DNA of 64,000 nucleotides from Acidimicrobiia bacterium (GTDB lineage Bacteria > Actinomycetota > Acidimicrobiia > Spongiisociales > UBA5794): NCBI GenBank assembly GCA_030066875.1, contig JASJAS010000005.1, forward strand, positions 6,080 to 70,079, in the 5' to 3' direction. Position numbers and translations under genes: made by a program. Below are positions 1-64,000 of this stretch, one piece after another. Numbering within the stretch: position 1 is the first letter of the stretch; each line of letters starts with the position of its first letter. The notes under the pieces were generated by a model. The model was not told the origin of the DNA, made no database searches, and saw only the letters and a list, made by a program, of their open reading frames with translations.

Positions 1-1377
1 AGCGCCGATGTGTTGTGGGACAGCGGGGCTTACACCGCGTATACCGTCGGCGTTGCCATCCGTGGTTCACAGACCATCGTCGGTCCGTACCGAATTCCCA
101 ATGTCAAGATCCGGTCGCGCCAGGTCTACACCAACAAGGCCATCACCGGTTCATATCGCGGCTACGGCACGACCCAAGTCACCTGGGCCTGCGAGTCGCA
201 GATGGACGAAATCGCCAACGAGCTCGGGATCGACCCGGTCGTTTTCAGACTCCAGAACGGCTACGAAGAGGGCGATCCGTACCTCAACGGCCAGATCATG
301 CACGGCGTCGGGTTGCGGGAGACAATCGAAACCGCGCGTGACGAGATTGGGTGGGGTTCTGTTGAGCGCAAGCCGGCGCCACATCTGCGACGTGGCAAAG
401 GCTTGGCAACGATGATCAAACCGACCTTGACGCCGTCCAGTTCCAATGTTGTCATCAACCTGGGCCAGGACGGCAGGGTCCAGGTCGTGTGTGCAGCTCC
501 CGAGGTGGGCTCCGGACAGGACACGGTGCTGGCACAGATGGCAGCCGATGCCGTGGGTGTTCCGATCGACGTCGTCTCGGTACCGGCGACCGACACCGCA
601 CTGACACCGTACAACGGGCCCGTGGCGTCGAGCCGAACTACCTACCACATGGGAAACGCCATTGTCGCTGCCGGCGCTGAGATAAGAGAGAAGGTGCTCG
701 GTCTAGCCGCCGACTTCTTCGGGACAGACGCGGACTACCTCGAGATGTACGACGGGGAGATACGCGACGAAAACGGCGAACTTCTCATAACTCTCAAGGA
801 CTTGCTCGCCAGGCACCAGAGTGAGGGCTACGCGCTGACCGCGGGCGGGCGATACTCGTCAACCGGATCGCCCTTGCTGAAGGCAAACCCGGGGGAGGAG
901 TGGATCAGCAGCATCTTCTGGATGCTCTGCACCCAGGCAGCCGAGATCGAGGTCGACACCGAAACCGGCGTGATTCGCGTTATCAAGGTGGCAGCGTCGG
1001 CCGACGTGGGCAAAGCGATCAACCCAATGACCTGTGAGCAGCAGGTCGAGGGCGGGGTCGTCATGGGCCTCTCGAACGGGCTATTCGAGGACTTCAAGAT
1101 CGACAACGGTCGCATCGAGAACGCCTCCCTTGTCGATTACAAGGTGGCCACGATCGAGGATATGCCGGAGATCGTCCCGATTCTGGTCGAGTCCGTTCAC
1201 AATGAAGCGCCCTTCGGTGCCAAGGGAATCGGCGAACCGGCCGCAGCAGCGACTCCGCCGGCGATCGCCAATGCGCTGTTCGATGCTGTAGGGATTCGTA
1301 TTCGCGACTTGCCGATCACCCCGGAAAAGGTGCTTGCCGCCCTAGCCGAGAAGGCGGCCACCGAGCCAGGGGACTAG
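1..1377 (+). CDS. Xanthine dehydrogenase/aldehyde oxidase-family molybdopterin-binding large subunit, C-terminal part (5' end lies outside the window)
   Basis: Frame 1 is open from base 1 to the stop at 1375-1377. The translation carries XDH-family C-terminal hallmarks (YRGYGTTQV, APFGAKGIGEPAAAATPPAIANAL). The listed ORF 10..1377 begins only at the first in-frame start codon. Confidence 0.85.
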   Translation, partial: SADVLWDSGAYTAYTVGVAIRGSQTIVGPYRIPNVKIRSRQVYTNKAITGSYRGYGTTQVTWACESQMDEIANELGIDPVVFRLQNGYEEGDPYLNGQIMHGVGLRETIETARDEIGWGSVERKPAPHLRRGKGLATMIKPTLTPSSSNVVINLGQDGRVQVVCAAPEVGSGQDTVLAQMAADAVGVPIDVVSVPATDTALTPYNGPVASSRTTYHMGNAIVAAGAEIREKVLGLAADFFGTDADYLEMYDGEIRDENGELLITLKDLLARHQSEGYALTAGGRYSSTGSPLLKANPGEEWISSIFWMLCTQAAEIEVDTETGVIRVIKVAASADVGKAINPMTCEQQVEGGVVMGLSNGLFEDFKIDNGRIENASLVDYKVATIEDMPEIVPILVESVHNEAPFGAKGIGEPAAAATPPAIANALFDAVGIRIRDLPITPEKVLAALAEKAATEPGD

Positions 1378-1384
1378 CTCCGGA

Positions 1385-1398
1385 GAGCGGCGCCGCTC
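1385..1398 (+). terminator. Short GC-rich perfect inverted repeat GAGCGGC/GCCGCTC just after the stop codon
   Basis: Seen directly 8 nt downstream of the 1377 stop. There is no T-tract, so it is only a weak terminator candidate. Confidence 0.25.
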
Positions 1399-1538
1399 CC
1401 AACCCAACTGCTCCTGCGAACTGTTCCTGCGGACATCGAACTGATCTTGCGGACATAACGCCGGGATAGCGGTGGTATATCCGCAAGAAGAGTGGATCGA
1501 CCCAGTCCCGCGCGGGAGCAAGCGCAACCCATCATCAT

Positions 1539-1554
1539 GGATTATCGATTATCG
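1539..1554. promoter_or_regulatory. Operator-like site S1 (GGATTATCGATTATCG)
   Basis: Contains the recurrent 11-mer ATCGATTATCG. It is intergenic, 66 bp upstream of the ATG at 1620, and overlaps the -35 position relative to TAGAAT at 1565-1570. Confidence 0.6.
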
Positions 1555-1619
1555 GTGATCCGGCTAGAATGGCTGTGTCCTGTAGCGCGGTCGGAGGGCC
1601 GTATCGGAAGGAGACAGCA

Positions 1620-2630
1620 ATGCTCAAGGTCGCCCAGGTAGGTCTCGGCTGGTGGGGAGCTCAGGTCACCAAGGTCTTGCAGGGAAGCGAGAAGATCGAG
1701 GTCATTTGTGGGGTGGATCCGGCGCAACCCATTGCCGACAAGTACACGGCGGATTTCGGGCTCTCTGTCTACTCCGACTACCAGGAAGCCCTGGACGATC
1801 CGGCCGTCGAAGGCGTGATTCTCACCATTCCACACCGGCTTCACGAGTCGATGCTGTTGCAAGCGGTCGCCGCGGGGAAGCAGGTCTTTTGCGAGAAGCC
1901 GCTGTCGCTCGACGTCGCCAGCGCCAGACGAATGATCCAGGCGTGCGACGACGCCGGGCTCGTGATGGGCATCGGTCATGAGCGGCGTTTCGAGCCGGCC
2001 TGGGAAGAGATGAAGCGGATGGCGGACGCCGGCGAGTTTGGCACAATCCTCCATATGGAAGCCCATTGGAGCCACGACCGGTGGCTCAACATGGCGGCGG
2101 ACAACTGGCGGGGGAGCAAGGAAGAGTCGCCGGCAGCAGGTTGGACTGGGATGGGCGTGCACCTGAGCGACATGATGCTCAGCTTGGCGGGTGAGGTAGT
2201 CGAGGTGCACACTCACGTCGAGAAGCGCATCCTCGCCATTCCCACCGGAGACGTCGTCTCGGTTCACTTCAAGTTTGCCGACGGTTCCACCGGCCACATC
2301 GCCGCACTCTCAGCGACACCCGACTATGCGCGACTGGCGGTCTTCGGCAGCCACGCATGGGCCGAGGCGCGGGAGACCCAGCATGTTGATCCCGGCGGAA
2401 CCACCAACTTCTACCTGAGGCGACGTGGTGACGCAGAGCAAACCCGAACCGACTTCGAACCTGCCAGCCCGGTCAAGGCCGGCTACGAACACTGGGCCGA
2501 TGCAGTCGCCGGTCGGGTCGAGTACCGGTTCAGCAACGAAGAGAGACTCGGCAACGTGGCGATTCTGGAGTCGTTGGTGCGCTCATCTGAGACAGGCCAA
2601 CCGGAGCCGGTACAGAGATTTGCCGAGTGA
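1620..2630 (+). CDS. Gfo/Idh/MocA-family NAD(P)-dependent oxidoreductase
   Basis: N-terminal Rossmann motif MLKVAQVGLGWWG, then FCEKPL and GHERRFEP motifs. GGAAGGAG RBS precedes the ATG at 1620. The ORF-track start at 1569 is probably an upstream extension. Confidence 0.85.
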   Translation: MLKVAQVGLGWWGAQVTKVLQGSEKIEVICGVDPAQPIADKYTADFGLSVYSDYQEALDDPAVEGVILTIPHRLHESMLLQAVAAGKQVFCEKPLSLDVASARRMIQACDDAGLVMGIGHERRFEPAWEEMKRMADAGEFGTILHMEAHWSHDRWLNMAADNWRGSKEESPAAGWTGMGVHLSDMMLSLAGEVVEVHTHVEKRILAIPTGDVVSVHFKFADGSTGHIAALSATPDYARLAVFGSHAWAEARETQHVDPGGTTNFYLRRRGDAEQTRTDFEPASPVKAGYEHWADAVAGRVEYRFSNEERLGNVAILESLVRSSETGQPEPVQRFAE

Positions 2631-2673
2631 GCTTAAGGCTCCGTTCGGCTGCTTGGACACGTAGGATCAGGAG

Positions 2674-2703
2674 TTGACGTGAAGGCAGGTTCATCCGTAG
2701 TCT
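2674..2703 (+). promoter_or_regulatory. Sigma-70-like promoter candidate TTGACG-18-TAGTCT
   Basis: Hexamers read directly. The -10 ends 3 nt before operator site S2. Confidence 0.35.
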
Positions 2704-2705
2704 AT

Positions 2706-2721
2706 GCGTGATCGATTATCG
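2706..2721. promoter_or_regulatory. Operator-like site S2 (GCGTGATCGATTATCG)
   Basis: Contains ATCGATTATCG. It is intergenic and lies immediately downstream of a candidate -10, about 283 bp upstream of the ATG at 3004. Confidence 0.55.
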
Positions 2722-3003
2722 AGGATCGTTGTGGATCATGGTCGAGAGCCAATGAGGGCAGGCTGTTCCGCTCGCCTCGAACGTCCCTGCAGATTCGTTT
2801 GCTCCCCAAGCAGCACTCACGTCTTTCCGCTGTCAATGCTGTTTCGCCGTGCGGAACAGACATCATCCGTCACCGGCTGTCGGTCGCGGCGCGTCCCGAG
2901 GGAGCCGCACCGAGATCGCCGCGATCACGAAGGGAGATGAAGCGCAACCTTGGCCGCTGACGGCCATCAGGACACGTAGTTGGACAGGAAGGAGATCCGC
3001 CGT

Positions 3004-4761
3004 ATGGCAGATACCAGCAAGGTAGTTGCCCAGTTCCTGGGTGACGAGAGTTTTCCGATCGAGTGGGAGAACGAGAAGGAAAAGGATCTGTTCTGGGTCT
3101 ACGACGACCTGCATTGCCCGCGGCCGGTGTCGCCGATGTACGACGACATCGCCAACTGGGTGAACACGTGCGATCACATGTTCCGCAGGTTCGGCACGCC
3201 GTTTGCCTCAGACTGGGTCAAGAAGATTGTCAACGGGTACCTGTACACCGCAGCGATCCCGTGTGATCCCGACATGGCCGTTCCGGCCACCGAATTCGCC
3301 AACGTCTACTACCCGCGGGTCCCCAAGGATGATCCCGAGTATGCGGCCAAGATTGGCGCCTACCTGGGTGCAGTGCTTCCGACATACGGTTCGAACTTCC
3401 CGGACTGGTGGCACAACCGTCTCGTCCCAGAGATGGACGCCAACCTGAAGTACCTCGAGTCGAAGATCGACATGTGGGAAGACATCCCGCTCATGGAGTG
3501 GGCAACGATTCTCGAAGATGCCATCGACATCGTGGACAGGCACTGGAAGATCCACTGGATGCTCAACTTCTCGCAGCTGTCGGCAACCTTGGCCTTGCGC
3601 GGAGCGCTCGGGGCCGCGTTGGGTGGCGAGGACAAGATCACCCAGAAGCATGAGGAGATTCTGGGCAGGCTGCAGAACTCGGCCGCGGACCGGAACTGGG
3701 ACGCCATCGAGGTGCTGGTCGGGCTCAAGGATGAGGTCAAGGGCGATCCCGTCCTCTCCGAGGCTTTCACTAACGAAGCCGGTGCAGATATTCTCGCGGC
3801 TCTCGAGGCCACCGATCGGGGCAAGGTATTCCTCGCCGGCGGTTTCAAGGCCTACCAGCGCGAGTTTGGCTGGCACGCGGTGTGGAGCCATGAGTTCATC
3901 TACCCCTCACGCTTTGAGACACCGGAGCCGGTGCTCGACGTGATCAAGGGCTATCTGGACTCCGATTACGACCACAGGCCAGTCGTAGCGCACCTGAAGG
4001 AAGACATCCAGGCAGCGTCGCTAGAGCTGCTTGAGGGTATTCCGGAGGGGCCAGAGCTCGATGCTTTGAAGGCCGCCAACGAGATCAACCTGAAGATGGC
4101 TCCGCTCACCCCGGATCACCACTTCTACATCGATCAGGGCACGCACCAGCACACCCGGGTCGTGTTGATCTGCATTGGCCGTCACCTGGTCAAGATGGGT
4201 CTGCTCAACGAGCCGGACGATGTCATCTACATGAAGTACAACGAGCTGCGCTATCTGATGGGCGATCCCAGCCTCATCGATGCCAAGGCCGTTGTTGCCG
4301 AGCGCCGGCGTATCCGCGCCGAGCAAGAGAAGATCCGGCCGCCGGACTTCATCGGTACTGCGACCGAAGATCAGCTCGCCTTCCCGTATCTGAATCTGTG
4401 GGGCTTCCCGGAGAAGCTGCACCACGATACGGAGACCAAGGGTCGGATTGAAGGTCTCGGCGTTTCGCCTGGTGTCATCGAGGCGACCGCCAAGGTCGTG
4501 GCCTCGCCGGCAGAGTTCGACGAGGTCAAGCAGGGCGACATCCTGGTTTGTCAGATGACGAACCCGGCGTGGACTCCCTTGTTCGCCATCATCGGCGGCA
4601 TCGTTTGTGACGCCGGCGGCATGGTGGCGCATCCGGCCGTCATGGCTCGCGAGTTCGGCATCCCCGGCGTCACCGGGACTGCGATTGCCACCCGCGAGAT
4701 CAAGACCGGCGACCGGCTCCGTGTTGACGGATCCAACGGTGTTGTGGAGATCCTCGGATAG
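3004..4761 (+). CDS. PEP-utilizing-enzyme family protein: non-canonical N-terminal region plus C-terminal swivel phosphohistidine domain, with no ATP-grasp and no PEP/pyruvate TIM barrel
   Basis: The C-terminus reads GVSPGVIEATAKVV..GDILVCQMTNPAWTPLF..GGMVAHPAVMAREFGIPGVTG, the mobile-domain signature with the His at codon 543. AGGAAGGAG RBS precedes the ATG at 3004. Confidence 0.8.
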   Translation: MADTSKVVAQFLGDESFPIEWENEKEKDLFWVYDDLHCPRPVSPMYDDIANWVNTCDHMFRRFGTPFASDWVKKIVNGYLYTAAIPCDPDMAVPATEFANVYYPRVPKDDPEYAAKIGAYLGAVLPTYGSNFPDWWHNRLVPEMDANLKYLESKIDMWEDIPLMEWATILEDAIDIVDRHWKIHWMLNFSQLSATLALRGALGAALGGEDKITQKHEEILGRLQNSAADRNWDAIEVLVGLKDEVKGDPVLSEAFTNEAGADILAALEATDRGKVFLAGGFKAYQREFGWHAVWSHEFIYPSRFETPEPVLDVIKGYLDSDYDHRPVVAHLKEDIQAASLELLEGIPEGPELDALKAANEINLKMAPLTPDHHFYIDQGTHQHTRVVLICIGRHLVKMGLLNEPDDVIYMKYNELRYLMGDPSLIDAKAVVAERRRIRAEQEKIRPPDFIGTATEDQLAFPYLNLWGFPEKLHHDTETKGRIEGLGVSPGVIEATAKVVASPAEFDEVKQGDILVCQMTNPAWTPLFAIIGGIVCDAGGMVAHPAVMAREFGIPGVTGTAIATREIKTGDRLRVDGSNGVVEILG

Positions 4762-4767
4762 AAACAA

Positions 4768-4820
4768 CCCGCGATGAGTGAGTGCGCCCGGGCAAGACCC
4801 GGGCGCACGCTCATTGCGGG
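4768..4820 (+). terminator. Long imperfect hairpin (core GTGCGCCCGGG-caaga-CCCGGGCGCAC) after the swivel-His gene
   Basis: Inverted repeat read directly, starting 7 nt after the stop at 4761. Confidence 0.6.
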
Positions 4821-4847
4821 GGAGATCGACGACCGGGCCGCTTTTAC

Positions 4848-4876
4848 TCGACTTTCCCCCAGGTACGTGATATTCT
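4848..4876 (+). promoter_or_regulatory. Promoter candidate TCGACT-17-TATTCT
   Basis: Hexamers read directly. The -10 ends 1 nt before operator site S3. Confidence 0.35.
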
Positions 4877-4892
4877 CGATAATCGATTATCG
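4877..4892. promoter_or_regulatory. Operator-like site S3, perfect 16-bp palindrome CGATAATCGATTATCG
   Basis: Perfect dyad symmetry. It is intergenic, 42 bp upstream of the ATG at 4934. Confidence 0.7.
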
Positions 4893-4933
4893 GGGAATCT
4901 GGGTTTTGGCGAGGGATGAGAAGGAGCGACGAC

Positions 4934-6448
4934 ATGGCTGAACGCCTCAAGTATCTGGTTGGTGGCGAGTGGAGAGACACCACGAGCGGCGAGTATTACC
5001 CAATCACCAACAGCAGCACCGGCGAGGTCATGGCCGAGGCGCCCCGCTGTACCGCTGAAGAGGTCGATGCGGCCGTTGAAGCTGCCGCCGCTGCTTTCCC
5101 CGCTTGGAGAGATACGCCGATAACCAGGCGAGTCCAGGTCATGTTCAAGATGAAGATGCTGCTCGAGGACAATCTTCACGATCTCGCCAAGCTGTTGGCC
5201 ACCGAGATGGGCAAGACCTATGCCGAGGCCAGAGGCGATGTCCTCAAAGCCATTGAGGTTGTTGAGCTAGCGTGTGCGGTTCCCGTGACCATGCAGGGTG
5301 ATTCACTCATGAACGTCGCCGAGGGCTACGACACGGTCACGTTCCGCGAGCCGCTCGGTGTGTTTGCCGGAATTGTGCCGTGGAACTTCCCGGCGATGAT
5401 CCCGATGGGGTGGATGACCCCGCTGGCGATTACCACCGGAAACACGTTCGTACTGAAGGCGGCGTCGTTCGTACCGCAGACGGCGATGGCCATCGCCAAG
5501 CTGTTCGAGGAGGCCGGATTGCCCCCCGGAGTCTTCAACCTCGTCACCTGCTCGCGGCACGAGGCAGAGCGGCTGCTGGTTCATCCCAAGGTGCAAGGCG
5601 TGAGCTTTGTCGGCTCCACAGCGGTTGGGATGCACATCTACTCGACTGCGGCTGCCAACGGCAAGCGTGTCCAGGCTCTCACGGAGGCCAAGAATCACGC
5701 GTTGGTGATGCGTGATGCGCCGATCCGGGCTACAGCCCAGCGCATCATCAACTCTGCGTTTGGTTGCGCCGGCGAACGCTGCATGGCGCTGCCGGCGATT
5801 GCTGTTGAGGAAGAGATCGCCGACGAATTGGTGGCGACCATCGCCGAGCTCGCCCAGGAGCGCAGAGTGGGTCCGGCCTACGAGGAAGACACCGAGATGG
5901 GACCTCTGGTCAATGAGGGACACAAGGAGTTCGTCCTCAACTGGATCGACAAGTCTGTTGATGAGGGCGCAAAACTCGTCCTCGACGGGCGCGACCTCAA
6001 GGTCGAAGGCTTCGAAAACGGGTTCTTCGTTGGCCCGACCGTCTTCGACTTCGTCACCCCAGAGATGACTTGCGGCAATGAGGAGGTATTTGGGCCCGTC
6101 CTCTATGTGAAGCGGGTCAAGTCCTTCGATGAGGGTCTCGAGCTGATCAACTCGAGCGAGTTCGCCAATGGGGCGACGATCTTCACCCAGAGCGGACACT
6201 ATGCCCGCGAGTTTGCCCGCCGCATCGATGCGGGAATGGTTGGCGTCAACGTCGGCATTCCCGTTCCGATCTCGGTGTTCCCGTTCAGCGGACACAAGAA
6301 CAGCTTCTTCGGCGATCTCCACGTCATGGGCCGCGACGGCGTCCTGTTCTATACAGAGACCAAGGCAGTCACCAGCTTCTGGTTCGACGAGGAAGCAATG
6401 AAGGGCGACAAAGTCGGCACCTGGGAGGGAACCATCACTCGAACTTGA
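4934..6448 (+). CDS. mmsA: Aldehyde dehydrogenase, CoA-acylating methylmalonate-semialdehyde dehydrogenase-like
   Basis: ALDH motifs VPWNFP and FGCAGERCMALP (catalytic Cys in the MMSDH-type ERCMA context). AAGGAG RBS at 4921-4926. Confidence 0.75.
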   Translation: MAERLKYLVGGEWRDTTSGEYYPITNSSTGEVMAEAPRCTAEEVDAAVEAAAAAFPAWRDTPITRRVQVMFKMKMLLEDNLHDLAKLLATEMGKTYAEARGDVLKAIEVVELACAVPVTMQGDSLMNVAEGYDTVTFREPLGVFAGIVPWNFPAMIPMGWMTPLAITTGNTFVLKAASFVPQTAMAIAKLFEEAGLPPGVFNLVTCSRHEAERLLVHPKVQGVSFVGSTAVGMHIYSTAAANGKRVQALTEAKNHALVMRDAPIRATAQRIINSAFGCAGERCMALPAIAVEEEIADELVATIAELAQERRVGPAYEEDTEMGPLVNEGHKEFVLNWIDKSVDEGAKLVLDGRDLKVEGFENGFFVGPTVFDFVTPEMTCGNEEVFGPVLYVKRVKSFDEGLELINSSEFANGATIFTQSGHYAREFARRIDAGMVGVNVGIPVPISVFPFSGHKNSFFGDLHVMGRDGVLFYTETKAVTSFWFDEEAMKGDKVGTWEGTITRT

Positions 6449-6500
6449 TCCCCCCAACAGACCGGTCCGACCCGTCGCCCCGACGGGAAACCGGTCGATA

Positions 6501-6564
6501 GTCACGGACCCCTCCCCGTGACTGTGATCCCGGGCCACACACCGTCGTCGCGTGGCCCGGGATC
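6501..6564. terminator. Two adjacent hairpins between convergent genes (GTCACGG..CCGTGAC and GATCCCGGGCCAC..GTGGCCCGGGATC)
   Basis: A 7-bp and a 13-bp perfect stem, read directly. They lie between the mmsA-like stop (6448) and the E1-beta stop (6593). Confidence 0.6.
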
Positions 6565-6592
6565 CCTGCGTCTGGGCTCGATGTCGGAGCAG

Positions 6593-7567
6593 CTATCCGG
6601 ACATGGCTGAGATCGCGTCGACCACACGTTCTACCGACGGGATGGCCAGGTCTTCTAGCTCGCCGGCCGCCGGGAGGGGGATGTGTGGAGTGGTGACGCG
6701 GACAATGGGGCCGTCCAGATCCCAGAAGGCCTCCTCGGCGACGAGTGACGAGATCTCGGCACCCCAGCCCACCAGACGTGGGTTCTCCTCGACCGTGGCA
6801 AGCCGGGTGGTCTTGGCAACCGAATTCAAGATCGTCTGCGTGTCCAGAGGGACGAGCGAGCGTAGGTCAATGACCTCCGCCGAGATACCCAACCCGCCGA
6901 GAATCTTGGCGGCGTCGAGAGCGGTGTGAACCATGGCCGCCAGAGCGACGATCGTCACGTCATCGCCCTCACGCAGGACCCGTGCCGTGCCGAGGGTGTC
7001 GACGATTTCGCCGTCCGGGACTTCACCCTTGGTAGCAAACAGTGCTTTGTGCTCAAAGACAATCACCGGATCGGGGTCGCGGATCGCAGCAGCCATCAGG
7101 CCGATGACGTCGGCCGGAGTGGCCGGCGCCACTACCTTGAGGCCGGGAACTGCCATCGCCCAATTCTCGAGACTCTGGGCGTGCTGACCGCCAAAGCGAG
7201 ATCCGCCACCATTGGCCGTGCGAATCACCAGCGGCAGCTCGACTTGTCCGCCCGTCATGTACCGGGTCTTGGCGATCTGGTTGGCGACTATGTCCCAACA
7301 TGTCGCCAAGAAGTCGCTGAACATCAACTCCCCAACCGGAATCAGGCCGTTCATAGCGGCCCCCATGATCATTCCGGTGATGGCCTCCTCCGAGATAGGA
7401 GTGTCACGTACTCGCGTGGGTCCAAACTGCTCGTAGAGCCCAACCGTGGTCTTGAAGACGCCGCCGGCCTTGGCGACATCTTCGCCAATGAGGACAACAC
7501 GCTCATCGCGCTCCATCTCCTGGGCGAGCCCGCGGGCCACAGCGTCGCGATAACTCAGTTCCGCCAT
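6593..7567 (-). CDS. TPP-dependent 2-oxoacid/acetoin dehydrogenase E1 component, beta subunit
   Basis: MAELSYRDAVARGLAQEMERDERVVLIGEDV is a typical E1-beta N-terminus. The start at 7567 overlaps the alpha-subunit stop. The ORF-track start at 7759 is an upstream extension. Confidence 0.85.
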   Translation of the reverse strand: MAELSYRDAVARGLAQEMERDERVVLIGEDVAKAGGVFKTTVGLYEQFGPTRVRDTPISEEAITGMIMGAAMNGLIPVGELMFSDFLATCWDIVANQIAKTRYMTGGQVELPLVIRTANGGGSRFGGQHAQSLENWAMAVPGLKVVAPATPADVIGLMAAAIRDPDPVIVFEHKALFATKGEVPDGEIVDTLGTARVLREGDDVTIVALAAMVHTALDAAKILGGLGISAEVIDLRSLVPLDTQTILNSVAKTTRLATVEENPRLVGWGAEISSLVAEEAFWDLDGPIVRVTTPHIPLPAAGELEDLAIPSVERVVDAISAMSG

Positions 7568-8538
7568 GACGAGCCTCCATCGGCCCAGACGTCGGTCAGG
7601 AGTACGGCCGGATCGGGTGGGGGAGCGTTCTTCGAGGCCTCGGTAGCCGCGTCCACCTCGGCGGCTGCCTTGGCTTCGATCTCGTCGAGCTTCGCCGGCT
7701 CGACCCCCAACGACAACAGGCGTTCCCGGTAGATGTCGATGGGATCGCGCTTCAGCCACTCCTCGACTTCCTCGTCGGGCCGGTACTTCCCCGGATCAGC
7801 CCTCGAGTGTCCTTTGTGCCGATAGGTGAGCGCTTCTATCAGAGAGGGGCCCTCACCGGCGCGGGCCCGCTGGTAGGCGGCTACCGCGACTTCGTAGACG
7901 GCATCGGCGTCATTTCCGTCGACGACGATCCCTTCGAGACCGTATGCGGAGGCCCGATCGGCGGCGGGATGCTCGACCGCGATCACGTCGCTGATCGCCG
8001 TGTATTCCATGTAGAGGTTGTTCTCACAGACGAACACCACCGGGAGATCCCAGACGGCGGCCATATTGAGCGACTCGTGAAACGCCCCGATGTTGGTGGT
8101 CCCATCTCCGAAGAAACACACGGAAACCTGATCCGTACCTCGCAACTGCGCCGCCCACGCCGCTCCTGCCGCCACCGGTAAGTGGGCTCCGACTATGGCG
8201 TACGAGCCCATCGCGCCCTTACTCACGTCGGTGAGATGCATCGAGCCGCCTTTGGCCTCGCAGATGCCGTTCGAACGTCCCATCAGTTCACCCATCAGGG
8301 CGTTCATGGGTGCGCCCCGCAAGAGTGTGTGGTTGTGACCGCGGTAGGTGCAATACGACATGTCGTCGGGCTGCATGGCGACCGCGAACCCAGCAGCCAC
8401 GGCTTCCTGGCCGAGGCCCAGGTGCGTGGTGCCCTTGACGAGTCCTTGCATGAACAGGTCGTAGGCGCGCTTCTCGAAGTAACGGGCGCGCACCATGCCG
8501 TCATACATTGCCAGCCTGATGTCTAGTGCTATCTCCAT
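7555..8538 (-). CDS. TPP-dependent 2-oxoacid/acetoin dehydrogenase E1 component, alpha subunit
   Basis: TPP-binding motif GDGTTNIGAFHESLNMAAVWDLPVVFVCENN. Confidence 0.85.
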   Translation of the reverse strand: MEIALDIRLAMYDGMVRARYFEKRAYDLFMQGLVKGTTHLGLGQEAVAAGFAVAMQPDDMSYCTYRGHNHTLLRGAPMNALMGELMGRSNGICEAKGGSMHLTDVSKGAMGSYAIVGAHLPVAAGAAWAAQLRGTDQVSVCFFGDGTTNIGAFHESLNMAAVWDLPVVFVCENNLYMEYTAISDVIAVEHPAADRASAYGLEGIVVDGNDADAVYEVAVAAYQRARAGEGPSLIEALTYRHKGHSRADPGKYRPDEEVEEWLKRDPIDIYRERLLSLGVEPAKLDEIEAKAAAEVDAATEASKNAPPPDPAVLLTDVWADGGSSWRN

Positions 8539-8641
8539 AGGGCCTCCACGTTACTTAGGACAGAGACATGGTAAAACTTGGGCTGACTGTTGCCGCATAG
8601 TCCACACCGGCCGAGGCGGGCGGTTTTGCCGCCTCTTTGGG

Positions 8642-8670
8642 TTGCGAATACATGCTAGAGCCCGTATCCT
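8642..8670 (+). promoter_or_regulatory. Promoter candidate TTGCGA-17-TATCCT
   Basis: Hexamers read directly. The -10 ends 1 nt before operator site S4. Confidence 0.35.
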
Positions 8671-8671
8671 T

Positions 8672-8687
8672 CAGTAATCGATTATCG
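8672..8687. promoter_or_regulatory. Operator-like site S4 (CAGTAATCGATTATCG) in a divergent intergenic region
   Basis: Contains TAATCGATTATCG. It lies between the E1-alpha start (8538, minus) and the UPF0261 start (8887, plus). Confidence 0.6.
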
Positions 8688-8886
8688 AAGATAGAGGATT
8701 TGAGATCGTATTGCTACTGAGGGCGTCCTCAGAGACAACAGGAGAAGGGCCCACGGTGGAAGTCGGAGTGAAGCACTGCTTGTTCCCCACGAGTAGTCGG
8801 GTCGGAATCAACCGTATGAATGATCACTCCATGCCCCTCTGCACGCCTGCCGCCACCGCCACCAACCAGAAGGGCGAAGGCTGATC

Positions 8887-10137
8887 ATGCCCACTGTGGG
8901 CCTTCTGGGCGCTCTTGACACGAAAGGTGCAGAATACGCGTTTCTGCGCGATCGGATCGAAGGATCCGGGTGCGGCGTGATCATGATCAATGCCGGCGTC
9001 ATGGCTGATCCGGATTACCCCGTGGACTATTCACGAGAGGATGTCGCTGCGGCGGCGGGGGTCGACATAACTGCACTATTGGCTGCAGGAGACCGCGGTG
9101 CGGCCGTGACCCGCCAAGCCGAAGGAGCCACCGCGCTCGTCGTCCGCCTTTTCGAGGAGGGTCGCATCGACGGGCTGCTGGGCATGGGGGGGTCGGGTGG
9201 TACCACGCTGGTGAGTCAGGCGATGCGTGGGCTCCCGGTGGGGTTTCCCAAGCTGCTCGTTTCGACAATGGCATCGGGAGATACGTCTCCATATGTGGAT
9301 ACTTCCGACATCACGATGATGTATTCCGTCGTCGACATCGCGGGAATCAACGCCGTTTCCGCGCAGATCCTGACCAACGCGGCCGCCGCCATCACCGGCA
9401 TGGCTGTTGGCTACGAATCGGGCCGACCGGTTTCTCGAGGGCGACCCGCCGTGGGAGCCACCATGTACGGGACCACAACTCCGTGTGTGAGCACCGCAAA
9501 GCGGTGGCTCGAGGACGCCGGCTTCGAGGTGTTGGTCTTCCACGCCAACGGTCCCGGAGGTCGGGCGATGGAGGCGTTGATGCGAGACGGCCACATCGCG
9601 GCGGCTCTCGACATAACCACGACCGAACTAACAGACGAGCTAGCCGGGGGTACAACCACGGCCGGCCCCGACCGCCTCGAATTGGCCGGGTCGCTCGGGC
9701 TTCCGCAGGTGGTTTCGGTCGGCAGTGTGGAGCAGATCACGTTCTCCCCGCCGAGCGCAATCCCCGCAGAGTATGCAGACCGGCTGTCGTACGAACACAA
9801 CCAATCGGTCACCCTGATTCGGAGTGACGCCAAGGAGATGGCACGACTGGGCCGTGTGATGAGCGACAAGCTCAACGCGGCCAAGGGGCCGGTGTCTGTC
9901 TTCCTGCCACTACGAGGCACCTCAGAGTATGCGGTCGCCGGCGCTGTATTCCATGACCCTGAGGCGGACGAAGCTCTCTTCGAGTCTCTCCGGGTCAACC
10001 TCGATCCCGAGGTCGAGTTGATCGAGATGGACACCCACATCAACGATCCCGTCTTCGCGGTAGCGATGGCCGAGAAACTCGCCGAGCTGTTCGGTGATCT
10101 GGAAGGGACTGTCAACCCGAAGGGGTCGACACCATGA
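8887..10137 (+). CDS. UPF0261 family protein (Tm-1-like N-terminal nucleotide-binding module)
   Basis: The N-terminus MPTVGLLGALDTKGAEYAFLRDRI and the overall glycine-rich pattern fit UPF0261. Its stop overlaps the next gene as ATGA. Confidence 0.7.
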   Translation: MPTVGLLGALDTKGAEYAFLRDRIEGSGCGVIMINAGVMADPDYPVDYSREDVAAAAGVDITALLAAGDRGAAVTRQAEGATALVVRLFEEGRIDGLLGMGGSGGTTLVSQAMRGLPVGFPKLLVSTMASGDTSPYVDTSDITMMYSVVDIAGINAVSAQILTNAAAAITGMAVGYESGRPVSRGRPAVGATMYGTTTPCVSTAKRWLEDAGFEVLVFHANGPGGRAMEALMRDGHIAAALDITTTELTDELAGGTTTAGPDRLELAGSLGLPQVVSVGSVEQITFSPPSAIPAEYADRLSYEHNQSVTLIRSDAKEMARLGRVMSDKLNAAKGPVSVFLPLRGTSEYAVAGAVFHDPEADEALFESLRVNLDPEVELIEMDTHINDPVFAVAMAEKLAELFGDLEGTVNPKGSTP

Positions 10138-10994
10138 ACGGACGAGAGGCGCTCGCCAGGCTGCGCAAAACGGTCGCCGACGGCGGAGTGATCATCGGCT
10201 CGGGAGCGGGGACCGGCATCTCGGCCAAGCTAGCCGAGGCCGGCGGTGCCGACCTGATCATCGTCTACAACTCCGGTCGGTACCGGATGGCCGGTCGCGG
10301 CTCGCTTTCCGGCATGATGCCCTACGGCGACGCTAACGCCATCGTGCTCGACATGGCCGGCGAGGTTCTGCCCATCGTCGGCAACACACCGGTCCTGGCG
10401 GGCGTCTGCGGAACGGACCCGTTTCGAATCATGGGGAGCTTTCTCGACACCGTCGCCGCCGCCGGCTTTGTAGGTGTGCAGAACTTCCCGACGGTGGGGC
10501 TAATCGATGGGACCTTCCGACAGAACCTCGAAGAGACCGGAATCAGCTATGACCTCGAGGTGGCGATGATCAAGTCGGCGAGGGAGAAGGGCTTGCTCAC
10601 CGCACCTTACGTATTCGATGCTCGTCAGGCCGAAGCGATGACTGGTGCCGGAGCCGATCTGGTTGTCGTCCATGTTGGGCTGACGGTGTCCGGATCAATC
10701 GGCGCCCAGACGGCTCGCTCGATGGATGAGTCCATCGACATGATCCAGGAACTCGGGGATGCCGCACGCGCGGTCAGAGATGACGTTCTAGTCCTGTTTC
10801 ACGGCGGTCCGATTGCCGCCCCCGAGGACGTTGAACACGTACTCACCCGCACCACCGGAACCCATGGCTTCTTTGGCGCCTCGAGTGTTGAGCGTTTGCC
10901 GGTCGAGGCTGCGGTGACAGAAACGATGAAACAGTTCAAGAAAACAGCCAGGGGACGGCACACCTCTGGTGCCGGAAAGGAAGCACTCATATGA
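10134..10994 (+). CDS. Phosphoenolpyruvate hydrolase-like TIM-barrel protein (usual partner of UPF0261)
   Basis: GGADLIIVYNSGRYRMAGRGSL..GVQNFPTVGLIDG pattern. Translationally coupled to the UPF0261 gene. Confidence 0.7.
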   Translation: MNGREALARLRKTVADGGVIIGSGAGTGISAKLAEAGGADLIIVYNSGRYRMAGRGSLSGMMPYGDANAIVLDMAGEVLPIVGNTPVLAGVCGTDPFRIMGSFLDTVAAAGFVGVQNFPTVGLIDGTFRQNLEETGISYDLEVAMIKSAREKGLLTAPYVFDARQAEAMTGAGADLVVVHVGLTVSGSIGAQTARSMDESIDMIQELGDAARAVRDDVLVLFHGGPIAAPEDVEHVLTRTTGTHGFFGASSVERLPVEAAVTETMKQFKKTARGRHTSGAGKEALI

Positions 10995-11067
10995 CTGACG
11001 ACCAGCAAGTCCTCAGCGGCGAGGCGATCTCCTGTGAGTGCGGTGCCGAACGAGGAGGGAGAACGTC

Positions 11068-11772
11068 ATGACCCTTCCGACGGAACGCCGCTCCGATCCC
11101 GTCGCTCGCAATGTGCTGAGCGAGCAGGTCAAAGACCGCATCTTGCAGTGGATTCTCGAAGGAGAGCTGGCGCCCGGCTCACGCATCATCGAGACCAGGG
11201 TGGCCCGCGAACTCGGGGTCAGCCAAGCCCCGGTCCGCGAAGCGCTGCGTGACCTGACGACCCTGGGTGTTGTCGAGATGCAGCCCTATCGCGGCGCGAG
11301 CGTCCGACAGCCAAGCAAAACAGATCTAGTGGAGGCAATGGAGGTGCGCGCTGAACTGGAGGCGTTGGCCGCCCGCCAAGCCGCCACCAGGATGACGCAA
11401 GCGTGCCTTGACGAATTGCAGGACCTCATCGATGAGATGCACCGGCTGGCCGAGGCGGGAGACGCGCATGGTCACGCTCTCAACAACACCGCCTTCCACG
11501 GCACGGTTGTCCGGGCGTCCGGCAACAAGACGTTGTTGCGCATGTGGTCGATGCTGGAGCCCTATGCCAGGACCTATGTAACGGCGATGCTGCCTGGTAC
11601 CGACCTCGTGTGGCTGGGGGATCGTCATAGCGCGATCGTTGAGGCCCTCACGGCCGGTGATCCAGAACAGGCAGCAGAGACGATGCGAGTGCATGCCCGT
11701 GAAGCCGAGGAGCTGGTGCTGGCCATGGATGAAGCGGCGTTTGGTGGAGCGGAGGTCAACGCTGACCTCTAG
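11068..11772 (+). CDS. GntR-family transcriptional regulator with FCD (FadR C-terminal-like) domain
   Basis: Winged-HTH segment RIIETRVARELGVSQAPVREALRDL followed by a helical C-terminal domain. GGAGGGAG RBS precedes the ATG at 11068. Confidence 0.85.
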   Translation: MTLPTERRSDPVARNVLSEQVKDRILQWILEGELAPGSRIIETRVARELGVSQAPVREALRDLTTLGVVEMQPYRGASVRQPSKTDLVEAMEVRAELEALAARQAATRMTQACLDELQDLIDEMHRLAEAGDAHGHALNNTAFHGTVVRASGNKTLLRMWSMLEPYARTYVTAMLPGTDLVWLGDRHSAIVEALTAGDPEQAAETMRVHAREAEELVLAMDEAAFGGAEVNADL

Positions 11773-11865
11773 GTGAAGCTGAGAGTCCGGCCCGAACGTG
11801 TCCGGGCATTGACAAGTGAGAACGAAAGGCAGAGCCGCTCGGGCGGCTACAAAAAGGAGAAACGA

Positions 11866-12693
11866 ATGTTGCAGCTGTCAGAGGAGATGTCAGGCGGGAG
11901 TGCTCGACTCCGAGTCGACGTATACGGACCGGAGCCACGCGAGCACGTCCTCGAGGACATGAACTTCCTCAACTACCGGCTCGCCAAGGTGAACATCGAG
12001 CCCGAGGTGACCCTGCCCGAACCCGACATCGTCTGGCACCAGGAAGGTGATAAGTCCATCTCGTACGACGGCAAGCGGATGACCTTCGTTGGTGACTGGG
12101 CGGCCGGACCGCTGCAGAAGGTCGTGGTCACCATGCTGGCTCTCAAGATGGAAGCCGAGGGGCTCCATCCGTTCCACTCGGCGGCGGTCAACTATCGGGG
12201 CAAGACCATGCTGTTCCTCGGTGGCGAATCGAACCACGGCAAAAGCATGGGTCAGATCGAGGCCTGTCGTCGCGGCGGCTTGCTCGTCGCTACCGAGACG
12301 ACTGTGATTGACGAGGATGGCGTCGCCATCATGGGATCGGAAGATGTCTTCCTAAAGAAGCGCGCCGAGGGCACCGAACGGGCGGATAAGGCTGCACCGA
12401 ACAAAGGTGTCGAGAAGTTCTTCGGGTCGATGCCCACCTGGGACGACTTCGAAGGACCGACCAATATCGACCTCGTGATCGTCCCGGCGATCGACGGCAA
12501 CTTCGATCCCAGCACCGTCGAGATGGGCAAGTTCGAGGCCAGCTTCCAGACTCTGCACAGCTTGCAGAACTACTTCCTGCTGAACGAACTGCTTGCGGAG
12601 GGCCACGTCATGCCTATGGTCGATACCGAGGAGCTCAGGGCCAAGCGCGCCGAATACGTCAAGCGATTCGTTGCCCCCGGCCCTTCTTCATGA
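11866..12693 (+). CDS. Hypothetical P-loop protein with HPr-kinase C-terminal-like core
   Basis: HPFHSAAVNYRGKTMLFLGGESNHGKSMGQIEACRRGGLLVATETTVID mirrors the HprK layout (H-x-S/G-x-V .. G-x-S-x-x-GKS .. LVADD). AAGGAGA RBS precedes the ATG at 11866. Confidence 0.5.
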   Translation: MLQLSEEMSGGSARLRVDVYGPEPREHVLEDMNFLNYRLAKVNIEPEVTLPEPDIVWHQEGDKSISYDGKRMTFVGDWAAGPLQKVVVTMLALKMEAEGLHPFHSAAVNYRGKTMLFLGGESNHGKSMGQIEACRRGGLLVATETTVIDEDGVAIMGSEDVFLKKRAEGTERADKAAPNKGVEKFFGSMPTWDDFEGPTNIDLVIVPAIDGNFDPSTVEMGKFEASFQTLHSLQNYFLLNELLAEGHVMPMVDTEELRAKRAEYVKRFVAPGPSS

Positions 12694-12755
12694 TTCGGGC
12701 TGCCACGCCCCAGGTGCTGCTCGATGAAGTAGACAAGGTCTTCTGAGAGGTAACC

Positions 12756-13625
12756 ATGAACCGTTTTCAGTACGCCCGACCGGAGACGGTGGGCGAGGCC
12801 GTGGCCCTGCTGGAAGAGCATGGCGACGATGCACGCCTGCTCGCCGGCGGTACCGACCTGGTGATCGAACTGCGCAACCGATGGGTTGAGCCCAAGGTCG
12901 TCATCGACTTGAAGCGGATTCCCGACCTGGCGCCGGCAATCGTAGAGCGTGATGGATTCCTGTCGATCAGTGCTTCCACTGTGATGACCGATATCGCCGA
13001 GGATGAGCGGGTGCAACGGTACTTTCCGGCATTGGTCGAGTCGGCTGTGGTGGTCGGTTCGGTGCAGATACGGGCCCGGGCCACCATGGCAGGCAACATA
13101 TGCAACGGTTCTCCTGCGGCGGACACGGCACCACCATTGCTGGTGTACGACGCAGTCGTTGTAGTCGCGGGGTCGGACGGCGAGCGGCGGGTCCCCATCG
13201 ATGACTTCATCGTGGGCCCCGGCAAGACGGCATTGCAGCGCGGCGAGCTGGTGACCGCGATTGAACTGCCCATTCCGGAGCGCCCCTACGGTGCGGCATA
13301 TACACGCCTGACCCGGCGTCGCGGCACGGACCTCGCATCGATCACCTTGTGCGCCGGTGTCGACGCAGACGGGCAGGCTCGAATCGCCTACGGCAGTGTC
13401 GGCCCGAGGGCTTTCCTCGTCGAGGACGAATCCGGCATCCTCGGTGACTCAACCATCCCCTCTGAGGACAAGATTGATTCGCTCGACCAGATCTTTTACC
13501 GGGCTAGTCCATCCCTGAAATCATTGCGCGCCAGCCCCGACTATCGGCTGGCGATGCTGCGCGTGCTCGGGGCGCGCGCTCTGGAAACTGCGATTGGCCG
13601 GCTGACCAAGGAACTGGTCTCATGA
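12756..13625 (+). CDS. Mo-hydroxylase FAD-binding medium subunit (CoxM/XdhB-like)
   Basis: LLAGGTDLVIEL FAD-binding motif. Its stop overlaps the next gene as ATGA. Confidence 0.85.
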   Translation: MNRFQYARPETVGEAVALLEEHGDDARLLAGGTDLVIELRNRWVEPKVVIDLKRIPDLAPAIVERDGFLSISASTVMTDIAEDERVQRYFPALVESAVVVGSVQIRARATMAGNICNGSPAADTAPPLLVYDAVVVVAGSDGERRVPIDDFIVGPGKTALQRGELVTAIELPIPERPYGAAYTRLTRRRGTDLASITLCAGVDADGQARIAYGSVGPRAFLVEDESGILGDSTIPSEDKIDSLDQIFYRASPSLKSLRASPDYRLAMLRVLGARALETAIGRLTKELVS

Positions 13626-14098
13626 ACCGAACCCTCACTATCGAAACAACCATCAACGGTCGGCGACGGTCGCTGGATGTCGCGGTCAACCACACGCTGC
13701 TCGACGTGTTGCGCGACGACATCGATCTGACCGGAACCAAGGAATGCTGCGTCGTCGGCGAGTGCGGTGCCTGCACTGTGATCATCGACGGTCGGCCGAT
13801 GAACTCATGTTTGATGCTCGCCGTTGAAATCGACGGGTCAGAGGTCACGACGGTAGAAGGCCTGGAACTGGAGGAGGGTCTCAGCCCCCTGCAGGGCGCG
13901 TTCCTCGACGAAGGTGCCACGCAGTGTGGGTTCTGTATTCCTGGTCAGCTGATGGCGGCAACCGCGTTGTTGCAGCAGAACCCAGATCCGACGGTGGAGG
14001 AGATCCAGGAAGGCCTCGCCGGCAACTTGTGTCGCTGTGCCGGATACGAACAGATCACTAAGGCTGTGCTGGCCGCGGCAAGGGGGGTGAAGCAATGA
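13622..14098 (+). CDS. Mo-hydroxylase [2Fe-2S] small subunit (CoxS-like)
   Basis: Cys clusters ECGACTV, QCGFCIPG and CRCAGY. Confidence 0.9.
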   Translation: MNRTLTIETTINGRRRSLDVAVNHTLLDVLRDDIDLTGTKECCVVGECGACTVIIDGRPMNSCLMLAVEIDGSEVTTVEGLELEEGLSPLQGAFLDEGATQCGFCIPGQLMAATALLQQNPDPTVEEIQEGLAGNLCRCAGYEQITKAVLAAARGVKQ

Positions 14099-16338
14099 AT
14101 GCTGTCGGCAGTTCACCGCGCCGGGGCGGTGGCTATGGGCGGGTCACAGGCCATCAGGAATACCTGGCAGACATCAAGCTCCCCGACGCCCTTCATGTGA
14201 AGCTGGTGACATTGGAGTGCGCTCGCGCCAGGATCAACGCGATCGATTCGACGGAGGCCGAGCAAGTGCCCGGCGTGCACTTCGTCATGACCGCCGCCGA
14301 CCTCCCCGACCCGATGCCTCGCTTTGGTCCGCAATTCCAAGATCGGCCCGTTATTGCCGTTGGGGAGACCAAGTACCACGGCGAACCGGTTGCAGCCGTG
14401 GCGGCTGAGACCAAGGATGCCGCCGAAGAGGCTGCCCTCCTGGTCAAAGTCGACTACACGAAGCTGGAGGACGGCATCTTCAGCGTCGCTGACGCGCTTG
14501 CTCCGGACGCAGTCCTGGTTCAAGACCCGGCGTTGCGCGGTGCCAGCTCGTTTGCCCAAACGAACATCATTGACGAGAAGCACTTCGGCTGGGGTGACAT
14601 AGACGACCAGGAGGCCCACCTGGTCGTCGAGGATTCGTTCCAGTTCCCGATGGTGACTCACTTCGCCATCGAGCCTCACGGATTCATGGCTGCTCCCGAC
14701 GGCGACGGAATCGAGGTTTGGAGCACGATTCAACATCCGTACCTACTTCAGAAGATCATGGCCAAGATGCTCGACCTGCCGCTGTCCAAGGTCCGGGTCC
14801 ACGCACCGGATCCGGGCGGCGGATTCGGCGGCAAACAGATCCCCAAATTCGAGCCGCTAGTGGCGTTCATGGCGTTGCGCGCCGGCCGCCCGGTGCGGCT
14901 GGTGCTCAGCCTTGACGAGACCTTTCAGCAGGTGCGCCGCTCGTCGGCCGAGATCCGGGTCAGGGCCGGATTCACCGCCGAAGGGGTCTTCACCTTCATG
15001 GACATAGAAACCAACTTCTTGGTTGGTGCCTACGTTGACATTGCCGACCGGGTCGTTTCGAAGTCGAGCTACTCCGGGGCAGGGCCTTACCGCATCCCGG
15101 CCGTCAAGATCATCGGTAGAACGATCTTGTCCCACACCACACCATCGACCGCGTTCCGCGGGTTCGGGATCCCACAGATCGGCTGGGCGCGAGAGTCGCT
15201 CATCGACGAGGCGGCGCTGCAATTGGGTATCGACCGCCTACAGATTCGGCTACTCAACCTGGCTCGTTACAAAGAGCCGTTCATCCCGAGCGAGGAGGCC
15301 GATGGCGATTGGGAGCAGACCGTACGCACAGCGGCGAAACGAATCGGTTGGGGTGATCCGCTGCCGCCGAATCGGGGTCGCGGCATCGCAGTTGGCCTCA
15401 AATCAGGTCCGACTACTGGCCTGTCCTATTCAACCGTCCGCTTGCTCTACGACGGCAGCGCCATGGTGTACGCCGGAACCTCAGACATGGGCCAAGGTGC
15501 CCGTACCATCTTCGCCCAGATTACGGCCGAAGAACTCGGCGTCCCGCTGGATGACATCACCGTCGTCATGGGGGACACCTCTGTCGTTCCTTACGATCAG
15601 CAGACCTCGGCCAGCCGATCCTCGGTGCTGATGGGAACTGCTGTGCAGCGCGCCTGTTTCGAGATCCAGGGCAAGGTCCGGGCGATGGCGGCGAAGCTCT
15701 ACAACGTCGACGAAGGCGATATCAAGGTCGACCAGGGAAGACTCCTGCTGCCAGACCGGGAGTTCAGCGTCGTCGACGTCATGCAGGAGGCTCTCGCCCC
15801 GCTCGGAGGTGAGGTGATCGGCAATGGCGAAATGCGGAAGGACAAGGAACCGGATCATCCGTTGGGAGGCACGGCCGCATTCTTCGAGTTCAACTGCACC
15901 GCGTCTGAGGTCGAGGTCGACATGGAGACCGGGCATGTCACCTTGGTGAAACACGTCACGGTGGGCGACGTCGGCAAAGCGCTCAACCCATTGCAGGTGA
16001 CCATGCAAGACGACGGTGCTGCCATCATGGGCCTGGGACACACCCTGATGGAGCACTACATATTCGACAACGAAGGGCGGGTGCGGAACATCGGGGCGAT
16101 CGACTACCGCATCCTCACCAGCATGGATCTGCCGCTCGATCTACACAGCGAGAGCGTGGAGAACGCCGACGGTCCCGGTCCCTACGGGATCAAAGGCGTG
16201 TCGGAAGGAAGTCTGCTCGTCACTGCCCCAGCAGTAGGGGCCGCAGTGCGCGAAGCGACGGGCAAAATAATCCGAGACCTACCGCTCACCCCACAGCGGG
16301 TGTGGGAAGCACTTCAGGAGGACGAGAATGGATCCTGA
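14095..16338 (+). CDS. Mo-hydroxylase molybdopterin-binding large subunit (xanthine dehydrogenase/aldehyde oxidase family)
   Basis: 747 aa, with an ATGA overlap to the small subunit. Motifs GGGFGGK and GPYGIKGVSEGSLL. Confidence 0.9.
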   Translation: MNAVGSSPRRGGGYGRVTGHQEYLADIKLPDALHVKLVTLECARARINAIDSTEAEQVPGVHFVMTAADLPDPMPRFGPQFQDRPVIAVGETKYHGEPVAAVAAETKDAAEEAALLVKVDYTKLEDGIFSVADALAPDAVLVQDPALRGASSFAQTNIIDEKHFGWGDIDDQEAHLVVEDSFQFPMVTHFAIEPHGFMAAPDGDGIEVWSTIQHPYLLQKIMAKMLDLPLSKVRVHAPDPGGGFGGKQIPKFEPLVAFMALRAGRPVRLVLSLDETFQQVRRSSAEIRVRAGFTAEGVFTFMDIETNFLVGAYVDIADRVVSKSSYSGAGPYRIPAVKIIGRTILSHTTPSTAFRGFGIPQIGWARESLIDEAALQLGIDRLQIRLLNLARYKEPFIPSEEADGDWEQTVRTAAKRIGWGDPLPPNRGRGIAVGLKSGPTTGLSYSTVRLLYDGSAMVYAGTSDMGQGARTIFAQITAEELGVPLDDITVVMGDTSVVPYDQQTSASRSSVLMGTAVQRACFEIQGKVRAMAAKLYNVDEGDIKVDQGRLLLPDREFSVVDVMQEALAPLGGEVIGNGEMRKDKEPDHPLGGTAAFFEFNCTASEVEVDMETGHVTLVKHVTVGDVGKALNPLQVTMQDDGAAIMGLGHTLMEHYIFDNEGRVRNIGAIDYRILTSMDLPLDLHSESVENADGPGPYGIKGVSEGSLLVTAPAVGAAVREATGKIIRDLPLTPQRVWEALQEDENGS

Positions 16339-17218
16339 GAAGGAAGTCGGACCGGTCAGGGATATGCCTGCGGCGAAAGTCGTTGAGGCTGCCCAGTTTG
16401 TTAAAACGGGCAAGAGCTACTCGCTTTCGGTTCCCCGGTTTCCGGGGATGCCACTCTTCCCGGGGCATCCGCCGTTCCAGGTGGTCAACTACCGGACCCC
16501 GCCCGGGATCATTGCTGGCAACGTGGAACCGTGGGGCCCGCCCAACGAGGTCAACCTCGGCTACATGGCGGAGTACCTGATGGCCTGTTCGCATTCAGGT
16601 GCGCACATCGACGGGCTAGCGCACATGACCATTGGCGAGGACAACCATTGGTACGGCGGCGGGAACACAGCGGACCACCTCACCGACCACGGGCCAAACT
16701 TTGGCGATGCCGCGAAGCTCCCGGCGTTCTTTACCCGGGGGGTCTTGCTCGATCCTCCAACGTACCGTGGAGTTGACGCACTGCCTGCTCACGAGCCGGT
16801 GAGTGCCGACGAGCTGCAGGCGGTCGCAGCGGCGCAGGGTGTCGAAGTGAAGCCTTGGGATGTTGTGCTCATCAGGACCGGCTATCTCAAATACTGGCCA
16901 GATGCCGAGAGGATGAATGAGCATCTCACCGCCGGGCCCGACCTATCGGCGGCGGAATGGCTCCTAGAAAGCGGCGTTGTTGCCACCGGCACCGACACCG
17001 AGACCTACGAAGTAATGCCAACACCGGATCGCGGTGATCCGCCCAATCCGCAGCCGGTGCACACGAAGCTGCTCATCGAGAACGGTATCTATCTACTGGA
17101 GAGCATCTACCTCGAGGACATTGCCCGTGACAAGGTGTACGAGTTCCTGTTTGTGATGTTGCCGCTGAAGATCAAGGGGGCAACCGGCTCGATGGTGGAC
17201 CCGCTCGTGGTCATCTAG
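16328..17218 (+). CDS. Cyclase-family (kynurenine formamidase/isatin hydrolase-like) metal-dependent hydrolase
   Basis: HSGAHIDGLAHM matches the HxGxHxDxxxH cyclase-family motif. It overlaps the upstream gene by 11 nt. Confidence 0.75.
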   Translation: MDPEKEVGPVRDMPAAKVVEAAQFVKTGKSYSLSVPRFPGMPLFPGHPPFQVVNYRTPPGIIAGNVEPWGPPNEVNLGYMAEYLMACSHSGAHIDGLAHMTIGEDNHWYGGGNTADHLTDHGPNFGDAAKLPAFFTRGVLLDPPTYRGVDALPAHEPVSADELQAVAAAQGVEVKPWDVVLIRTGYLKYWPDAERMNEHLTAGPDLSAAEWLLESGVVATGTDTETYEVMPTPDRGDPPNPQPVHTKLLIENGIYLLESIYLEDIARDKVYEFLFVMLPLKIKGATGSMVDPLVVI

Positions 17219-17242
17219 CCGAGGAAGCAATAGGAGCACGGA

Positions 17243-18286
17243 ATGAAAGCTCTGGTTGTCACCGAGCCGAACGAATTCGCCATCGAAGAGCTGCCGATGC
17301 CGGTCGCTGGCGAAAACGAGGTCGTCGCACGCGTGCGTGCAGTCTCGATCTGCGGCACGGACGCGCACTTGATCGCCGGACACTATCCGAATTTCTGGCC
17401 GCCGAGTTTTCCCTTCACTCCGGGTCACGAATGGGCCGGCGAGTTGGTCGAGGTGAGTTCAGGCGCCGCCGATTTGGGCTGGAAGGTTGGCGATCGGGTG
17501 TGCGGTACCTCACATGATGCCTGCGGGTTCTGCCAGAAGTGTGTGGAGGGGCGCTACAACCTGTGCGAGAACTACGGCAACATGGCGGTCCATCGCCAGT
17601 ACGGCCATAACTATCAGGGCAGTTTCGCCGAGTTCGTGCTCCACGGTGTCAAGTCGATCTTTCGTCTTCCCGACGAGATGGACTTCGCGACCGGTGCGGT
17701 GATCGATCCAGCGTCGATAGCCCTGCACACGGCAAACCGCGGAGGAGTGCGGCCCGGGGATACGGCCGTTGTATTCGGACCAGGGCCGGTCGGTTTGTTG
17801 GTGGCCGATGCGTGTCGCATCCGCGGCGCCGCCCACGTTATTGTCGTCGGCCGCGGTCAGCGGCTCGAGCTGGCTGCGTCGATGGGCAACGAGGTGATCA
17901 ACTTCGAGAAGGTGAACCCGGTGGGAGAGATACTGGAGATCACCGACGGTCACGGTGCCGATGTCATCCTGGACTGCGCCGGCGTATCTGAGACGTTCCA
18001 GTGGTCAATTCCAGCGCTACGCAAAGGCGGTCGGATTGCCGCGGTCGGGATTCCCGTGCAACGGGTCGATCTCGACTTCCAGGAGCTCGTGCTCTACGAG
18101 AAGGAACTCGTCGGGGTGCGGGCGACCGCAGGGGAGATGCGTCACGTGTTACCGCTGGTCGCCGATGGCTCGATCCGGGCCAAGGAGCTGATCACGCATC
18201 GCTTCTCTCTCGATGAGTTTGCGGAGGCCCTGGCGACCTTCAACGAGCGTCGCGGCGGTGCCATGAAGGTGATTGTCGAACCGTGA
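17243..18286 (+). CDS. Zinc-dependent medium-chain alcohol/polyol dehydrogenase
   Basis: CGTDAHL, GHEWAG and the GPGPVGLL Rossmann motif. Confidence 0.85.
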   Translation: MKALVVTEPNEFAIEELPMPVAGENEVVARVRAVSICGTDAHLIAGHYPNFWPPSFPFTPGHEWAGELVEVSSGAADLGWKVGDRVCGTSHDACGFCQKCVEGRYNLCENYGNMAVHRQYGHNYQGSFAEFVLHGVKSIFRLPDEMDFATGAVIDPASIALHTANRGGVRPGDTAVVFGPGPVGLLVADACRIRGAAHVIVVGRGQRLELAASMGNEVINFEKVNPVGEILEITDGHGADVILDCAGVSETFQWSIPALRKGGRIAAVGIPVQRVDLDFQELVLYEKELVGVRATAGEMRHVLPLVADGSIRAKELITHRFSLDEFAEALATFNERRGGAMKVIVEP

Positions 18287-18753
18287 GAATCCTGGTTCTT
18301 TGCACCGGGAACATCGGTCGTTCGCCGCTGGCAGAAGTGATGTTGCGCAAGGCGCTGGCGAGCGGTCTTGGCGTCGAGGACGCAGAGTTGGCGGATCGCG
18401 GATTTGTCGTGACCTCTGCGGGAATCGCCGCACCCGAAGGTCATCCCGCATCGCGCCGCAGCATCGCGGTAGCCGCCGGTCGGGGGCTCGACCTGAGCAA
18501 TCACAGCGCCACTCAGCTGACCGCGCTGGCTGTGGCTGCGGCCGACCGCATCTACTGCATGGACGGGGGCCAGCTGGCGGCAGTGAAGGCAATCGATCCT
18601 GCAGCGGCTTCGAAGACCGGGTTGATCGCAGGGGAGGGGATCGAAATACCCGACCCCCACTACCAGGACGACGAGTTCTTCTGGCGGGTTGCCCAACAGG
18701 TCGAAGCGGCCGCGCTGAGCCGGGCTGCAGAGCTTCTCGAACAGGTCTCGTAG
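18283..18753 (+). CDS. Low-molecular-weight protein-tyrosine-phosphatase family protein
   Basis: CX5R(S) loop LCTGNIGRS and the downstream IPDP Asp loop. Its start overlaps the ADH stop as GTGA. Confidence 0.8.
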   Translation: MRILVLCTGNIGRSPLAEVMLRKALASGLGVEDAELADRGFVVTSAGIAAPEGHPASRRSIAVAAGRGLDLSNHSATQLTALAVAAADRIYCMDGGQLAAVKAIDPAAASKTGLIAGEGIEIPDPHYQDDEFFWRVAQQVEAAALSRAAELLEQVS

Positions 18754-18778
18754 CGACACAGCAAGCTGCCATGCGTGT

Positions 18779-18807
18779 TTGACTCGGTTGTTTGGGACGG
18801 CGATAAT
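18779..18807 (+). promoter_or_regulatory. Promoter candidate TTGACT-17-GATAAT
   Basis: Near-consensus hexamers with 17-nt spacing. The -10 ends 2 nt before operator site S5. Confidence 0.5.
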
Positions 18808-18809
18808 TC

Positions 18810-18825
18810 ACATAATCGATTATCG
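18810..18825. promoter_or_regulatory. Operator-like site S5 (ACATAATCGATTATCG)
   Basis: Contains ATAATCGATTATCG. It covers the predicted transcription start, 15 bp upstream of the GTG at 18840. An extra half-site-like CGATAAT lies at 18801-18807. Confidence 0.65.
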
Positions 18826-18839
18826 AGGATGGAGACACC

Positions 18840-20984
18840 GTGACGTTTGCCTACGCGTTCGACTACTCGCATGGGTTGACCCTGCCTGAAGTTGCCTCGC
18901 TGATTGGGGGGAAGGCGGCAAACCTCGGTGTGATGTCGCGAGAGTTGGGGCTACCTGTGCCTCCCGGATTCGCAATCAGCACGACGGCTTGCAAGCTCTA
19001 TCTCGAGAACGGCTGGCCCTACGGGCTCGACAGCGAGATCAATGATCAGATGAGCCGGCTCGAGAAGACGGTGGGTCGTGGATTCGGCGATCCCAATGAT
19101 CCTCTGCTGCTCAGCATTAGGTCGGGTGCGCCGGTGTCGATGCCGGGAATGATGGACACCATCCTCAACCTCGGCCTCAACGATGAAACCGCCGCTGCAC
19201 TCGAGAAGGTCACGAGCGATCCGAGTTTTGTGACCGCTTGCCGGGCTCGTTTTGAAGAGACCTATCTGGACATCGTTGGCGCTGTAGTTCCGGACGATCC
19301 ATGGTTGCAGCTGCGCGGAGCGATCGAAGCTGTGTTCCGCTCATGGAATAGTGATCGAGCCCGCAGCTACCGCGCCCGTGAGGGAATCGCGGATGACCTC
19401 GGTACCGGCGTCATTATCCAGACGATGGTGTTCGGGAACCGCGGAGAGGACTCGGCTACCGGGGTCCTCTTCACGAGGAATCCCGCCACCGGCGAGGACG
19501 TGCTCTACGGAGATCTGATGTTCAACGCCCAGGGCGAAGACGTTGTGGCCGGTACGCATCAGACAGAGCCGATAGCAGTTCTCGACCAAAGAATGCCCAA
19601 GATCGCAGCGGAACTGAGGGCTTACGCCGCGATGCTGGAGCGCCACTACTCCGACGTGTGTGACATCGAATTCACCATCGAGCAGGGTCGTCTGTGGATG
19701 CTGCAGACCCGGATAGGCAAGCGCAGCCCGCAGGCGGCGCTACGAATTGCAGTTGAAATGGCCGAGGACGACGAGTTTCCGCTAGATAGGGCGGAGGCCG
19801 TTGCCCGGGTCGCCCACCACCTGGCCGACCCGCCGGTGGCGCCGGCCGAGCGGACGGCGGATGCAGTAGCCGCCGCAGTCGGCCTGGGCGCATCACCTGG
19901 GATCGCAGTCGGTGAGATCGCGACGACACCCGAAGCCGCGGTGATCATGGCCGAGGCCGGCAAGGATGTGCTGCTGGTCCGTCGGGAAACCTCTCCGGAT
20001 GATGTACACGGCATGGCCCGGTCGGCTGGGATCTTGACCACCACCGGCGGCCTTGCCAGTCACGCTGCGGTCGTTGCTCGCGGTTGGGGCATCCCGGCGG
20101 TTGTCGGCGCCGCTGCCGTCGAGGTCGTCGACGATGCGGTCACGATCGACGGAGACCTCTTCGAATCAGGAGAGGTACTTACTATCGACGGAGGCACCGG
20201 CGAAGTGTTTGTCGGAGCCATCACCAGCGGGGCGGAGATCGTCCCCGAAGCGAGCACCCTGTTGGCCTGGGCAGAACAGCATGGAATCGAGATTGAGGCG
20301 GAATCACGGGAACCGGGAGAAGCGATGGGCGAGACGTTTGAAGGCTCAGACATAAGTCGAGAAGACATCATCCACGTATTGCTGATCAAGGGATTCGTCG
20401 TACTCGACGACCTTGCGCACATCCTCTTCGGCGACTCGGAAGCGATCGGCCGAGAGCTGGACGAGATCGTTGCGGACGGGCTTGCTGAGTTGCTTGGCGG
20501 GAGTGCGCTCGCCGGGATGTTCCAGCTGACCGAGGACGGGAAGGCTGTCGGAGCCGAGAGGGTCGCTGCAGACCGCGAGCAATGGGGTCTGGAGAACGCC
20601 GTGCAGGCGCTCGACGATCTGCTCCCGCTCGATCTGCGGATGAAGGAGATAATGACGGGCTGGCAGCTGCGGGAAGTGGAGGGCCAGCAGGTAATCAATG
20701 ATCACAGCGACGAAGCCCACGATGCCGCCATCCTGGCGGACTTCGGAGCCCTCCATGTGGACGCCGGAGTGTGGCTGGGTTCACTTGCCGAAGGGCTGCC
20801 GCGCCTTGAGTCTTACGTCGCCCGCCTCGATCGAGCCGCCGGGCTGGTCGATGAAGGCAATACCGACTATCTGGCATCACCGCGCCTCGACAGCTATCAC
20901 AACGTGTGGTTCGAACTACACGAAGACTTGATTCTGCTGGCAGACCGCACCCGCGAGGAAGAAGTGGCCGCCGGCCGGGCCTAG
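18840..20984 (+). CDS. Truncated pyruvate,phosphate dikinase-like protein: ATP-grasp N-domain plus swivel His domain plus a roughly 245-aa unassigned C-terminal region, with no PEP/pyruvate TIM barrel
   Basis: GGKAANLG and PPGFAIST (PPDK N-terminal type). The phosphohistidine motif TTTGGLASHAAVVARGWGIPAVVG has its His at codon 408. From about 20250 the sequence lacks the PEP-utilizer C-terminal motifs. Confidence 0.8.
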   Translation: MTFAYAFDYSHGLTLPEVASLIGGKAANLGVMSRELGLPVPPGFAISTTACKLYLENGWPYGLDSEINDQMSRLEKTVGRGFGDPNDPLLLSIRSGAPVSMPGMMDTILNLGLNDETAAALEKVTSDPSFVTACRARFEETYLDIVGAVVPDDPWLQLRGAIEAVFRSWNSDRARSYRAREGIADDLGTGVIIQTMVFGNRGEDSATGVLFTRNPATGEDVLYGDLMFNAQGEDVVAGTHQTEPIAVLDQRMPKIAAELRAYAAMLERHYSDVCDIEFTIEQGRLWMLQTRIGKRSPQAALRIAVEMAEDDEFPLDRAEAVARVAHHLADPPVAPAERTADAVAAAVGLGASPGIAVGEIATTPEAAVIMAEAGKDVLLVRRETSPDDVHGMARSAGILTTTGGLASHAAVVARGWGIPAVVGAAAVEVVDDAVTIDGDLFESGEVLTIDGGTGEVFVGAITSGAEIVPEASTLLAWAEQHGIEIEAESREPGEAMGETFEGSDISREDIIHVLLIKGFVVLDDLAHILFGDSEAIGRELDEIVADGLAELLGGSALAGMFQLTEDGKAVGAERVAADREQWGLENAVQALDDLLPLDLRMKEIMTGWQLREVEGQQVINDHSDEAHDAAILADFGALHVDAGVWLGSLAEGLPRLESYVARLDRAAGLVDEGNTDYLASPRLDSYHNVWFELHEDLILLADRTREEEVAAGRA

Positions 20985-21009
20985 CCCTTCGCAAGGAGGG
21001 AGGGAGCCT

Positions 21010-21483
21010 ATGCCTGACCCAAACGAGACATCGGCCGAGGACTATTTCGATCGCAGGGAGGGCGGCCGTAGCGAACGCAGCGGCTCGATCACTCACATGG
21101 ACGATCTGGCCAGCTATGAGATCGCGGCAGGTTTGTTCTTCCGCCCCATGTTTGCCGAGAACGTCTCATTGAACTTCGTCACGTTCCCTCCGAATAGCGG
21201 CTTCCCAACACACGTCCATCCCGAGGAGCAAATCAGCATCGTGCGGGAAGGCGAGATGGAATTCACCGTCGGCGATGTCACCCGAATGGTTCGGCCGGGT
21301 GATGTCGTCCACATGCCTCCGGACGTCCCCCACTCGGGAAGGACTTTCGACAGCAGCTGCCGGCTGATCGACGTATTCGCCCCGAGCCGCTCCGGGATTC
21401 GCGACGTTATCGCGGCTGCCAATCCGGTGCGTGCCGCCGAGGTCGACCGGTGGTGGTTCGACGAGAACGAGGTTGTCGACTAA
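21010..21483 (+). CDS. Cupin-domain protein
   Basis: FPTHVHPEEQISIVREGEMEF..VHMPPDVPHS is the cupin two-motif pattern. The true start may be an internal Met. Confidence 0.7.
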   Translation: MPDPNETSAEDYFDRREGGRSERSGSITHMDDLASYEIAAGLFFRPMFAENVSLNFVTFPPNSGFPTHVHPEEQISIVREGEMEFTVGDVTRMVRPGDVVHMPPDVPHSGRTFDSSCRLIDVFAPSRSGIRDVIAAANPVRAAEVDRWWFDENEVVD

Positions 21484-21487
21484 CGGG

Positions 21488-21751
21488 TCAGTCGTCCTTA
21501 CCGAACCGGCTCTCACCGTCCTCCCCGGTGTGGATGTGATGTGAGATCGAGTGATCGACTTGCGAGAACATGTCGCCGGTCTTCATGTAGTCCCATGTCG
21601 CCCATACCGCCGCGGCGAGCAACAACAGGGACCACCAGCCTGCCCAGAGCCACAGCGCGACAAACACCGGAATGCCGACGACAATCCACAAGACCACGAC
21701 GAGGATCAATCGGGTACGTGGCGAAATGGGTTTCTCGGTGCCGTAGACCAT
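21488..21751 (-). CDS. Small membrane protein (two predicted TM helices, His-rich tail)
   Basis: Hydrophobic stretches LILVVVLWIVVGIPVFVALWLW and WWSLLLLAAAVWATW. No family recognised. Confidence 0.5.
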   Translation of the reverse strand: MVYGTEKPISPRTRLILVVVLWIVVGIPVFVALWLWAGWWSLLLLAAAVWATWDYMKTGDMFSQVDHSISHHIHTGEDGESRFGKDD

Positions 21752-21807
21752 GACATCTCCTTAGACCTATCTCCCATCTTGCCCCACCAGCCTGGATGTG
21801 GGAAGGC

Positions 21808-22644
21808 CTAAGCGACGACCGGTGCTAAGTGCTCGGCAAACCTGCCCAAGTTGGCAGGGTCATGCGGCGCGGCAAAGTGGGCGATGACGTGATCGGCCCC
21901 GGCTTGGCGATAGGCGGCAACGAGCTCCGCAAACGGCCTCGGGCCGATGTCGGTCTCGGCCTTGACCGACACAGTGATGTCGTGCGGATCCCGCCCGACG
22001 TCGGCACAGTGGAGGCGCAGAACTCCGATCAGTTCGGCCAGTTCGGCGGGTTCTCCTCCTGGGAAGTTCCATTCATCGGCCCACTGTGCGGCGATACGCA
22101 GAGTGCGTTTGCGGCCCTTGCCACCGATCAGCAGCGGTGGCCGGGGGCGCTGGATGGGTTTGGGGTTGCACATGGCATCGCGGAGTTTGTAGTGGGCTCC
22201 ATCGAAGTCAAACCGATCCTGTGTGAGCAGCCCGCTGATGACAGCACACGATTCCTCGAGTCGATCGAAGCGCACCGGCCATGGAGGGAGATCGATACCG
22301 TAGGCCGTGTGTTCCTCCTCGCTCCAGCCGGCGCCCAACCCCAGCTCGAGCCGACCGCCCGAAGCCACGTCCACGGTGGCTGCCATGTTCGCTAGCACCG
22401 CGGGGTGCCGGTGCGTATTGCCGGTGACCAGGACCCCGAGCCGGATGCGCTTGGTGACTCCAGCCATGTAGGCAAGCATCGTCCAACCTTCGAGACAGGG
22501 CCCGGTGGGATCACTGAAGATGGGATAGAAGTGGTCGAAGGTCCAGCCCGTCGAGTAGAGCTCGATTTGGTCAGCTTCCTTCCAGAAGTCGACCATCGGC
22601 CCCCATTCCGCGTGCTGGGGGCGGGTCTTGAACGACACCTTCAT
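21808..22644 (-). CDS. Luciferase-like monooxygenase (LLM)-class oxidoreductase, possibly F420-dependent
   Basis: TIM-barrel LLM pattern (GRLELGLGAGW). AGGAGG RBS precedes the ATG at 22644. The ORF-track start at 22749 is an extension. Confidence 0.7.
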   Translation of the reverse strand: MKVSFKTRPQHAEWGPMVDFWKEADQIELYSTGWTFDHFYPIFSDPTGPCLEGWTMLAYMAGVTKRIRLGVLVTGNTHRHPAVLANMAATVDVASGGRLELGLGAGWSEEEHTAYGIDLPPWPVRFDRLEESCAVISGLLTQDRFDFDGAHYKLRDAMCNPKPIQRPRPPLLIGGKGRKRTLRIAAQWADEWNFPGGEPAELAELIGVLRLHCADVGRDPHDITVSVKAETDIGPRPFAELVAAYRQAGADHVIAHFAAPHDPANLGRFAEHLAPVVA

Positions 22645-22931
22645 CGTCAACCTCCTGGTAGCGGAGCGTAGATGCGTTGGCGTTTCTCTCACTGCAGGCA
22701 CTCGGTGTGCCGCGGCGCGAGCCGCAGCGATTGCATCGGCAACTCCCACGCCGTGTCATCCCGCCAGTCGGCGTCGGAGGCGAGGGTGATCGGAGCCACC
22801 TACGGGCTACCCGATCAAAGCGCTCCGTCCATGTCGAGGACAGGCCGCGACCGCGCTGTCCCAATGCCTCAACCCATCATTCAGCGTAGAATACCCGCCC
22901 CGAAATCCCATCAACCAGGACCCACAGAACC

Positions 22932-23900
22932 ATGAGCAAATTCAAGGTCGTACTGACGGACAACATCTTCCCGGATCTCCTCATTGAGAGAGAGATGCTC
23001 GGCAAGGTCGACGCTGAGCTAGTCGAAGTAACCGACCTCGCCACCCTTGCGGACGAAGTCAAGGACGCCGACGCCGTCATGAACACGTACGCACAGGTGA
23101 CTTCCGAAATCATTGGCGGAATGGAGAAGTGCAAACTCATAATCCGCAACGGCATTGGTGTAAATACCATCGACGTGGATGCCTGCAACGCCAAGGGCAT
23201 CATGGTCGGCAACATTCCGACGTACTGCATAGAAGAAGTGGCTACTCACGCCGTGTCGTTGATGCTGGCTCTGAACCGCAAGCTCTTTCTGTACAACCGA
23301 ACCGTCCGCGAAGGCATCTGGGATGTGAAGCAAGGTATGAAGATCAACTCCGTGGTCGGTGCGACACTCGGCCTGGTTGGCTTTGGAAACATCCCTCGAC
23401 TGGTCAACGAGCAAGCTCAGGCTTTAGGCATGAGTGTTCTTGCCTACGATCCTTTCGTCACCGCGGAGGACATCGCGGAAGCCGGTGCCACCAAGGCTGA
23501 GATGGACCAGATCATCGCCGAAAGTGACTTCATCTCGATCCACTGTCCCCTTACTAGGGAAACCCGCGGGATGTTTGACTACGAGGCTTTCACGGCAATG
23601 AAAGACTCCGCCTACCTGATCAACACCGCTCGCGGCCCGATAGTCAACGAATCCGATCTGGGTCGCGCGCTTGAAGAAGGCTTGATAGCCGGTGCCGGCC
23701 TGGACGTGCTGATGGAGGACAAAGGTCAGACCGATCACCCGCTCTACAAGTTCGAGAACTGCATCATCACGCCACATGCTGCCTGGTATTCAGAGACTTC
23801 CATCCTGCGCCGCCGTACCCAAACGGTGGATAGTGTGATCGAGGTGCTCGAGGGTCGTGAACCTCACTCCTTTCTGAATAGGGCTGCGCTGGAGTCCTGA
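22932..23900 (+). CDS. D-isomer-specific 2-hydroxyacid dehydrogenase family protein
   Basis: GLVGFGNIPRLV (GxGxxG), HCPLTRETRGM and ITPHAAW motifs. Confidence 0.85.
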   Translation: MSKFKVVLTDNIFPDLLIEREMLGKVDAELVEVTDLATLADEVKDADAVMNTYAQVTSEIIGGMEKCKLIIRNGIGVNTIDVDACNAKGIMVGNIPTYCIEEVATHAVSLMLALNRKLFLYNRTVREGIWDVKQGMKINSVVGATLGLVGFGNIPRLVNEQAQALGMSVLAYDPFVTAEDIAEAGATKAEMDQIIAESDFISIHCPLTRETRGMFDYEAFTAMKDSAYLINTARGPIVNESDLGRALEEGLIAGAGLDVLMEDKGQTDHPLYKFENCIITPHAAWYSETSILRRRTQTVDSVIEVLEGREPHSFLNRAALES

Positions 23901-24254
23901 GCCGGCGGTTTCCAGCGGTCGCAATGAGGAGGCCATCCTTGCGGGGCTCTTGTCGGCCCGGGCCCGGCCATGCGCTTGAACACAGTGATCCGGCGCCGCA
24001 GGTCGTCGGCATGTTGCCCATCCGATAATCCCTGATCCGGCGGCCCATCGGCGCCGTCGTTGCAGGACAACACGACGTGTGGGCCATAGCCCGCCGCTGC
24101 ATGAGCCTCGACGCGCATCCGACTCATCGAACCCGACCCGCAACCCAGGAGATGGCAACACTCGAAGCAACTGGTCGAAACGCAACAACAGGGCCCACAT
24201 GGTCTCATCCCATACACCACACGTCAGCCCGTCACCGCGTCTTGAAAGAGCCTC

Positions 24255-25151
24255 TCATTGGGTGTCCTCAATCTCCGGAAAGGGCACGTAGATGCGCTGG
24301 CGTGCGTGGAACCGAAGATGTCGGGTATAGCCCGCAGCTCGGGCAGCGGCGATGACTTCCGGCATACCCCACGCCGTATCACCAGGTCGGTGCGCATCCG
24401 ACGCCATGGTCATCGGTACGCCTGCATCGTGGAACATCCGGAGGAAGGTGGGAGCCGGATAGACCTCTTTGGGAGCCTGCCGCAAACCTGCACTCGATAC
24501 CTCGACTGCAGTGCTGGTGGTAACGGCCGCCTGCACGACGGGTGCGTACAGATCGACCGGAGCAGGGTCGAGATGGGCGCCGGTGCGCTTCACGAAGTCG
24601 GCGTGTGCGAGTACGTCGACCAAGCCTGAAGCCGCCAGGGCAGCTTCGGCCGCGAAGTACTTCTCGTAGGACCTGCGCACTCCCAGGCGCGCAAACTCTG
24701 CGAGACCCTCCGCTCGATCCGGCCACCATGCTCCCACCCAGTGCACCGACCCAATGAGGAAGTCGAATGGATAGGGCGCGAGCAGTTCGACAATCTTCTC
24801 TTCGGTTCCCGGCTGGAAGTCGACCTCCAAGCCCAGTTTGACCGGCAAGCCTCGCTGCTTGGCATCGAGCACGACCTCGACGTACCTGCCAAGCGACAGG
24901 TTTCGCTCCGTGCGCACGATTTCGGCGATCTCGGCGGCAAGGAGTGGGTTCGGATCTTCTTCCCACCAGCGCCCCAGAACCGACTCCGATTCGGCGCAGC
25001 GATAGAGATGCTCGGTGAAGCCGACCTCGGTGCAACCGCGCTCGAGCGCGGTCTCGACGAAGCTATCTATGTAGCCCGGCGGATACTCGCCCATCGGGGG
25101 CACGTCCGACTCGGGATGGTGGGGATGAAGATGGAGGTGATAGTCGCTCAT
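24255..25151 (-). CDS. PHP-domain phosphoesterase (histidinol-phosphatase HisK-like family)
   Basis: N-terminal MSDYHLHLHPHH metal-binding motif. The start at 25151 overlaps the MFS stop (TAATG). Confidence 0.75.
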   Translation of the reverse strand: MSDYHLHLHPHHPESDVPPMGEYPPGYIDSFVETALERGCTEVGFTEHLYRCAESESVLGRWWEEDPNPLLAAEIAEIVRTERNLSLGRYVEVVLDAKQRGLPVKLGLEVDFQPGTEEKIVELLAPYPFDFLIGSVHWVGAWWPDRAEGLAEFARLGVRRSYEKYFAAEAALAASGLVDVLAHADFVKRTGAHLDPAPVDLYAPVVQAAVTTSTAVEVSSAGLRQAPKEVYPAPTFLRMFHDAGVPMTMASDAHRPGDTAWGMPEVIAAARAAGYTRHLRFHARQRIYVPFPEIEDTQ

Positions 25152-26332
25152 TAGGTCCTTTGGTTGCGAACATACAGGATCAGGGTGGCGGCAACGAGCA
25201 ATACCGTCGTACTGAACCACCACGCCGCGGTGAATGAGAACGTGTCGGCGATCCATCCAAAGACCGGCGGTCCGGCAGCGGCTCCGACGTACTTGCCGAG
25301 CTGGGTCACTCCGGTAGCCGCCGCCGGCGCATTTGGGTTGTCTCTGACAACGGCGAAGGTAAAGAGACCGGCCCAGCCCCAGGCAGCGGCAAAGGCAAGC
25401 AGCGATCCTCCGTACAGACCTGCGGTTCCGCCCAGATTCAACAGAACCATTCCGACGGCGCCGGTTGCGATCATCGCGGCCACGGCCGTCAAGTCCGCTT
25501 TCTGGCTTCGATCGATGAAGAATCCAGCAAGAACTCGCGCCGAGAGCCCGACGAAACTTCCCAAGGCAAGTAGCAATCCAGCTGTCGATTCGGCCACACC
25601 GATGTCGACCGAGTAGCTAACGATGAAGCTGCCTAGGGTGTCGCCGCCGCCGGTCCCGAGGCCAACGGCCACGGCGAGCACCAGCAGCAAGGATAAGGGT
25701 GTGCTCGGTCGAGCTCTGTCGCCGTTGGGGCGCAGTGGGGCCGGGTTGACCACGTAGCGCGCTTCTCGACGCGGTATGGATGCGGCCGCGACCAACGCCA
25801 GGGCGGCGCCGAGTCGAAATCCCCATTCCCAGCCGATGGAGACGGTGATCGTAGGGACCGCCAATCCGGCAAGCAGAGCCGCCACGGGGACCGAGGCGTG
25901 CCGGAGACCGAAGACAAACCCTTGCCGGGCCGGATGAACACATCGCGCCACCGTGAGGTTCGAGGCGATCTGACCCAGCGAGCTGGCCACTCCACCGATG
26001 ACCAGGAACGCGGCAAGTCCAAGGTAGGAATCGGCAAGCCAGCCGACGCCACCCAGGCTGAGAGCGGCCAGCAGCGCAGCCAGGCGGAGTGCGGCCGCCC
26101 AGCCGACCCGTTCGCTCAAACGACCCATCGGTGGAGAGACAACTGCCGCGACGCCGAAGAAGACGCCGATGAGAATGCCTAGACCGGTCAGCGAGAAGTC
26201 GATGTCGGCCCGCAGTTGCACGGCCGATGCTGCGATCAGGAAACCGGGGAGCATCCCGACCGCGGTTGCTGCGAATGCAGGAACTACCCCGCGCCAAGCC
26301 ACGGCTGCTTGCGGGTGCGGTTGTGCCGTCAT
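25151..26332 (-). CDS. MFS transporter
   Basis: 393 aa, uniformly hydrophobic with about 12 predicted helices and Gly/Ala-rich MFS-type loops. Confidence 0.75.
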   Translation of the reverse strand: MTAQPHPQAAVAWRGVVPAFAATAVGMLPGFLIAASAVQLRADIDFSLTGLGILIGVFFGVAAVVSPPMGRLSERVGWAAALRLAALLAALSLGGVGWLADSYLGLAAFLVIGGVASSLGQIASNLTVARCVHPARQGFVFGLRHASVPVAALLAGLAVPTITVSIGWEWGFRLGAALALVAAASIPRREARYVVNPAPLRPNGDRARPSTPLSLLLVLAVAVGLGTGGGDTLGSFIVSYSVDIGVAESTAGLLLALGSFVGLSARVLAGFFIDRSQKADLTAVAAMIATGAVGMVLLNLGGTAGLYGGSLLAFAAAWGWAGLFTFAVVRDNPNAPAAATGVTQLGKYVGAAAGPPVFGWIADTFSFTAAWWFSTTVLLVAATLILYVRNQRT

Positions 26333-26374
26333 AGCGGCCCGGCCCGCCGCATTGGCGCCGGCCTCAACAAGCCT

Positions 26375-27232
26375 CTAACTGGTAGCCGTCAGTTTCTCGT
26401 AAAGCGACTTGGCGTTCCACTCGTTGATGTAATCCATCATGTATTCCTGGCCGATATCCACCGGGTAGCGGTCTTTGAAGTGGACCCGCTCCATCGTCTC
26501 TTCCTTCGACCAGCCCTTGGCGACGGCGACGGCGACGGCCGTCTTCCACTCCATGAGCATCGAGCGTTGTACTGCCAGGTACTCCTTGGTCGTTACCGGA
26601 CCGTGGCCGGGTACAACGTGATCGACTTCCAGTTGCCCGATTCGTTCGAGAGCGGCCAGCCAGCCATCGACATCAGACGTCATTAACCAGGTCTGGCATT
26701 CGCTGAAGATCGTATCGCCGGTGAACACCGCCCGTTCCTCGGGAACATGAACGGCAATCTGCCCCGGTGTATGTCCCGGCGTGTGGAGAAGCTCAAACGT
26801 ATGTCCACCCACCCGGAGCGTCAGATCACCGCTGAAGACGATCTGGCCCTTGTTGGGATCGGCGTAATACTCGTCGCGATCGGGGAAGATCTCCTCGCCA
26901 GCGGGATCGTCGGTCGGTAGCGCCTCTTTGGCATATGCAAACGGATCGAGTTCGGGACCGACAACCATGAAGTTGTCATAGACGCCCTGATGGTGGACGA
27001 CTTGGCCCGCGCCCTTGAAGTAGTAGTTGCCAAAGATGTGGTCGACGTGATGCTCGGTGTTGATGACGTAGCGGATCGGACCGTGCTGCTCCGCGTCCTT
27101 TCTCATCTGAACGGCCTTGGTAGGCAGCTGCGGTGTGTCGATTACGACGACGCCATCGGATGTCGTTACATAGCTCGGGTTGCAGCCGCGCACCTTGGTT
27201 TCGGTGAAGATATTGCTGGTGACGTTCTCCAT
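26375..27232 (-). CDS. Metallo-beta-lactamase-fold hydrolase
   Basis: INTEHHVDH (HxHxDH) and downstream HTPGHTPG motifs. GGAG RBS. Confidence 0.8.
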   Translation of the reverse strand: MENVTSNIFTETKVRGCNPSYVTTSDGVVVIDTPQLPTKAVQMRKDAEQHGPIRYVINTEHHVDHIFGNYYFKGAGQVVHHQGVYDNFMVVGPELDPFAYAKEALPTDDPAGEEIFPDRDEYYADPNKGQIVFSGDLTLRVGGHTFELLHTPGHTPGQIAVHVPEERAVFTGDTIFSECQTWLMTSDVDGWLAALERIGQLEVDHVVPGHGPVTTKEYLAVQRSMLMEWKTAVAVAVAKGWSKEETMERVHFKDRYPVDIGQEYMMDYINEWNAKSLYEKLTATS

Positions 27233-27244
27233 TGGTTCTCCTGC

Positions 27245-28030
27245 CTATTGGGTCGCCGTGAGCCCACCATCGATGGTGAGGATCTGCCCCGTGACGAACG
27301 ATGATGCGTCGGATGCGAACAGCAGTACCGGACCTAGCAAGTCCTTGGTTTCGCCGACCCGGCCTATCGGGATGCGGCTGACCACGCCAGCCTTGAAATC
27401 CGGATCGTCGAGCAGCATCGCTACCTGTGGCGTATCGACGAAAGTAGGTGCAATGGCGTTCACCGTGATTCCATACTTGGCCCACTCAGTGGCCCACTGT
27501 CGGGTGAGCGAACTAACCGCTCCCTTGGCGGCAACGTAGGCCGAATAGCCCGCATTGATACCTAGCTGAGCGCGTACCGACGAGATGTTGATCACCTTGC
27601 CGCCTTCGCCCTGCTTGACCATCTGTTTGACCGCAGCCTGGGTGGGCAGCAGCGTTGCGGTCAGGTTCAAGTCCATGATCCAGTTCCACTCTTGCTCGGG
27701 GTAGTCCTGGGCCTCAAACAACACCTTGCCTGCGCCGCCGCCGATGGCGTTGACGATGATGTCGAGCCGGCCGTAGTGGGCGACCGTCTCGGCTACGGCG
27801 CGCTCGGCTGCTTCCTTGTTCGTCAAGTCGGCGGCTATAGGAAGGGGTTGGGAGCCCGCTTCCCGCATGCGTTGGCACGTGCGATCCAAGCCATCCCCAT
27901 CTCGATCAACGACGGCAATCGAGGCGCCCGCCTCGCACATCCCGGCGGCGAGGGCGGATCCGATGCCGCCGCTCCCACCAGGAATGAAGGCGACCTTGCC
28001 CTCCAGGCTGAACATATCGATATTGCTCAT
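27245..28030 (-). CDS. Short-chain dehydrogenase/reductase (SDR)
   Basis: GGSGGIGSALA cofactor motif and YVAAKGAV catalytic YxxxK. RBS AGAGAGGGAA precedes the ATG at 28030. Confidence 0.85.
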   Translation of the reverse strand: MSNIDMFSLEGKVAFIPGGSGGIGSALAAGMCEAGASIAVVDRDGDGLDRTCQRMREAGSQPLPIAADLTNKEAAERAVAETVAHYGRLDIIVNAIGGGAGKVLFEAQDYPEQEWNWIMDLNLTATLLPTQAAVKQMVKQGEGGKVINISSVRAQLGINAGYSAYVAAKGAVSSLTRQWATEWAKYGITVNAIAPTFVDTPQVAMLLDDPDFKAGVVSRIPIGRVGETKDLLGPVLLFASDASSFVTGQILTIDGGLTATQ

Positions 28031-28071
28031 CGGTTCCCTCTCTTTAGTCACCTTCAGTTGTGGTGGCACCT

Positions 28072-29022
28072 CTACCTATGCGCCGCCAGGAACCCTTTGA
28101 CCGCGCTCTCGACATGGGGGGCAGAGATCCCGTATTTGTCGAGGAGCGCATCGTTTGGCCCGGACTCGCCGAAGACGTCCTGGAGCCCGTGTCGTTTCAT
28201 CGGCAGGGGTGAGTTCTCGGCAAGCGCCTCGGCGATCGCTCCACCAAGACCGCCGACGATCGTATGCTCCTCGCTGGTCATCACCAGGCCCGTCTTTTCG
28301 GCCGCAGCGACCACGGCATCGACGTCGAGCGGCTTGATCGTCGGCACGTGCACCAGATGGACATCGATCCCGTCTGCGGCGAGTTTCTCACTGGCCTCGA
28401 AGGCGCGGGCAGTCTGGGTACCGGTGGCAAACAACGTCAGGTCGCTTCCTTCGCGCACCGTGACCAGCTTGCCCAGCTCGAACTTGTAGTCCTCATCCAT
28501 AAGGATCGGCGTGTTGGGACGTGTCAGCCGGAAGTAGACCGGGCCTTCGTATTCGATGATTGCTTCGAGGGCGGTCCGAGTTTCCACTTCGTCGACCGGG
28601 GCGACAACGGTCATGTGCGCCATGGCCCGCATGATCGAAACGTCATCGAACATCAGGTGGGTCTTGCCCGTCATCCCTGCCAGCAGCCCGGCGTAGCCGC
28701 CCATCATCTTGACGTTGGCGTTGGGTTGGGCGATCAGCACCCGGATCGAGTCATGGGCCCGCGAGACGATGAAGCAGCTAAAGGTGCTGACGATGGGGAT
28801 CAAACCCAGCGTGGCCATGCCAGCCGCCATCCCCAGCATGTTCATTTCGGTGATGCCCATCTGGAAGAAGCGATCTGGGTAGGCCTTCTCGAAGATGTCG
28901 GTCCTTGTGGAGCTTCCGGTGTCACCATCGAGGACGACAATGCGATCGTTGGTAGCCGCCAATTCGGTGATCGTCTCGCCAAACGCAACCCGGAGCGCCT
29001 TGCCTGGTGCCAGCGTCGTCAT
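28072..29022 (-). CDS. Transketolase-like protein, C-terminal (pyrimidine-binding) subunit
   Basis: FQMGITEMNMLGMAAGMA motif. Its start overlaps the stop of the N-terminal subunit gene. Confidence 0.85.
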   Translation of the reverse strand: MTTLAPGKALRVAFGETITELAATNDRIVVLDGDTGSSTRTDIFEKAYPDRFFQMGITEMNMLGMAAGMATLGLIPIVSTFSCFIVSRAHDSIRVLIAQPNANVKMMGGYAGLLAGMTGKTHLMFDDVSIMRAMAHMTVVAPVDEVETRTALEAIIEYEGPVYFRLTRPNTPILMDEDYKFELGKLVTVREGSDLTLFATGTQTARAFEASEKLAADGIDVHLVHVPTIKPLDVDAVVAAAEKTGLVMTSEEHTIVGGLGGAIAEALAENSPLPMKRHGLQDVFGESGPNDALLDKYGISAPHVESAVKGFLAAHR

Positions 29023-29885
29023 TCTGCACCCCCTTCACCTAGTTCCTCCATCGCTTGGGCAAACTCCTCGTCGGTCGGCACCTTGCTGTGCCACTTGTAG
29101 TTGCCCTCCATGTACGAGACACCCTTGCCCTTGACGGTGTGTGCCACGATCGCCACAGGAACCCCGCTCACCTCTTTGGCCGCAGCGAGCGTGCTGAGAA
29201 TCTCGGGGATGTTGTGCCCATCCATCTCCATGGTGTGCCAGCCAAATGCACGCCAACGGTCGGCGAGTTGGGATTCGGTGTACGGCGTGATCCGCTCTTC
29301 AACCGATGAGCCCGTCCACCCGAACTGTTGGAGCTTGTTGTGGTCGATGATGGCAATGATGTTGTCGAGCTTGTAGCGGGCTGCGACGTGGGCACCCTCC
29401 CACACCACTCCCTCGTTGCACTCTCCGTCGCCAAGCATCACATAGGTGGTGAAGTCACGCCCGGCGGCACGGCCGCCCAGTGCGATCCCCAGCGCACCGG
29501 CGAAACCGAGACCCAGCGAACCCGATGACATATCGATTCCCGGGGTCACCGTCATGTCGGGATGACCCTGCAGGCGGGAGTCGATGGCGTCGAATGTGAG
29601 CAGCTCTTCGACCGGGAAGAAGCCGCGCAGCGCCAACATCGTGTACAGCGCAATCGAGCTATGACCTTTGGACAGGACAAATCGATCGCGGTCGGGCCAT
29701 TCGGGCTCCTCGGGGCGAACGTTCATTACCCCGAAGTACAGAGCAGCCAGCATCTCAGCCGCTGAGTAGGGACCACCGACGTGACCGCCGCCGGCATGCT
29801 TGACCGCCTCGAGGATGCGGACCCGGGCTTGCCGGGCGTACTCCGCCATGTCCTCCGGCGTGTATGTCATTGTTGCTTGGGTCAT
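29019..29885 (-). CDS. Transketolase-like protein, N-terminal (TPP-binding) subunit
   Basis: GGGHVGGPYSAAEMLAALY and GDGECNEG motifs. GAGGAGGA RBS precedes the ATG at 29885. Confidence 0.85.
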   Translation of the reverse strand: MTQATMTYTPEDMAEYARQARVRILEAVKHAGGGHVGGPYSAAEMLAALYFGVMNVRPEEPEWPDRDRFVLSKGHSSIALYTMLALRGFFPVEELLTFDAIDSRLQGHPDMTVTPGIDMSSGSLGLGFAGALGIALGGRAAGRDFTTYVMLGDGECNEGVVWEGAHVAARYKLDNIIAIIDHNKLQQFGWTGSSVEERITPYTESQLADRWRAFGWHTMEMDGHNIPEILSTLAAAKEVSGVPVAIVAHTVKGKGVSYMEGNYKWHSKVPTDEEFAQAMEELGEGGAE

Positions 29886-29910
29886 GAATGCTGTCCTCCT
29901 CGGATGAGCT

Positions 29911-30276
29911 CTAGTCCTCTTCGTACGAGCCCGGAACAACCGGGGGAGAGAACGACGTGACCATCGTCAGCGGCTCGTCACCGTCATTCACGGTTTGATG
30001 ATGAAGGCCGATCGGGATGTAGACCACCGTGCCCGGCTCGAGATCCACCGTGTTGAGAGGGGAGACGAGCTTGCCCGTGCCCGAGACGATGTAGATGACT
30101 TCCTCTTGGGTGGGATGGACATGACCTTCGGGGGCTGAACCGGCAGGGAACTCGGAGAAGCCGACGGTGATGTTCTTGGACCCGGTAACCGACGGTCCGA
30201 CGTAGTGAAGCCAGCTTCGACCCGGCAAGTCGAAGACCTCGGCCTTTTCCTTTTTGACGGCCTTGAGTGGTTCCAC
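29911..30276 (-). CDS. Cupin-domain protein
   Basis: GHVHPTQEEVIYIVSGTG..VVYIPIGLHH cupin motifs. The GTG at 30276 is preceded by AGGAGG. The ORF-track ATG at 30321 would lie inside operator site S6. Confidence 0.7.
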   Translation of the reverse strand: MEPLKAVKKEKAEVFDLPGRSWLHYVGPSVTGSKNITVGFSEFPAGSAPEGHVHPTQEEVIYIVSGTGKLVSPLNTVDLEPGTVVYIPIGLHHQTVNDGDEPLTMVTSFSPPVVPGSYEED

Positions 30277-30314
30277 GAAGCGCCTCCTTGGGCTCCACTG
30301 CTCATCAGCTGAAC

Positions 30315-30330
30315 AGATCATCGATTATCG
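30315..30330. promoter_or_regulatory. Operator-like site S6 (plus strand AGATCATCGATTATCG)
   Basis: Contains ATCGATTATCG. It lies 39 bp upstream of the minus-strand GTG at 30276 and just downstream of the minus-strand promoter candidate. Confidence 0.6.
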
Positions 30331-30337
30331 AGTATCT

Positions 30338-30367
30338 AGGATAGTTGGTGGTGGAGAGTGCGGTCAA
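30338..30367 (-). promoter_or_regulatory. Promoter candidate TTGACC-18-TATCCT (minus strand)
   Basis: Hexamers read on the reverse complement. The -10 lies 7 nt upstream of site S6. Confidence 0.35.
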
Positions 30368-30428
30368 GGTCGCGGATTCATTGAGGATTCTCTCTTTGCT
30401 GCCGAAGGTCCCGCGACCACATTTGGCG

Positions 30429-30941
30429 TCATTCGACATCGAGGGTCCTCAACATCTCATCCCAAATGACGGGGTCGGCCAGGCTGTGGAGCCGGGCAAC
30501 GGCGAACTCGATCTGCTTCATACAGGTGCCCTTCCACACGCCGGACTCGATGAATTCGTCGTGTTGGGTCGTGAGGTCGTAGTCGATCAGATCTGAGCAG
30601 TTGTTGCTTCCGAATTCGTCCTCGAACTCCGCCATCACCAACTGGACCAGACGGCGGGCCGTTCTCTTGGCCCTGCGATGGTCTGCGATGCGCCCGCCAG
30701 CGAGCTTGCCGACGGCAAGCGCCGCCCCTGAGATCGCACCGCATACTCCGCCGCTGTAGGCAACACCGCCATTGAGCACCATCGCCGCAGATGAGTCCGC
30801 GGCATCGGGAAGCCCGTAGAGCTCCTGGAGTGCAACCATTGCCGACTCGGCGCAGCCGTAGTTGTTGTCATCTCGCAAGAACAGGCTGCGGGCCAGCTCG
30901 ATGGCGGTTCTGGACTCGGGACTGTCGTCGGGGAATGTCAT
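30429..30941 (-). CDS. C_GCAxxG_C_C family protein (putative redox-active protein, function unknown)
   Basis: Ordered motifs NYGCAES, GGVCGAISGA, NCSD and GTCMK. GAAGGA RBS precedes the ATG at 30941. Confidence 0.65.
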   Translation of the reverse strand: MTFPDDSPESRTAIELARSLFLRDDNNYGCAESAMVALQELYGLPDAADSSAAMVLNGGVAYSGGVCGAISGAALAVGKLAGGRIADHRRAKRTARRLVQLVMAEFEDEFGSNNCSDLIDYDLTTQHDEFIESGVWKGTCMKQIEFAVARLHSLADPVIWDEMLRTLDVE

Positions 30942-31135
30942 GATCCTTCTTGCCGGCCAGGGGCTCGATCGCATCGTCGCCACGACCGCGGCACCCATCT
31001 TGGTTCTATCCCGCTCCCAAAGTGGATGCGATCGCATGCTGCACATGGCGGCGCTACCCACTCCGTCACCCGGGATGAGGGCTACCGATCCTCAAGTAGG
31101 GAGTCCCAGTGGCAGTGGCCCGTTCGCCCATATCT

Positions 31136-31176
31136 TCAAGAAAAACGGTGGCAGCGGTTTGCCCGCTGCCACCGTT
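31136..31176 (-). terminator. Rho-independent terminator after the solute-binding-protein gene
   Basis: On the minus strand, a 14-bp perfect stem (AACGGTGGCAGCGG / CCGCTGCCACCGTT) with a 5-nt loop, followed by TTTTTCTTG. Confidence 0.8.
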
Positions 31177-31196
31177 GATCGCTAGCTGTCTATGTC

Positions 31197-32624
31197 CTAC
31201 CACTCGCAGACGTTGTCGGCGTCACACTCGGCCTGAACACCGATCAACTCGATAATCTCGAGGGCACGATCACCGTCGAGCGGAATCGGGTCGCCAACGC
31301 TGCCGTCAGCGTTGAACGGGGTGTAGGCGCGGGCGACATCGTTGACGCCACCATCGCTGTATGTACCCGAACCGGTGACACCTTCGTAGTCGATGTCGTT
31401 GCCGGCCCTGATCTCTGCCAGGCACTCTGCATACGTGTAGCAAACGGTTCCCGGGGGCTCTCCAACGTCATTCATGGCCTGTGCCCATGCACTTGCGGCG
31501 TACGAGCCACCGTACTCGACGGCCAGTGCCGTCTGCACGAGCAGGTCGTACGTCGAGAAGTGATACAGGTCCGCTGCAGGGCCGAATTCGGCCTCATTCA
31601 CCGAGTCCCACAGCGGCTGGAAGAACTCCCAGGCGGGGGTGTCTTCGTTGGCTGCAAACGCGGCAAAGCCGATACCCTGCTGCGTGCCGACGACATCGCC
31701 GCCCAGAGTATCGATGAATTCAGGCTGGATCCAGCCGGTCTCACCGATCCAATTCAGCGAAAGGCCGGCCTCGGCGGCTGCCTTGATCAACGTTGCCGAC
31801 TCGACCGAACCGGCTTGAACGATGACCGCATCCGGATTGAGCTCGGCGATCCGCTGCGCCTCCGCCGTATATGACGGCTGCTCGGCCGGAACGTCGATGC
31901 GGGCTAGGAGCTCCAGCCCAATGGCCTCGGCGGCCTTCTCAGCCGCTCCGGACGCGAGCTGGAAGCCCTCGACCTGAGTAGCGAAGATCACCAGGGTCTC
32001 AGCGCCAATGTTCTCGGCATGCATCACGCCGGAAATGCCCAGACCCTCATCGAGGCCCTGTGCCCGGAACAGCGGCTCTGCAGCCGTGCCGCCCAGGTTG
32101 CCGGGAATCGATCCACCGTGGACCGTTGGACCGAGCGGCGAGTCGTTCTCCGCCCATTGCTCGATCATGAAGTCGCGATAGGTCCGATACCCGTGAGCAA
32201 TGCTCACAATGATCTCGGCGTTGTGCTGCTCGAGACACGTACGAGCTGCTTGAGCTTCGCCGGGCGTACCGAGGTCTTCACCGTAGTACTCCCAGGTCCT
32301 GCCCAGCGGCGGATCCAGGTTGATCACCTGCTCGATCGGGAACTTGACGTCTGCCGTCAGTGACGGTCCATACGCGGCGAATTCGCCCGTGAAGTACGCG
32401 AGCTCGCAGACCGCCACCGGTTCGGCGGCCGCCGGAGCAGCCGTCGTTTCTGCCGGGGCGGCAGTAGTTTCTGCCGGGGCTGCGGTTGTCTCTGCCGGGG
32501 CTGCGGTTGTCTCGGCCGGTTCGCCGCCGTCACCGGCGTCGTCGTCGCCACCGCATGCCGCTGCGATCAGCGCAAAGGCGAAGATCACGGCCAGTAGTGG
32601 TAGAAATGTCTTCAGTTTTCTCAT
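31197..32624 (-). CDS. ABC transporter substrate-binding lipoprotein (Leu/Ile/Val-binding-protein-type fold) with a repeat linker
   Basis: Signal peptide plus lipobox LIAAAC, then an acidic/PAETTAA x4 linker and a type-I periplasmic-binding-like body. It lies downstream of the Liv-type permease and ATPase genes. Confidence 0.8.
   Translation of the reverse strand: MRKLKTFLPLLAVIFAFALIAAACGGDDDAGDGGEPAETTAAPAETTAAPAETTAAPAETTAAPAAAEPVAVCELAYFTGEFAAYGPSLTADVKFPIEQVINLDPPLGRTWEYYGEDLGTPGEAQAARTCLEQHNAEIIVSIAHGYRTYRDFMIEQWAENDSPLGPTVHGGSIPGNLGGTAAEPLFRAQGLDEGLGISGVMHAENIGAETLVIFATQVEGFQLASGAAEKAAEAIGLELLARIDVPAEQPSYTAEAQRIAELNPDAVIVQAGSVESATLIKAAAEAGLSLNWIGETGWIQPEFIDTLGGDVVGTQQGIGFAAFAANEDTPAWEFFQPLWDSVNEAEFGPAADLYHFSTYDLLVQTALAVEYGGSYAASAWAQAMNDVGEPPGTVCYTYAECLAEIRAGNDIDYEGVTGSGTYSDGGVNDVARAYTPFNADGSVGDPIPLDGDRALEIIELIGVQAECDADNVCEW
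32436..32519 (-). repeat. 4 x 21-bp tandem repeat encoding (PAETTAA)4
   Basis: Read directly. The units differ at synonymous positions. Confidence 0.9.
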
Positions 32625-32667
32625 ATATCTCTCTCCCGTCGTGTCGCTTCCTTGCCGAAAATGGCTT

Positions 32668-33384
32668 CTAGATCCGGTAGCCCTCCTTGAGCTTCTCTGT
32701 GGTGAGCTCTGCGGCGTCCATCACCGCAAAGGCCTCACCAAGGCTCAGCACCATGACCCGGTCGGCGACCTCGAGCGCCTTGGTGGCGTTCTGCTCCGCC
32801 AGGATGATGCTGACACCTCTGGTCTGGTGGATTTCGTCGATCTTCTCGAAGAACATGTCGACATACAGCGGTGACAGCCCGGCCGTCGGTTCGTCGAGCA
32901 GCAGCAGCACGGGGTCCTGCATCAGGGCTCGCGCACACGCCACCATGCGCGATTCGCCGCCGGAGAGTGTTCCCGCCAGTTGACCCTGGAGGGCTTCGAG
33001 ATCTGGGAACAGATCGAATACCTCGCGCATCCGCTCATAAGCGGACCGCTCGCCGATCATGCCGCCGACGAGAAGATTCTCCAGGACCGTCAACTCGGGA
33101 AACACCCCGCGCTCCTGCGGGACATAGCCCATCCCGCGAGCTGCCGTCTCGAATGCCGGGATGTGGGTCACGTCCTCGCCCTGGAAGGTGATCGCACCCG
33201 CCGTGAGTGGAATGAGTCGCGCCAGTGTTCCTAGAAGCGTTGTCTTGCCGGCACCGTTGGCCCCCAGCACCGAGAACACCTCGTTGCCAACCTCCAGGTC
33301 GATGTCTTTGAGGACGTTGACGCCGTGATACCCGCTACGCAGGCCGCTGACCTCGAGCACGAGTGAGCCGTTTGTCTCAGACAT
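32668..33384 (-). CDS. ABC transporter ATP-binding protein (LivF-like)
   Basis: Walker A GANGAGKTT, signature LSGGE, Walker B LLLLDEP. Confidence 0.85.
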   Translation of the reverse strand: MSETNGSLVLEVSGLRSGYHGVNVLKDIDLEVGNEVFSVLGANGAGKTTLLGTLARLIPLTAGAITFQGEDVTHIPAFETAARGMGYVPQERGVFPELTVLENLLVGGMIGERSAYERMREVFDLFPDLEALQGQLAGTLSGGESRMVACARALMQDPVLLLLDEPTAGLSPLYVDMFFEKIDEIHQTRGVSIILAEQNATKALEVADRVMVLSLGEAFAVMDAAELTTEKLKEGYRI

Positions 33385-34171
33385 GCCCTTCTCCCAGGTA
33401 CTTCTCGATGACGGTCTTGTTTTCCCGAATCTCCGCGGGGCTGCCGTGCATCACAACGCTGCCTTCTGCCATGAAGTGCACATCATCGCTCAGATTCCAA
33501 ATTACGTTGAGATCGTGCTCGACGATGACCACCGAAGTCCCGGCAACAGCAAGGTCGCGAATGATCGCCATGACCTTCTCTGTTACGTCGTCTGGCAGAC
33601 CGGCAGTCGGCTCATCGAGCAGCAGGAACCTCGGCTCGAGCAACAAACAGCGGATGATGTCGAGTAGCTTCTTCTCCCCGGCGGAGCCGGCAAACCGATA
33701 GGGATCACCAAGCTCGAAATACTCCATGTACTCATGCACCCGCTCCACGGCTGCGTCGTAGACCTGGGTTTCGACGAAAAGGCGATGGGGTTGCTCGTAC
33801 TTGGCTTGAGCGATGGCAAGCAGCATCGAGTCGAGGATCGTGAGCTTGTCGAAGTCCATGATGACCTGGTTGCTCTTGACGAGACCGTGCGGAGCCATCC
33901 AGTGCGTTGGCAGATCGGAGATCACGACGTCGCCCCCGCCGTTGGCGTTGGACATGGTGATCGTGCCGCGGTCGAGCGGGGTGGAGTGCATGATCATCCG
34001 CATCAGCGTCGTCTTGCCTGCCCCGTTGGGCCCGATCAGGCCCTCGATGGCGTGATCGCCAAGGGTGAGCTCGTCGACGTCGACGACAACGCGCCCGCTG
34101 AAGCTCTTGACCGCGTTCTGGATGTGGATCTGGGGACGAATGATGGTCGCCACCGGCGTGTCATCAACCAT
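33377..34171 (-). CDS. ABC transporter ATP-binding protein (LivG-like)
   Basis: Walker A GPNGAGKTT, Walker B FLLLDEPTAGL, and a divergent signature GSAGEKK. Confidence 0.8.
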   Translation of the reverse strand: MVDDTPVATIIRPQIHIQNAVKSFSGRVVVDVDELTLGDHAIEGLIGPNGAGKTTLMRMIMHSTPLDRGTITMSNANGGGDVVISDLPTHWMAPHGLVKSNQVIMDFDKLTILDSMLLAIAQAKYEQPHRLFVETQVYDAAVERVHEYMEYFELGDPYRFAGSAGEKKLLDIIRCLLLEPRFLLLDEPTAGLPDDVTEKVMAIIRDLAVAGTSVVIVEHDLNVIWNLSDDVHFMAEGSVVMHGSPAEIRENKTVIEKYLGEGHV

Positions 34172-35111
34172 GGACCCTCCGCATCAGCTTGTCGCGACGC
34201 ATGTCGCCGAGGATCCCCAAAGGACGGAACAGCAGGACGACGATCAACAAAGCTCCAAAGACAATCTCCTTGATGTTTGGGATCGCCTGTCCGTACCACT
34301 CCTTGGGCAGCGGTAGATAGCTCTGCACGATGATGTCGAAGAAGCCAATAATGAGGAACCCACCTATGACGGCGCCCCAGGCGCGAGCGGTCCCGCCGAG
34401 AACCAGCGCGACCATTGCCGCCAAGGTGACGTCGATACCTAGATTCTCTGGGGCCAGGAATCGCTCCATCACTCCAAAGAGCGCACCAATCAGACCCATT
34501 CCGGCCGACCCGACTGCAAACAACCACAGCTTGGTGCGAAACGCTGGCTTGCCGAGGCTCTTGGCCAGCGGCTCATTGCCCCCGATGGCGATCAGCAGCC
34601 GACCGTAGGGGGTGCGGTGCACCCACCACACATACAGAAAGATCAGGGCGACCACGATGCTGACGATCACGAGCCAAAGGAACTCGTCCGCTTTGACCGT
34701 TCCCACGTCGTAGGGGAACTTGAGTCCGCCGAGACCAAGGGCGCCTCCGGTGAGGTCCTGTTCCGTCGTCGCCAGAATGAATACGGCGGTGGCAAAACCA
34801 AGCGTCCCGACGAGAACCCCATCCTCGTCGAGATCGGCGATGAGCCATCCAACGAGTAGACCGGACAGCCCGGCGACGAGGGTTCCGAACGCCAGCGAGA
34901 TGAGGAATGCCCACAGATCGCCGAACGGCCAGTCCACCTTGGTGAAGAGCACACCAAACGAGTACATCCCGATTCCGAAGAAGCCAACGACTCCGAAGTT
35001 GGCGATCCGGGTCAGCCCCAACTGCAGATGTAGCAACAACCCGAGCCCAACGATGACCACAACCGAAAAGAGCCCGGAGATGAGGAACGCGTCTAGCCAG
35101 TCGAGATTCAT
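34164..35111 (-). CDS. Branched-chain-amino-acid-type ABC permease (LivM-like)
   Basis: Polytopic membrane protein in the Liv gene order, overlapping its neighbours. Confidence 0.8.
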   Translation of the reverse strand: MNLDWLDAFLISGLFSVVVIVGLGLLLHLQLGLTRIANFGVVGFFGIGMYSFGVLFTKVDWPFGDLWAFLISLAFGTLVAGLSGLLVGWLIADLDEDGVLVGTLGFATAVFILATTEQDLTGGALGLGGLKFPYDVGTVKADEFLWLVIVSIVVALIFLYVWWVHRTPYGRLLIAIGGNEPLAKSLGKPAFRTKLWLFAVGSAGMGLIGALFGVMERFLAPENLGIDVTLAAMVALVLGGTARAWGAVIGGFLIIGFFDIIVQSYLPLPKEWYGQAIPNIKEIVFGALLIVVLLFRPLGILGDMRRDKLMRRVHG

Positions 35112-35113
35112 GG

Positions 35114-35989
35114 CTACACCTTCGCTGTCTCGATTGCGCGCTTGCTACGCCACTTCAGCAGCACGACGAATGCCACGATCAAGGCCAGTTGGGCGTACAG
35201 CACCTGACCAAATTGAAGTGTCATTGCAGCAAGGCCGATTCCGGTGAGGGCGCCGGTGATGATGACGCCGCCGAGTCCCTTCCTTCCGCCGACGACCACT
35301 ACCAGGAAGATGAAGAGGAACTGCCGCCAGCCCAGAAGCGGAGCCACTGCGGAGCTGACCCCGTAGAACGCCCCCGCCATCCCACCGGCCACACCGGCGA
35401 TAAACCAGATCAAGACCGTTACGAACAGCGGGCGAATGCCGCTGGCTTGCGCTAGGTCCTCATCGCTTGCCAGCGCCCTGATCTGCAGCCCAAAGCTCGA
35501 CCTCTGAATGAACAGGTAGAGGAGGAAGGAAAGCAGCGCAACGCTGGCCACGGCGAGGATGCGGAATGAACCGACGCCGACGCCTAGTACCCGAATGGTG
35601 TCTGGTGGCGGCACTTCGAAGAAACGCACCGGGTATCCGAAAACGAATTGGAGGCCGTGGCGGAGGACAATGGACAGGCCAAACGAGATGATGATCATCT
35701 CCAGCACACCCACGTTGAGCTTCTTGGCCGGACGGAAGATTGCGAAGTAGGTCCCGACGCTGATCAATCCTGCCATCAATCCGGCAGGGAGGAGGACCGT
35801 GTAGAAGTTCAGGTCGAAGGTCGTGTTGGTCCACATCCCGAAGTACGCACCCAGCGTGATGGTCTCGGAGTAGGCGACATTGATGAGACCGGTAAGGCGG
35901 TAGAGGAGCGCGAAGCCGATAGCGGCGAGGATGAGGGGTGCGTGTTCCGTGAGCCCAATGACGATTGAGTCGCTCAGGAAGTCGAGCAT
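35114..35989 (-). CDS. Branched-chain-amino-acid-type ABC permease (LivH-like)
   Basis: Polytopic membrane protein and first gene of the transporter unit. Confidence 0.8.
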   Translation of the reverse strand: MLDFLSDSIVIGLTEHAPLILAAIGFALLYRLTGLINVAYSETITLGAYFGMWTNTTFDLNFYTVLLPAGLMAGLISVGTYFAIFRPAKKLNVGVLEMIIISFGLSIVLRHGLQFVFGYPVRFFEVPPPDTIRVLGVGVGSFRILAVASVALLSFLLYLFIQRSSFGLQIRALASDEDLAQASGIRPLFVTVLIWFIAGVAGGMAGAFYGVSSAVAPLLGWRQFLFIFLVVVVGGRKGLGGVIITGALTGIGLAAMTLQFGQVLYAQLALIVAFVVLLKWRSKRAIETAKV

Positions 35990-36097
35990 CAGCTGTGGCC
36001 TCGATGCAGACTATCCGGGTTCTCGACACCGAGCAGAGTCCCTCTGATGGTACTCACACGTCCGTCCTTCCCGCAGGCGTAGCGTGACCCCTCTAAT

Positions 36098-36113
36098 TGA
36101 TAATCGATGATAG
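36098..36113. promoter_or_regulatory. Operator-like site S7 (plus strand TGATAATCGATGATAG)
   Basis: 13 of 16 matches to the perfect palindrome. It is intergenic, 109 bp upstream of the minus-strand ATG at 35989, and overlaps the candidate -10. Confidence 0.5.
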
Positions 36114-36136
36114 ATGAGCCCGTCTGGGGACGTCAA
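36107..36136 (-). promoter_or_regulatory. Promoter candidate TTGACG-18-TATCAT (minus strand)
   Basis: Hexamers read on the reverse complement. The -10 lies within site S7. Confidence 0.35.
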
Positions 36137-36330
36137 CCCAGGAGGCCATCTGGGGTCAGGTCACCGGGCAATCTGGCTAGCGGGCTAGAAGCGCCAGTTG
36201 TTGGGACTGTGCCATCAGGCGGCCGGAGGAATCGCAGACCTCCATGTTCTCCTCGACGGACCCGCCGCCCATAAGACACGATGTCGACTGACAGACCAGC
36301 CACCCGGGCTGCGGTGCGTACCGGTCGGTG

Positions 36331-36945
36331 TTAGGAATCGGTGGGATCGAGGGCGCCGGCAAACTCACCCTGGCAAGCCTCATTGGCGGCCTGGAAATCG
36401 GGGTCATCGGTATCGAGCGCCCCAAAGGGCCCGGAGTCCTCCTCAGACGGTCCCAATGTGAGCCCACCACCCAAGTCAGGGTCGGGCATGTCGTAGCCGT
36501 TCTCTCTCATGCAGGTTGCGTAGCGCAGCAGCCGGTCTCCCATTTCGACGTTGTCGAAAGCCGGAAACTGCTGTGCCATACCAATGAAATAGGGCAAACA
36601 CGCATCCAGTGCGGCCCTGGACTCGTCGCGGTTCATGCGCTCGACGAACTCCTCCATCGGCATGTTGAGCCGGACACCGCCGTCGGCGCCAACCTGGGCG
36701 TCCTCAACCTCGAGACCTTGGTCCCGCAGGCATTGGGTGAAGGCGAGCATCGCCTCCTCCGTCTCCCTGAGGGTGTCGCCCTCATCTGGCTGATCGGCGG
36801 TCTCCTCAGCCGCTGGCTCGGTTGTCTCGAGGGTTGCAACACCGTCTTCGGTTTCGGATCCGCAGCCCGCACCTAGCAAACCAAGCACAACCAGGAGCAG
36901 CGCCGCCGACCTCATGCGGCTGGGTCGCATTGCCGTCTCGCTCAT
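36331..36945 (-). CDS. Secreted lipoprotein, function unknown
   Basis: Signal peptide plus lipobox LLGAGC. It has an internal duplicated Cys-containing module (FTQCLRDQG / YATCMRENG) and an ATGA overlap with the upstream FG-GAP gene. Confidence 0.65.
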   Translation of the reverse strand: MSETAMRPSRMRSAALLLVVLGLLGAGCGSETEDGVATLETTEPAAEETADQPDEGDTLRETEEAMLAFTQCLRDQGLEVEDAQVGADGGVRLNMPMEEFVERMNRDESRAALDACLPYFIGMAQQFPAFDNVEMGDRLLRYATCMRENGYDMPDPDLGGGLTLGPSEEDSGPFGALDTDDPDFQAANEACQGEFAGALDPTDS

Positions 36946-39137
36946 TCGTTATAGATCTCGAGTTCCAGGTCAACCTCGATCGGGCCATTGCCGAACGTGA
37001 CCTTCTCGCTGCCAATCAGGTAGTCGGTGCCCACCACGGGTTGGAACTGGCCTCCGCCTTCGACATAGACCCCGACAACCACGTGATAGTCGCCGGTGAC
37101 CCCGACGTCTTCTATGGCAAGAACCAAGTCCTGGTCGGCGGACAGGATCTGGTCGACGTCAAGGGCCCCGTCACCATCGGCGTCCTCGTTCTCGACCAGT
37201 GCCAGCAGCGCCGCGGGGATGCCGGTCACCGGGAGCTCGTTCGCCAGGGTGACGACCATCCGAGTCACGGTCTGGTCGAAGTCATCTGGCAGGGAGACGT
37301 TCACGATCAACCCAGACGGTGGAGTCGTCTGCTCGACGATGAAGGCCTGCCCCAGAGTCATGGAGACGCCGACCCAGTCGAGATCCCCGTCCTCATCGAG
37401 GTCGACCATGGCGAAGTCTCCGGGCATCCCGATATTGCGGAAGATGGAGCCGCCGCCTGCCCATGCGCCGCTGGTGTTGGGGTTGACGTGCCATTCACCC
37501 TCGTGGGCGGTGTGGTCGGCGCTGACGACGTCGATGTGCCCGTCCCCGTCCATGTCGGTAAGCCACATGTCGCTCGGTGAGGTCAGGCCGCTGATGATGA
37601 TCTCCGGCTCCCAGACGTGGGTCAGATCGGCCCCGGGATGTCGGTACCGGGTAACAGTCGAGGAGAAGATCTGGTTGGCGACCAGATCGAGGTGGCCGTC
37701 GCCGTCGAAGTCGTTGAACCACATGTCGGCGGACGCCCAGTTGTCGTCGTCAACGACCACCTTTTGCCAGGGCTCGTCCCAACCGTCCGGACCGGGGTTG
37801 ATCCCGAACCAGATCTCTCCCCGGTACCGCGGGGGCTGAGTATCGGGGATGTCGAACATCGCGTTGTAGGCGACCTCCGGATATCCGTCGTCGTTGAGGT
37901 CGGTGCACTTGTAGCCGAGTGTTCCCCGAATCGCGGGGTCGGTGTCGGCCGCCATCGTCTGCAGGTGAGGGAGCCAGGCGGGGTCTCGCTCCCCAGTATT
38001 CTCCATCCAGCTCCCGACGGCGGAGGTGCCGAAGGCGGAGCTGAGCGCCAGGTCCTCATCGCCGTCCGCATCCAGGTCGCAGACGACCACAATCATGGCG
38101 TTGTAGTTCTCTTCCCGCGGATCGGGGTTCGCTCTCACCACTTCGCGGACCCAATCCCCGTCTGCCATCCGATAAGAGAACACGTCTCCAAACCCCTCCT
38201 CGAGTGGAAGGAGATCCGGGATATTGGTGCCGACGAGGATCATCGGCTCTCCGCCGTGATCGATCACGTGGACCCCCCACGGGCTGTAGAGGGCCGGATC
38301 GTCTTCGGACCACTGATCAATGATCTCTGCCTCCCGAACGGTCAGGTCGGCGTTCATGTAGTACACGCCGAGCTTGAGCGTCGTCAGCGGCAACGACGGC
38401 TCGGAGAAGTGTGGCTCACCCACGGTTACGATGTCAGACACGCCGTCACCGTCGATGTCGGCTACATCGAGGTAGACCGCCCCGGGTACGAAGTCCTCCT
38501 CTCCGAGGAGGTGTGTCGCCCAGAACTTGTCGCCCGTGAGGCAATCCGGGTGATAGGGGTTTAGCTCGCAGGTGTCGCCGGCCGGAAGCGCGATCTCTAC
38601 GGTCCCGAAGTCCATGGCTGCGCCCGGCTCGAAGACCAGAGTGCCGTCTGAGAAGCCTCGAGCGTCGGTCGATTCAACAGTCATGATCGAGTCGACACCG
38701 CTGGCGATCGCCAAACCCATCCGGGCGCCCTCGACAGTCTCGGTGGAGATGGCGAACAGGTTCTCCGGGAACGGCATCCGAATCCGCAGCGGAAACGCCT
38801 CCGGAACGGCCGGGTATTCGCTGATCACCCAGCTCGGCGTCGGTAGGGAGCGGAAGCCGTGGGGCCATTCGTCTTCAGTCGCGGCATAGAGCATCAACCG
38901 CAACTCCTTGCCGATCGACTCGGTTGCCGTGATGGTCACGCAGAGCTCATCGGGCAGGCACTCCTCGTCGACGTCCGCGACGGGTTCCGCGACTGCGGCG
39001 CCACCCCCTGCTGTGGTCGATGGCGCCTCCTGAGCGGGCGACGGCTCCTGCGGCTCGCTGTCGGCGTTGCCGCTACAGGCCGCTGCCAGCAGCATCAGTG
39101 TGACAACGGCGGTCAATCCTCGACTTCGAGTAATCAT
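36942..39137 (-). CDS. FG-GAP/VCBS-repeat (integrin-alpha-like beta-propeller) lipoprotein
   Basis: Lipobox LLAAAC. Repeated D-x-D-x-DG loops (DIDGDGVSDIV, DLDADGDEDL, DLNDDGYPEV, DFDGDGHLDLV, DMDGDGHIDVV, DLDEDGDLDWV). An alternative start lies at 39173. Confidence 0.75.
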   Translation of the reverse strand: MITRSRGLTAVVTLMLLAAACSGNADSEPQEPSPAQEAPSTTAGGGAAVAEPVADVDEECLPDELCVTITATESIGKELRLMLYAATEDEWPHGFRSLPTPSWVISEYPAVPEAFPLRIRMPFPENLFAISTETVEGARMGLAIASGVDSIMTVESTDARGFSDGTLVFEPGAAMDFGTVEIALPAGDTCELNPYHPDCLTGDKFWATHLLGEEDFVPGAVYLDVADIDGDGVSDIVTVGEPHFSEPSLPLTTLKLGVYYMNADLTVREAEIIDQWSEDDPALYSPWGVHVIDHGGEPMILVGTNIPDLLPLEEGFGDVFSYRMADGDWVREVVRANPDPREENYNAMIVVVCDLDADGDEDLALSSAFGTSAVGSWMENTGERDPAWLPHLQTMAADTDPAIRGTLGYKCTDLNDDGYPEVAYNAMFDIPDTQPPRYRGEIWFGINPGPDGWDEPWQKVVVDDDNWASADMWFNDFDGDGHLDLVANQIFSSTVTRYRHPGADLTHVWEPEIIISGLTSPSDMWLTDMDGDGHIDVVSADHTAHEGEWHVNPNTSGAWAGGGSIFRNIGMPGDFAMVDLDEDGDLDWVGVSMTLGQAFIVEQTTPPSGLIVNVSLPDDFDQTVTRMVVTLANELPVTGIPAALLALVENEDADGDGALDVDQILSADQDLVLAIEDVGVTGDYHVVVGVYVEGGGQFQPVVGTDYLIGSEKVTFGNGPIEVDLELEIYNE

Positions 39138-39265
39138 GTCTTCGCCCCGTTTACCCGCTCGGTTCGTGCTCAATTCGTGCTAAATAGCGTTGCTATTGGT
39201 TACTTGAGATTAGGACTGCTAGGCCTCCAATGAGTATTCAACAACCCGAATCTGGCTAGTCAGCG

Positions 39266-40060
39266 CTACGCCGATTGGCAGGTGTTGCACCACCAGATGC
39301 CACGTCCCGCCATCTGGCCGGTCGAGATCGGGCTGCCGCAGACGCGACACGGGAATCGCTCTCGCTTGTACACGTAGAGGCGGTCCGTCTCCTCCGTCGT
39401 TCCCAGCGGGACCCGAGGCAGTGTGGCGATACGACCTTCCGAGACTCCCCGTTCCAGCAGCTCGACACTTGTGTCCCACAGTGCTGCGACTTTGTCGGCG
39501 GGTACTTCATTGGCAGGAATCTCCGGATGGATACTCGTCAGGAATAAGCTCTCGGCGCGATAGATGTTCCCGATGCCGGCGATGACGCTCTGGTCGAGGA
39601 TGGCAGCTCCGATCGGGATTCGTCGCCGTGCCAGGTTTGCGGCAAAGGCTTCGGGTGAGTTGCCGTCGGTGTCGACCTTGAGCGGATCCGGACCGAGCCG
39701 AGCCATGATGGCGTCTTCTTGCGAGGGCATGATCAGCTCGCACACCGTGGGTCCGGCGAGGTAGATCGTCACTTCGTCGGCGGCCAGAGCCAACCTCGTT
39801 GCGGGAGTTGGCGGTGGGGGGTCAGAGCGAAAGAGGCGGAACTTGCCGTACAAACCGAGGTGTATGTGGAGTGTCTCAGCTCGGCGCCAGCGATAGAACA
39901 GATGCTTGCCATGGGCTTCGACGTCCAGCAGCTCCCTCCCGTCGAGGCGCCGTGCGCCTGCCGCAAACCTACCCTGGGGCGAGCTGGCGGCAACCTGACG
40001 TCCGGCCAGCACCGCGCGATGCCGGTCCGCATAGCGACGGATGGTGTGGCCCTCGGGCAT
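39266..40060 (-). CDS. nei: Fpg/Nei-family DNA glycosylase (endonuclease VIII-like)
   Basis: N-terminal MPEGHT and C-terminal zinc finger CRVCGSP..WWCNTC. Confidence 0.8.
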   Translation of the reverse strand: MPEGHTIRRYADRHRAVLAGRQVAASSPQGRFAAGARRLDGRELLDVEAHGKHLFYRWRRAETLHIHLGLYGKFRLFRSDPPPPTPATRLALAADEVTIYLAGPTVCELIMPSQEDAIMARLGPDPLKVDTDGNSPEAFAANLARRRIPIGAAILDQSVIAGIGNIYRAESLFLTSIHPEIPANEVPADKVAALWDTSVELLERGVSEGRIATLPRVPLGTTEETDRLYVYKRERFPCRVCGSPISTGQMAGRGIWWCNTCQSA

Positions 40061-40263
40061 CAGGTTTCCGGTTGTCGGGGCAATTCAACTCCCCTGGGGT
40101 GGTGGGCCAACGCGGGCCTCCCGTCGTGATCATTCGGCTCCCGGCGGAACCGGCCGCGCGTAGCCCAGTTGTTAGCTTGCACGTGCGACGATAGCCGGGC
40201 GTGACCGCTTCACCCCGGTGGAGGCGAACCGTACTTCCGAGCGCATTGGCGAGTCGGCCGACT

Positions 40264-40455
40264 CTAGGAGGAGGCGTGATTGGGGGTCGAGAGCACCTCG
40301 ACATTGCCGTCCATGACGATCTCGAGGTCTCCCGGGCTATTCGCCTGGTCCAACCGGTAGACCTCGTTGAACCGCAGGTAGAGGAACATCAAGGTTGCCC
40401 AGGTGAGAAAGATGAACAGGACAGCCCCGATCGAGAAGAGCAGTATCTCGTTCAT
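40264..40455 (-). CDS. Small single-pass membrane protein
   Basis: The 63-aa product begins MNEILLFSIGAVLFIFLTWATLMFLY. It has an ATGA overlap with the upstream small ORF. Confidence 0.45.
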   Translation of the reverse strand: MNEILLFSIGAVLFIFLTWATLMFLYLRFNEVYRLDQANSPGDLEIVMDGNVEVLSTPNHASS

Positions 40456-40679
40456 TGCCGGTCCTCGCCCACGAGCACGAGGCTTCCCAATGAGTGAATG
40501 GCGGGAACCCACAGCCCAACGAAGAGCCCGACCTCGCGGTCGACCAGGAACCACAGTGTCACCGATAGCACAAACGAGAAGAACGCCGCACCGAGGAACA
40601 CCAACTTGGTGCGGTGGAACGACGAGAGCGATGACCATGTTCGACGGTCGACACGGTCTGACGATATTCCCATACTCAT
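40452..40679 (-). CDS. Small membrane protein (two TM helices)
   Basis: 75 aa, with LVFLGAAFFSFVLSVTLWFLV and GLFVGLWVPAIHSLGSLVLV. AGGAG RBS precedes the ATG at 40679. Confidence 0.45.
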   Translation of the reverse strand: MSMGISSDRVDRRTWSSLSSFHRTKLVFLGAAFFSFVLSVTLWFLVDREVGLFVGLWVPAIHSLGSLVLVGEDRQ

Positions 40680-40960
40680 GAAGACTCCTGGATAGACCAA
40701 CGTGGGTTGTTCGTTGCGAGGGGCTGCAACGGACGACGGGTGAGGAAGCACCTGGGGCTCATCCAACGCTCGTTTGGTACCGAACGTGTTATGACAGCAT
40801 TCATGAATCTCAGCCGCCGACCTTCTTTCCCTCCCTCCCCGGACGGCTGAGAGAGACCGGGCCCGACTCTCCAGGGGCCCGGTCTCGTTCATTTGGGGCT
40901 CGCTGCGCGAGTCCGGGTAATCTCAAGCGCCATGGCCAACTCTCCAGGCGCAGGGCTGCG

Positions 40961-41626
40961 ATGACAGCAGGCGATCCTCTGCAAGGTCGACTGGGCAAGC
41001 TCGCCAACTCCATTGCCGCGATGGTCGTGCAGACGCTCGATCTTCCCGGCCTCGTGTCGGAGATCGATGTGGCGGCGATCGTCGATCAGATCGACATCGT
41101 CGAGATAATGGATCAGTCGGATCTCGATGCAATCCTGCAACAGGCCGACATGGATGCTGTGCTCGACAACGTCGATGTGGACCGGCTGATTTCCCGGGTC
41201 GACGTGAACGCCCTTCTTGCCGAGGTCGATGTGAACACGTTGCTCGACAAGGTCGATGTGAACGCCTTGCTCGATCGAGTCGAAGTCGATCAGCTGCTGC
41301 TGCGGGTCGACATCAATGCTCTCCTCGATCGGGTCGACGTCGAGCGGGTGATCAATCGGGTCGATGTGGATCAGCTGATCGCCCAAGTGGACCTCAATGC
41401 CGTTCTCGAGCGGGTGCCCGTCGATGAGCTGGCGCAACGCGCCGGCATTCCGGAAATCGTTCAAGACAGCACAAGCCACATGGCGGCGTCGTTCATCGAC
41501 ATGCTGCGTCGCATCACCGTCGGTCTCGACCACGTCATTTACGGAGTCGTCCAGCGTGTACTCGGCCGCAAGCTGCACGAATTGCCGCAACGTCCCCACC
41601 TTCTCAGCAGAGGCGAGGGAGCGTGA
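40961..41626 (+). CDS. Nonapeptide-repeat protein, (V/I)D(V/I)NALLDR x 14, function unknown
   Basis: Its frame is coupled by a GTGA overlap to the downstream RDD gene. The 236-aa antisense ORF is a mirror artefact of the repeat. Confidence 0.6.
   Translation: MTAGDPLQGRLGKLANSIAAMVVQTLDLPGLVSEIDVAAIVDQIDIVEIMDQSDLDAILQQADMDAVLDNVDVDRLISRVDVNALLAEVDVNTLLDKVDVNALLDRVEVDQLLLRVDINALLDRVDVERVINRVDVDQLIAQVDLNAVLERVPVDELAQRAGIPEIVQDSTSHMAASFIDMLRRITVGLDHVIYGVVQRVLGRKLHELPQRPHLLSRGEGA
41063..41440 (+). repeat. 14 tandem 27-bp (9-codon) units
   Basis: Read directly: IDVAAIVDQ IDIVEIMDQ SDLDAILQQ ADMDAVLDN VDVDRLISR VDVNALLAE VDVNTLLDK VDVNALLDR VEVDQLLLR VDINALLDR VDVERVINR VDVDQLIAQ VDLNAVLER VPVDELAQR. 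Confidence 0.9.
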
Positions 41627-42159
41627 GATCGGTGAGACAGGACGTATCGGGCAACTATGCCGGGCCGGTGACCAGGTTGCTGGCGCACTGGGTCGACATC
41701 GCCCTCGCCGGATTCATGTTCGTGGCCGGCCTGGTCGCGTTCGACTACGTGCTGCGTACCATCGCCGGCGTCGAGACAAATGTCACGGAGCCGAGCTGGG
41801 TGCGCGGCTCGGCGGGGGCGCTGTGGTTTTTGCTGTACTGGTGGGTCTGCATCGGCGTTGCCGGGAAGACCCCGGGCAAGGCGCTTCTTGGTCTGAGGGT
41901 GCTGAGCAAAGATGGGGAGAATCTCTCCGGATGGAGGGCCGGGTTGCGCGCACTCTCGCTGCCATTGAGCTACCTGGTGTTTGGCATCGGCTTTCTCGGC
42001 ATCCTCGCCGGCAGGGAACGTCGGGCCCTTCACGATGTGATCGCCGGCTCGGCGGTTGTCTACGACTGGGGACCGCGTACCGCCGAGCTACCAACGCCTA
42101 TCTCCGCTTTCGTCGCTAGGCGCTCTGGTGCCGACACTGCCGAGCAAGAGACTCAGTAG
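41623..42159 (+). CDS. RDD-family membrane protein
   Basis: Three hydrophobic segments and the C-terminal RRALHDVIAGSAVV motif typical of RDD proteins. Confidence 0.7.
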   Translation: MRSVRQDVSGNYAGPVTRLLAHWVDIALAGFMFVAGLVAFDYVLRTIAGVETNVTEPSWVRGSAGALWFLLYWWVCIGVAGKTPGKALLGLRVLSKDGENLSGWRAGLRALSLPLSYLVFGIGFLGILAGRERRALHDVIAGSAVVYDWGPRTAELPTPISAFVARRSGADTAEQETQ

Positions 42160-43133
42160 CCCCAATCCGCCAGGAATCTCTGCAGTCGCGGGAAGACAAC
42201 CTCGTAGTAGTCCGACGGATCGTCTTGCAGGTTCGCCACGTAATTGACGAACATCAGTGAGCGGGCCGCCATGAAGTGTTCCAGTTCGCCCGCGTAGCCA
42301 ACCGGCCACGGCGCCACCGTCCGGTATCCCTCCTCGAAGGCGGTGCGCAAATCGGTGTAGGCCGGATCGTTCCGCTCGTAGAACAGCGTCGTGGCTACGT
42401 CTTGCACCGGATGGCCCCAGGTGACGTCCTCGAAGTCGAAAGCGATGACCCGGGAGCGGTAGGCGTGGACATTCCATGGGTGGAGATCGCCGTGGATCGT
42501 TTGTGCCCGGGCCGGCTGGAGACGCTCGAAGGCAGCCTCCGCGGCAGCAATGGCACGGTCGAGGATGTCGCGCCGCTGACCAGCGAAATGGTGGGCCATC
42601 TCCGGACTGAAGATCACGACCGGGTCGACTTCTTCGGGCCAGTAGAAGACACGGTCCCAGGCGAGCGGGGGACGCGGGGGAGTGAAGGTTGCGCCGTGGA
42701 GATGAAGACCGGCCGACAATCTCCCGAGAGCGTGGTAATTGCCCTCAGTCAGATTCTCGGCGAGCGGTCGTCCTGGGATCCAGTGGAAGAGTACGCAGCG
42801 GCGTGCTCCGGGAACCCCGTCGGCTGATGCGTACACGAACAAGCTGGAGTCCGACGCTCTTTCGAAGCGAGCCACGTCGAGGTCGGTACCGGCAGCGATG
42901 GCCTCCAACCACGCCAACTCGTTCTCAACGTCCGCGTCGGAGTGGTCCTGGTGGAGGTCAACCCGCAGTGCGTAGACGTCTGTGGCCGTATCTACGCGAA
43001 AGATGACGTTGGTGAATCCGCCGACCAGCCTGATACGAATGGGTTCGATCGGGTACCTACGCAAGGCCGCCATCGCCAGCGGCCGTAACCGTCGAATCCG
43101 GCCGGATTCGGTGAGTCGATCCCATGGCTTCAT
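42153..43133 (-). CDS. Phosphotransferase-family (APH/choline-kinase-like) kinase
   Basis: HGDLHPWNV catalytic loop and the FDFED metal-binding motif. Confidence 0.75.
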   Translation of the reverse strand: MKPWDRLTESGRIRRLRPLAMAALRRYPIEPIRIRLVGGFTNVIFRVDTATDVYALRVDLHQDHSDADVENELAWLEAIAAGTDLDVARFERASDSSLFVYASADGVPGARRCVLFHWIPGRPLAENLTEGNYHALGRLSAGLHLHGATFTPPRPPLAWDRVFYWPEEVDPVVIFSPEMAHHFAGQRRDILDRAIAAAEAAFERLQPARAQTIHGDLHPWNVHAYRSRVIAFDFEDVTWGHPVQDVATTLFYERNDPAYTDLRTAFEEGYRTVAPWPVGYAGELEHFMAARSLMFVNYVANLQDDPSDYYEVVFPRLQRFLADWGY

Positions 43134-43248
43134 CTGCCCGCAGGCTAACCCCGGTTGTGCGCGGCTCGGTTGCGGCTTCCTGGCAGGACAGCCGATTGGG
43201 CCGGGTAGGAATCACCCCGCGGTGTCGTCGATCGGCGATACTGCTGTC

Positions 43249-43638
43249 ATGGAACGCAACGTCCTGGGCGGTGAGCTCGAGCTGTGCAGTGCCGATCCGT
43301 TGACCGGCTGGTTCCGCGACGGATCATGCAGAACCGCCTCGGCCGATCGGGGCAGTCACACCATCTGTGCCGTGGTCACTCGCGATTTCCTAGATCACCA
43401 GCGCAGCATCGGCAACGACCTCTCTACTCCGATGCCGCAGTACCGGTTCCCCGGCCTCGTTCCAGGCGATCGGTGGTGCGTCACGGCACCCAACTGGTTG
43501 CTCGCCCACGAGGCCGGCATGGCGGCGCCGGTTGTGTTGGCGGCGACCCATGAGCGAGTCGTCGACGTCGTCCCTTTCGAGATTCTCGAAGGCTACGCCG
43601 TCGATGTACCTCCAGATCTCAGCGAACTCGGGGAGTGA
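43249..43638 (+). CDS. DUF2237-family protein
   Basis: LGGELELCSADPLTGWFRDGSC..GDRWCV pattern. The ATG at 43249 is used; the ORF-track start at 42982 overlaps the kinase gene. Confidence 0.6.
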   Translation: MERNVLGGELELCSADPLTGWFRDGSCRTASADRGSHTICAVVTRDFLDHQRSIGNDLSTPMPQYRFPGLVPGDRWCVTAPNWLLAHEAGMAAPVVLAATHERVVDVVPFEILEGYAVDVPPDLSELGE

Positions 43639-43644
43639 GCGGGC

Positions 43645-44454
43645 TTATCGGGTGGGCAATGATTCCAGGAACTCGACCACGGCTGCGATGAGTGCCGAGC
43701 CGGCGAGAAGCTCGAAATCGTTGTGGTCGGCGCCCTCGATCTCGACGAGCCGCTTGGGCTGAGCTGCTAGGTCGTAGATGGTGCGGCTCTGACCCGGGGG
43801 CACGATCGAGTCGGCGGTGCCGAGCACGACCAATACCGGTGCAACGACATCACCGATGCGCTCATCCGACGGGAAGGTGTCCCACAGGAGGAGCCCCACG
43901 GGAAGGAAGGGGTAGTGGACGGACGCCGCGTCGACCAGGGAAGCGAACGGAGAGCGCAGGATCAGCCCCGCTACCGGTTCGCCGGTTGCCAGCTCGATGG
44001 CAACCGCGGCCCCTAGCGACTCACCGAACAGCACGACTTCGTGGCCAGGGGCCCGGTTTCGGACAAACGATGTAGCCGCCCGGGCGTCCTTGGCAAGTCC
44101 GGTCTCAGTCGGGTTGCCCGGGTTGCCCCCGTACCCGCGATAGTCGACCAGCAAGACGCCGAACCCTTCTGAGACCAGGCGAGCCCCGAGAGGTGCACGA
44201 CCGCTGCGGTTCCCGGCGTTGCCGGGGAAGACCACCACCACAGGTCGACCTGGCTGCGGCGCGGAGAACCATGCCTGGAGCTCGAGCCCGTCGCTGGTCA
44301 GGATCGTTTCCTCTGCCCAGCCGGGGAGCACCTCGTCTATTGGGGGAGCTTTGCCGCTGGGGAGGTAGATCAATTGCCGCTGGAAGAGCCAGAGACCGCC
44401 CACGAGGAGGACGACGACACCGACGAGCCAAAACACCAATCGAAGCCTTCCCAC
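43645..44454 (-). CDS. Alpha/beta-hydrolase with an N-terminal membrane anchor
   Basis: Nucleophile elbow GESLGAA and the N-terminal helix LVFWLVGVVVLLVGGLWLF. Confidence 0.75.
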   Translation of the reverse strand: MGRLRLVFWLVGVVVLLVGGLWLFQRQLIYLPSGKAPPIDEVLPGWAEETILTSDGLELQAWFSAPQPGRPVVVVFPGNAGNRSGRAPLGARLVSEGFGVLLVDYRGYGGNPGNPTETGLAKDARAATSFVRNRAPGHEVVLFGESLGAAVAIELATGEPVAGLILRSPFASLVDAASVHYPFLPVGLLLWDTFPSDERIGDVVAPVLVVLGTADSIVPPGQSRTIYDLAAQPKRLVEIEGADHNDFELLAGSALIAAVVEFLESLPTR

Positions 44455-44461
44455 TTACGTC

Positions 44462-45424
44462 CTAGCGTTCATCGAATCTCCACAGCCCCGCGTCTCGGGC
44501 GGCCGCGTAGGCCGCCTCCATCTCGACGGGCCTCACCCGTCTGTTGACGTCGCGATAGCGGTCGCTCCCAGGTACCCGATGCTCCGGCCGATACTGCCCC
44601 ATGATGTTGACGTAGGTGTCAGTAGAGAGTTCGTTTGCAAGCCAGCCGAAGATCTGGCGTGCGTCACTCAGCTGTCCCGGCATCACGAGGTGCCGGACGA
44701 GGACACCGCGTTGCGCCAGGCCATTCCGATCCATGGTGAGCACTCCCACCTGGCGGTGCATCTCGGTGATAGCCCGGCGTGCCACCTCCGGGTAGTCACG
44801 TGCCCGTGCGAGACGACGGGCTGTCTCGGGATCCCAGAACTTGAAGTCGGGCATGTAGATGTCGACCAGCCCATCCATCAGCCGCAGCGAAGCCAGCGAG
44901 TCGTAGGCGCTGGTGTTGTAGACAATCGGCACGCGCAGTCCGCGCGGCACTGCGGCCGCGATCGCCTCGACCACCTGCGGTGCTACGTGCTCGGGGGTGA
45001 CGAAGTTGATGTTGTGGCATCCGTTTTCTTGAAGCTGCAGCATCACGTCGGCGATGCCGTCTGCGGACATCTCCGAACCACCCGGCGCCTGCGAGATGTC
45101 CCAGTTCTGGCAGAACACGCATCGCAAGTTGCAGAAGGCAAAGAAGATGGTGCCCGAACCGCGTCTACCGCGGAGACAGTTCTCCTCCCCGAAGTGGGCA
45201 AACGCTGAAGCGAGCCTCGCGTAGCGACCGGTGTGACATGCGGCTGCTTCGTCTCGGAGCCGGTTGTTGTCGCAATTGCGGGGACAAACCCTGCAGCGTT
45301 CCAGCTCAGAAAGGGCGGCGCGGACCTTGGCGTCGAGCTCCCCGCGGCGCCACAGCTCGAGATAGGCCGGCTCGAGATCATTGATCACAAAGCGATCGCT
45401 ACTGCCGGGTTTGGCCGCGCCCAT
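44462..45424 (-). CDS. Radical SAM protein, PflX-like (pyruvate-formate-lyase-activase-related, uncharacterised)
   Basis: AHFGEENCLRGRRGSGTIFFAFCNLRCVFCQNWDIS (CxxxCxxC). The start at 45424 is chosen at MGAAKPG. Confidence 0.8.
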   Translation of the reverse strand: MGAAKPGSSDRFVINDLEPAYLELWRRGELDAKVRAALSELERCRVCPRNCDNNRLRDEAAACHTGRYARLASAFAHFGEENCLRGRRGSGTIFFAFCNLRCVFCQNWDISQAPGGSEMSADGIADVMLQLQENGCHNINFVTPEHVAPQVVEAIAAAVPRGLRVPIVYNTSAYDSLASLRLMDGLVDIYMPDFKFWDPETARRLARARDYPEVARRAITEMHRQVGVLTMDRNGLAQRGVLVRHLVMPGQLSDARQIFGWLANELSTDTYVNIMGQYRPEHRVPGSDRYRDVNRRVRPVEMEAAYAAARDAGLWRFDER

Positions 45425-45461
45425 GGTGTCAGCGTATCGGATGCGATCCTGCCGTGGCCGG

Positions 45462-45770
45462 CTAGAAGCGCACTTCGAAACGGTGCAACGTGAGGTCCGG
45501 TTCGACCTCAGCAACGTCCAGTGACGTAACGTGAGCCGACCGCGGCCCCTCTTCGAGGAAGGCGGCGAACTGAGCCACGGCGTCGTCGGGTCCCTGGGCC
45601 CAGGTTTCAACCGATCCATCGCGGCGGTTGCGCACCCAGCCGACCACGCCCAATCTGCGGGCCGCGTTCTCGGTCGAGTAGCGGAATCCCACGCCCTGAA
45701 CTCGCCCGGTGACGATCACGTTGATGGCAGTCGTGTTGTAGAGGGCGGGGTGTCGAGCATCATCCGTCAT
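45462..45770 (-). CDS. acyP: Acylphosphatase
   Basis: VTGRVQGVGFRY signature. The start lies 1 nt after the AMMECR1 stop. Confidence 0.8.
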   Translation of the reverse strand: MTDDARHPALYNTTAINVIVTGRVQGVGFRYSTENAARRLGVVGWVRNRRDGSVETWAQGPDDAVAQFAAFLEEGPRSAHVTSLDVAEVEPDLTLHRFEVRF

Positions 45771-45771
45771 A

Positions 45772-46308
45772 TCAGATGATGATGGTGGCCGGGAAGCGGT
45801 AAAGGCGAATCGGGTCGTATGGCGAGAACGAGGCCTTCTTGAGCACGAGATCGACCTGCTGTGCCACAGTAGTGATGCCGGGAAGTGCGGGGAGCAGCAA
45901 GCCCGTGCGCCCACCGGGCCCCTCCACGAGAACACCGAACCGGGCCGGGTCGAGTTCGTCGAGGTTCTCGACGGGCTCGGTCTCACCCAACAGATAGACG
46001 GTCACGTGGAGGTCGTCGACCTCGCCCGGGGCAAGGGGAGGAAAGCGAGGATCCGAAACCGCGGCAGCAACCGCTGATTGAGCGATCTCACGGCCCAGCG
46101 TCCGCTCGCGAGGTCGGTAAGAGCCAACGCAACCGCGCAGTGGGCCGTCGGCCTCGCCCGGAGGCGGTGTCTGGTGGAGCGAGACAAACACGCCACACGG
46201 CGGCGGATCGTCTCGGCGCGACCCGGGATCGAGTATCTCGCCGGTGGCTAGGTAGTGCCTGATGGCTTTCCTGGCCAGAGCAACGTAGCGGTGTTCTTCT
46301 GCCGTCAC
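45772..46308 (-). CDS. AMMECR1-domain protein (AmmeMemoRadiSam system protein A-like)
   Basis: LRGCVGS motif. Confidence 0.8.
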   Translation of the reverse strand: MTAEEHRYVALARKAIRHYLATGEILDPGSRRDDPPPCGVFVSLHQTPPPGEADGPLRGCVGSYRPRERTLGREIAQSAVAAAVSDPRFPPLAPGEVDDLHVTVYLLGETEPVENLDELDPARFGVLVEGPGGRTGLLLPALPGITTVAQQVDLVLKKASFSPYDPIRLYRFPATIII

Positions 46309-46412
46309 AGTTCCAACCTATTCGCCCGCACGCTACGAGTGAAGAGGGATTAGGAAACCGTGGAATCTCGGCGCTCGTCTGCGTATGTTGGTTGGGTAGG
46401 GAGAAGGGACCC

Positions 46413-47204
46413 ATGAGTTCATCGGTTCGTCATGCCGCCGTTGCCGGCAGTTTCTACCCGCTGGATCCGGAGGCGTTGCGCCGCTCGGTCCGCCATCACC
46501 TCGACTCGGCCGCGATTCTCGAGCTTGGCTTCCGCCTGCGGGTCTTGATTGTCCCGCACGCTGGATACATCTATTCGGGTCCGATCGCGGGCACCGGCTA
46601 TAGGCTGCTGGAAGGCGCGGAGCCGCCCGACCGAGTCGTGATGCTCGGGCCTTCGCACTATGTGCCCTTCTCCGGGCTGGCCCTGCCCGACGCCGACCTG
46701 CTGGCAACACCGCTCGGCAGAGTTGCGGTCGATAAAGCCGTAGCGGACACCCTGTTGGCTCACCCGCTGGTACAAGGTTCGAGCGAGGCCCATAGTCGCG
46801 AGCATTCACTCGAGGTTCAACTTCCATTCCTCCAGACCGTCCTTCCCGACGTTCCGGTGGTTCCACTGGTAACCGGCACTGTCGATCCCGCAGCCGCCGC
46901 AGACTTGGTCGAGTCGATTCTCGACAAAGCAACTCTGCTGTTGGTCTCCTCCGACCTGTCTCACTTCCACGACTCGGCGACGGCACGCCGCCTCGATGCA
47001 CAAACCGTGGCGGCCATCGAGCGACTCGATCCGGATGCGCTCGACTGGGAGTCGGCGTGCGGGAGGACGGGAATCCAGATAGCTCTCCACATCGCAGCAC
47101 GTCGAGGCTATCGGGTTCAGGTCCTCGACCTGCGCAACTCAGCGGACACCGCAGGCTCTCCCGATAGGGTCGTCGGCTATCCCTGCATCGCGATGGGGGC
47201 CTGA
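46413..47204 (+). CDS. MEMO1-family protein (AmmeMemoRadiSam system protein B-like)
   Basis: AGSFYP, PHAGYIYSG and EHSLEVQLPFL motifs. GGGAGAAGGG RBS precedes the ATG at 46413. Confidence 0.8.
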   Translation: MSSSVRHAAVAGSFYPLDPEALRRSVRHHLDSAAILELGFRLRVLIVPHAGYIYSGPIAGTGYRLLEGAEPPDRVVMLGPSHYVPFSGLALPDADLLATPLGRVAVDKAVADTLLAHPLVQGSSEAHSREHSLEVQLPFLQTVLPDVPVVPLVTGTVDPAAAADLVESILDKATLLLVSSDLSHFHDSATARRLDAQTVAAIERLDPDALDWESACGRTGIQIALHIAARRGYRVQVLDLRNSADTAGSPDRVVGYPCIAMGA

Positions 47205-47206
47205 AC

Positions 47207-48334
47207 TCAGCTCTTCCAGCCGGCGATCCGGACCGGTCTGCGGCCGGGCCCCCAGTCACCGGGGTGAGCCTCGAAGACCCCTGCACAGGCAACACCGCAA
47301 CTCGAGCATCGTCCTTCGCCATCGAGTCGCCAGTCGCCGAGCCGATACCAATCTCGTTCGATGACGCTGTCGCTACAGGCGTGGCAGTAGGTGGTCTGGC
47401 CGTCGGGGTCGTGGACGTTCCCGGTGTATACGTAGCGTTCCCCGTTGGCTACTGCTATCTCTCGTGCCCTAGTCAACGTCGTCGGCGGGGTGCGGGGCCG
47501 ATCCATCATCTTGAAGTCGGGGTGAAATGCAGTGAAATGGTGCGGGACTGCCGGGCCGAGGTTGTCAACCACCCACTTCGTCATCTGGTCAATCTCCTCA
47601 TCCGAGTCGTTCAGGCCGGGGATCAAGAGCGTGGTGATCTCGAGCCACACGTCCGTCCGGTTAGCGACGTAGTCCAGTGTGTCGAGGACCGGTCTGAGCG
47701 ATCCGGCGCATACCCGGTGATAGAACTGCTCAGTAAAGGCCTTGAGGTCGATGTTTGCCGCGTCCATGTGCTCGTAGAACTCGCGGCGCGGTTCGGGATT
47801 GACGTACCCGGCCGTGACCGCGACGGTCTTGATGCCGGCGGCGTTGGCGGCGCGTGCCGAATCGATTGCATATTCGTGGAAGACCGTGGGGTCGTTATAG
47901 GTGTAGGCGATGCTACGGCACCCCAGCTCCCGGGCAGCGGCGGCAAGTTTGGCGGGAGACGCCTGATCGGCGAGCACGTCGTATTCCTTGGCCTTCGAGA
48001 TGTCCCAGTTCTGACAGAAGCGGCAGGCGAGGTTGCAACCTGCCGTGCCGAAAGACAGGACTGCGGTTCCGGGGAGGAAATGATTGAGCGGCTTCTTCTC
48101 GATGGGGTCAACGCAGAAGCCGCTTGATCGACCGTAGGTCGTCAACACGATCTCATCGTCGATTCGTGCCCTGACGTAGCAAAGACCTCGCTGGCCTTCG
48201 CGCAGTTTGCACTCGCGGGGACAGACGTCGCACTGAATCCGCCCGTCGTCGAGCAGATGCCAGTAGTGGGTAGCCACCACCGACCCCGGTGCTCCGAGGT
48301 CGTCACGGGTCACAACCGGCTTGGTGTCACTCAT
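47207..48334 (-). CDS. AmmeMemoRadiSam-system-type radical SAM enzyme
   Basis: GTAGCNLACRFCQNWDIS and a C-terminal Cys-rich tail. It is convergent with the MEMO gene, with a 2-nt gap. Confidence 0.8.
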   Translation of the reverse strand: MSDTKPVVTRDDLGAPGSVVATHYWHLLDDGRIQCDVCPRECKLREGQRGLCYVRARIDDEIVLTTYGRSSGFCVDPIEKKPLNHFLPGTAVLSFGTAGCNLACRFCQNWDISKAKEYDVLADQASPAKLAAAARELGCRSIAYTYNDPTVFHEYAIDSARAANAAGIKTVAVTAGYVNPEPRREFYEHMDAANIDLKAFTEQFYHRVCAGSLRPVLDTLDYVANRTDVWLEITTLLIPGLNDSDEEIDQMTKWVVDNLGPAVPHHFTAFHPDFKMMDRPRTPPTTLTRAREIAVANGERYVYTGNVHDPDGQTTYCHACSDSVIERDWYRLGDWRLDGEGRCSSCGVACAGVFEAHPGDWGPGRRPVRIAGWKS

Positions 48335-48391
48335 CGCAACTCTCCTCTAGACCGAGCATACGCCGTTAATCGTTATGATCGATCCGTGGAG

Positions 48392-49381
48392 ATGAAGCTT
48401 CGTCTTGCGGTTGTCGGGGTCGGTCGTATGGGGGCTTACCACGCTCGCGCCTTGGCCGGCTCACAGTCAATCGACGTTGTCGCGGTCAGCGACGCCAACG
48501 AGCCCGTAGCGGCGGCAATCGCGGCCGAGCTCGGTGCGGTTGCGTTGACGCTTGAGAATCTGGAATCCCAGCCGGATATCGAGGCCTGGCTGGTTGCAAC
48601 GCCAACGACGACCCATCCCGAAGTCGTGCGGCGCGCCCTTGTTGCCGGGGTGCACGTGTTCTGCGAGAAGCCGCTTGCGCTGGATCCGGAGGAGAGTGCC
48701 GAGTTGGGGGCACGGGCGGAGAAGTCCGGCCTCGTCCTGCAGGTTGGGTTCTGGCGTAGGTTTGCGCCGCCTTGGGCCTCGGCAAAACAACTCATCGATT
48801 CGGGTGCGATCGGTAGGCCGCTGCTCGTGCGTTTGTCGCAATGGGATGCCGATCCTCCGCCCGCCAGCTTCTGCGACCCGGCGAGCAGTGGCGGGCTCGC
48901 CATCGATTGTGGTGTTCATGAGTTCGACCTTGCGGAGTGGCTCACCGGGCTCCGAGTGCAAACGGCGACGGCACGCAATCTACCGTTGGTCGACGCTTCG
49001 CTTGCCGGAGTCGGCGACGTCGACAACCTTGTCGCAGTGCTCGATCTGGAGGACGGCGCTGTGGCCACCGTCGATTTGAGTCGCAACTGCCGATACGGCG
49101 ATGACGTGCGAACGGAGGTACTCGGTGCCGAGGGTGCCGTGTTCATCGATCTGCTGCCGACCAGCCGGACGCGGTTAGCCACTGCTGCCGGGACCGAGAT
49201 AGTCGCAGACTCAGTCACGCCGGACGCCTTTGAAGCCGGCATTCTGAGCCAGGCCGAGGTCTTTGCTCGGGCCGTTCGCGGCGAGCATGCGGAGTATCCC
49301 GGGGCCGCGGCTAGCACGCGAGCGGTCACAATCGGCCTTGCGGTGCGCAGCGCCGCAGCCGGCGACCCGGTTGCGATCTGA
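48392..49381 (+). CDS. Gfo/Idh/MocA-family oxidoreductase
   Basis: MKLRLAVVGVGRMGAYHA and FCEKPL motifs. An alternative GTG start lies at 48386. The ORF-track start at 48257 overlaps the neighbouring gene. Confidence 0.8.
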   Translation: MKLRLAVVGVGRMGAYHARALAGSQSIDVVAVSDANEPVAAAIAAELGAVALTLENLESQPDIEAWLVATPTTTHPEVVRRALVAGVHVFCEKPLALDPEESAELGARAEKSGLVLQVGFWRRFAPPWASAKQLIDSGAIGRPLLVRLSQWDADPPPASFCDPASSGGLAIDCGVHEFDLAEWLTGLRVQTATARNLPLVDASLAGVGDVDNLVAVLDLEDGAVATVDLSRNCRYGDDVRTEVLGAEGAVFIDLLPTSRTRLATAAGTEIVADSVTPDAFEAGILSQAEVFARAVRGEHAEYPGAAASTRAVTIGLAVRSAAAGDPVAI

Positions 49382-49398
49382 ATCGGAGGCAGCATCTC

Positions 49399-50163
49399 AT
49401 GAACAATCCGGACTTCCGACTCGACGGCGATGTAGCCGTGGTCACCGGCGCAAGCAAGGGCATCGGTCGCGACCTGGCCAAGGCGCTCGCCGCAGCCGGA
49501 GCGCGAGTGGCCGTAGCGGCGCGTAGTAGTGCGGAGCTCGATTCGCTAGTCGGTGAAATCGAGGCAGCCGGCGGTGAGGCTCTGGCCGTCGAACTCGATG
49601 TGCGCGCCACGGATCAAATCGAAGCTGCGATGAGCCGGGTGACGGATCGATTCGGATCGCTCGACATTCTTGTGAACAACGCGGGTCTCGGAGCCAACCA
49701 CCCAGCTGAGGAAATCACCCCGGCCGATTGGGATGAGATGATGGCGGTCAACCTGCGCGGGCTGTTCTTCTGTTGTCAAGCCGCCGGGCGCATCATGCTG
49801 CAGCAGGGGCGGGGTCGGATCATCAATATGAGCTCGCAGGCCGGGGTCGTCGGAATACGTGACCATGCCGTCTATTCAGCATCCAAAGGTGCGGTCAATC
49901 TGCTGACCAAAGTATTGGCGCTCGAATGGTCGTCCCGCGGAGTAACCGTCAACGCGGTTGCGCCTACCTTCATATACACACCGGGGACAGCGGCGCGGCT
50001 GGATCAGCCGGAGTACCTAGCGGGCGTTCTCGACCGGCTGCCGATCGGCCGGGTGGGGACTACGACTGACGTTGCCGGCGCCGTCATCTACCTCGCGTCC
50101 CCGGCGGGAGGCATGGTTTCGGGCCATGTGCTGCTGGTCGACGGTGGGTGGACGGCCCAATAA
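49399..50163 (+). CDS. Short-chain dehydrogenase/reductase (SDR)
   Basis: TGASKGIGRDLA and YSASKGAV motifs. GGAGG RBS. Confidence 0.85.
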   Translation: MNNPDFRLDGDVAVVTGASKGIGRDLAKALAAAGARVAVAARSSAELDSLVGEIEAAGGEALAVELDVRATDQIEAAMSRVTDRFGSLDILVNNAGLGANHPAEEITPADWDEMMAVNLRGLFFCCQAAGRIMLQQGRGRIINMSSQAGVVGIRDHAVYSASKGAVNLLTKVLALEWSSRGVTVNAVAPTFIYTPGTAARLDQPEYLAGVLDRLPIGRVGTTTDVAGAVIYLASPAGGMVSGHVLLVDGGWTAQ

Positions 50164-51017
50164 TCGTGGTGAACCTGCAATCCCATGTTGCCGCCGCGCT
50201 GGACGCCGACGTCATCGCGATGACACCGCTGGGCGGTGGCGATGTTGCCGATTCGTACCGAGTCCTGCTCGACGACGGAACCACCGTCTTCGCCAAGACC
50301 AAAGCCGCAGCCGTGCCCGGTTTCTTCATCACGGAGGCAGCTGGTCTGGCCTGGCTGCGCGACGCGGCAGCAGTCGCAGTCCCGGCGGTGCTGGCCGTTT
50401 CCGACGAACCCGCGTTCCTCATCCAGGAATGGATCGAACCGGGCTACCCGACGGCAACCACTGAGGCCGACTTGGGGATGGCACTGGCGGAGTTACACGA
50501 CAGCGGTGCTCCGCACTTCGGCCGGGAGGATCGGCGCAGCACCGGCAGCCGTGGCTTGCCCAATGAGCCCTGTGGCACCTGGGCCGAGTTCTATGCAACG
50601 CAGCGGCTGATTCCGCTAGCCCGGTTAGCGCACGACGGCCACGCCCTCCCTACAAGTGCCATTGACTCGCTCGAGAAGGTCGCCGAGCGCATCGACGAGC
50701 TGGTTGGTCCGGATGAACCTCCGGCCCGCCTCCATGGCGACCTCTGGGGCGGGAACAGGCTTGTTGGAGCCGGAGGTGTCAGCTGGCTGATCGATCCCGC
50801 GGCCCACGGCGGCCACCGCGAGTTCGATCTCGCCATGATGAGACTCTTCGGCGGCTTTGGTGAAGACTGCTACGCCGCGTATCAGGGAATCGCCCCGCTG
50901 GCGGACGGATGGGTCGAACGTATCCCGCTCCACCAACTGGCCCCGCTGGTCGTTCACTCGATCAAGTTCGGCGGCGCCTACGTCCCGGCCACGCAGCAAG
51001 CGCTCGCCGCCCTTTGA
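50148..51017 (+). CDS. Fructosamine/ketosamine-3-kinase-family protein
   Basis: HGDLWGGN catalytic loop. The start may instead be the GTG at 50166. Confidence 0.75.
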   Translation: MDGPIIVVNLQSHVAAALDADVIAMTPLGGGDVADSYRVLLDDGTTVFAKTKAAAVPGFFITEAAGLAWLRDAAAVAVPAVLAVSDEPAFLIQEWIEPGYPTATTEADLGMALAELHDSGAPHFGREDRRSTGSRGLPNEPCGTWAEFYATQRLIPLARLAHDGHALPTSAIDSLEKVAERIDELVGPDEPPARLHGDLWGGNRLVGAGGVSWLIDPAAHGGHREFDLAMMRLFGGFGEDCYAAYQGIAPLADGWVERIPLHQLAPLVVHSIKFGGAYVPATQQALAAL

Positions 51018-51026
51018 CTCGAGTCG

Positions 51027-51593
51027 CTAGGCCGGTTCGTTCCCCGGCTTCCACTTGATCGAGCAACCCAGCGACGGATACTGCTCGGCGGGCACGGCGA
51101 CCCCGGCGACGACAGCGTCTACAGCGGCCCGTAGATCGCGGCCGGTGACGGGCACATCTGAATTGGGGCGCGATTCGTCAAAGCGGCCGCGATAGACCAG
51201 TGCCCGATCCGGGCCGAAGACGAAGAAGTCAGGGGTGCACGCGGCGGTATAGGCCTTGGCCACCTCTTGGGTCTCGTCGTAGAGCACCGGGAACGTGTAC
51301 CCAAACTCTCGAGCAACCGCGCCGAGCCTGTCCGGCCCGTCATCGGGATAACTCACAGCATCGTTGGAGCCGATACCGACGATCGATACGTTTTGGTCTA
51401 CATAGTCTTTTCCGAATTCCACGAGGCCCTGCTGGACGTGTTTCACGTACGGGCAGTGGTTGCAGAGGAATATCACTACCAGCGCAGCACCGTCGAGTTC
51501 GGTCAATCCGACGAGGTTGCCGCTTACCGTGTCGGTGAGTTTGAAGTCCGGTGCGGGTGTACCGAGGGGAAGCATCGTTGATTCGACTGCCAT
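51027..51593 (-). CDS. Thioredoxin-fold (AhpC/TSA-like) thiol-disulfide oxidoreductase
   Basis: PAPDFKL and FLCNHCPYV (CxxC) motifs. The start at 51593 is chosen at MAVESTML. Confidence 0.7.
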   Translation of the reverse strand: MAVESTMLPLGTPAPDFKLTDTVSGNLVGLTELDGAALVVIFLCNHCPYVKHVQQGLVEFGKDYVDQNVSIVGIGSNDAVSYPDDGPDRLGAVAREFGYTFPVLYDETQEVAKAYTAACTPDFFVFGPDRALVYRGRFDESRPNSDVPVTGRDLRAAVDAVVAGVAVPAEQYPSLGCSIKWKPGNEPA

Positions 51594-51688
51594 GGCGCCT
51601 CCTGATAACTGCCTGAGGTACCCAGCATAGGTGGCTGTGCCGGGCTCGATCGCAGACAGAATTCCAGCGCGCATGCTAGTTTTCTGGC

Positions 51689-52684
51689 ATGAGACTTCGC
51701 GAGGAGCGGTTGCGCGCCGGTTTCACCCAGGCCGAGCTGGCAGCGCGAGCCGGCGTGAGCCGCCAGCTGGTCGGTTCCGTCGAAACCGGCCGGCACGTGC
51801 CACGGGTCGACGCAGCGTTGGCTCTAGCTGAGGCGCTCGGACTTGACGTCGGCGAGTTATTCGCCGCGGAAGCGGAGACCAAAGACATCATTTCTGGTCT
51901 GGTCCCCGCCGAGGGCGAGGCCGTCCGCTACAGCCGGGTTGGCGACCAAGTTGTGACCGCACCTGCCAGGGTGGGACCCGACGGCTGGGATGTTGCCGAC
52001 GGTTTGATCGAAGACGGCTCAGTTGCCGTGGCGATGCGCCCTGCTCTGGGCTTTGCTGTCGCAGGGTGCGAGCCGGGCCTCGAGGTGTTGGAACGGATCT
52101 TGCGCGAGCAGGGCGTGGGAGCGGTCGCCGCCACAGCATCGAGTCAGGCGGCGATTGCGGCTCTGCAAGCCGGTCGGCTACATGCCGCGGTCGTGCATGC
52201 ACCCGACCCGACCAGCGTCTACAAGCGCGATGATGCAACCGTTGCGAGGTACCAATTGGCCCGCTGGCGTGCCGGCCTGGCTGCGGCGGCCGACACAGGC
52301 CCTACCTGGTGGCAGGACGCCCTGCACGGCCGGGTGGCCGTTGTCCAACGTGAAGCCGGCGCCGGTGTGCAACGGGCATTCGAGAACGCCACGGTGGCAG
52401 ATCTCCCGATCCCGGGTCCGCGTGTCCATAGCCACATAGCTGCGGCGCGCCGGGCGGCGATCAGTGGACTCCCCGCAGTGACCATCGAGCCGGCGGCACT
52501 GGCAGCCGGCATCCGGTTCCATGCGCTCGAGGATCACGCGGTCGAGCTTTGGGTGGTTGGCGAACGGCTGGCTGATGCTGGGGTCGCTGCCGCCATGGAG
52601 GTCCTCGTCGGGACTCGTTTCCGACAGAGGCTCGCTTCGATTGGAGGCTACGACCTCACCGACATAGGGAAACGTGTCACATGA
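51689..52684 (+). CDS. XRE-type HTH regulator fused to a periplasmic-binding-protein-like sensor domain
   Basis: The N-terminus FTQAELAARAGVSRQLVGSVETG is an HTH. The long C-terminal domain and a 4-nt overlap with modA complete the picture. Confidence 0.65.
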   Translation: MRLREERLRAGFTQAELAARAGVSRQLVGSVETGRHVPRVDAALALAEALGLDVGELFAAEAETKDIISGLVPAEGEAVRYSRVGDQVVTAPARVGPDGWDVADGLIEDGSVAVAMRPALGFAVAGCEPGLEVLERILREQGVGAVAATASSQAAIAALQAGRLHAAVVHAPDPTSVYKRDDATVARYQLARWRAGLAAAADTGPTWWQDALHGRVAVVQREAGAGVQRAFENATVADLPIPGPRVHSHIAAARRAAISGLPAVTIEPAALAAGIRFHALEDHAVELWVVGERLADAGVAAAMEVLVGTRFRQRLASIGGYDLTDIGKRVT

Positions 52685-53421
52685 GCGGGCGGGTTGCCAG
52701 TGCTCTGTTGGCGGGTGTGCTCTCCGCCTGCAGCCCTGGTGGAGCGAGCGCCGAGGTGCTGGTCTCAGCGGCAGCTTCGTTGACGGACGTCTTCGCCGAA
52801 ATCGAGGATGCCTTCGAAACCGCAAATCCGGCCGTCGATGTCATCTTGAACGTGGCCGGAAGTGCGACGCTGCGTGAGCAGATCACGGCGGGAGCACCAG
52901 CCGATGTCTTTGCATCTGCCGACCTACGCAACATCACGGTGTTGAGTGAGGATGGCGCGATCAAGAGCGGTATCACCGTCTTTGCCACGAATCAGCTCGA
53001 GATTGCGGTTCCGCCGGGAAACCCGGCCGGTGTGTCGGGACTCGCGGACTTCGAACGCACGGACTTGCTCGTGGGCCTCTGCGCTCCCGGGGTGCCGTGC
53101 GGTGACTTTGCGCGCTCCGCTCTGCAGTTGGCCGGGGTCACACCTGCCCCGGACACCAACGAACCAAACGTGCGTGCCTTGCTCACCAAGATCGCAGCAG
53201 GCGAACTCGACGCCGGAATCGTCTACACGACGGACGTGGTCGCTGCAGCCAACGGAGTCGACGGGGTCATGATCCCTGCGTCACACAATGTGACAGCCCA
53301 ATATCCCGTGGCGACTCTGATCGACTCGCCCAACCCTGAGGGCGCTGCAGCCTTCGTGGCCTTCGTGCTCTCTCCCTCCGGTCGGTCGATTCTCGCCGAG
53401 CATGGCTTTGGGGTGCCCTAA
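52681..53421 (+). CDS. modA: Molybdate ABC transporter substrate-binding lipoprotein
   Basis: Lipobox LSAC, ModA-like LVSAAASL and IVYTTDV motifs, in the mod gene order. Confidence 0.8.
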   Translation: MSGRVASALLAGVLSACSPGGASAEVLVSAAASLTDVFAEIEDAFETANPAVDVILNVAGSATLREQITAGAPADVFASADLRNITVLSEDGAIKSGITVFATNQLEIAVPPGNPAGVSGLADFERTDLLVGLCAPGVPCGDFARSALQLAGVTPAPDTNEPNVRALLTKIAAGELDAGIVYTTDVVAAANGVDGVMIPASHNVTAQYPVATLIDSPNPEGAAAFVAFVLSPSGRSILAEHGFGVP

Positions 53422-54230
53422 TGGACCGCCCGACTGTGACTAAACGTGGTGTCTCCGGTCCGCCTCTAGTGATCGTTCTACTGGCGGCGGTCGGGTTGGC
53501 GGTCTTTGTCGTGCCCTTGTTCGGCTTGTTGGTCCAGACCCCCTGGGGCGGTTTGGCTCGTCTGTTGAGCAGCGATGTGGTGCTTGATGCGATCCGGTTG
53601 TCCTTGGTGTCCTCGATTGCCGCGACCGTGATATCTGCGGTTGTCGGTGTTCCCCTTGCCTGGCTGCTCGCCCGCGTCGACTTCCCGGGTCGAGCATTGG
53701 TCCGTGGCCTCGTGTTGCTTCCCTTGGTTTTGCCACCGGTCGTAGGCGGAGCCGCACTGCTCTTTGCGCTGGGACGGCGGGGTGTGGTCGGCGAGCCGCT
53801 CTACGAGATGACTGGGCTCGTGCTTCCGTTCTCCACCTGGGGTGTGATCCTCGCGGCGACATTTGTCTCGATGCCGTTCCTCGTCATAACGGTCGAGGGC
53901 GCTCTCAACAGCCTCGACCGTCGCTACGAAGGAGCTGCAGCCAGCCTCGGGGCGAAACGCGGAGCCGTGCTGCGCCGCATCACGCTGCCGTTGATCAGGC
54001 CTTCGCTGGTGGCGGGCTTGGTGCTCGCTTGGGCACGGGCTCTCGGCGAGTTTGGTGCAACCATCACATTTGCCGGGAACCTGCAGGGCCGGACTCAGAC
54101 CCTTCCTCTGGCCGTATTCGTCGCACTGGAGAGTGACCGTGACACCGCAATCGCCCTGAGCCTATTGATGGTCGTCATTTCGCTGACCGTGCTCGTCGTA
54201 TTGCGCAGCCGCTGGTGGCGGCCCTCGTGA
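53421..54230 (+). CDS. modB: Molybdate ABC transporter permease
   Basis: Polytopic protein with the EAA-type loop AASLGAKRGAVLRRITLPL. Confidence 0.8.
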   Translation: MDRPTVTKRGVSGPPLVIVLLAAVGLAVFVVPLFGLLVQTPWGGLARLLSSDVVLDAIRLSLVSSIAATVISAVVGVPLAWLLARVDFPGRALVRGLVLLPLVLPPVVGGAALLFALGRRGVVGEPLYEMTGLVLPFSTWGVILAATFVSMPFLVITVEGALNSLDRRYEGAAASLGAKRGAVLRRITLPLIRPSLVAGLVLAWARALGEFGATITFAGNLQGRTQTLPLAVFVALESDRDTAIALSLLMVVISLTVLVVLRSRWWRPS

Positions 54231-55285
54231 GTGGCCTCGAGGCACGGGTGCATGTCGAGCGCAGCGCGCAGTTCCGCTTGGATGTCGAGCTGACCATCCC
54301 CGAAGGTCGCACCGTCGCGCTGCTCGGTCCAAACGGGGCCGGCAAGTCGACGGCCGTCGCCACCCTTGCCGGGTTGACCCCGCTGCAGGCCGGGCACATC
54401 AAACTGGACGGACGGGTGCTGGACGACCCGGCTGCCGCGCGGTTCGTCCCGCCGGAGGAACGGCAGATTGGCGTCGTGTTCCAGGACTATGTGCTGTTTC
54501 CTCACCTGACGGTGGCCGAGAACGTTGCTTTCGGATTGCGTAGCGGTGGATCTACGCGCGCCGAAGTGAAGTCGGAGGTAGTGCGTTGGCTGGACAGGTT
54601 CGGGCTCGGCGACTTGGCGGTGGCGCGACCACCAGACCTGTCCGGCGGCCAGGCACAGCAGGTGGCACTGGCGCGAGCGTTGATAACGGAACCGAAGATG
54701 CTGCTTCTCGACGAACCGCTGGCGGCGCTGGATGTCACCACGCGGGCACAACTCCGCCACGAGTTGATCGACCACCTCGAGGGCTTCTCGGGTCCCCGTC
54801 TGCTGATCACCCACGATCCCACCGAAGCCTTCCTGCTGGCCGACGAGATCTACATCATCGAAGGCGGCCGGATTACACAGGTCGGCAGCGCCGACGACAT
54901 TCGGATCCGACCGCGTACCAGCTACATCGCCGACCTTGCCGGGTCAAACCTGCTGGTTGGATCTGCGGCCGCGGGAATAGTGATGGTGGAAGGTTTTGAG
55001 CTCCTAGTCGGAGATACGCACATCTCGGGCCCGGTTCTGGCGACCGTGCACCCTCGGGCCATTTCGGTGCACCGTCGGCATCCCGAGGGCAGCCCGCGCA
55101 ACACATGGCAGACAGAGATCCTGCGTATCGAACACTACGGGGATCGGGTACGGCTACGCACAGGCGATCCACTTCCGCTGACCGCCGAAGTCACCCCGGT
55201 GGCGGCGGAGGCCCTGGCTCTCTCCGCGGGGTCAAAGGTCTGGATCTCCGTCAAGGCAACCGAGATCGGTGTCGAGGCCGATTGA
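54215..55285 (+). CDS. modC: Molybdate ABC transporter ATP-binding protein with a TOBE-like C-terminal domain
   Basis: Walker A GPNGAGKST, signature LSGGQAQ, Walker B LLLLDEP, plus a roughly 120-aa C-terminal extension. Confidence 0.8.
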   Translation: MAALVSGLEARVHVERSAQFRLDVELTIPEGRTVALLGPNGAGKSTAVATLAGLTPLQAGHIKLDGRVLDDPAAARFVPPEERQIGVVFQDYVLFPHLTVAENVAFGLRSGGSTRAEVKSEVVRWLDRFGLGDLAVARPPDLSGGQAQQVALARALITEPKMLLLDEPLAALDVTTRAQLRHELIDHLEGFSGPRLLITHDPTEAFLLADEIYIIEGGRITQVGSADDIRIRPRTSYIADLAGSNLLVGSAAAGIVMVEGFELLVGDTHISGPVLATVHPRAISVHRRHPEGSPRNTWQTEILRIEHYGDRVRLRTGDPLPLTAEVTPVAAEALALSAGSKVWISVKATEIGVEAD

Positions 55286-55293
55286 TGCGAGCG

Positions 55294-55647
55294 TCAGTCG
55301 CGGCTCGTACACCAAGAGTCGATGACTGCCAGCAGGTCATCGGTCGCCGCCACCACCTCGGCTTCGTCTGTGAACTTCATGTACCGGGCAGTGTCGCCGC
55401 CCCCTTCCAGGCGGGCGTGATCCCCAGGGATTGAAGCTCCCGTGTGGAACATGAGGGAGACGTGCGACTTGGTACGCGGGTTGAAGCTGGCCATGTTTCC
55501 CTTGTACATGAAGGTCGGGCTCTTCCACTTGATGGTCTCGGTCATGCGCTCGTCCGACAAGATGATCTCGCGCACCCGCTGCACGAGTTCCTTCATGGGG
55601 TTTTCGTACTCGTCGAACCAAGCGTCGACCTCGGGGCTCCGGTTCAT
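55294..55647 (-). CDS. DUF1801-domain protein
   Basis: ETIKWKSPTFMYKGNMASF pattern. An upstream alternative start lies at 55725. Confidence 0.6.
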   Translation of the reverse strand: MNRSPEVDAWFDEYENPMKELVQRVREIILSDERMTETIKWKSPTFMYKGNMASFNPRTKSHVSLMFHTGASIPGDHARLEGGGDTARYMKFTDEAEVVAATDDLLAVIDSWCTSRD

Positions 55648-55736
55648 GGCGGCAAGGCTAGCGGGCCCGTTCCGGCCGTAGCGGCGCTGATCCTGCCCAC
55701 GCCGCCCGAAGATTGGATTGCTCAAGACAGGCCTGA

Positions 55737-56534
55737 TTGGTGACGAAGATCCGTCAAGTGAGCATGTTCAAGGGATCGCTGAGGATCCCCAACACCACAG
55801 ATACGATCGATGCCGTCTTCGAGGTCGGTGCAGAGTCGCTGCGTGTCACGACGGGCGATGAAGTGCTCGGGGACTGGTCGCTGACCGAGGTCGCGGTGGA
55901 AGACCGCGGCGATGGACTTCTGGTCACACTCGATGGGGAGAGCGTCATCGTCGATGTTCCCGACCGCAACGGCTTCGCTGCGGCACTTGGTCCACCGACG
56001 AAGTCGCGCAGGTCTCGCGCCAAGAAATCGCGTGCGCCCAAATCGCGGTCGAAAGCGGGACGTCCCGATAGTCGACCCAAATCCGATGCCGCACCCCCCG
56101 GACGGCCCCGAGCAGGGCGGGTTCCAAGCCTTCCGATACGCCGCCGGACCGAGAAAGCGGTCGAGGACTCGAGCCGGACCGGAGCTCCGCAAGAGCGGAA
56201 GAGTCTCTCTGATGTGCTGGGCATGACCCTTGCGGGTGTCCGGGCCGCGCTGAGCATTGACAACTGGAGGGAATGGCTTCAGGACCCAACGGTTCGCTGG
56301 TCCATCGCGTCCGTCGGTGTCATCTTGTTCGCCCTTTTGGCGCTGTTTGCGACCAATACTCTCGGGATGATCCTGGTGCTTGCCGGGATGGTCGGCCTGA
56401 TCATTGCTGCGCTGGCAGTTTCGGACGATCTGGACGCCTTCCGCCTGATGCCCAACTTCATTTCGGAGACCGGTCTGGTGATCAGCGGCGCAGTTGCCAT
56501 GGCAATCGGCGGCTTGTTGATTCTGATCGGCTAG
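55737..56534 (+). CDS. Hypothetical membrane protein (soluble N-domain, basic linker, C-terminal TM helices)
   Basis: Coherent ORF with three C-terminal hydrophobic helices. The 297-aa antisense ORF is Arg/Gly-rich and is rejected. The start may be the ATG at 55764. Confidence 0.5.
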   Translation: MVTKIRQVSMFKGSLRIPNTTDTIDAVFEVGAESLRVTTGDEVLGDWSLTEVAVEDRGDGLLVTLDGESVIVDVPDRNGFAAALGPPTKSRRSRAKKSRAPKSRSKAGRPDSRPKSDAAPPGRPRAGRVPSLPIRRRTEKAVEDSSRTGAPQERKSLSDVLGMTLAGVRAALSIDNWREWLQDPTVRWSIASVGVILFALLALFATNTLGMILVLAGMVGLIIAALAVSDDLDAFRLMPNFISETGLVISGAVAMAIGGLLILIG

Positions 56535-56863
56535 GTGCTGAAAAGCGTCAGAACCATGATGCTTGGCTCTAGGGCCCGTACGGCGTGATTCAACCGTGCC
56601 GGCATGTGCACCCACGACTTGGAGTCGATGGTGCTCGAATCACTGCCCAGCTTGACCTCCAGCCTTCCGGATAGAACTTGGATCAACGCAGGGCGGTCAG
56701 CCGAATGATCCGTGAGCTCTTGATCGCGGTCGAATGCAAACAGAACGACCCTCACCTGATCATCCCTGTAAAGGACACGACTCAGCGTGCCCTGCTCGGG
56801 AATCTCTACATTGTCGGTGACGTCGGCGAAGACGGTTCCTCGAAGTTCGCCGGAGCTGGTCAT
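56531..56863 (-). CDS. Cupin-domain protein
   Basis: HSADRPALIQVLSGRLEV..VHMPARLNH motifs. It overlaps the upstream Qor gene by 4 nt. Confidence 0.65.
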   Translation of the reverse strand: MTSSGELRGTVFADVTDNVEIPEQGTLSRVLYRDDQVRVVLFAFDRDQELTDHSADRPALIQVLSGRLEVKLGSDSSTIDSKSWVHMPARLNHAVRALEPSIMVLTLFST

Positions 56864-57828
56864 GGTACGAGCAGCACCTTTCCGGCCGTTTGGCGACCCT
56901 CGAGCATACGGTGCGCCGCCGCGGCTTCGCTGAGCGGCATCGTGCGATCGATACGGATCTCCAGCTCGCCGCTACTGGTCATTCTGAACAGGTCGTCGGT
57001 TCTTGCCTGTAGTTCGGTTCGAGTTGCGATGTAGGCGCCCATGGTGGGGCGGGTCACATACAAGGACCCCAGCCTGGAGAGTGCTCCAAGATCAAACGGC
57101 GGCACCACACCGCTCGATTGACCGAACAGGACCATCAGCCCTCGCGGCTTGAGGAGAGTGAGGCCCGGCTCGAACGTTGCGGCGCCTACCCCGTCATAGA
57201 CGACATCGAGCGAGCGGTCACCAGCTATCTGTTCGACGGCCTCTACGAAGTTGTCCTCCTTGTAGTTGATGACGTGGGTGGCGCCGGCTTCGCTCGCCAG
57301 ACGTGCCTTGGCGTCGGTCGACACCGTGGTGAAAACCTCGGCACCCACCCGGCGCGCCAGCTGGATGAGGAGCCTGCCGACACCCCCCGCTCCCGCGTGG
57401 ATCAGGCACCGATGGCCGGAGCGCAGTCGAAACGTGTCGATGGCCAGATAGTGCGCCGTGATTCCCTGGAGCATGATGGCGGCGGCGTTCATCAAAGGCG
57501 TCGCTTCTGGGACTCTGACGGCTCTATCGGCCGCGATGACGACGAGTTCGCTGTACGACCCAAGTTGATCGGTCCAGGCTACGCGGTCGCCTGGCACGAA
57601 GTCGGTCACGCCGTCACCGACATCTTCGACGATACCGGCGCCCTCGAGGCCTGGTACGAAAGGCAGACCGAGAGGGTAGATGCCGCTCCGGTGATACGTG
57701 TCTATGTAGTTGATCCCGGCAGCGACTATCGATACGAGAAGTTCTCCCGGGCCGAGGGAGCTGGCCGAGCTTTCTTCCCACGTGAGAACCTCGGGTCCTC
57801 CGGTTTGGTGCACGACTACTGATTGCAT
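56860..57828 (-). CDS. qor: NADPH:quinone oxidoreductase-like MDR-family protein
   Basis: AAGINYIDT and HAGAGGVG motifs typical of zeta-crystallin-type quinone reductases. Confidence 0.75.
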   Translation of the reverse strand: MQSVVVHQTGGPEVLTWEESSASSLGPGELLVSIVAAGINYIDTYHRSGIYPLGLPFVPGLEGAGIVEDVGDGVTDFVPGDRVAWTDQLGSYSELVVIAADRAVRVPEATPLMNAAAIMLQGITAHYLAIDTFRLRSGHRCLIHAGAGGVGRLLIQLARRVGAEVFTTVSTDAKARLASEAGATHVINYKEDNFVEAVEQIAGDRSLDVVYDGVGAATFEPGLTLLKPRGLMVLFGQSSGVVPPFDLGALSRLGSLYVTRPTMGAYIATRTELQARTDDLFRMTSSGELEIRIDRTMPLSEAAAAHRMLEGRQTAGKVLLVP

Positions 57829-57896
57829 GTTCTGAGATTAACGACCGGCCGACCGGCGGCGCATGCTTGATAGTGTGCTCGTAGCCGGCAACGGAG

Positions 57897-59528
57897 ATGA
57901 GGATGGACTTCGACCTAGCCGAACCGCATTGGGAAGAGCTGCGCGATTACCAGGAGCAGAACCGTTTCGACCTTCGTGAGCAGTTTGCCGCAGACCCGCA
58001 GCGCGCTGTCCGGTTCACTTACACCGCCGGCGATCTCATTGTCGATTTGTCGAAACACCTGATCGATGAGGGTGTTCTCACCAGGCTGGTGGCATTGGGT
58101 GAAGCTTGCTCGTTGGAGCAGCGGATCGCTGCGATGTTTCGCGGCGACCCGATCAACACCACAGAGAATCGGGCCGTCCTGCACGTCGCCTTGCGCGCCC
58201 AACCGGGTGACACCTTCAAGGTGGATGGGGTCGACGTCGTTGCCGACGTCCGCAGCGTGCTGACGGCAATGCGGTCCTTCTCCGACCGGGTACGCCAAGG
58301 CGATTGGCTCGGGCATACCGGCAACAGGATTCGCACAGTGGTCAACATTGGAATCGGCGGCTCCGATCTTGGCCCGGCGATGGCCTACGAGGCACTGCGT
58401 CACTACCGAAGCCCGGATATCGATGTCCGGTTCGTGAGCAACGTCGATCCTGCTCATCTGGTTGCACAGCTGGCCGGCGCAGATCCGGAAGCGACTCTCT
58501 TCGTGATTGCATCGAAGACGTTCACCACGCTCGAGACGATGACCAACGCCCGGGCTGCGAAGAGCTGGCTGTTGGATCGGCTGGGTGGTGACGAGAGCGC
58601 GATCGCCAAACACTTCGTGGCGGTGTCGACCAACGCAACAGCAGTTGCCGATTTCGGAATCGACCCCGCCAACATGTTCGGTTTCTGGGATTGGGTAGGC
58701 GGGCGTTATTCGTTCGACTCGGCAATTGGCCTGCCGTTGATGATCGCGATCGGTGCCGATGCCTTCGAGGACATGCTCGACGGGTTCCGGACCATCGATC
58801 GGCACTTCCGATCGACACCGCTGGAGCGAAACGTACCGGCACTACTCGGCTTGCTCGGGGTCTGGTACCGCAACATCGTTGGTCATCCAACCTACGCCGT
58901 GCTGCCGTACTCGCAGGATCTTCACCGATTCCCGGCCTACCTGCAGCAGCTCGATATGGAGTCAAATGGCAAGAGAGTCAGACTCGACGGCTCAGCCGTG
59001 CCCGGCGACACCGGGCCGATCGTGTGGGGGGAGGCCGGCACCAACGGACAGCATGCCTTCTACCAGCTGCTGCACCAGGGAACCAGCGTGGTTCCCGCCG
59101 ATCTCATCGGGTTCCTCGAGGCGAATGACGATCTCGGTGAGCAGCATGACCTGTTGATGGCCAACTTGTTTGCCCAATCGGAAGCCCTGGCATTCGGCAA
59201 GACCGCCGCCGAAGTCGGCGCTGCGGGCGTGAGTCCTGAGTTGATACCCCATCGAACCTTCCCAGGCAATCGACCCACTTCGGTGATCCTTGCCCCGAAG
59301 CTGACCCCGTCCGTTCTCGGCCAGTTGGTCGCTCTATACGAGCACAAGGTGTTCGTCCAGGGAGCCATCTGGGGGATCAACTCGTTTGACCAATGGGGGG
59401 TCGAGCTGGGGAAGGTCCTTGCGTCACAGATCATCGAGGAACTGGGGGCGGAGCAACCCGATCTCAGCCACGATTCTTCGACGAATGCCTTGATCGAACG
59501 CTACAAGGCTCACAAGCGGCGGCTCTAG
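57897..59528 (+). CDS. pgi: Glucose-6-phosphate isomerase
   Basis: [25 protein letters not shown] and [15 protein letters not shown] signatures. Confidence 0.9.
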
Positions 59529-59537
59529 CCACTTGAT

Positions 59538-59963
59538 TCAGCCAGCCGGCGCCACTCCGAGCGAGCTCATCAACTCCCGCACCCGCAGCTCGATCTCGTC
59601 ACGAACCTCGCGGACGACCTCGATCGGCTGACCCGCCGGGTCGGTCAGATCCCAGTCCTCGTAGCGCTTCCCGGGGTAGAACGGGCAGACGTCACCACAA
59701 CCCATGGTGACAACAACGTCGGCTGCACGGACGACATCGTCGGTCCATAGCTTCGGTTGCCGATCCCCCATGTCGATGCCGACCTCGGCCATTGCCTTTA
59801 CCGCGGCCGTGTTGATCTCCGCCGCGGGCGCTGACCCGCCCGAGTAGACGTCGATACTGTCGTCGGCAAGGTGGCCCAACCAGGCCGCGGCCATCTGGGA
59901 GCGTCCTGCGTTGTGCACGCACATAAAGAGCACGGCCGGCTTGCTTGGTTTGTCGCGGTTCAT
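59538..59963 (-). CDS. arsC: Arsenate reductase of the LMW-PTP fold (thioredoxin/mycothiol-coupled type)
   Basis: FMCVHNAGRSQMA P-loop and the TMGCGDVCP second Cys pair. Confidence 0.65.
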   Translation of the reverse strand: MNRDKPSKPAVLFMCVHNAGRSQMAAAWLGHLADDSIDVYSGGSAPAAEINTAAVKAMAEVGIDMGDRQPKLWTDDVVRAADVVVTMGCGDVCPFYPGKRYEDWDLTDPAGQPIEVVREVRDEIELRVRELMSSLGVAPAG

Positions 59964-60055
59964 GGCAGCCACATCTCCCTTCTTTTGGGAGCCTACAAGC
60001 AACAGACAAACAACTCCGACATAGCGTCGGCGCAGGTGAGCAATACGATGGTCAC

Positions 60056-60862
60056 ATGACGGAACCGGCGACAGTTAATTCCTCACGAACGCGGTGGCGC
60101 TCGATAGCGCTGCCGACCGAACACGGCGGCTGGGGCTTCACCCTGGAACCGATCCTGCTCGGCCTGCTTGTTGCGCCGTCACCGGCGGCGTGGGAACTCT
60201 CGGTTGCCGCGCTGGCCGTGTTCCTCGCACGCAGACCGACAAAGCTGGTCATCACCGATTTGGTGCGGCGTCGCTGGTTACGAAGAACCTCAGTCGCGCT
60301 GGGCTTCGTCGGCGGCTACGGGGCCCTGGCCTTGGCCGGGCTGGCTGGAGCTGTCGTTACCGCCGAGGCCGCCTTCTGGTCGCCGCTTCTAGTTGCGGCC
60401 CCGTTGGCCGCCATCGCCCTCTACGCCGACTCCCAGAGCCAGAGCCGGGGATTGGTTCCGGAAATCGCAGGGTCCAGCTCGATGGGCGCCACCGTGGCAA
60501 TGATCGCCCTCGCCGATGGTTGGGAACCGGCGGCTGCTTTCGGGCTCTGGGCCGTACTGGTGGCGCGGGCGGTGACCACGGTCGTGCTGGTGCGCGGCCA
60601 GATCCGGCGGGTTCACGGCAGGCCGGTGGGCGCCGGCCGCATCTACGCCACCCAAGGGCTCACTGTGCTGGTGGTGGCCGCGGGTGCAGCGGCCGAAATT
60701 CTTCCCTGGTTGTCGGTTATTGCGATAGCCGCAATCGGGTTGGTGGCATACGTGTCGTTGCAGCGGCCACCGGCAGCTGCCCGAGTTGTCGGTTGGACGC
60801 AAATCACTGTCGGGCTGTGTGTCGTGCTTCTCACCGCCGTCGGGATCCGGGCGGGGTGGTAA
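60056..60862 (+). CDS. YwiC-like family membrane protein
   Basis: TEHGGWGFTLEPILLGLLVAP N-terminal motif and a polytopic body. The ATG at 60056 is used. Confidence 0.6.
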   Translation: MTEPATVNSSRTRWRSIALPTEHGGWGFTLEPILLGLLVAPSPAAWELSVAALAVFLARRPTKLVITDLVRRRWLRRTSVALGFVGGYGALALAGLAGAVVTAEAAFWSPLLVAAPLAAIALYADSQSQSRGLVPEIAGSSSMGATVAMIALADGWEPAAAFGLWAVLVARAVTTVVLVRGQIRRVHGRPVGAGRIYATQGLTVLVVAAGAAAEILPWLSVIAIAAIGLVAYVSLQRPPAAARVVGWTQITVGLCVVLLTAVGIRAGW

Positions 60863-60866
60863 TCGG

Positions 60867-61193
60867 CTAGCCGGTCCAGTGGACCCGGCACCATGTGCGC
60901 CGCTCACACTCCGGGCACTGCATCCACCGGCTGTACTTCTTGCCGGGTATCCAGGCTGAGATGAAGGCAATCCGTACGAGCGCTTCGATGGTCGTCATGC
61001 GGGTGTGATTGAGGCAATTGGAGCACGCAACGACGACTGTTCCGGAGCGGCGGGGCCCGGCGCTGTAGAGGGCGTGCCTGCCTTCGGCGTGATCCCCGCC
61101 TACCAGGGGCTCCTGGTCGAGATGGTCGTCGGCCGGTTCCATCGGAGGCGGGCTGAAGAGGGCGCTCTTGCCGAGCGGATCATTGCTGGTCAT
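60867..61193 (-). CDS. Small zinc-ribbon-like protein (CSNC .. CPEC)
   Basis: 108 aa, with its start overlapping the ParA stop as ATGA. The longer 236-aa ORF is an Arg/Pro-rich extension through the ParA gene. Confidence 0.5.
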   Translation of the reverse strand: MTSNDPLGKSALFSPPPMEPADDHLDQEPLVGGDHAEGRHALYSAGPRRSGTVVVACSNCLNHTRMTTIEALVRIAFISAWIPGKKYSRWMQCPECERRTWCRVHWTG

Positions 61194-61948
61194 ACCTTGC
61201 TCGCAATCGTTGACGCCAACTCGCGGTAGGCCAACGCCGGTTTCGATGACTTGGCGTGGGCGAGCACAGAGCGCCCCTTTCCCGGCGCCTCGGCCACTCG
61301 GACCGATTTCGGGATTGGTGGCGGGAGTACGTGGAGGCCGTATTGCTCCTCGACCGCAGCGAGTACTTCGTGTGCCAGCCGGGTCCTTCCATCGAACAGC
61401 GTGGCGACGCCGCCCAGGATCTCCAGGTCGTCGTTGGTGAACGCCCGAACATCGGCAACGGTCTCGAGGAGTTGTCCAACGCCGCGGTGGCTGAGTGTGT
61501 CGCATTGGAACGGGATCGCGACGAGGTCGGCGGCTGTGAGTCCATTGATTGTGAGGATTCCCAGAGAGGGACCGCAATCGACCAGAAGGTAGTCGTAGTG
61601 TCCGACGAGCGGCTTGAGCGCTCGAGCTAGTACGAATTCGCGCCCGGTCTTCGTCAGCAGGTGTACCTCCGCACCCGCGAGATCAATCGAGGACGGGAGC
61701 AGCGAGGGGCCTGAATCGAGTTCGACGACGACATCCTTTGTCTGCACGCGGCCTGCGAAGACGTCATGCATTGTCGACTCGAGTGCCTCCGGATCGATGC
61801 CCATCGCGTAGGTCAGACAGGCCTGGGGATCGAGGTCAACCAGCAGGACGTTCTTGCCCAACTCGACAAATGCATCGCCGAGCGAGTGGACCGTCGTTGT
61901 CTTGGCGACTCCGCCCTTCTGGTTTGCGAAGGCAATTGTCGAACCCAT
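61190..61948 (-). CDS. ParA/Soj-family ATPase (orphan)
   Basis: Deviant Walker A NQKGGVAKTT. Confidence 0.85.
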   Translation of the reverse strand: MGSTIAFANQKGGVAKTTTVHSLGDAFVELGKNVLLVDLDPQACLTYAMGIDPEALESTMHDVFAGRVQTKDVVVELDSGPSLLPSSIDLAGAEVHLLTKTGREFVLARALKPLVGHYDYLLVDCGPSLGILTINGLTAADLVAIPFQCDTLSHRGVGQLLETVADVRAFTNDDLEILGGVATLFDGRTRLAHEVLAAVEEQYGLHVLPPPIPKSVRVAEAPGKGRSVLAHAKSSKPALAYRELASTIASKV

Positions 61949-61992
61949 CGCCGGGATTCTAATGATGAGGGCAGTAGCCCGACTCGCCGATC

Positions 61993-63462
61993 TCAGACGT
62001 TGTAGTTGGTCGACGCGACGTTCCCGCCGGTTCCCGTCCAGTTGGTGTGGAAGAACTCGCCTCGCTCCCGGTCGACCCGTTCGTAGGTGTGCGCTCCGAA
62101 GTAGTCGCGCTGGGCTTGGATCAGGTTCGCGGCAACCCGATCCGATCGGTAACTATCAAAGAACGACAGCGCCGAGCTATAGGCGGGCACGGGGATACCT
62201 GCGATTGCGGCACGTGCCACGGTTCTGCGCCAGCCGTCCTGGGCGTTCGCGACCGCCGACCCGAAGAAGTCGCTGAGCAGGATGTTGGGGAGATCGGGAT
62301 CCGCCGCATAGACATCCATCAATTCGCCCAGGAACCGAGATCTGATGATGCATCCCCCACGCCACATCGCAGCAATCGAGGAGAAGTCCAGATCCCATCC
62401 GAACTCCGCAGCGGCGGCATCCAAGAGCATGAAACCCTGGGCGTAGGAAACGATCTTCGACGCGTATACCGCGGCGTGGAGATCCGACACGATCTCGTTG
62501 GGATCACCGGCGATAGCGCTGTCAGGTCCGACCAGGGTTCCGGCAGCCGATCGACGCTGCTCGAGAAGTGACGAAATCACGCGGGCGTAGACGGCTTCGG
62601 CGACAAGGGTGGTCGGCTGACCCAAATCCATCGAGGAGACCACCGTCCATTTGCCGGTTCCCTTCTGACTGGCAGTGTCCAGGATCTTCTCGAGCAGTGG
62701 GTCGCCGTCATCGTCGGCGGTGCCCATGATGTTTGTTGTGATCTCCACGAGATAGGAGTCGAGAGGCCCGGAGTTCCAATCGGCAAAGACCTTCTGCATG
62801 TCGCGATGGCCCATGCCCAGCCCGCGGTGCATCACGTCGTAGGCCTCAGCGAGCACCTGCATGTCGCCGTACTCGATGCCGTTGTGGACCATCTTCAGGT
62901 AGTGACCGGCTCCGTCGGAACCGACCCAGTCACAGCACGGTCGGCCATCGACCGAAGCCGCGATTGACTGGAAGATGTCCTTGAAGTGCGGCCAGGCCGC
63001 CTCGCTTCCGCCCGGCATGATCGAAGGCCCGTAGCGCGCGCCTTCCTTGCCACCTGATATGCCGCAACCGACGTAGTGGAGCCCCATCGCTTCGAGTTGT
63101 CTGGTACGTCTGATCGAATCGGTGAACAGCGAGTTCCCGCCATCGATGACTATGTCGCCCGGATCGAGGAAAGGAAGCAGGGAATCGATCGTTGCGTCAA
63201 CCGCCTCTCCGGCCTTGACCATGAGCAAGATCCTGCGCGGTCTGCGGAGCAGGGCGACGAAATCCTCGATGCTGTGGGCTCCGAGCACAGACGTCCCTGC
63301 GGCGTCACCCGCAAGAAACTCGTCGACTCGGGCGGTGGTGCGGTTGTAGACAGCAACGGTGACACCGTGGTCATTCATGTTCAGAACGAGGTTGCGGCCC
63401 ATGACCGCAAGGCCGATCACGCCGAAGTCTGCGCTCCGCTGTATCTGTTGTTGAGCTGCCAC
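61993..63462 (-). CDS. gnd: 6-phosphogluconate dehydrogenase (decarboxylating)
   Basis: GVIGLAVMGRNL Rossmann motif and a 489-aa Gnd-like body (GISGGKEGARYGPSIMPGG). Confidence 0.9.
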   Translation of the reverse strand: MAAQQQIQRSADFGVIGLAVMGRNLVLNMNDHGVTVAVYNRTTARVDEFLAGDAAGTSVLGAHSIEDFVALLRRPRRILLMVKAGEAVDATIDSLLPFLDPGDIVIDGGNSLFTDSIRRTRQLEAMGLHYVGCGISGGKEGARYGPSIMPGGSEAAWPHFKDIFQSIAASVDGRPCCDWVGSDGAGHYLKMVHNGIEYGDMQVLAEAYDVMHRGLGMGHRDMQKVFADWNSGPLDSYLVEITTNIMGTADDDGDPLLEKILDTASQKGTGKWTVVSSMDLGQPTTLVAEAVYARVISSLLEQRRSAAGTLVGPDSAIAGDPNEIVSDLHAAVYASKIVSYAQGFMLLDAAAAEFGWDLDFSSIAAMWRGGCIIRSRFLGELMDVYAADPDLPNILLSDFFGSAVANAQDGWRRTVARAAIAGIPVPAYSSALSFFDSYRSDRVAANLIQAQRDYFGAHTYERVDRERGEFFHTNWTGTGGNVASTNYNV

Positions 63463-63531
63463 TCGGGCATCTTCGCATATGAGTTTGTTGCCGGTGACGG
63501 CGCAGACCGGTTTCCGTGCTTTGATAGGCCT

Positions 63532-64000
63532 GTGGGTCGAGTTCCTCGTGTCGTCATGCTGCTACTGCTGCTACCGGCGGTGGTTTCGTCGTGTGATTTG
63601 CAGAGCCCCGATGCCACGGAGGTGTCAGCCGCTTCGGGTGAGGTCACTGTTGCTGGCAGCTTTGACTGGTCCGTTCCTGACAGGTTCGGGCTGGACTCGA
63701 ACCGTGATGGCCGCATTGACATTCCCAACACCACTGAATACGTCCTGAACCTCGCTGCCGGCACGTGCGCTCCGGGTTGTGACGGAGTCGTTCCCACTTT
63801 CAGCGTCGTCCTCGACGCATCCGAGGTTTCCATGGTCGATGATCGGGGGGCGCCTCGGCCCATTGACACGTTCGGCTGGACCGTCTCCGGCGAAGGGATC
63901 GATCCGATCGAAGTCACCGCGGGATCGAGCCAGGCCGTCGTTGAGCTTGCTGAAGGCTCCTACGACGTGACGTTGGAGGTGCGCTCCGGCGCCGCGGTTG
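63532..64000 (+). CDS. Secreted lipoprotein, N-terminal part (3' end outside the window)
   Basis: This frame is open to the window end, so it is absent from the ORF track. GTG 63532 or ATG 63556 gives (VGRVPRVV)MLLLLLPAVVSSC, a lipobox, followed by DSNRDGRIDIPNT. The listed ORF 63479..63748 is in another frame and looks non-protein-like. Confidence 0.45.
   Translation, partial: MGRVPRVVMLLLLLPAVVSSCDLQSPDATEVSAASGEVTVAGSFDWSVPDRFGLDSNRDGRIDIPNTTEYVLNLAAGTCAPGCDGVVPTFSVVLDASEVSMVDDRGAPRPIDTFGWTVSGEGIDPIEVTAGSSQAVVELAEGSYDVTLEVRSGAAV

Follow-up and report, generated by a model that had tools for sequence, protein, structure and literature searches.

Judged from its sequence, the 714-aa open reading frame on the plus strand at 18840..20984 of the window (the whole 64,000-nt stretch of DNA analysed here) very probably encodes a VadK-type module, i.e. 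an ATP-grasp domain and a swivel phosphohistidine domain, that continues in frame into a homologue of the Rv1126c family. The fusion suggests that the Rv1126c-like partner belongs, together with a second phosphohistidine protein, to a single phosphotransfer machine. VadK is the name now given to the Mycobacterium tuberculosis PpdK (Rv1127c), a PPDK-derived, autophosphorylating regulatory kinase that the pathogen requires to be virulent and to grow on host lipids (Pascoe et al., EMBO Rep 2026, PMC13400623). The original prediction had compared our protein to PpdK; the shared barrel-less type holds, but the comparison is outdated now that PpdK has been characterised as VadK. The open reading frame, its domains and the signals preceding it are as follows.

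18779-18807, plus strand: promoter-like site TTGACT-17-GATAAT (10/12 matches), upstream of the fusion gene
18812-18823, plus strand: perfect 12-bp palindrome ATAATCGATTAT, candidate operator, 3' of the promoter-like site
18840..20984, plus strand: 714-aa open reading frame, VadK-type barrel-less dikinase with a probable Rv1126c-like module (ORF, Pfam, NCBIfam, 791 homologues of equal length)
18840..19961, plus strand: ATP-grasp nucleotide-binding domain (PPDK_N) and linker, residues 1-374 (PF01326, E 7e-49)
19962..20201, plus strand: swivel phosphohistidine domain, residues 375-454 (PEP-utilizers mobile domain PF00391, E 5e-21)
20232..20351, plus strand: linker; similarity to the PPDK inter-domain linker extends over residues 465-493 (TIGR01828 alignment), residues 494-504 are variable and acidic
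20352..20567, plus strand: acidic winged-helix domain, residues 505-576 (AF2 model, pLDDT 95)
20568..20981, plus strand: helical bundle with a beta-hairpin, residues 577-714 (AF2 model, pLDDT 94.7)

The reading frame starts with GTG and is uninterrupted. The motifs on which the original prediction had based a PPDK-type ATP-grasp and phosphohistidine domain (GGKAANLG, PPGFAIST and GGLASHAAV with His408) are all present, and PF01326, PF00391 and the alignment agree with this assignment; G23, K25, R94, S95, G96 and H408 are among the residues that are invariant in an alignment of 24 homologues. The codon of the predicted catalytic His408 (20061-20063) lies within GGLASHAAVVARGWG, and the His408 motif aligns with the mycobacterial VadK motif GGAASHAAVVSRELG. 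Like VadK, the 714-aa protein combines an ATP-grasp with a swivel-His domain that carries its histidine within A-S-H-A-A-V-V and lacks a barrel. With mycobacterial VadK-like proteins it shares 41-49% identity, and it scores 483 bits (cut-off 456) with the short 'PPDK' model NF004531 over residues 20-471; this model is not discriminating by itself, because the canonical PPDK encoded elsewhere in the same genome passes it as well (525 bits). The ATP-grasp domain, the swivel-His domain and the inter-domain linker are homologous to those of canonical PPDK, and the genome's own PPDK is 47% identical. In contrast to canonical PPDK, however, an Ala replaces the Thr preceding Ser-His, and the PF02896 TIM barrel is missing. 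With the canonical PPDK model TIGR01828 the protein reaches only 520 bits of the required 843 and the alignment ends at residue 493, while the genome's canonical PPDK scores 1146 bits.

In agreement with the predicted absence of a PEP/pyruvate barrel, a Pfam search of the 714-aa protein returned no PF02896 (PEP-utilizers_C) match and no match of any kind for residues 470-714. A sequencing frameshift or misassembly that conceals a canonical barrel was considered and dropped as having practically no chance of being correct: the gene is one open reading frame, barrel motifs were not found in the alternative frames of 18840-20984, and a canonical PPDK is already present elsewhere in the genome. 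Moreover, the C-terminal 240 residues match 791 database proteins at E<=1e-3, nearly all of them 707-725 aa long and of equal architecture (about 712 aa), so that hundreds of full-length homologues from many sources share this domain. Conservation is no lower in the C-terminal part than elsewhere in the protein. In three related loci frameshifts are present that merely break up the same architecture.

Structurally, the AF2 model divides the C-terminal region into a winged helix followed by a helical bundle, both at a pLDDT of about 95. In Foldseek (run with the whole C-domain) and PDB profile searches, matches were limited to the winged helices of MarR, MntR and IdeR and were weak (E about 0.02-0.1). 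Within Pfam, HVO_A0261_N gave weak matches in 32 of 79 members, whereas MarR and MarR_2 stayed below threshold (E 0.008-0.05, in 2-4 of the 79). The fold resembles that of MarR/MntR/IdeR regulators over about 75 residues, but the module differs from them by its acidic surface (pI 4.15 and net charge -11; median pI 4.6 across 79 members), the lack of MarR-type dimerisation helices, a different C-terminal bundle and its sub-threshold scores. For the helical bundle, comparison with PDB folds returned generic four-helix bundles only (best E 0.76, TM below 0.6). As modelled, residues ~505-714 thus appear to be without a convincing structural relative. The bundle contains a large set of polar residues that are invariant in 79 sequences (D598, K602, T606, W608, Q609, N620, H622 and D628, and further R662, S685, H687, W690-F-E-L-H-E695 and R705) and ends in the conserved tail AAGRA.

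Searches of Pfam and NCBIfam found no curated family that covers the C-domain or its stand-alone relatives. The sequence of the C-domain, on the other hand, has many relatives: a profile search identified stand-alone proteins of about 200 aa as homologues and yielded 1908 cluster representatives, and among the best 150 of these 1908 there are 93 of stand-alone size and 39 fused to VadK. The C-terminal ~245 aa, which had been predicted to be of unknown type, therefore indeed match no PEP-utilizers_C model, but they are a homologue of a separate ~200-aa family rather than an orphan extension. Of 80 mycobacterial loci, 69 have the stand-alone gene immediately 3' of, and co-directional with, a short VadK-like (Rv1127c-type) gene; most often the two overlap by 4 nt. 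The 714-aa protein is collinear with VadK followed by this partner. Residue 505 corresponds to Met1 of the stand-alone mycobacterial partner, and the DNA for the variable residues just before it (494-504) includes GGGAG, an SD-like sequence (20315-20319), followed by an ATG in frame (M496, 20325-20327). Since its C-terminal region is homologous to stand-alone proteins at the position of Rv1126c, we consider the protein a natural fusion of VadK with an Rv1126c-like partner. Rv1126c itself would belong to the partner family by synteny in other mycobacteria and by the wording of PMC13400623, where co-expression with the 'operonic partner Rv1126c' gave soluble VadK and the two proteins co-purified, 2 M NaCl being required to separate them; the role of Rv1126c is not discussed there. 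VadK and its partner, which share a family with our protein's N-terminal part and C-terminal 210 residues, respectively, are encoded by separate genes whose stop and start codons overlap, whereas here there is a single polypeptide; mycobacterial VadK also has a tail longer by about 40 aa.

In an even sample of the phylum the C-domain is present in 40 of 401 genomes. A barrel-less kinase consisting of PPDK_N and mobile domain was fused or adjacent to it in 23 of 37 fetched loci, in four different arrangements. The fused forms make up one clade spanning Chloroflexota, Dormibacterota and Acidimicrobiia, and the mycobacterial split clade is among its closest relatives in the tree. The domain also occurs without a nearby kinase, i.e. 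in eight Acidimicrobiia loci upstream of dapA and an RNase J gene, and elsewhere it is fused to AMP-binding or HAD enzymes. These kinase-free loci and alternative fusions fit a general adaptor better than a dedicated subunit.

Around the fusion gene we annotated the following genes in the window, and their conservation was analysed by targeted tblastn in 80 fused loci, as naive clustering of neighbouring open reading frames had been swamped by spurious GC-rich frames.

2980..4761, plus strand: 593-aa protein with an RPH/PigC/PRK08296-like substrate-type domain and a C-terminal swivel-His domain (PF00391 at residues 517-587; NCBIfam and PDB similarity)
11038-11772, plus strand: GntR/FCD regulator (homologue in 23/80 fused loci)
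11773-12693, plus strand: 306-aa protein (24/80)
12756-13625, plus strand: Mo-hydroxylase FAD subunit (50/80)
about 13622-14095, plus strand: Mo-hydroxylase 2Fe-2S subunit (Pfam/NCBIfam)
14095-16338, plus strand: Mo-hydroxylase large subunit (49/80)
16328-17218, plus strand: cyclase-family protein (20/80)
17243-18286, plus strand: Zn-ADH (28/80)
18283..18753, plus strand: LMWPc gene (LMW phosphatase family), immediately 5' of the fusion gene (PF01451, E 2e-23)
21010..21483, plus strand: Cupin_2 gene, directly downstream of the fusion gene (PF07883, E 5e-16)

Homologues of the genes at 11038..18286 (+) mostly retain both order and strand. In about 50 of the 80 loci the cluster runs from the 593-aa protein through GntR, the 306-aa protein (for which no Pfam, NCBIfam or PDB match was found) and the Mo-hydroxylase, with or without cyclase and ADH, to the fusion gene as the last member; in many loci the latter follows immediately 3' of the Mo-hydroxylase large subunit. 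The cupin gene that had been pointed out downstream of the fusion gene is indeed present, but the conserved context is the Mo-hydroxylase cluster together with the 593-aa protein: both the cupin and the LMWPc gene are kept only in the closest relative (L006), and because of this we rejected them as core functional partners.

The 593-aa protein, whose true start is possibly near 3004, is a candidate for a second subunit. It aligns with the substrate-binding and C-terminal swivel-His part of rifampin phosphotransferase (RPH), PigC/RedH and PRK08296-type proteins, although its scores with the RPH, PigC and PRK08296 models are all far under the equivalog cut-offs; searches of Pfam, NCBIfam and PDB found no ATP-grasp in it. 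Homologues with 51-64% identity are encoded in the cluster of other genomes (in 15 loci inside the flank and in five of five further genomes just past it), and nine of ten tested genomes with a fusion contain one. In rare triple fusions (P0230, P0201) a single chain comprises a 593-aa homologue, the VadK module and the partner; over its N-terminal part, P0230 is only 28% identical to the window's 593-aa protein. In P0209 and P0232 a 593-type protein is fused to the partner. Triple fusions like P0230 recreate an RPH-like module set in a single chain. RPH itself is likewise a single chain with ATP-grasp, substrate and His domains, but these follow another order and an Rv1126c-like module is absent. 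For the mycobacterial split pairs we found the 593-aa protein in none of five genomes and no Mo-hydroxylase cluster in the loci, so that VadK loci and genomes lack both the cluster and the second swivel-His protein that are present here, and the core pair should therefore be able to function alone.

Upstream of the fusion gene, the promoter and operator described in the original prediction are recovered as the sites at 18779-18807 and 18812-18823. The number of promoter-like sites in the window is no higher than expected from shuffling. The palindrome ATAATCGATTAT, by comparison, occurs at nine sites in the window (0.38 expected by chance) and is common to several genes, preceding the fusion gene, the 593-aa gene (site 2708-2719) and others, and in L006 and L007 the fusion gene is likewise directly preceded by an identical palindrome.

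The 714-aa protein is most likely the ATP-charging subunit of a multi-part phosphotransfer enzyme, and we give a slight preference to the full reading of a VadK-type fusion acting in a split ATP-dependent phosphotransfer enzyme. In the mechanism we propose, the ATP-grasp domain would phosphorylate His408 from ATP, as in M. tuberculosis VadK, where autophosphorylation takes place at the equivalent His422 (PMC13400623); the swivel domain would then carry the phosphoryl group to an acceptor site outside the 714-aa protein, and the Rv1126c-like module would dock or present the acceptor. The fusion gene would be the final gene of a conserved, jointly regulated cluster including the 593-aa gene, and the two products might form a split phenylphosphate-synthase-like enzyme serving a Mo-hydroxylase catabolic pathway. 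As a whole, this sequence of His408 charging, swivel carriage, Rv1126c-like docking and a 593-aa partner is tentative and has somewhat less than an even chance of being right. In phenylphosphate synthase, the ATP-binding beta subunit charges a His on the alpha subunit, with a 24-kDa gamma subunit as stimulator, and the genes adjoin Mo-hydroxylase-family genes. By analogy, the compatible architecture suggests a separate ATP part that charges a His on a substrate subunit, a third protein of about 24 kDa and genes beside Mo-hydroxylase-family genes. In contrast to phenylphosphate synthase, the ATP-grasp protein here bears its own swivel His, and the third module consists of a winged helix and a helical bundle instead of CBS domains. 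Several observations run counter to this mechanism. The mycobacterial pairs without 593-aa protein and Mo-hydroxylase cluster, the kinase-free occurrences of the partner domain and the low identity of P0230 are among them; further, the fusion's own swivel His leaves a second His carrier without an explained need, the 593-aa gene lies 14 kb from the fusion gene in the window and outside its operon, and the role reported in M. tuberculosis (PMC13400623) is the regulation of methylcitrate-cycle enzymes via protein binding.

Following this last point, the protein could be a regulatory kinase like M. tuberculosis VadK, with the phosphoprotein binding and tuning metabolic enzymes (perhaps the Mo-hydroxylase or other enzymes of the cluster) and the Rv1126c-like module acting as an adaptor between proteins. 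PrpC and PrpD were pulled down with VadK, which adjusts the flux through the methylcitrate cycle, reportedly without transcriptional regulation of the methylcitrate genes (PMC13400623); the promiscuity of the partner domain, which is fused to differing enzyme types, the position of the fusion gene right after the Mo-hydroxylase large subunit in many loci and an acidic winged helix suited to protein binding would all match such a function. However, no MmgE/PrpD family match, and hence no PrpD homologue, was found in the genome (81% complete), and the link to an RPH/PigC-like substrate-plus-His protein, including the triple fusions, would be left unexplained, so that we regard this explanation as rather unlikely, with about one chance in four. 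Still less probable, at a little better than one in seven, is that the Rv1126c-like module itself is the acceptor, either as a catalytic domain (metal-dependent or acting on a small molecule) in place of the TIM barrel or through an invariant His or Asp that takes the phosphoryl group, independently of the 593-aa protein. It does sit at the barrel position behind a PPDK-homologous linker, with an invariant C-terminal tail and a dense invariant polar set (H622, H687, H694, D598, D628, E692, E695, R705), and the mycobacterial pair can dispense with the 593-aa protein; yet we found no sequence or structural relative with a known active site, and the domain also occurs far from any kinase.

A one-component transcription factor, i.e. 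a MarR-like DNA-binding domain switched by the attached kinase, would be in line with the annotation of stand-alone members as 'MarR family transcriptional regulator' or 'winged helix DNA-binding protein', with the weak winged-helix matches to MarR, MntR and IdeR and with the candidate operator upstream of the gene. We consider it very improbable, since the winged helix is strongly acidic, here and by the median of the 79 members, recognition helix and wing are without conserved basic residues, the curated MarR models all stay below threshold and M. tuberculosis VadK reportedly exerts no transcriptional control over the methylcitrate genes (PMC13400623); the GntR/FCD regulator of the cluster is also a more natural binder of the palindrome.

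Returning to the split phosphotransfer enzyme, its furthest extension is that VadK module, Rv1126c-like module and 593-aa protein constitute a three-part ATP-driven phosphohistidine relay, which would activate a small-molecule intermediate of the Mo-hydroxylase pathway in Acidimicrobiia and Chloroflexota; the pair of VadK and Rv1126c in mycobacteria would be its reduced and re-purposed version. This extension is possible, though we consider it doubtful. Natural fusions of the kinase with an Rv1126c-like protein in hundreds of environmental bacteria are Rosetta-stone evidence for one functional unit, to which the rare triple fusions with the substrate-type swivel-His protein add a third component. 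The annotations 'pyruvate, phosphate dikinase' and 'MarR family regulator', which are misleading for two widespread families, are corrected here. The requirement of Rv1126c for VadK function, the destination of the phosphate (a second His protein or a small molecule) and the substrate of the Mo-hydroxylase become testable. If the relay reading were true, a virulence kinase of the tuberculosis pathogen would have its missing functional partner in Rv1126c.

Scanning the window for open reading frames, we found the gene in question to be intact:

18840-20984, + strand: uninterrupted ORF of 714 aa (fusion gene)

Pfam assigns a PPDK ATP-grasp (PF01326, E 7e-49) and a swivel phospho-His domain (PF00391, residues 375-454) to the encoded protein, in which the motifs cited in the original prediction are present and His408 is invariant in an alignment of homologues. 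Residues 470-714 match no Pfam domain, and the PEP-utilizers_C barrel is absent from the whole protein in the same search. With NCBIfam, the model for the short mycobacterial 'PPDK' (NF004531) aligns to residues 20-471 with 483 bits (cut-off 456), and the model for canonical PPDK (TIGR01828) scores only 520 bits where 843 are required, its alignment stopping at residue 493; the protein is PPDK-like and barrel-less, as had been proposed. A true PPDK is encoded on contig C139 of the same genome (1146 bits, TIGR01828), a second PPDK being partial, and the fusion gene is therefore an additional paralogue.

With the C-terminal 240 residues alone as query, 791 database proteins matched (E<=1e-3). 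Almost all measure 707-725 aa and have the same Pfam content; their source labels are Acidimicrobiia, Actinobacteria or 'bacterium' MAGs. In species-representative genomes, 476 stretches were confirmed to contain the domain. At the 80 best loci the architecture is fused in 75 cases, split solely by a frame change just upstream in 3 and interrupted at contig ends in 2. Together, the 791 proteins and the 75 fused loci rule out a frameshift artefact that would hide the canonical domain.

Rv1127c of M. tuberculosis ('PpdK') has recently been described as VadK: derived from PPDK but lacking the barrel, it autophosphorylates at His422, binds PrpC and PrpD, and is required by the pathogen to grow on propionate and cholesterol and to be virulent. 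Physical association with its operonic partner Rv1126c was reported, in that co-expression rendered VadK soluble and 2 M NaCl was required to part the two, and no function was given to Rv1126c (PMC13400623). Searching 1.84 billion cluster representatives with a profile of the C-terminal domain gave 1908 matches; among the best 150 of these 1908, 93 are of stand-alone size (<=260 aa) and 39 are fused to VadK. No curated family was found for the stand-alone members, which in mycobacteria usually measure 198-204 aa and are annotated as 'MarR family transcriptional regulator' or 'hypothetical'. We compared 80 stand-alone loci, mostly from Mycobacterium but also from Mycolicibacterium, Nocardia and Pseudonocardia. 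At 69 loci the stand-alone gene is directly preceded, on the same strand, by a VadK-like gene whose product shares 41-49% identity with residues 21-465 of the fusion; the commonest junction is a 4-nt stop/start overlap (22 loci), with an 8-nt overlap in 6 more. At least 4 of the 11 exceptional loci sit at contig ends. Mycobacterial VadK and its partner, placed in that order, align collinearly with the window protein, Met1 of the partner corresponding to residue 505. The C-terminal region is conserved, and it is not of undefined type as originally supposed: it is homologous to proteins of a distinct family whose members occur alongside VadK. From synteny in many mycobacteria and the published statement, this module probably represents the Rv1126c family. 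The first observation on the gene is confirmed and its interpretation partly supported. In the variable linker (20315-20327), an SD-like GGGAG is followed 5 bases later by an in-frame ATG (Met496), nine codons ahead of the alignment point for Met1 of the stand-alone partner and not conserved in homologues; it might serve as an internal start or be left over from the former start of the partner gene.

For residues 500-714, AlphaFold2 gave a confident model (pLDDT 95.2, pTM 0.90) from 79 locus-derived sequences: a winged helix, then long helices with one beta-hairpin. Foldseek against the PDB aligned just the winged helix of about 75 residues, with weak E-values, to MarR, MntR and IdeR-type regulators, and a PDB profile search agreed. 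Modelled separately, the helical part (pLDDT 94.7) has no meaningful relative among PDB structures, the top match (E 0.76) being to generic four-helix bundles. The winged helix is strongly acidic (pI 4.15, charge -11; family median pI 4.6), and alignments of homologues reveal no conserved basic residues in it, both of which argue against DNA binding; such a role is unlikely. Conservation in the bundle comprises a dense, invariant set of mainly polar residues (D598, K602, T606, W608-Q609, N620, H622, D628, R662, S685, H687, W690-F-E-L-H-E695 and R705) and a C-terminal AAGRA.

We sampled 401 genomes evenly across the same phylum; the domain occurs in 40, and 37 of their loci were compared. A VadK-like gene occurs <=4 kb away in 17 of the 37 (fused, kinase before partner, partner before kinase, or divergent), and 6 further loci adjoin a more divergent barrel-less kinase with PPDK_N and mobile domains. 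Eight Acidimicrobiia copies (L171, L175, L178, L185, L188, L189, L190, L200) are stand-alone genes directly 5' of dapA and an RNase J gene, with no PPDK-like kinase <=4 kb away. Among the cluster representatives, P0268 joins the domain to an AMP-binding (acyl-CoA-synthetase-type) enzyme and P0261 joins it to a HAD hydrolase. Given these varied contexts, the Rv1126c-like domain shows some promiscuity as a module, with the barrel-less dikinase as its main partner. AMP-binding enzyme genes were also seen near stand-alone copies in several Actinomycetota loci (L179, L180, L182, L184, L196, L197).

In a maximum-likelihood domain tree, 45 of 46 fused sequences form one clade (support 100/99) covering Chloroflexota (Limnocylindria), Dormibacterota and Acidimicrobiia, with the window's Acidimicrobiia group nested within Chloroflexota sequences; the sole fused protein outside, L183, has a long branch. 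A larger group, also well supported, takes in this clade together with that of the mycobacterial partners. The topology is consistent with a single main fusion that later passed between phyla, and the unrooted tree gives no direction for this spread.

Targeted tblastn of window genes against the 80 fused loci revealed a recurrent neighbourhood.

Table. Window genes with homologues in the 80 fused loci (tblastn)
Mo-hydroxylase FAD subunit: 50/80
Mo-hydroxylase large subunit: 49/80
Zn-ADH: 28/80
306-aa protein: 24/80
GntR/FCD regulator: 23/80
Cyclase-family protein: 20/80
LMW phosphatase: 1/80 (L006, the closest relative)
Cupin: 1/80 (L006)

Order and strand are usually kept, and the fusion gene is the last of the cluster. 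The Mo enzyme has three subunits and is placed no more closely than the xanthine-dehydrogenase / 4-hydroxybenzoyl-CoA-reductase family; by tblastn its cluster is absent from the mycobacterial loci. The 306-aa protein (11773-12693), encoded between the GntR gene and the FAD subunit, is 65-75% identical in its 24 loci and has no match in Pfam, NCBIfam or PDB. Elsewhere in the window (8887-10994), a UPF0261 (Tm-1-like) gene and a gene for a PEP_hydrolase-like TIM barrel overlap, a pair found <=7 kb from the fusion gene in 5-7 of the 80 loci (L010, L016, L030, L033, L053, L069, L071).

A second protein recurs with the cluster:

2980-4761, + strand: 593-aa protein, single-copy in the genome

In its N-terminal part it can be aligned with the substrate-binding region of rifampin phosphotransferase, PigC/RedH and PRK08296 proteins, its C-terminal domain is of the swivel-His type, and no ATP-grasp was found in Pfam, NCBIfam and PDB comparisons. 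Homologues head or flank the cluster in 15 loci within the flank, lie immediately past the flank in 5/5 further genomes tested, and occur in 4/5 fused genomes without the Mo cluster in the flank, and in 0/5 mycobacterial genomes with the split VadK-partner pair. In P0230 (1256 aa) and P0201 (1049 aa, shorter N-terminus), a 593-aa homologue (28-35% identity, E 7e-25 to 4e-30) is followed by a complete VadK-partner unit (44-47% over >720 residues), and in P0209, P0232 and P0225 a 593-type protein is joined directly to the partner domain.

The 86-nt region 5' of the fusion gene, put forward as the best promoter-plus-operator arrangement in the window, contains a promoter-like TTGACT-17-GATAAT followed by the perfect palindrome ATAATCGATTAT. 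By itself the promoter-like site is not statistically more frequent than in shuffled sequence, but with <=2 mismatches allowed the window has 9 copies of the 12-bp palindrome, where chance would give 0.38:

1534-1552, 2708-2719, 4879-4890, 8674-8685, 18812-18823, 30317-30335, 36100-36111: palindrome sites (<=2 mismatches)

All are intergenic and 5' of catabolic genes: the gfo-like, 593-aa, aldehyde dehydrogenase and fusion genes, with further sites between the divergent E1 and UPF0261 genes, near 30.3 kb and near 36.1 kb. Two other Acidimicrobiia genomes have an exact copy immediately 5' of their fusion gene. We regard the set as a candidate regulon, perhaps bound by the GntR/FCD protein (11038-11772). 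The window also contains two separate subunit sets of transketolase/E1-type thiamine-diphosphate enzymes (6593-8538 and 28072-29939, - strand), each adjoining a palindrome (at 8674 and at the pair 30317-30335, respectively).

Several points are shown or directly supported: which domains the protein contains, its homology to VadK and the partner and the matching gene order, the published physical association of the mycobacterial pair, conservation of the cluster, an operator shared between genes, and fusions of higher order. As to mechanism, the ATP-grasp would charge His408, the Rv1126c-like module may dock or present the acceptor, and the 593-aa protein could bring in both a site for the substrate and another His carrier, so that the three parts jointly would form a split, dikinase-type phosphotransferase acting on an intermediate of the Mo-hydroxylase pathway. 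The closest precedent is phenylphosphate synthase: there the beta subunit binds ATP and charges a His on the alpha subunit, with stimulation by a gamma subunit of 24 kDa, and the synthase genes have Mo-hydroxylase-family genes as neighbours. The main rival, a regulatory role through protein binding like that of VadK, is weakened here, though still plausible, as PrpD was not detected in this genome (81% complete).

We conclude that the gene belongs to the recently described VadK kind, as a variant that is fused and stands in a new genomic context, and that it makes the questions of VadK's partner and of its phosphoryl acceptor directly testable.
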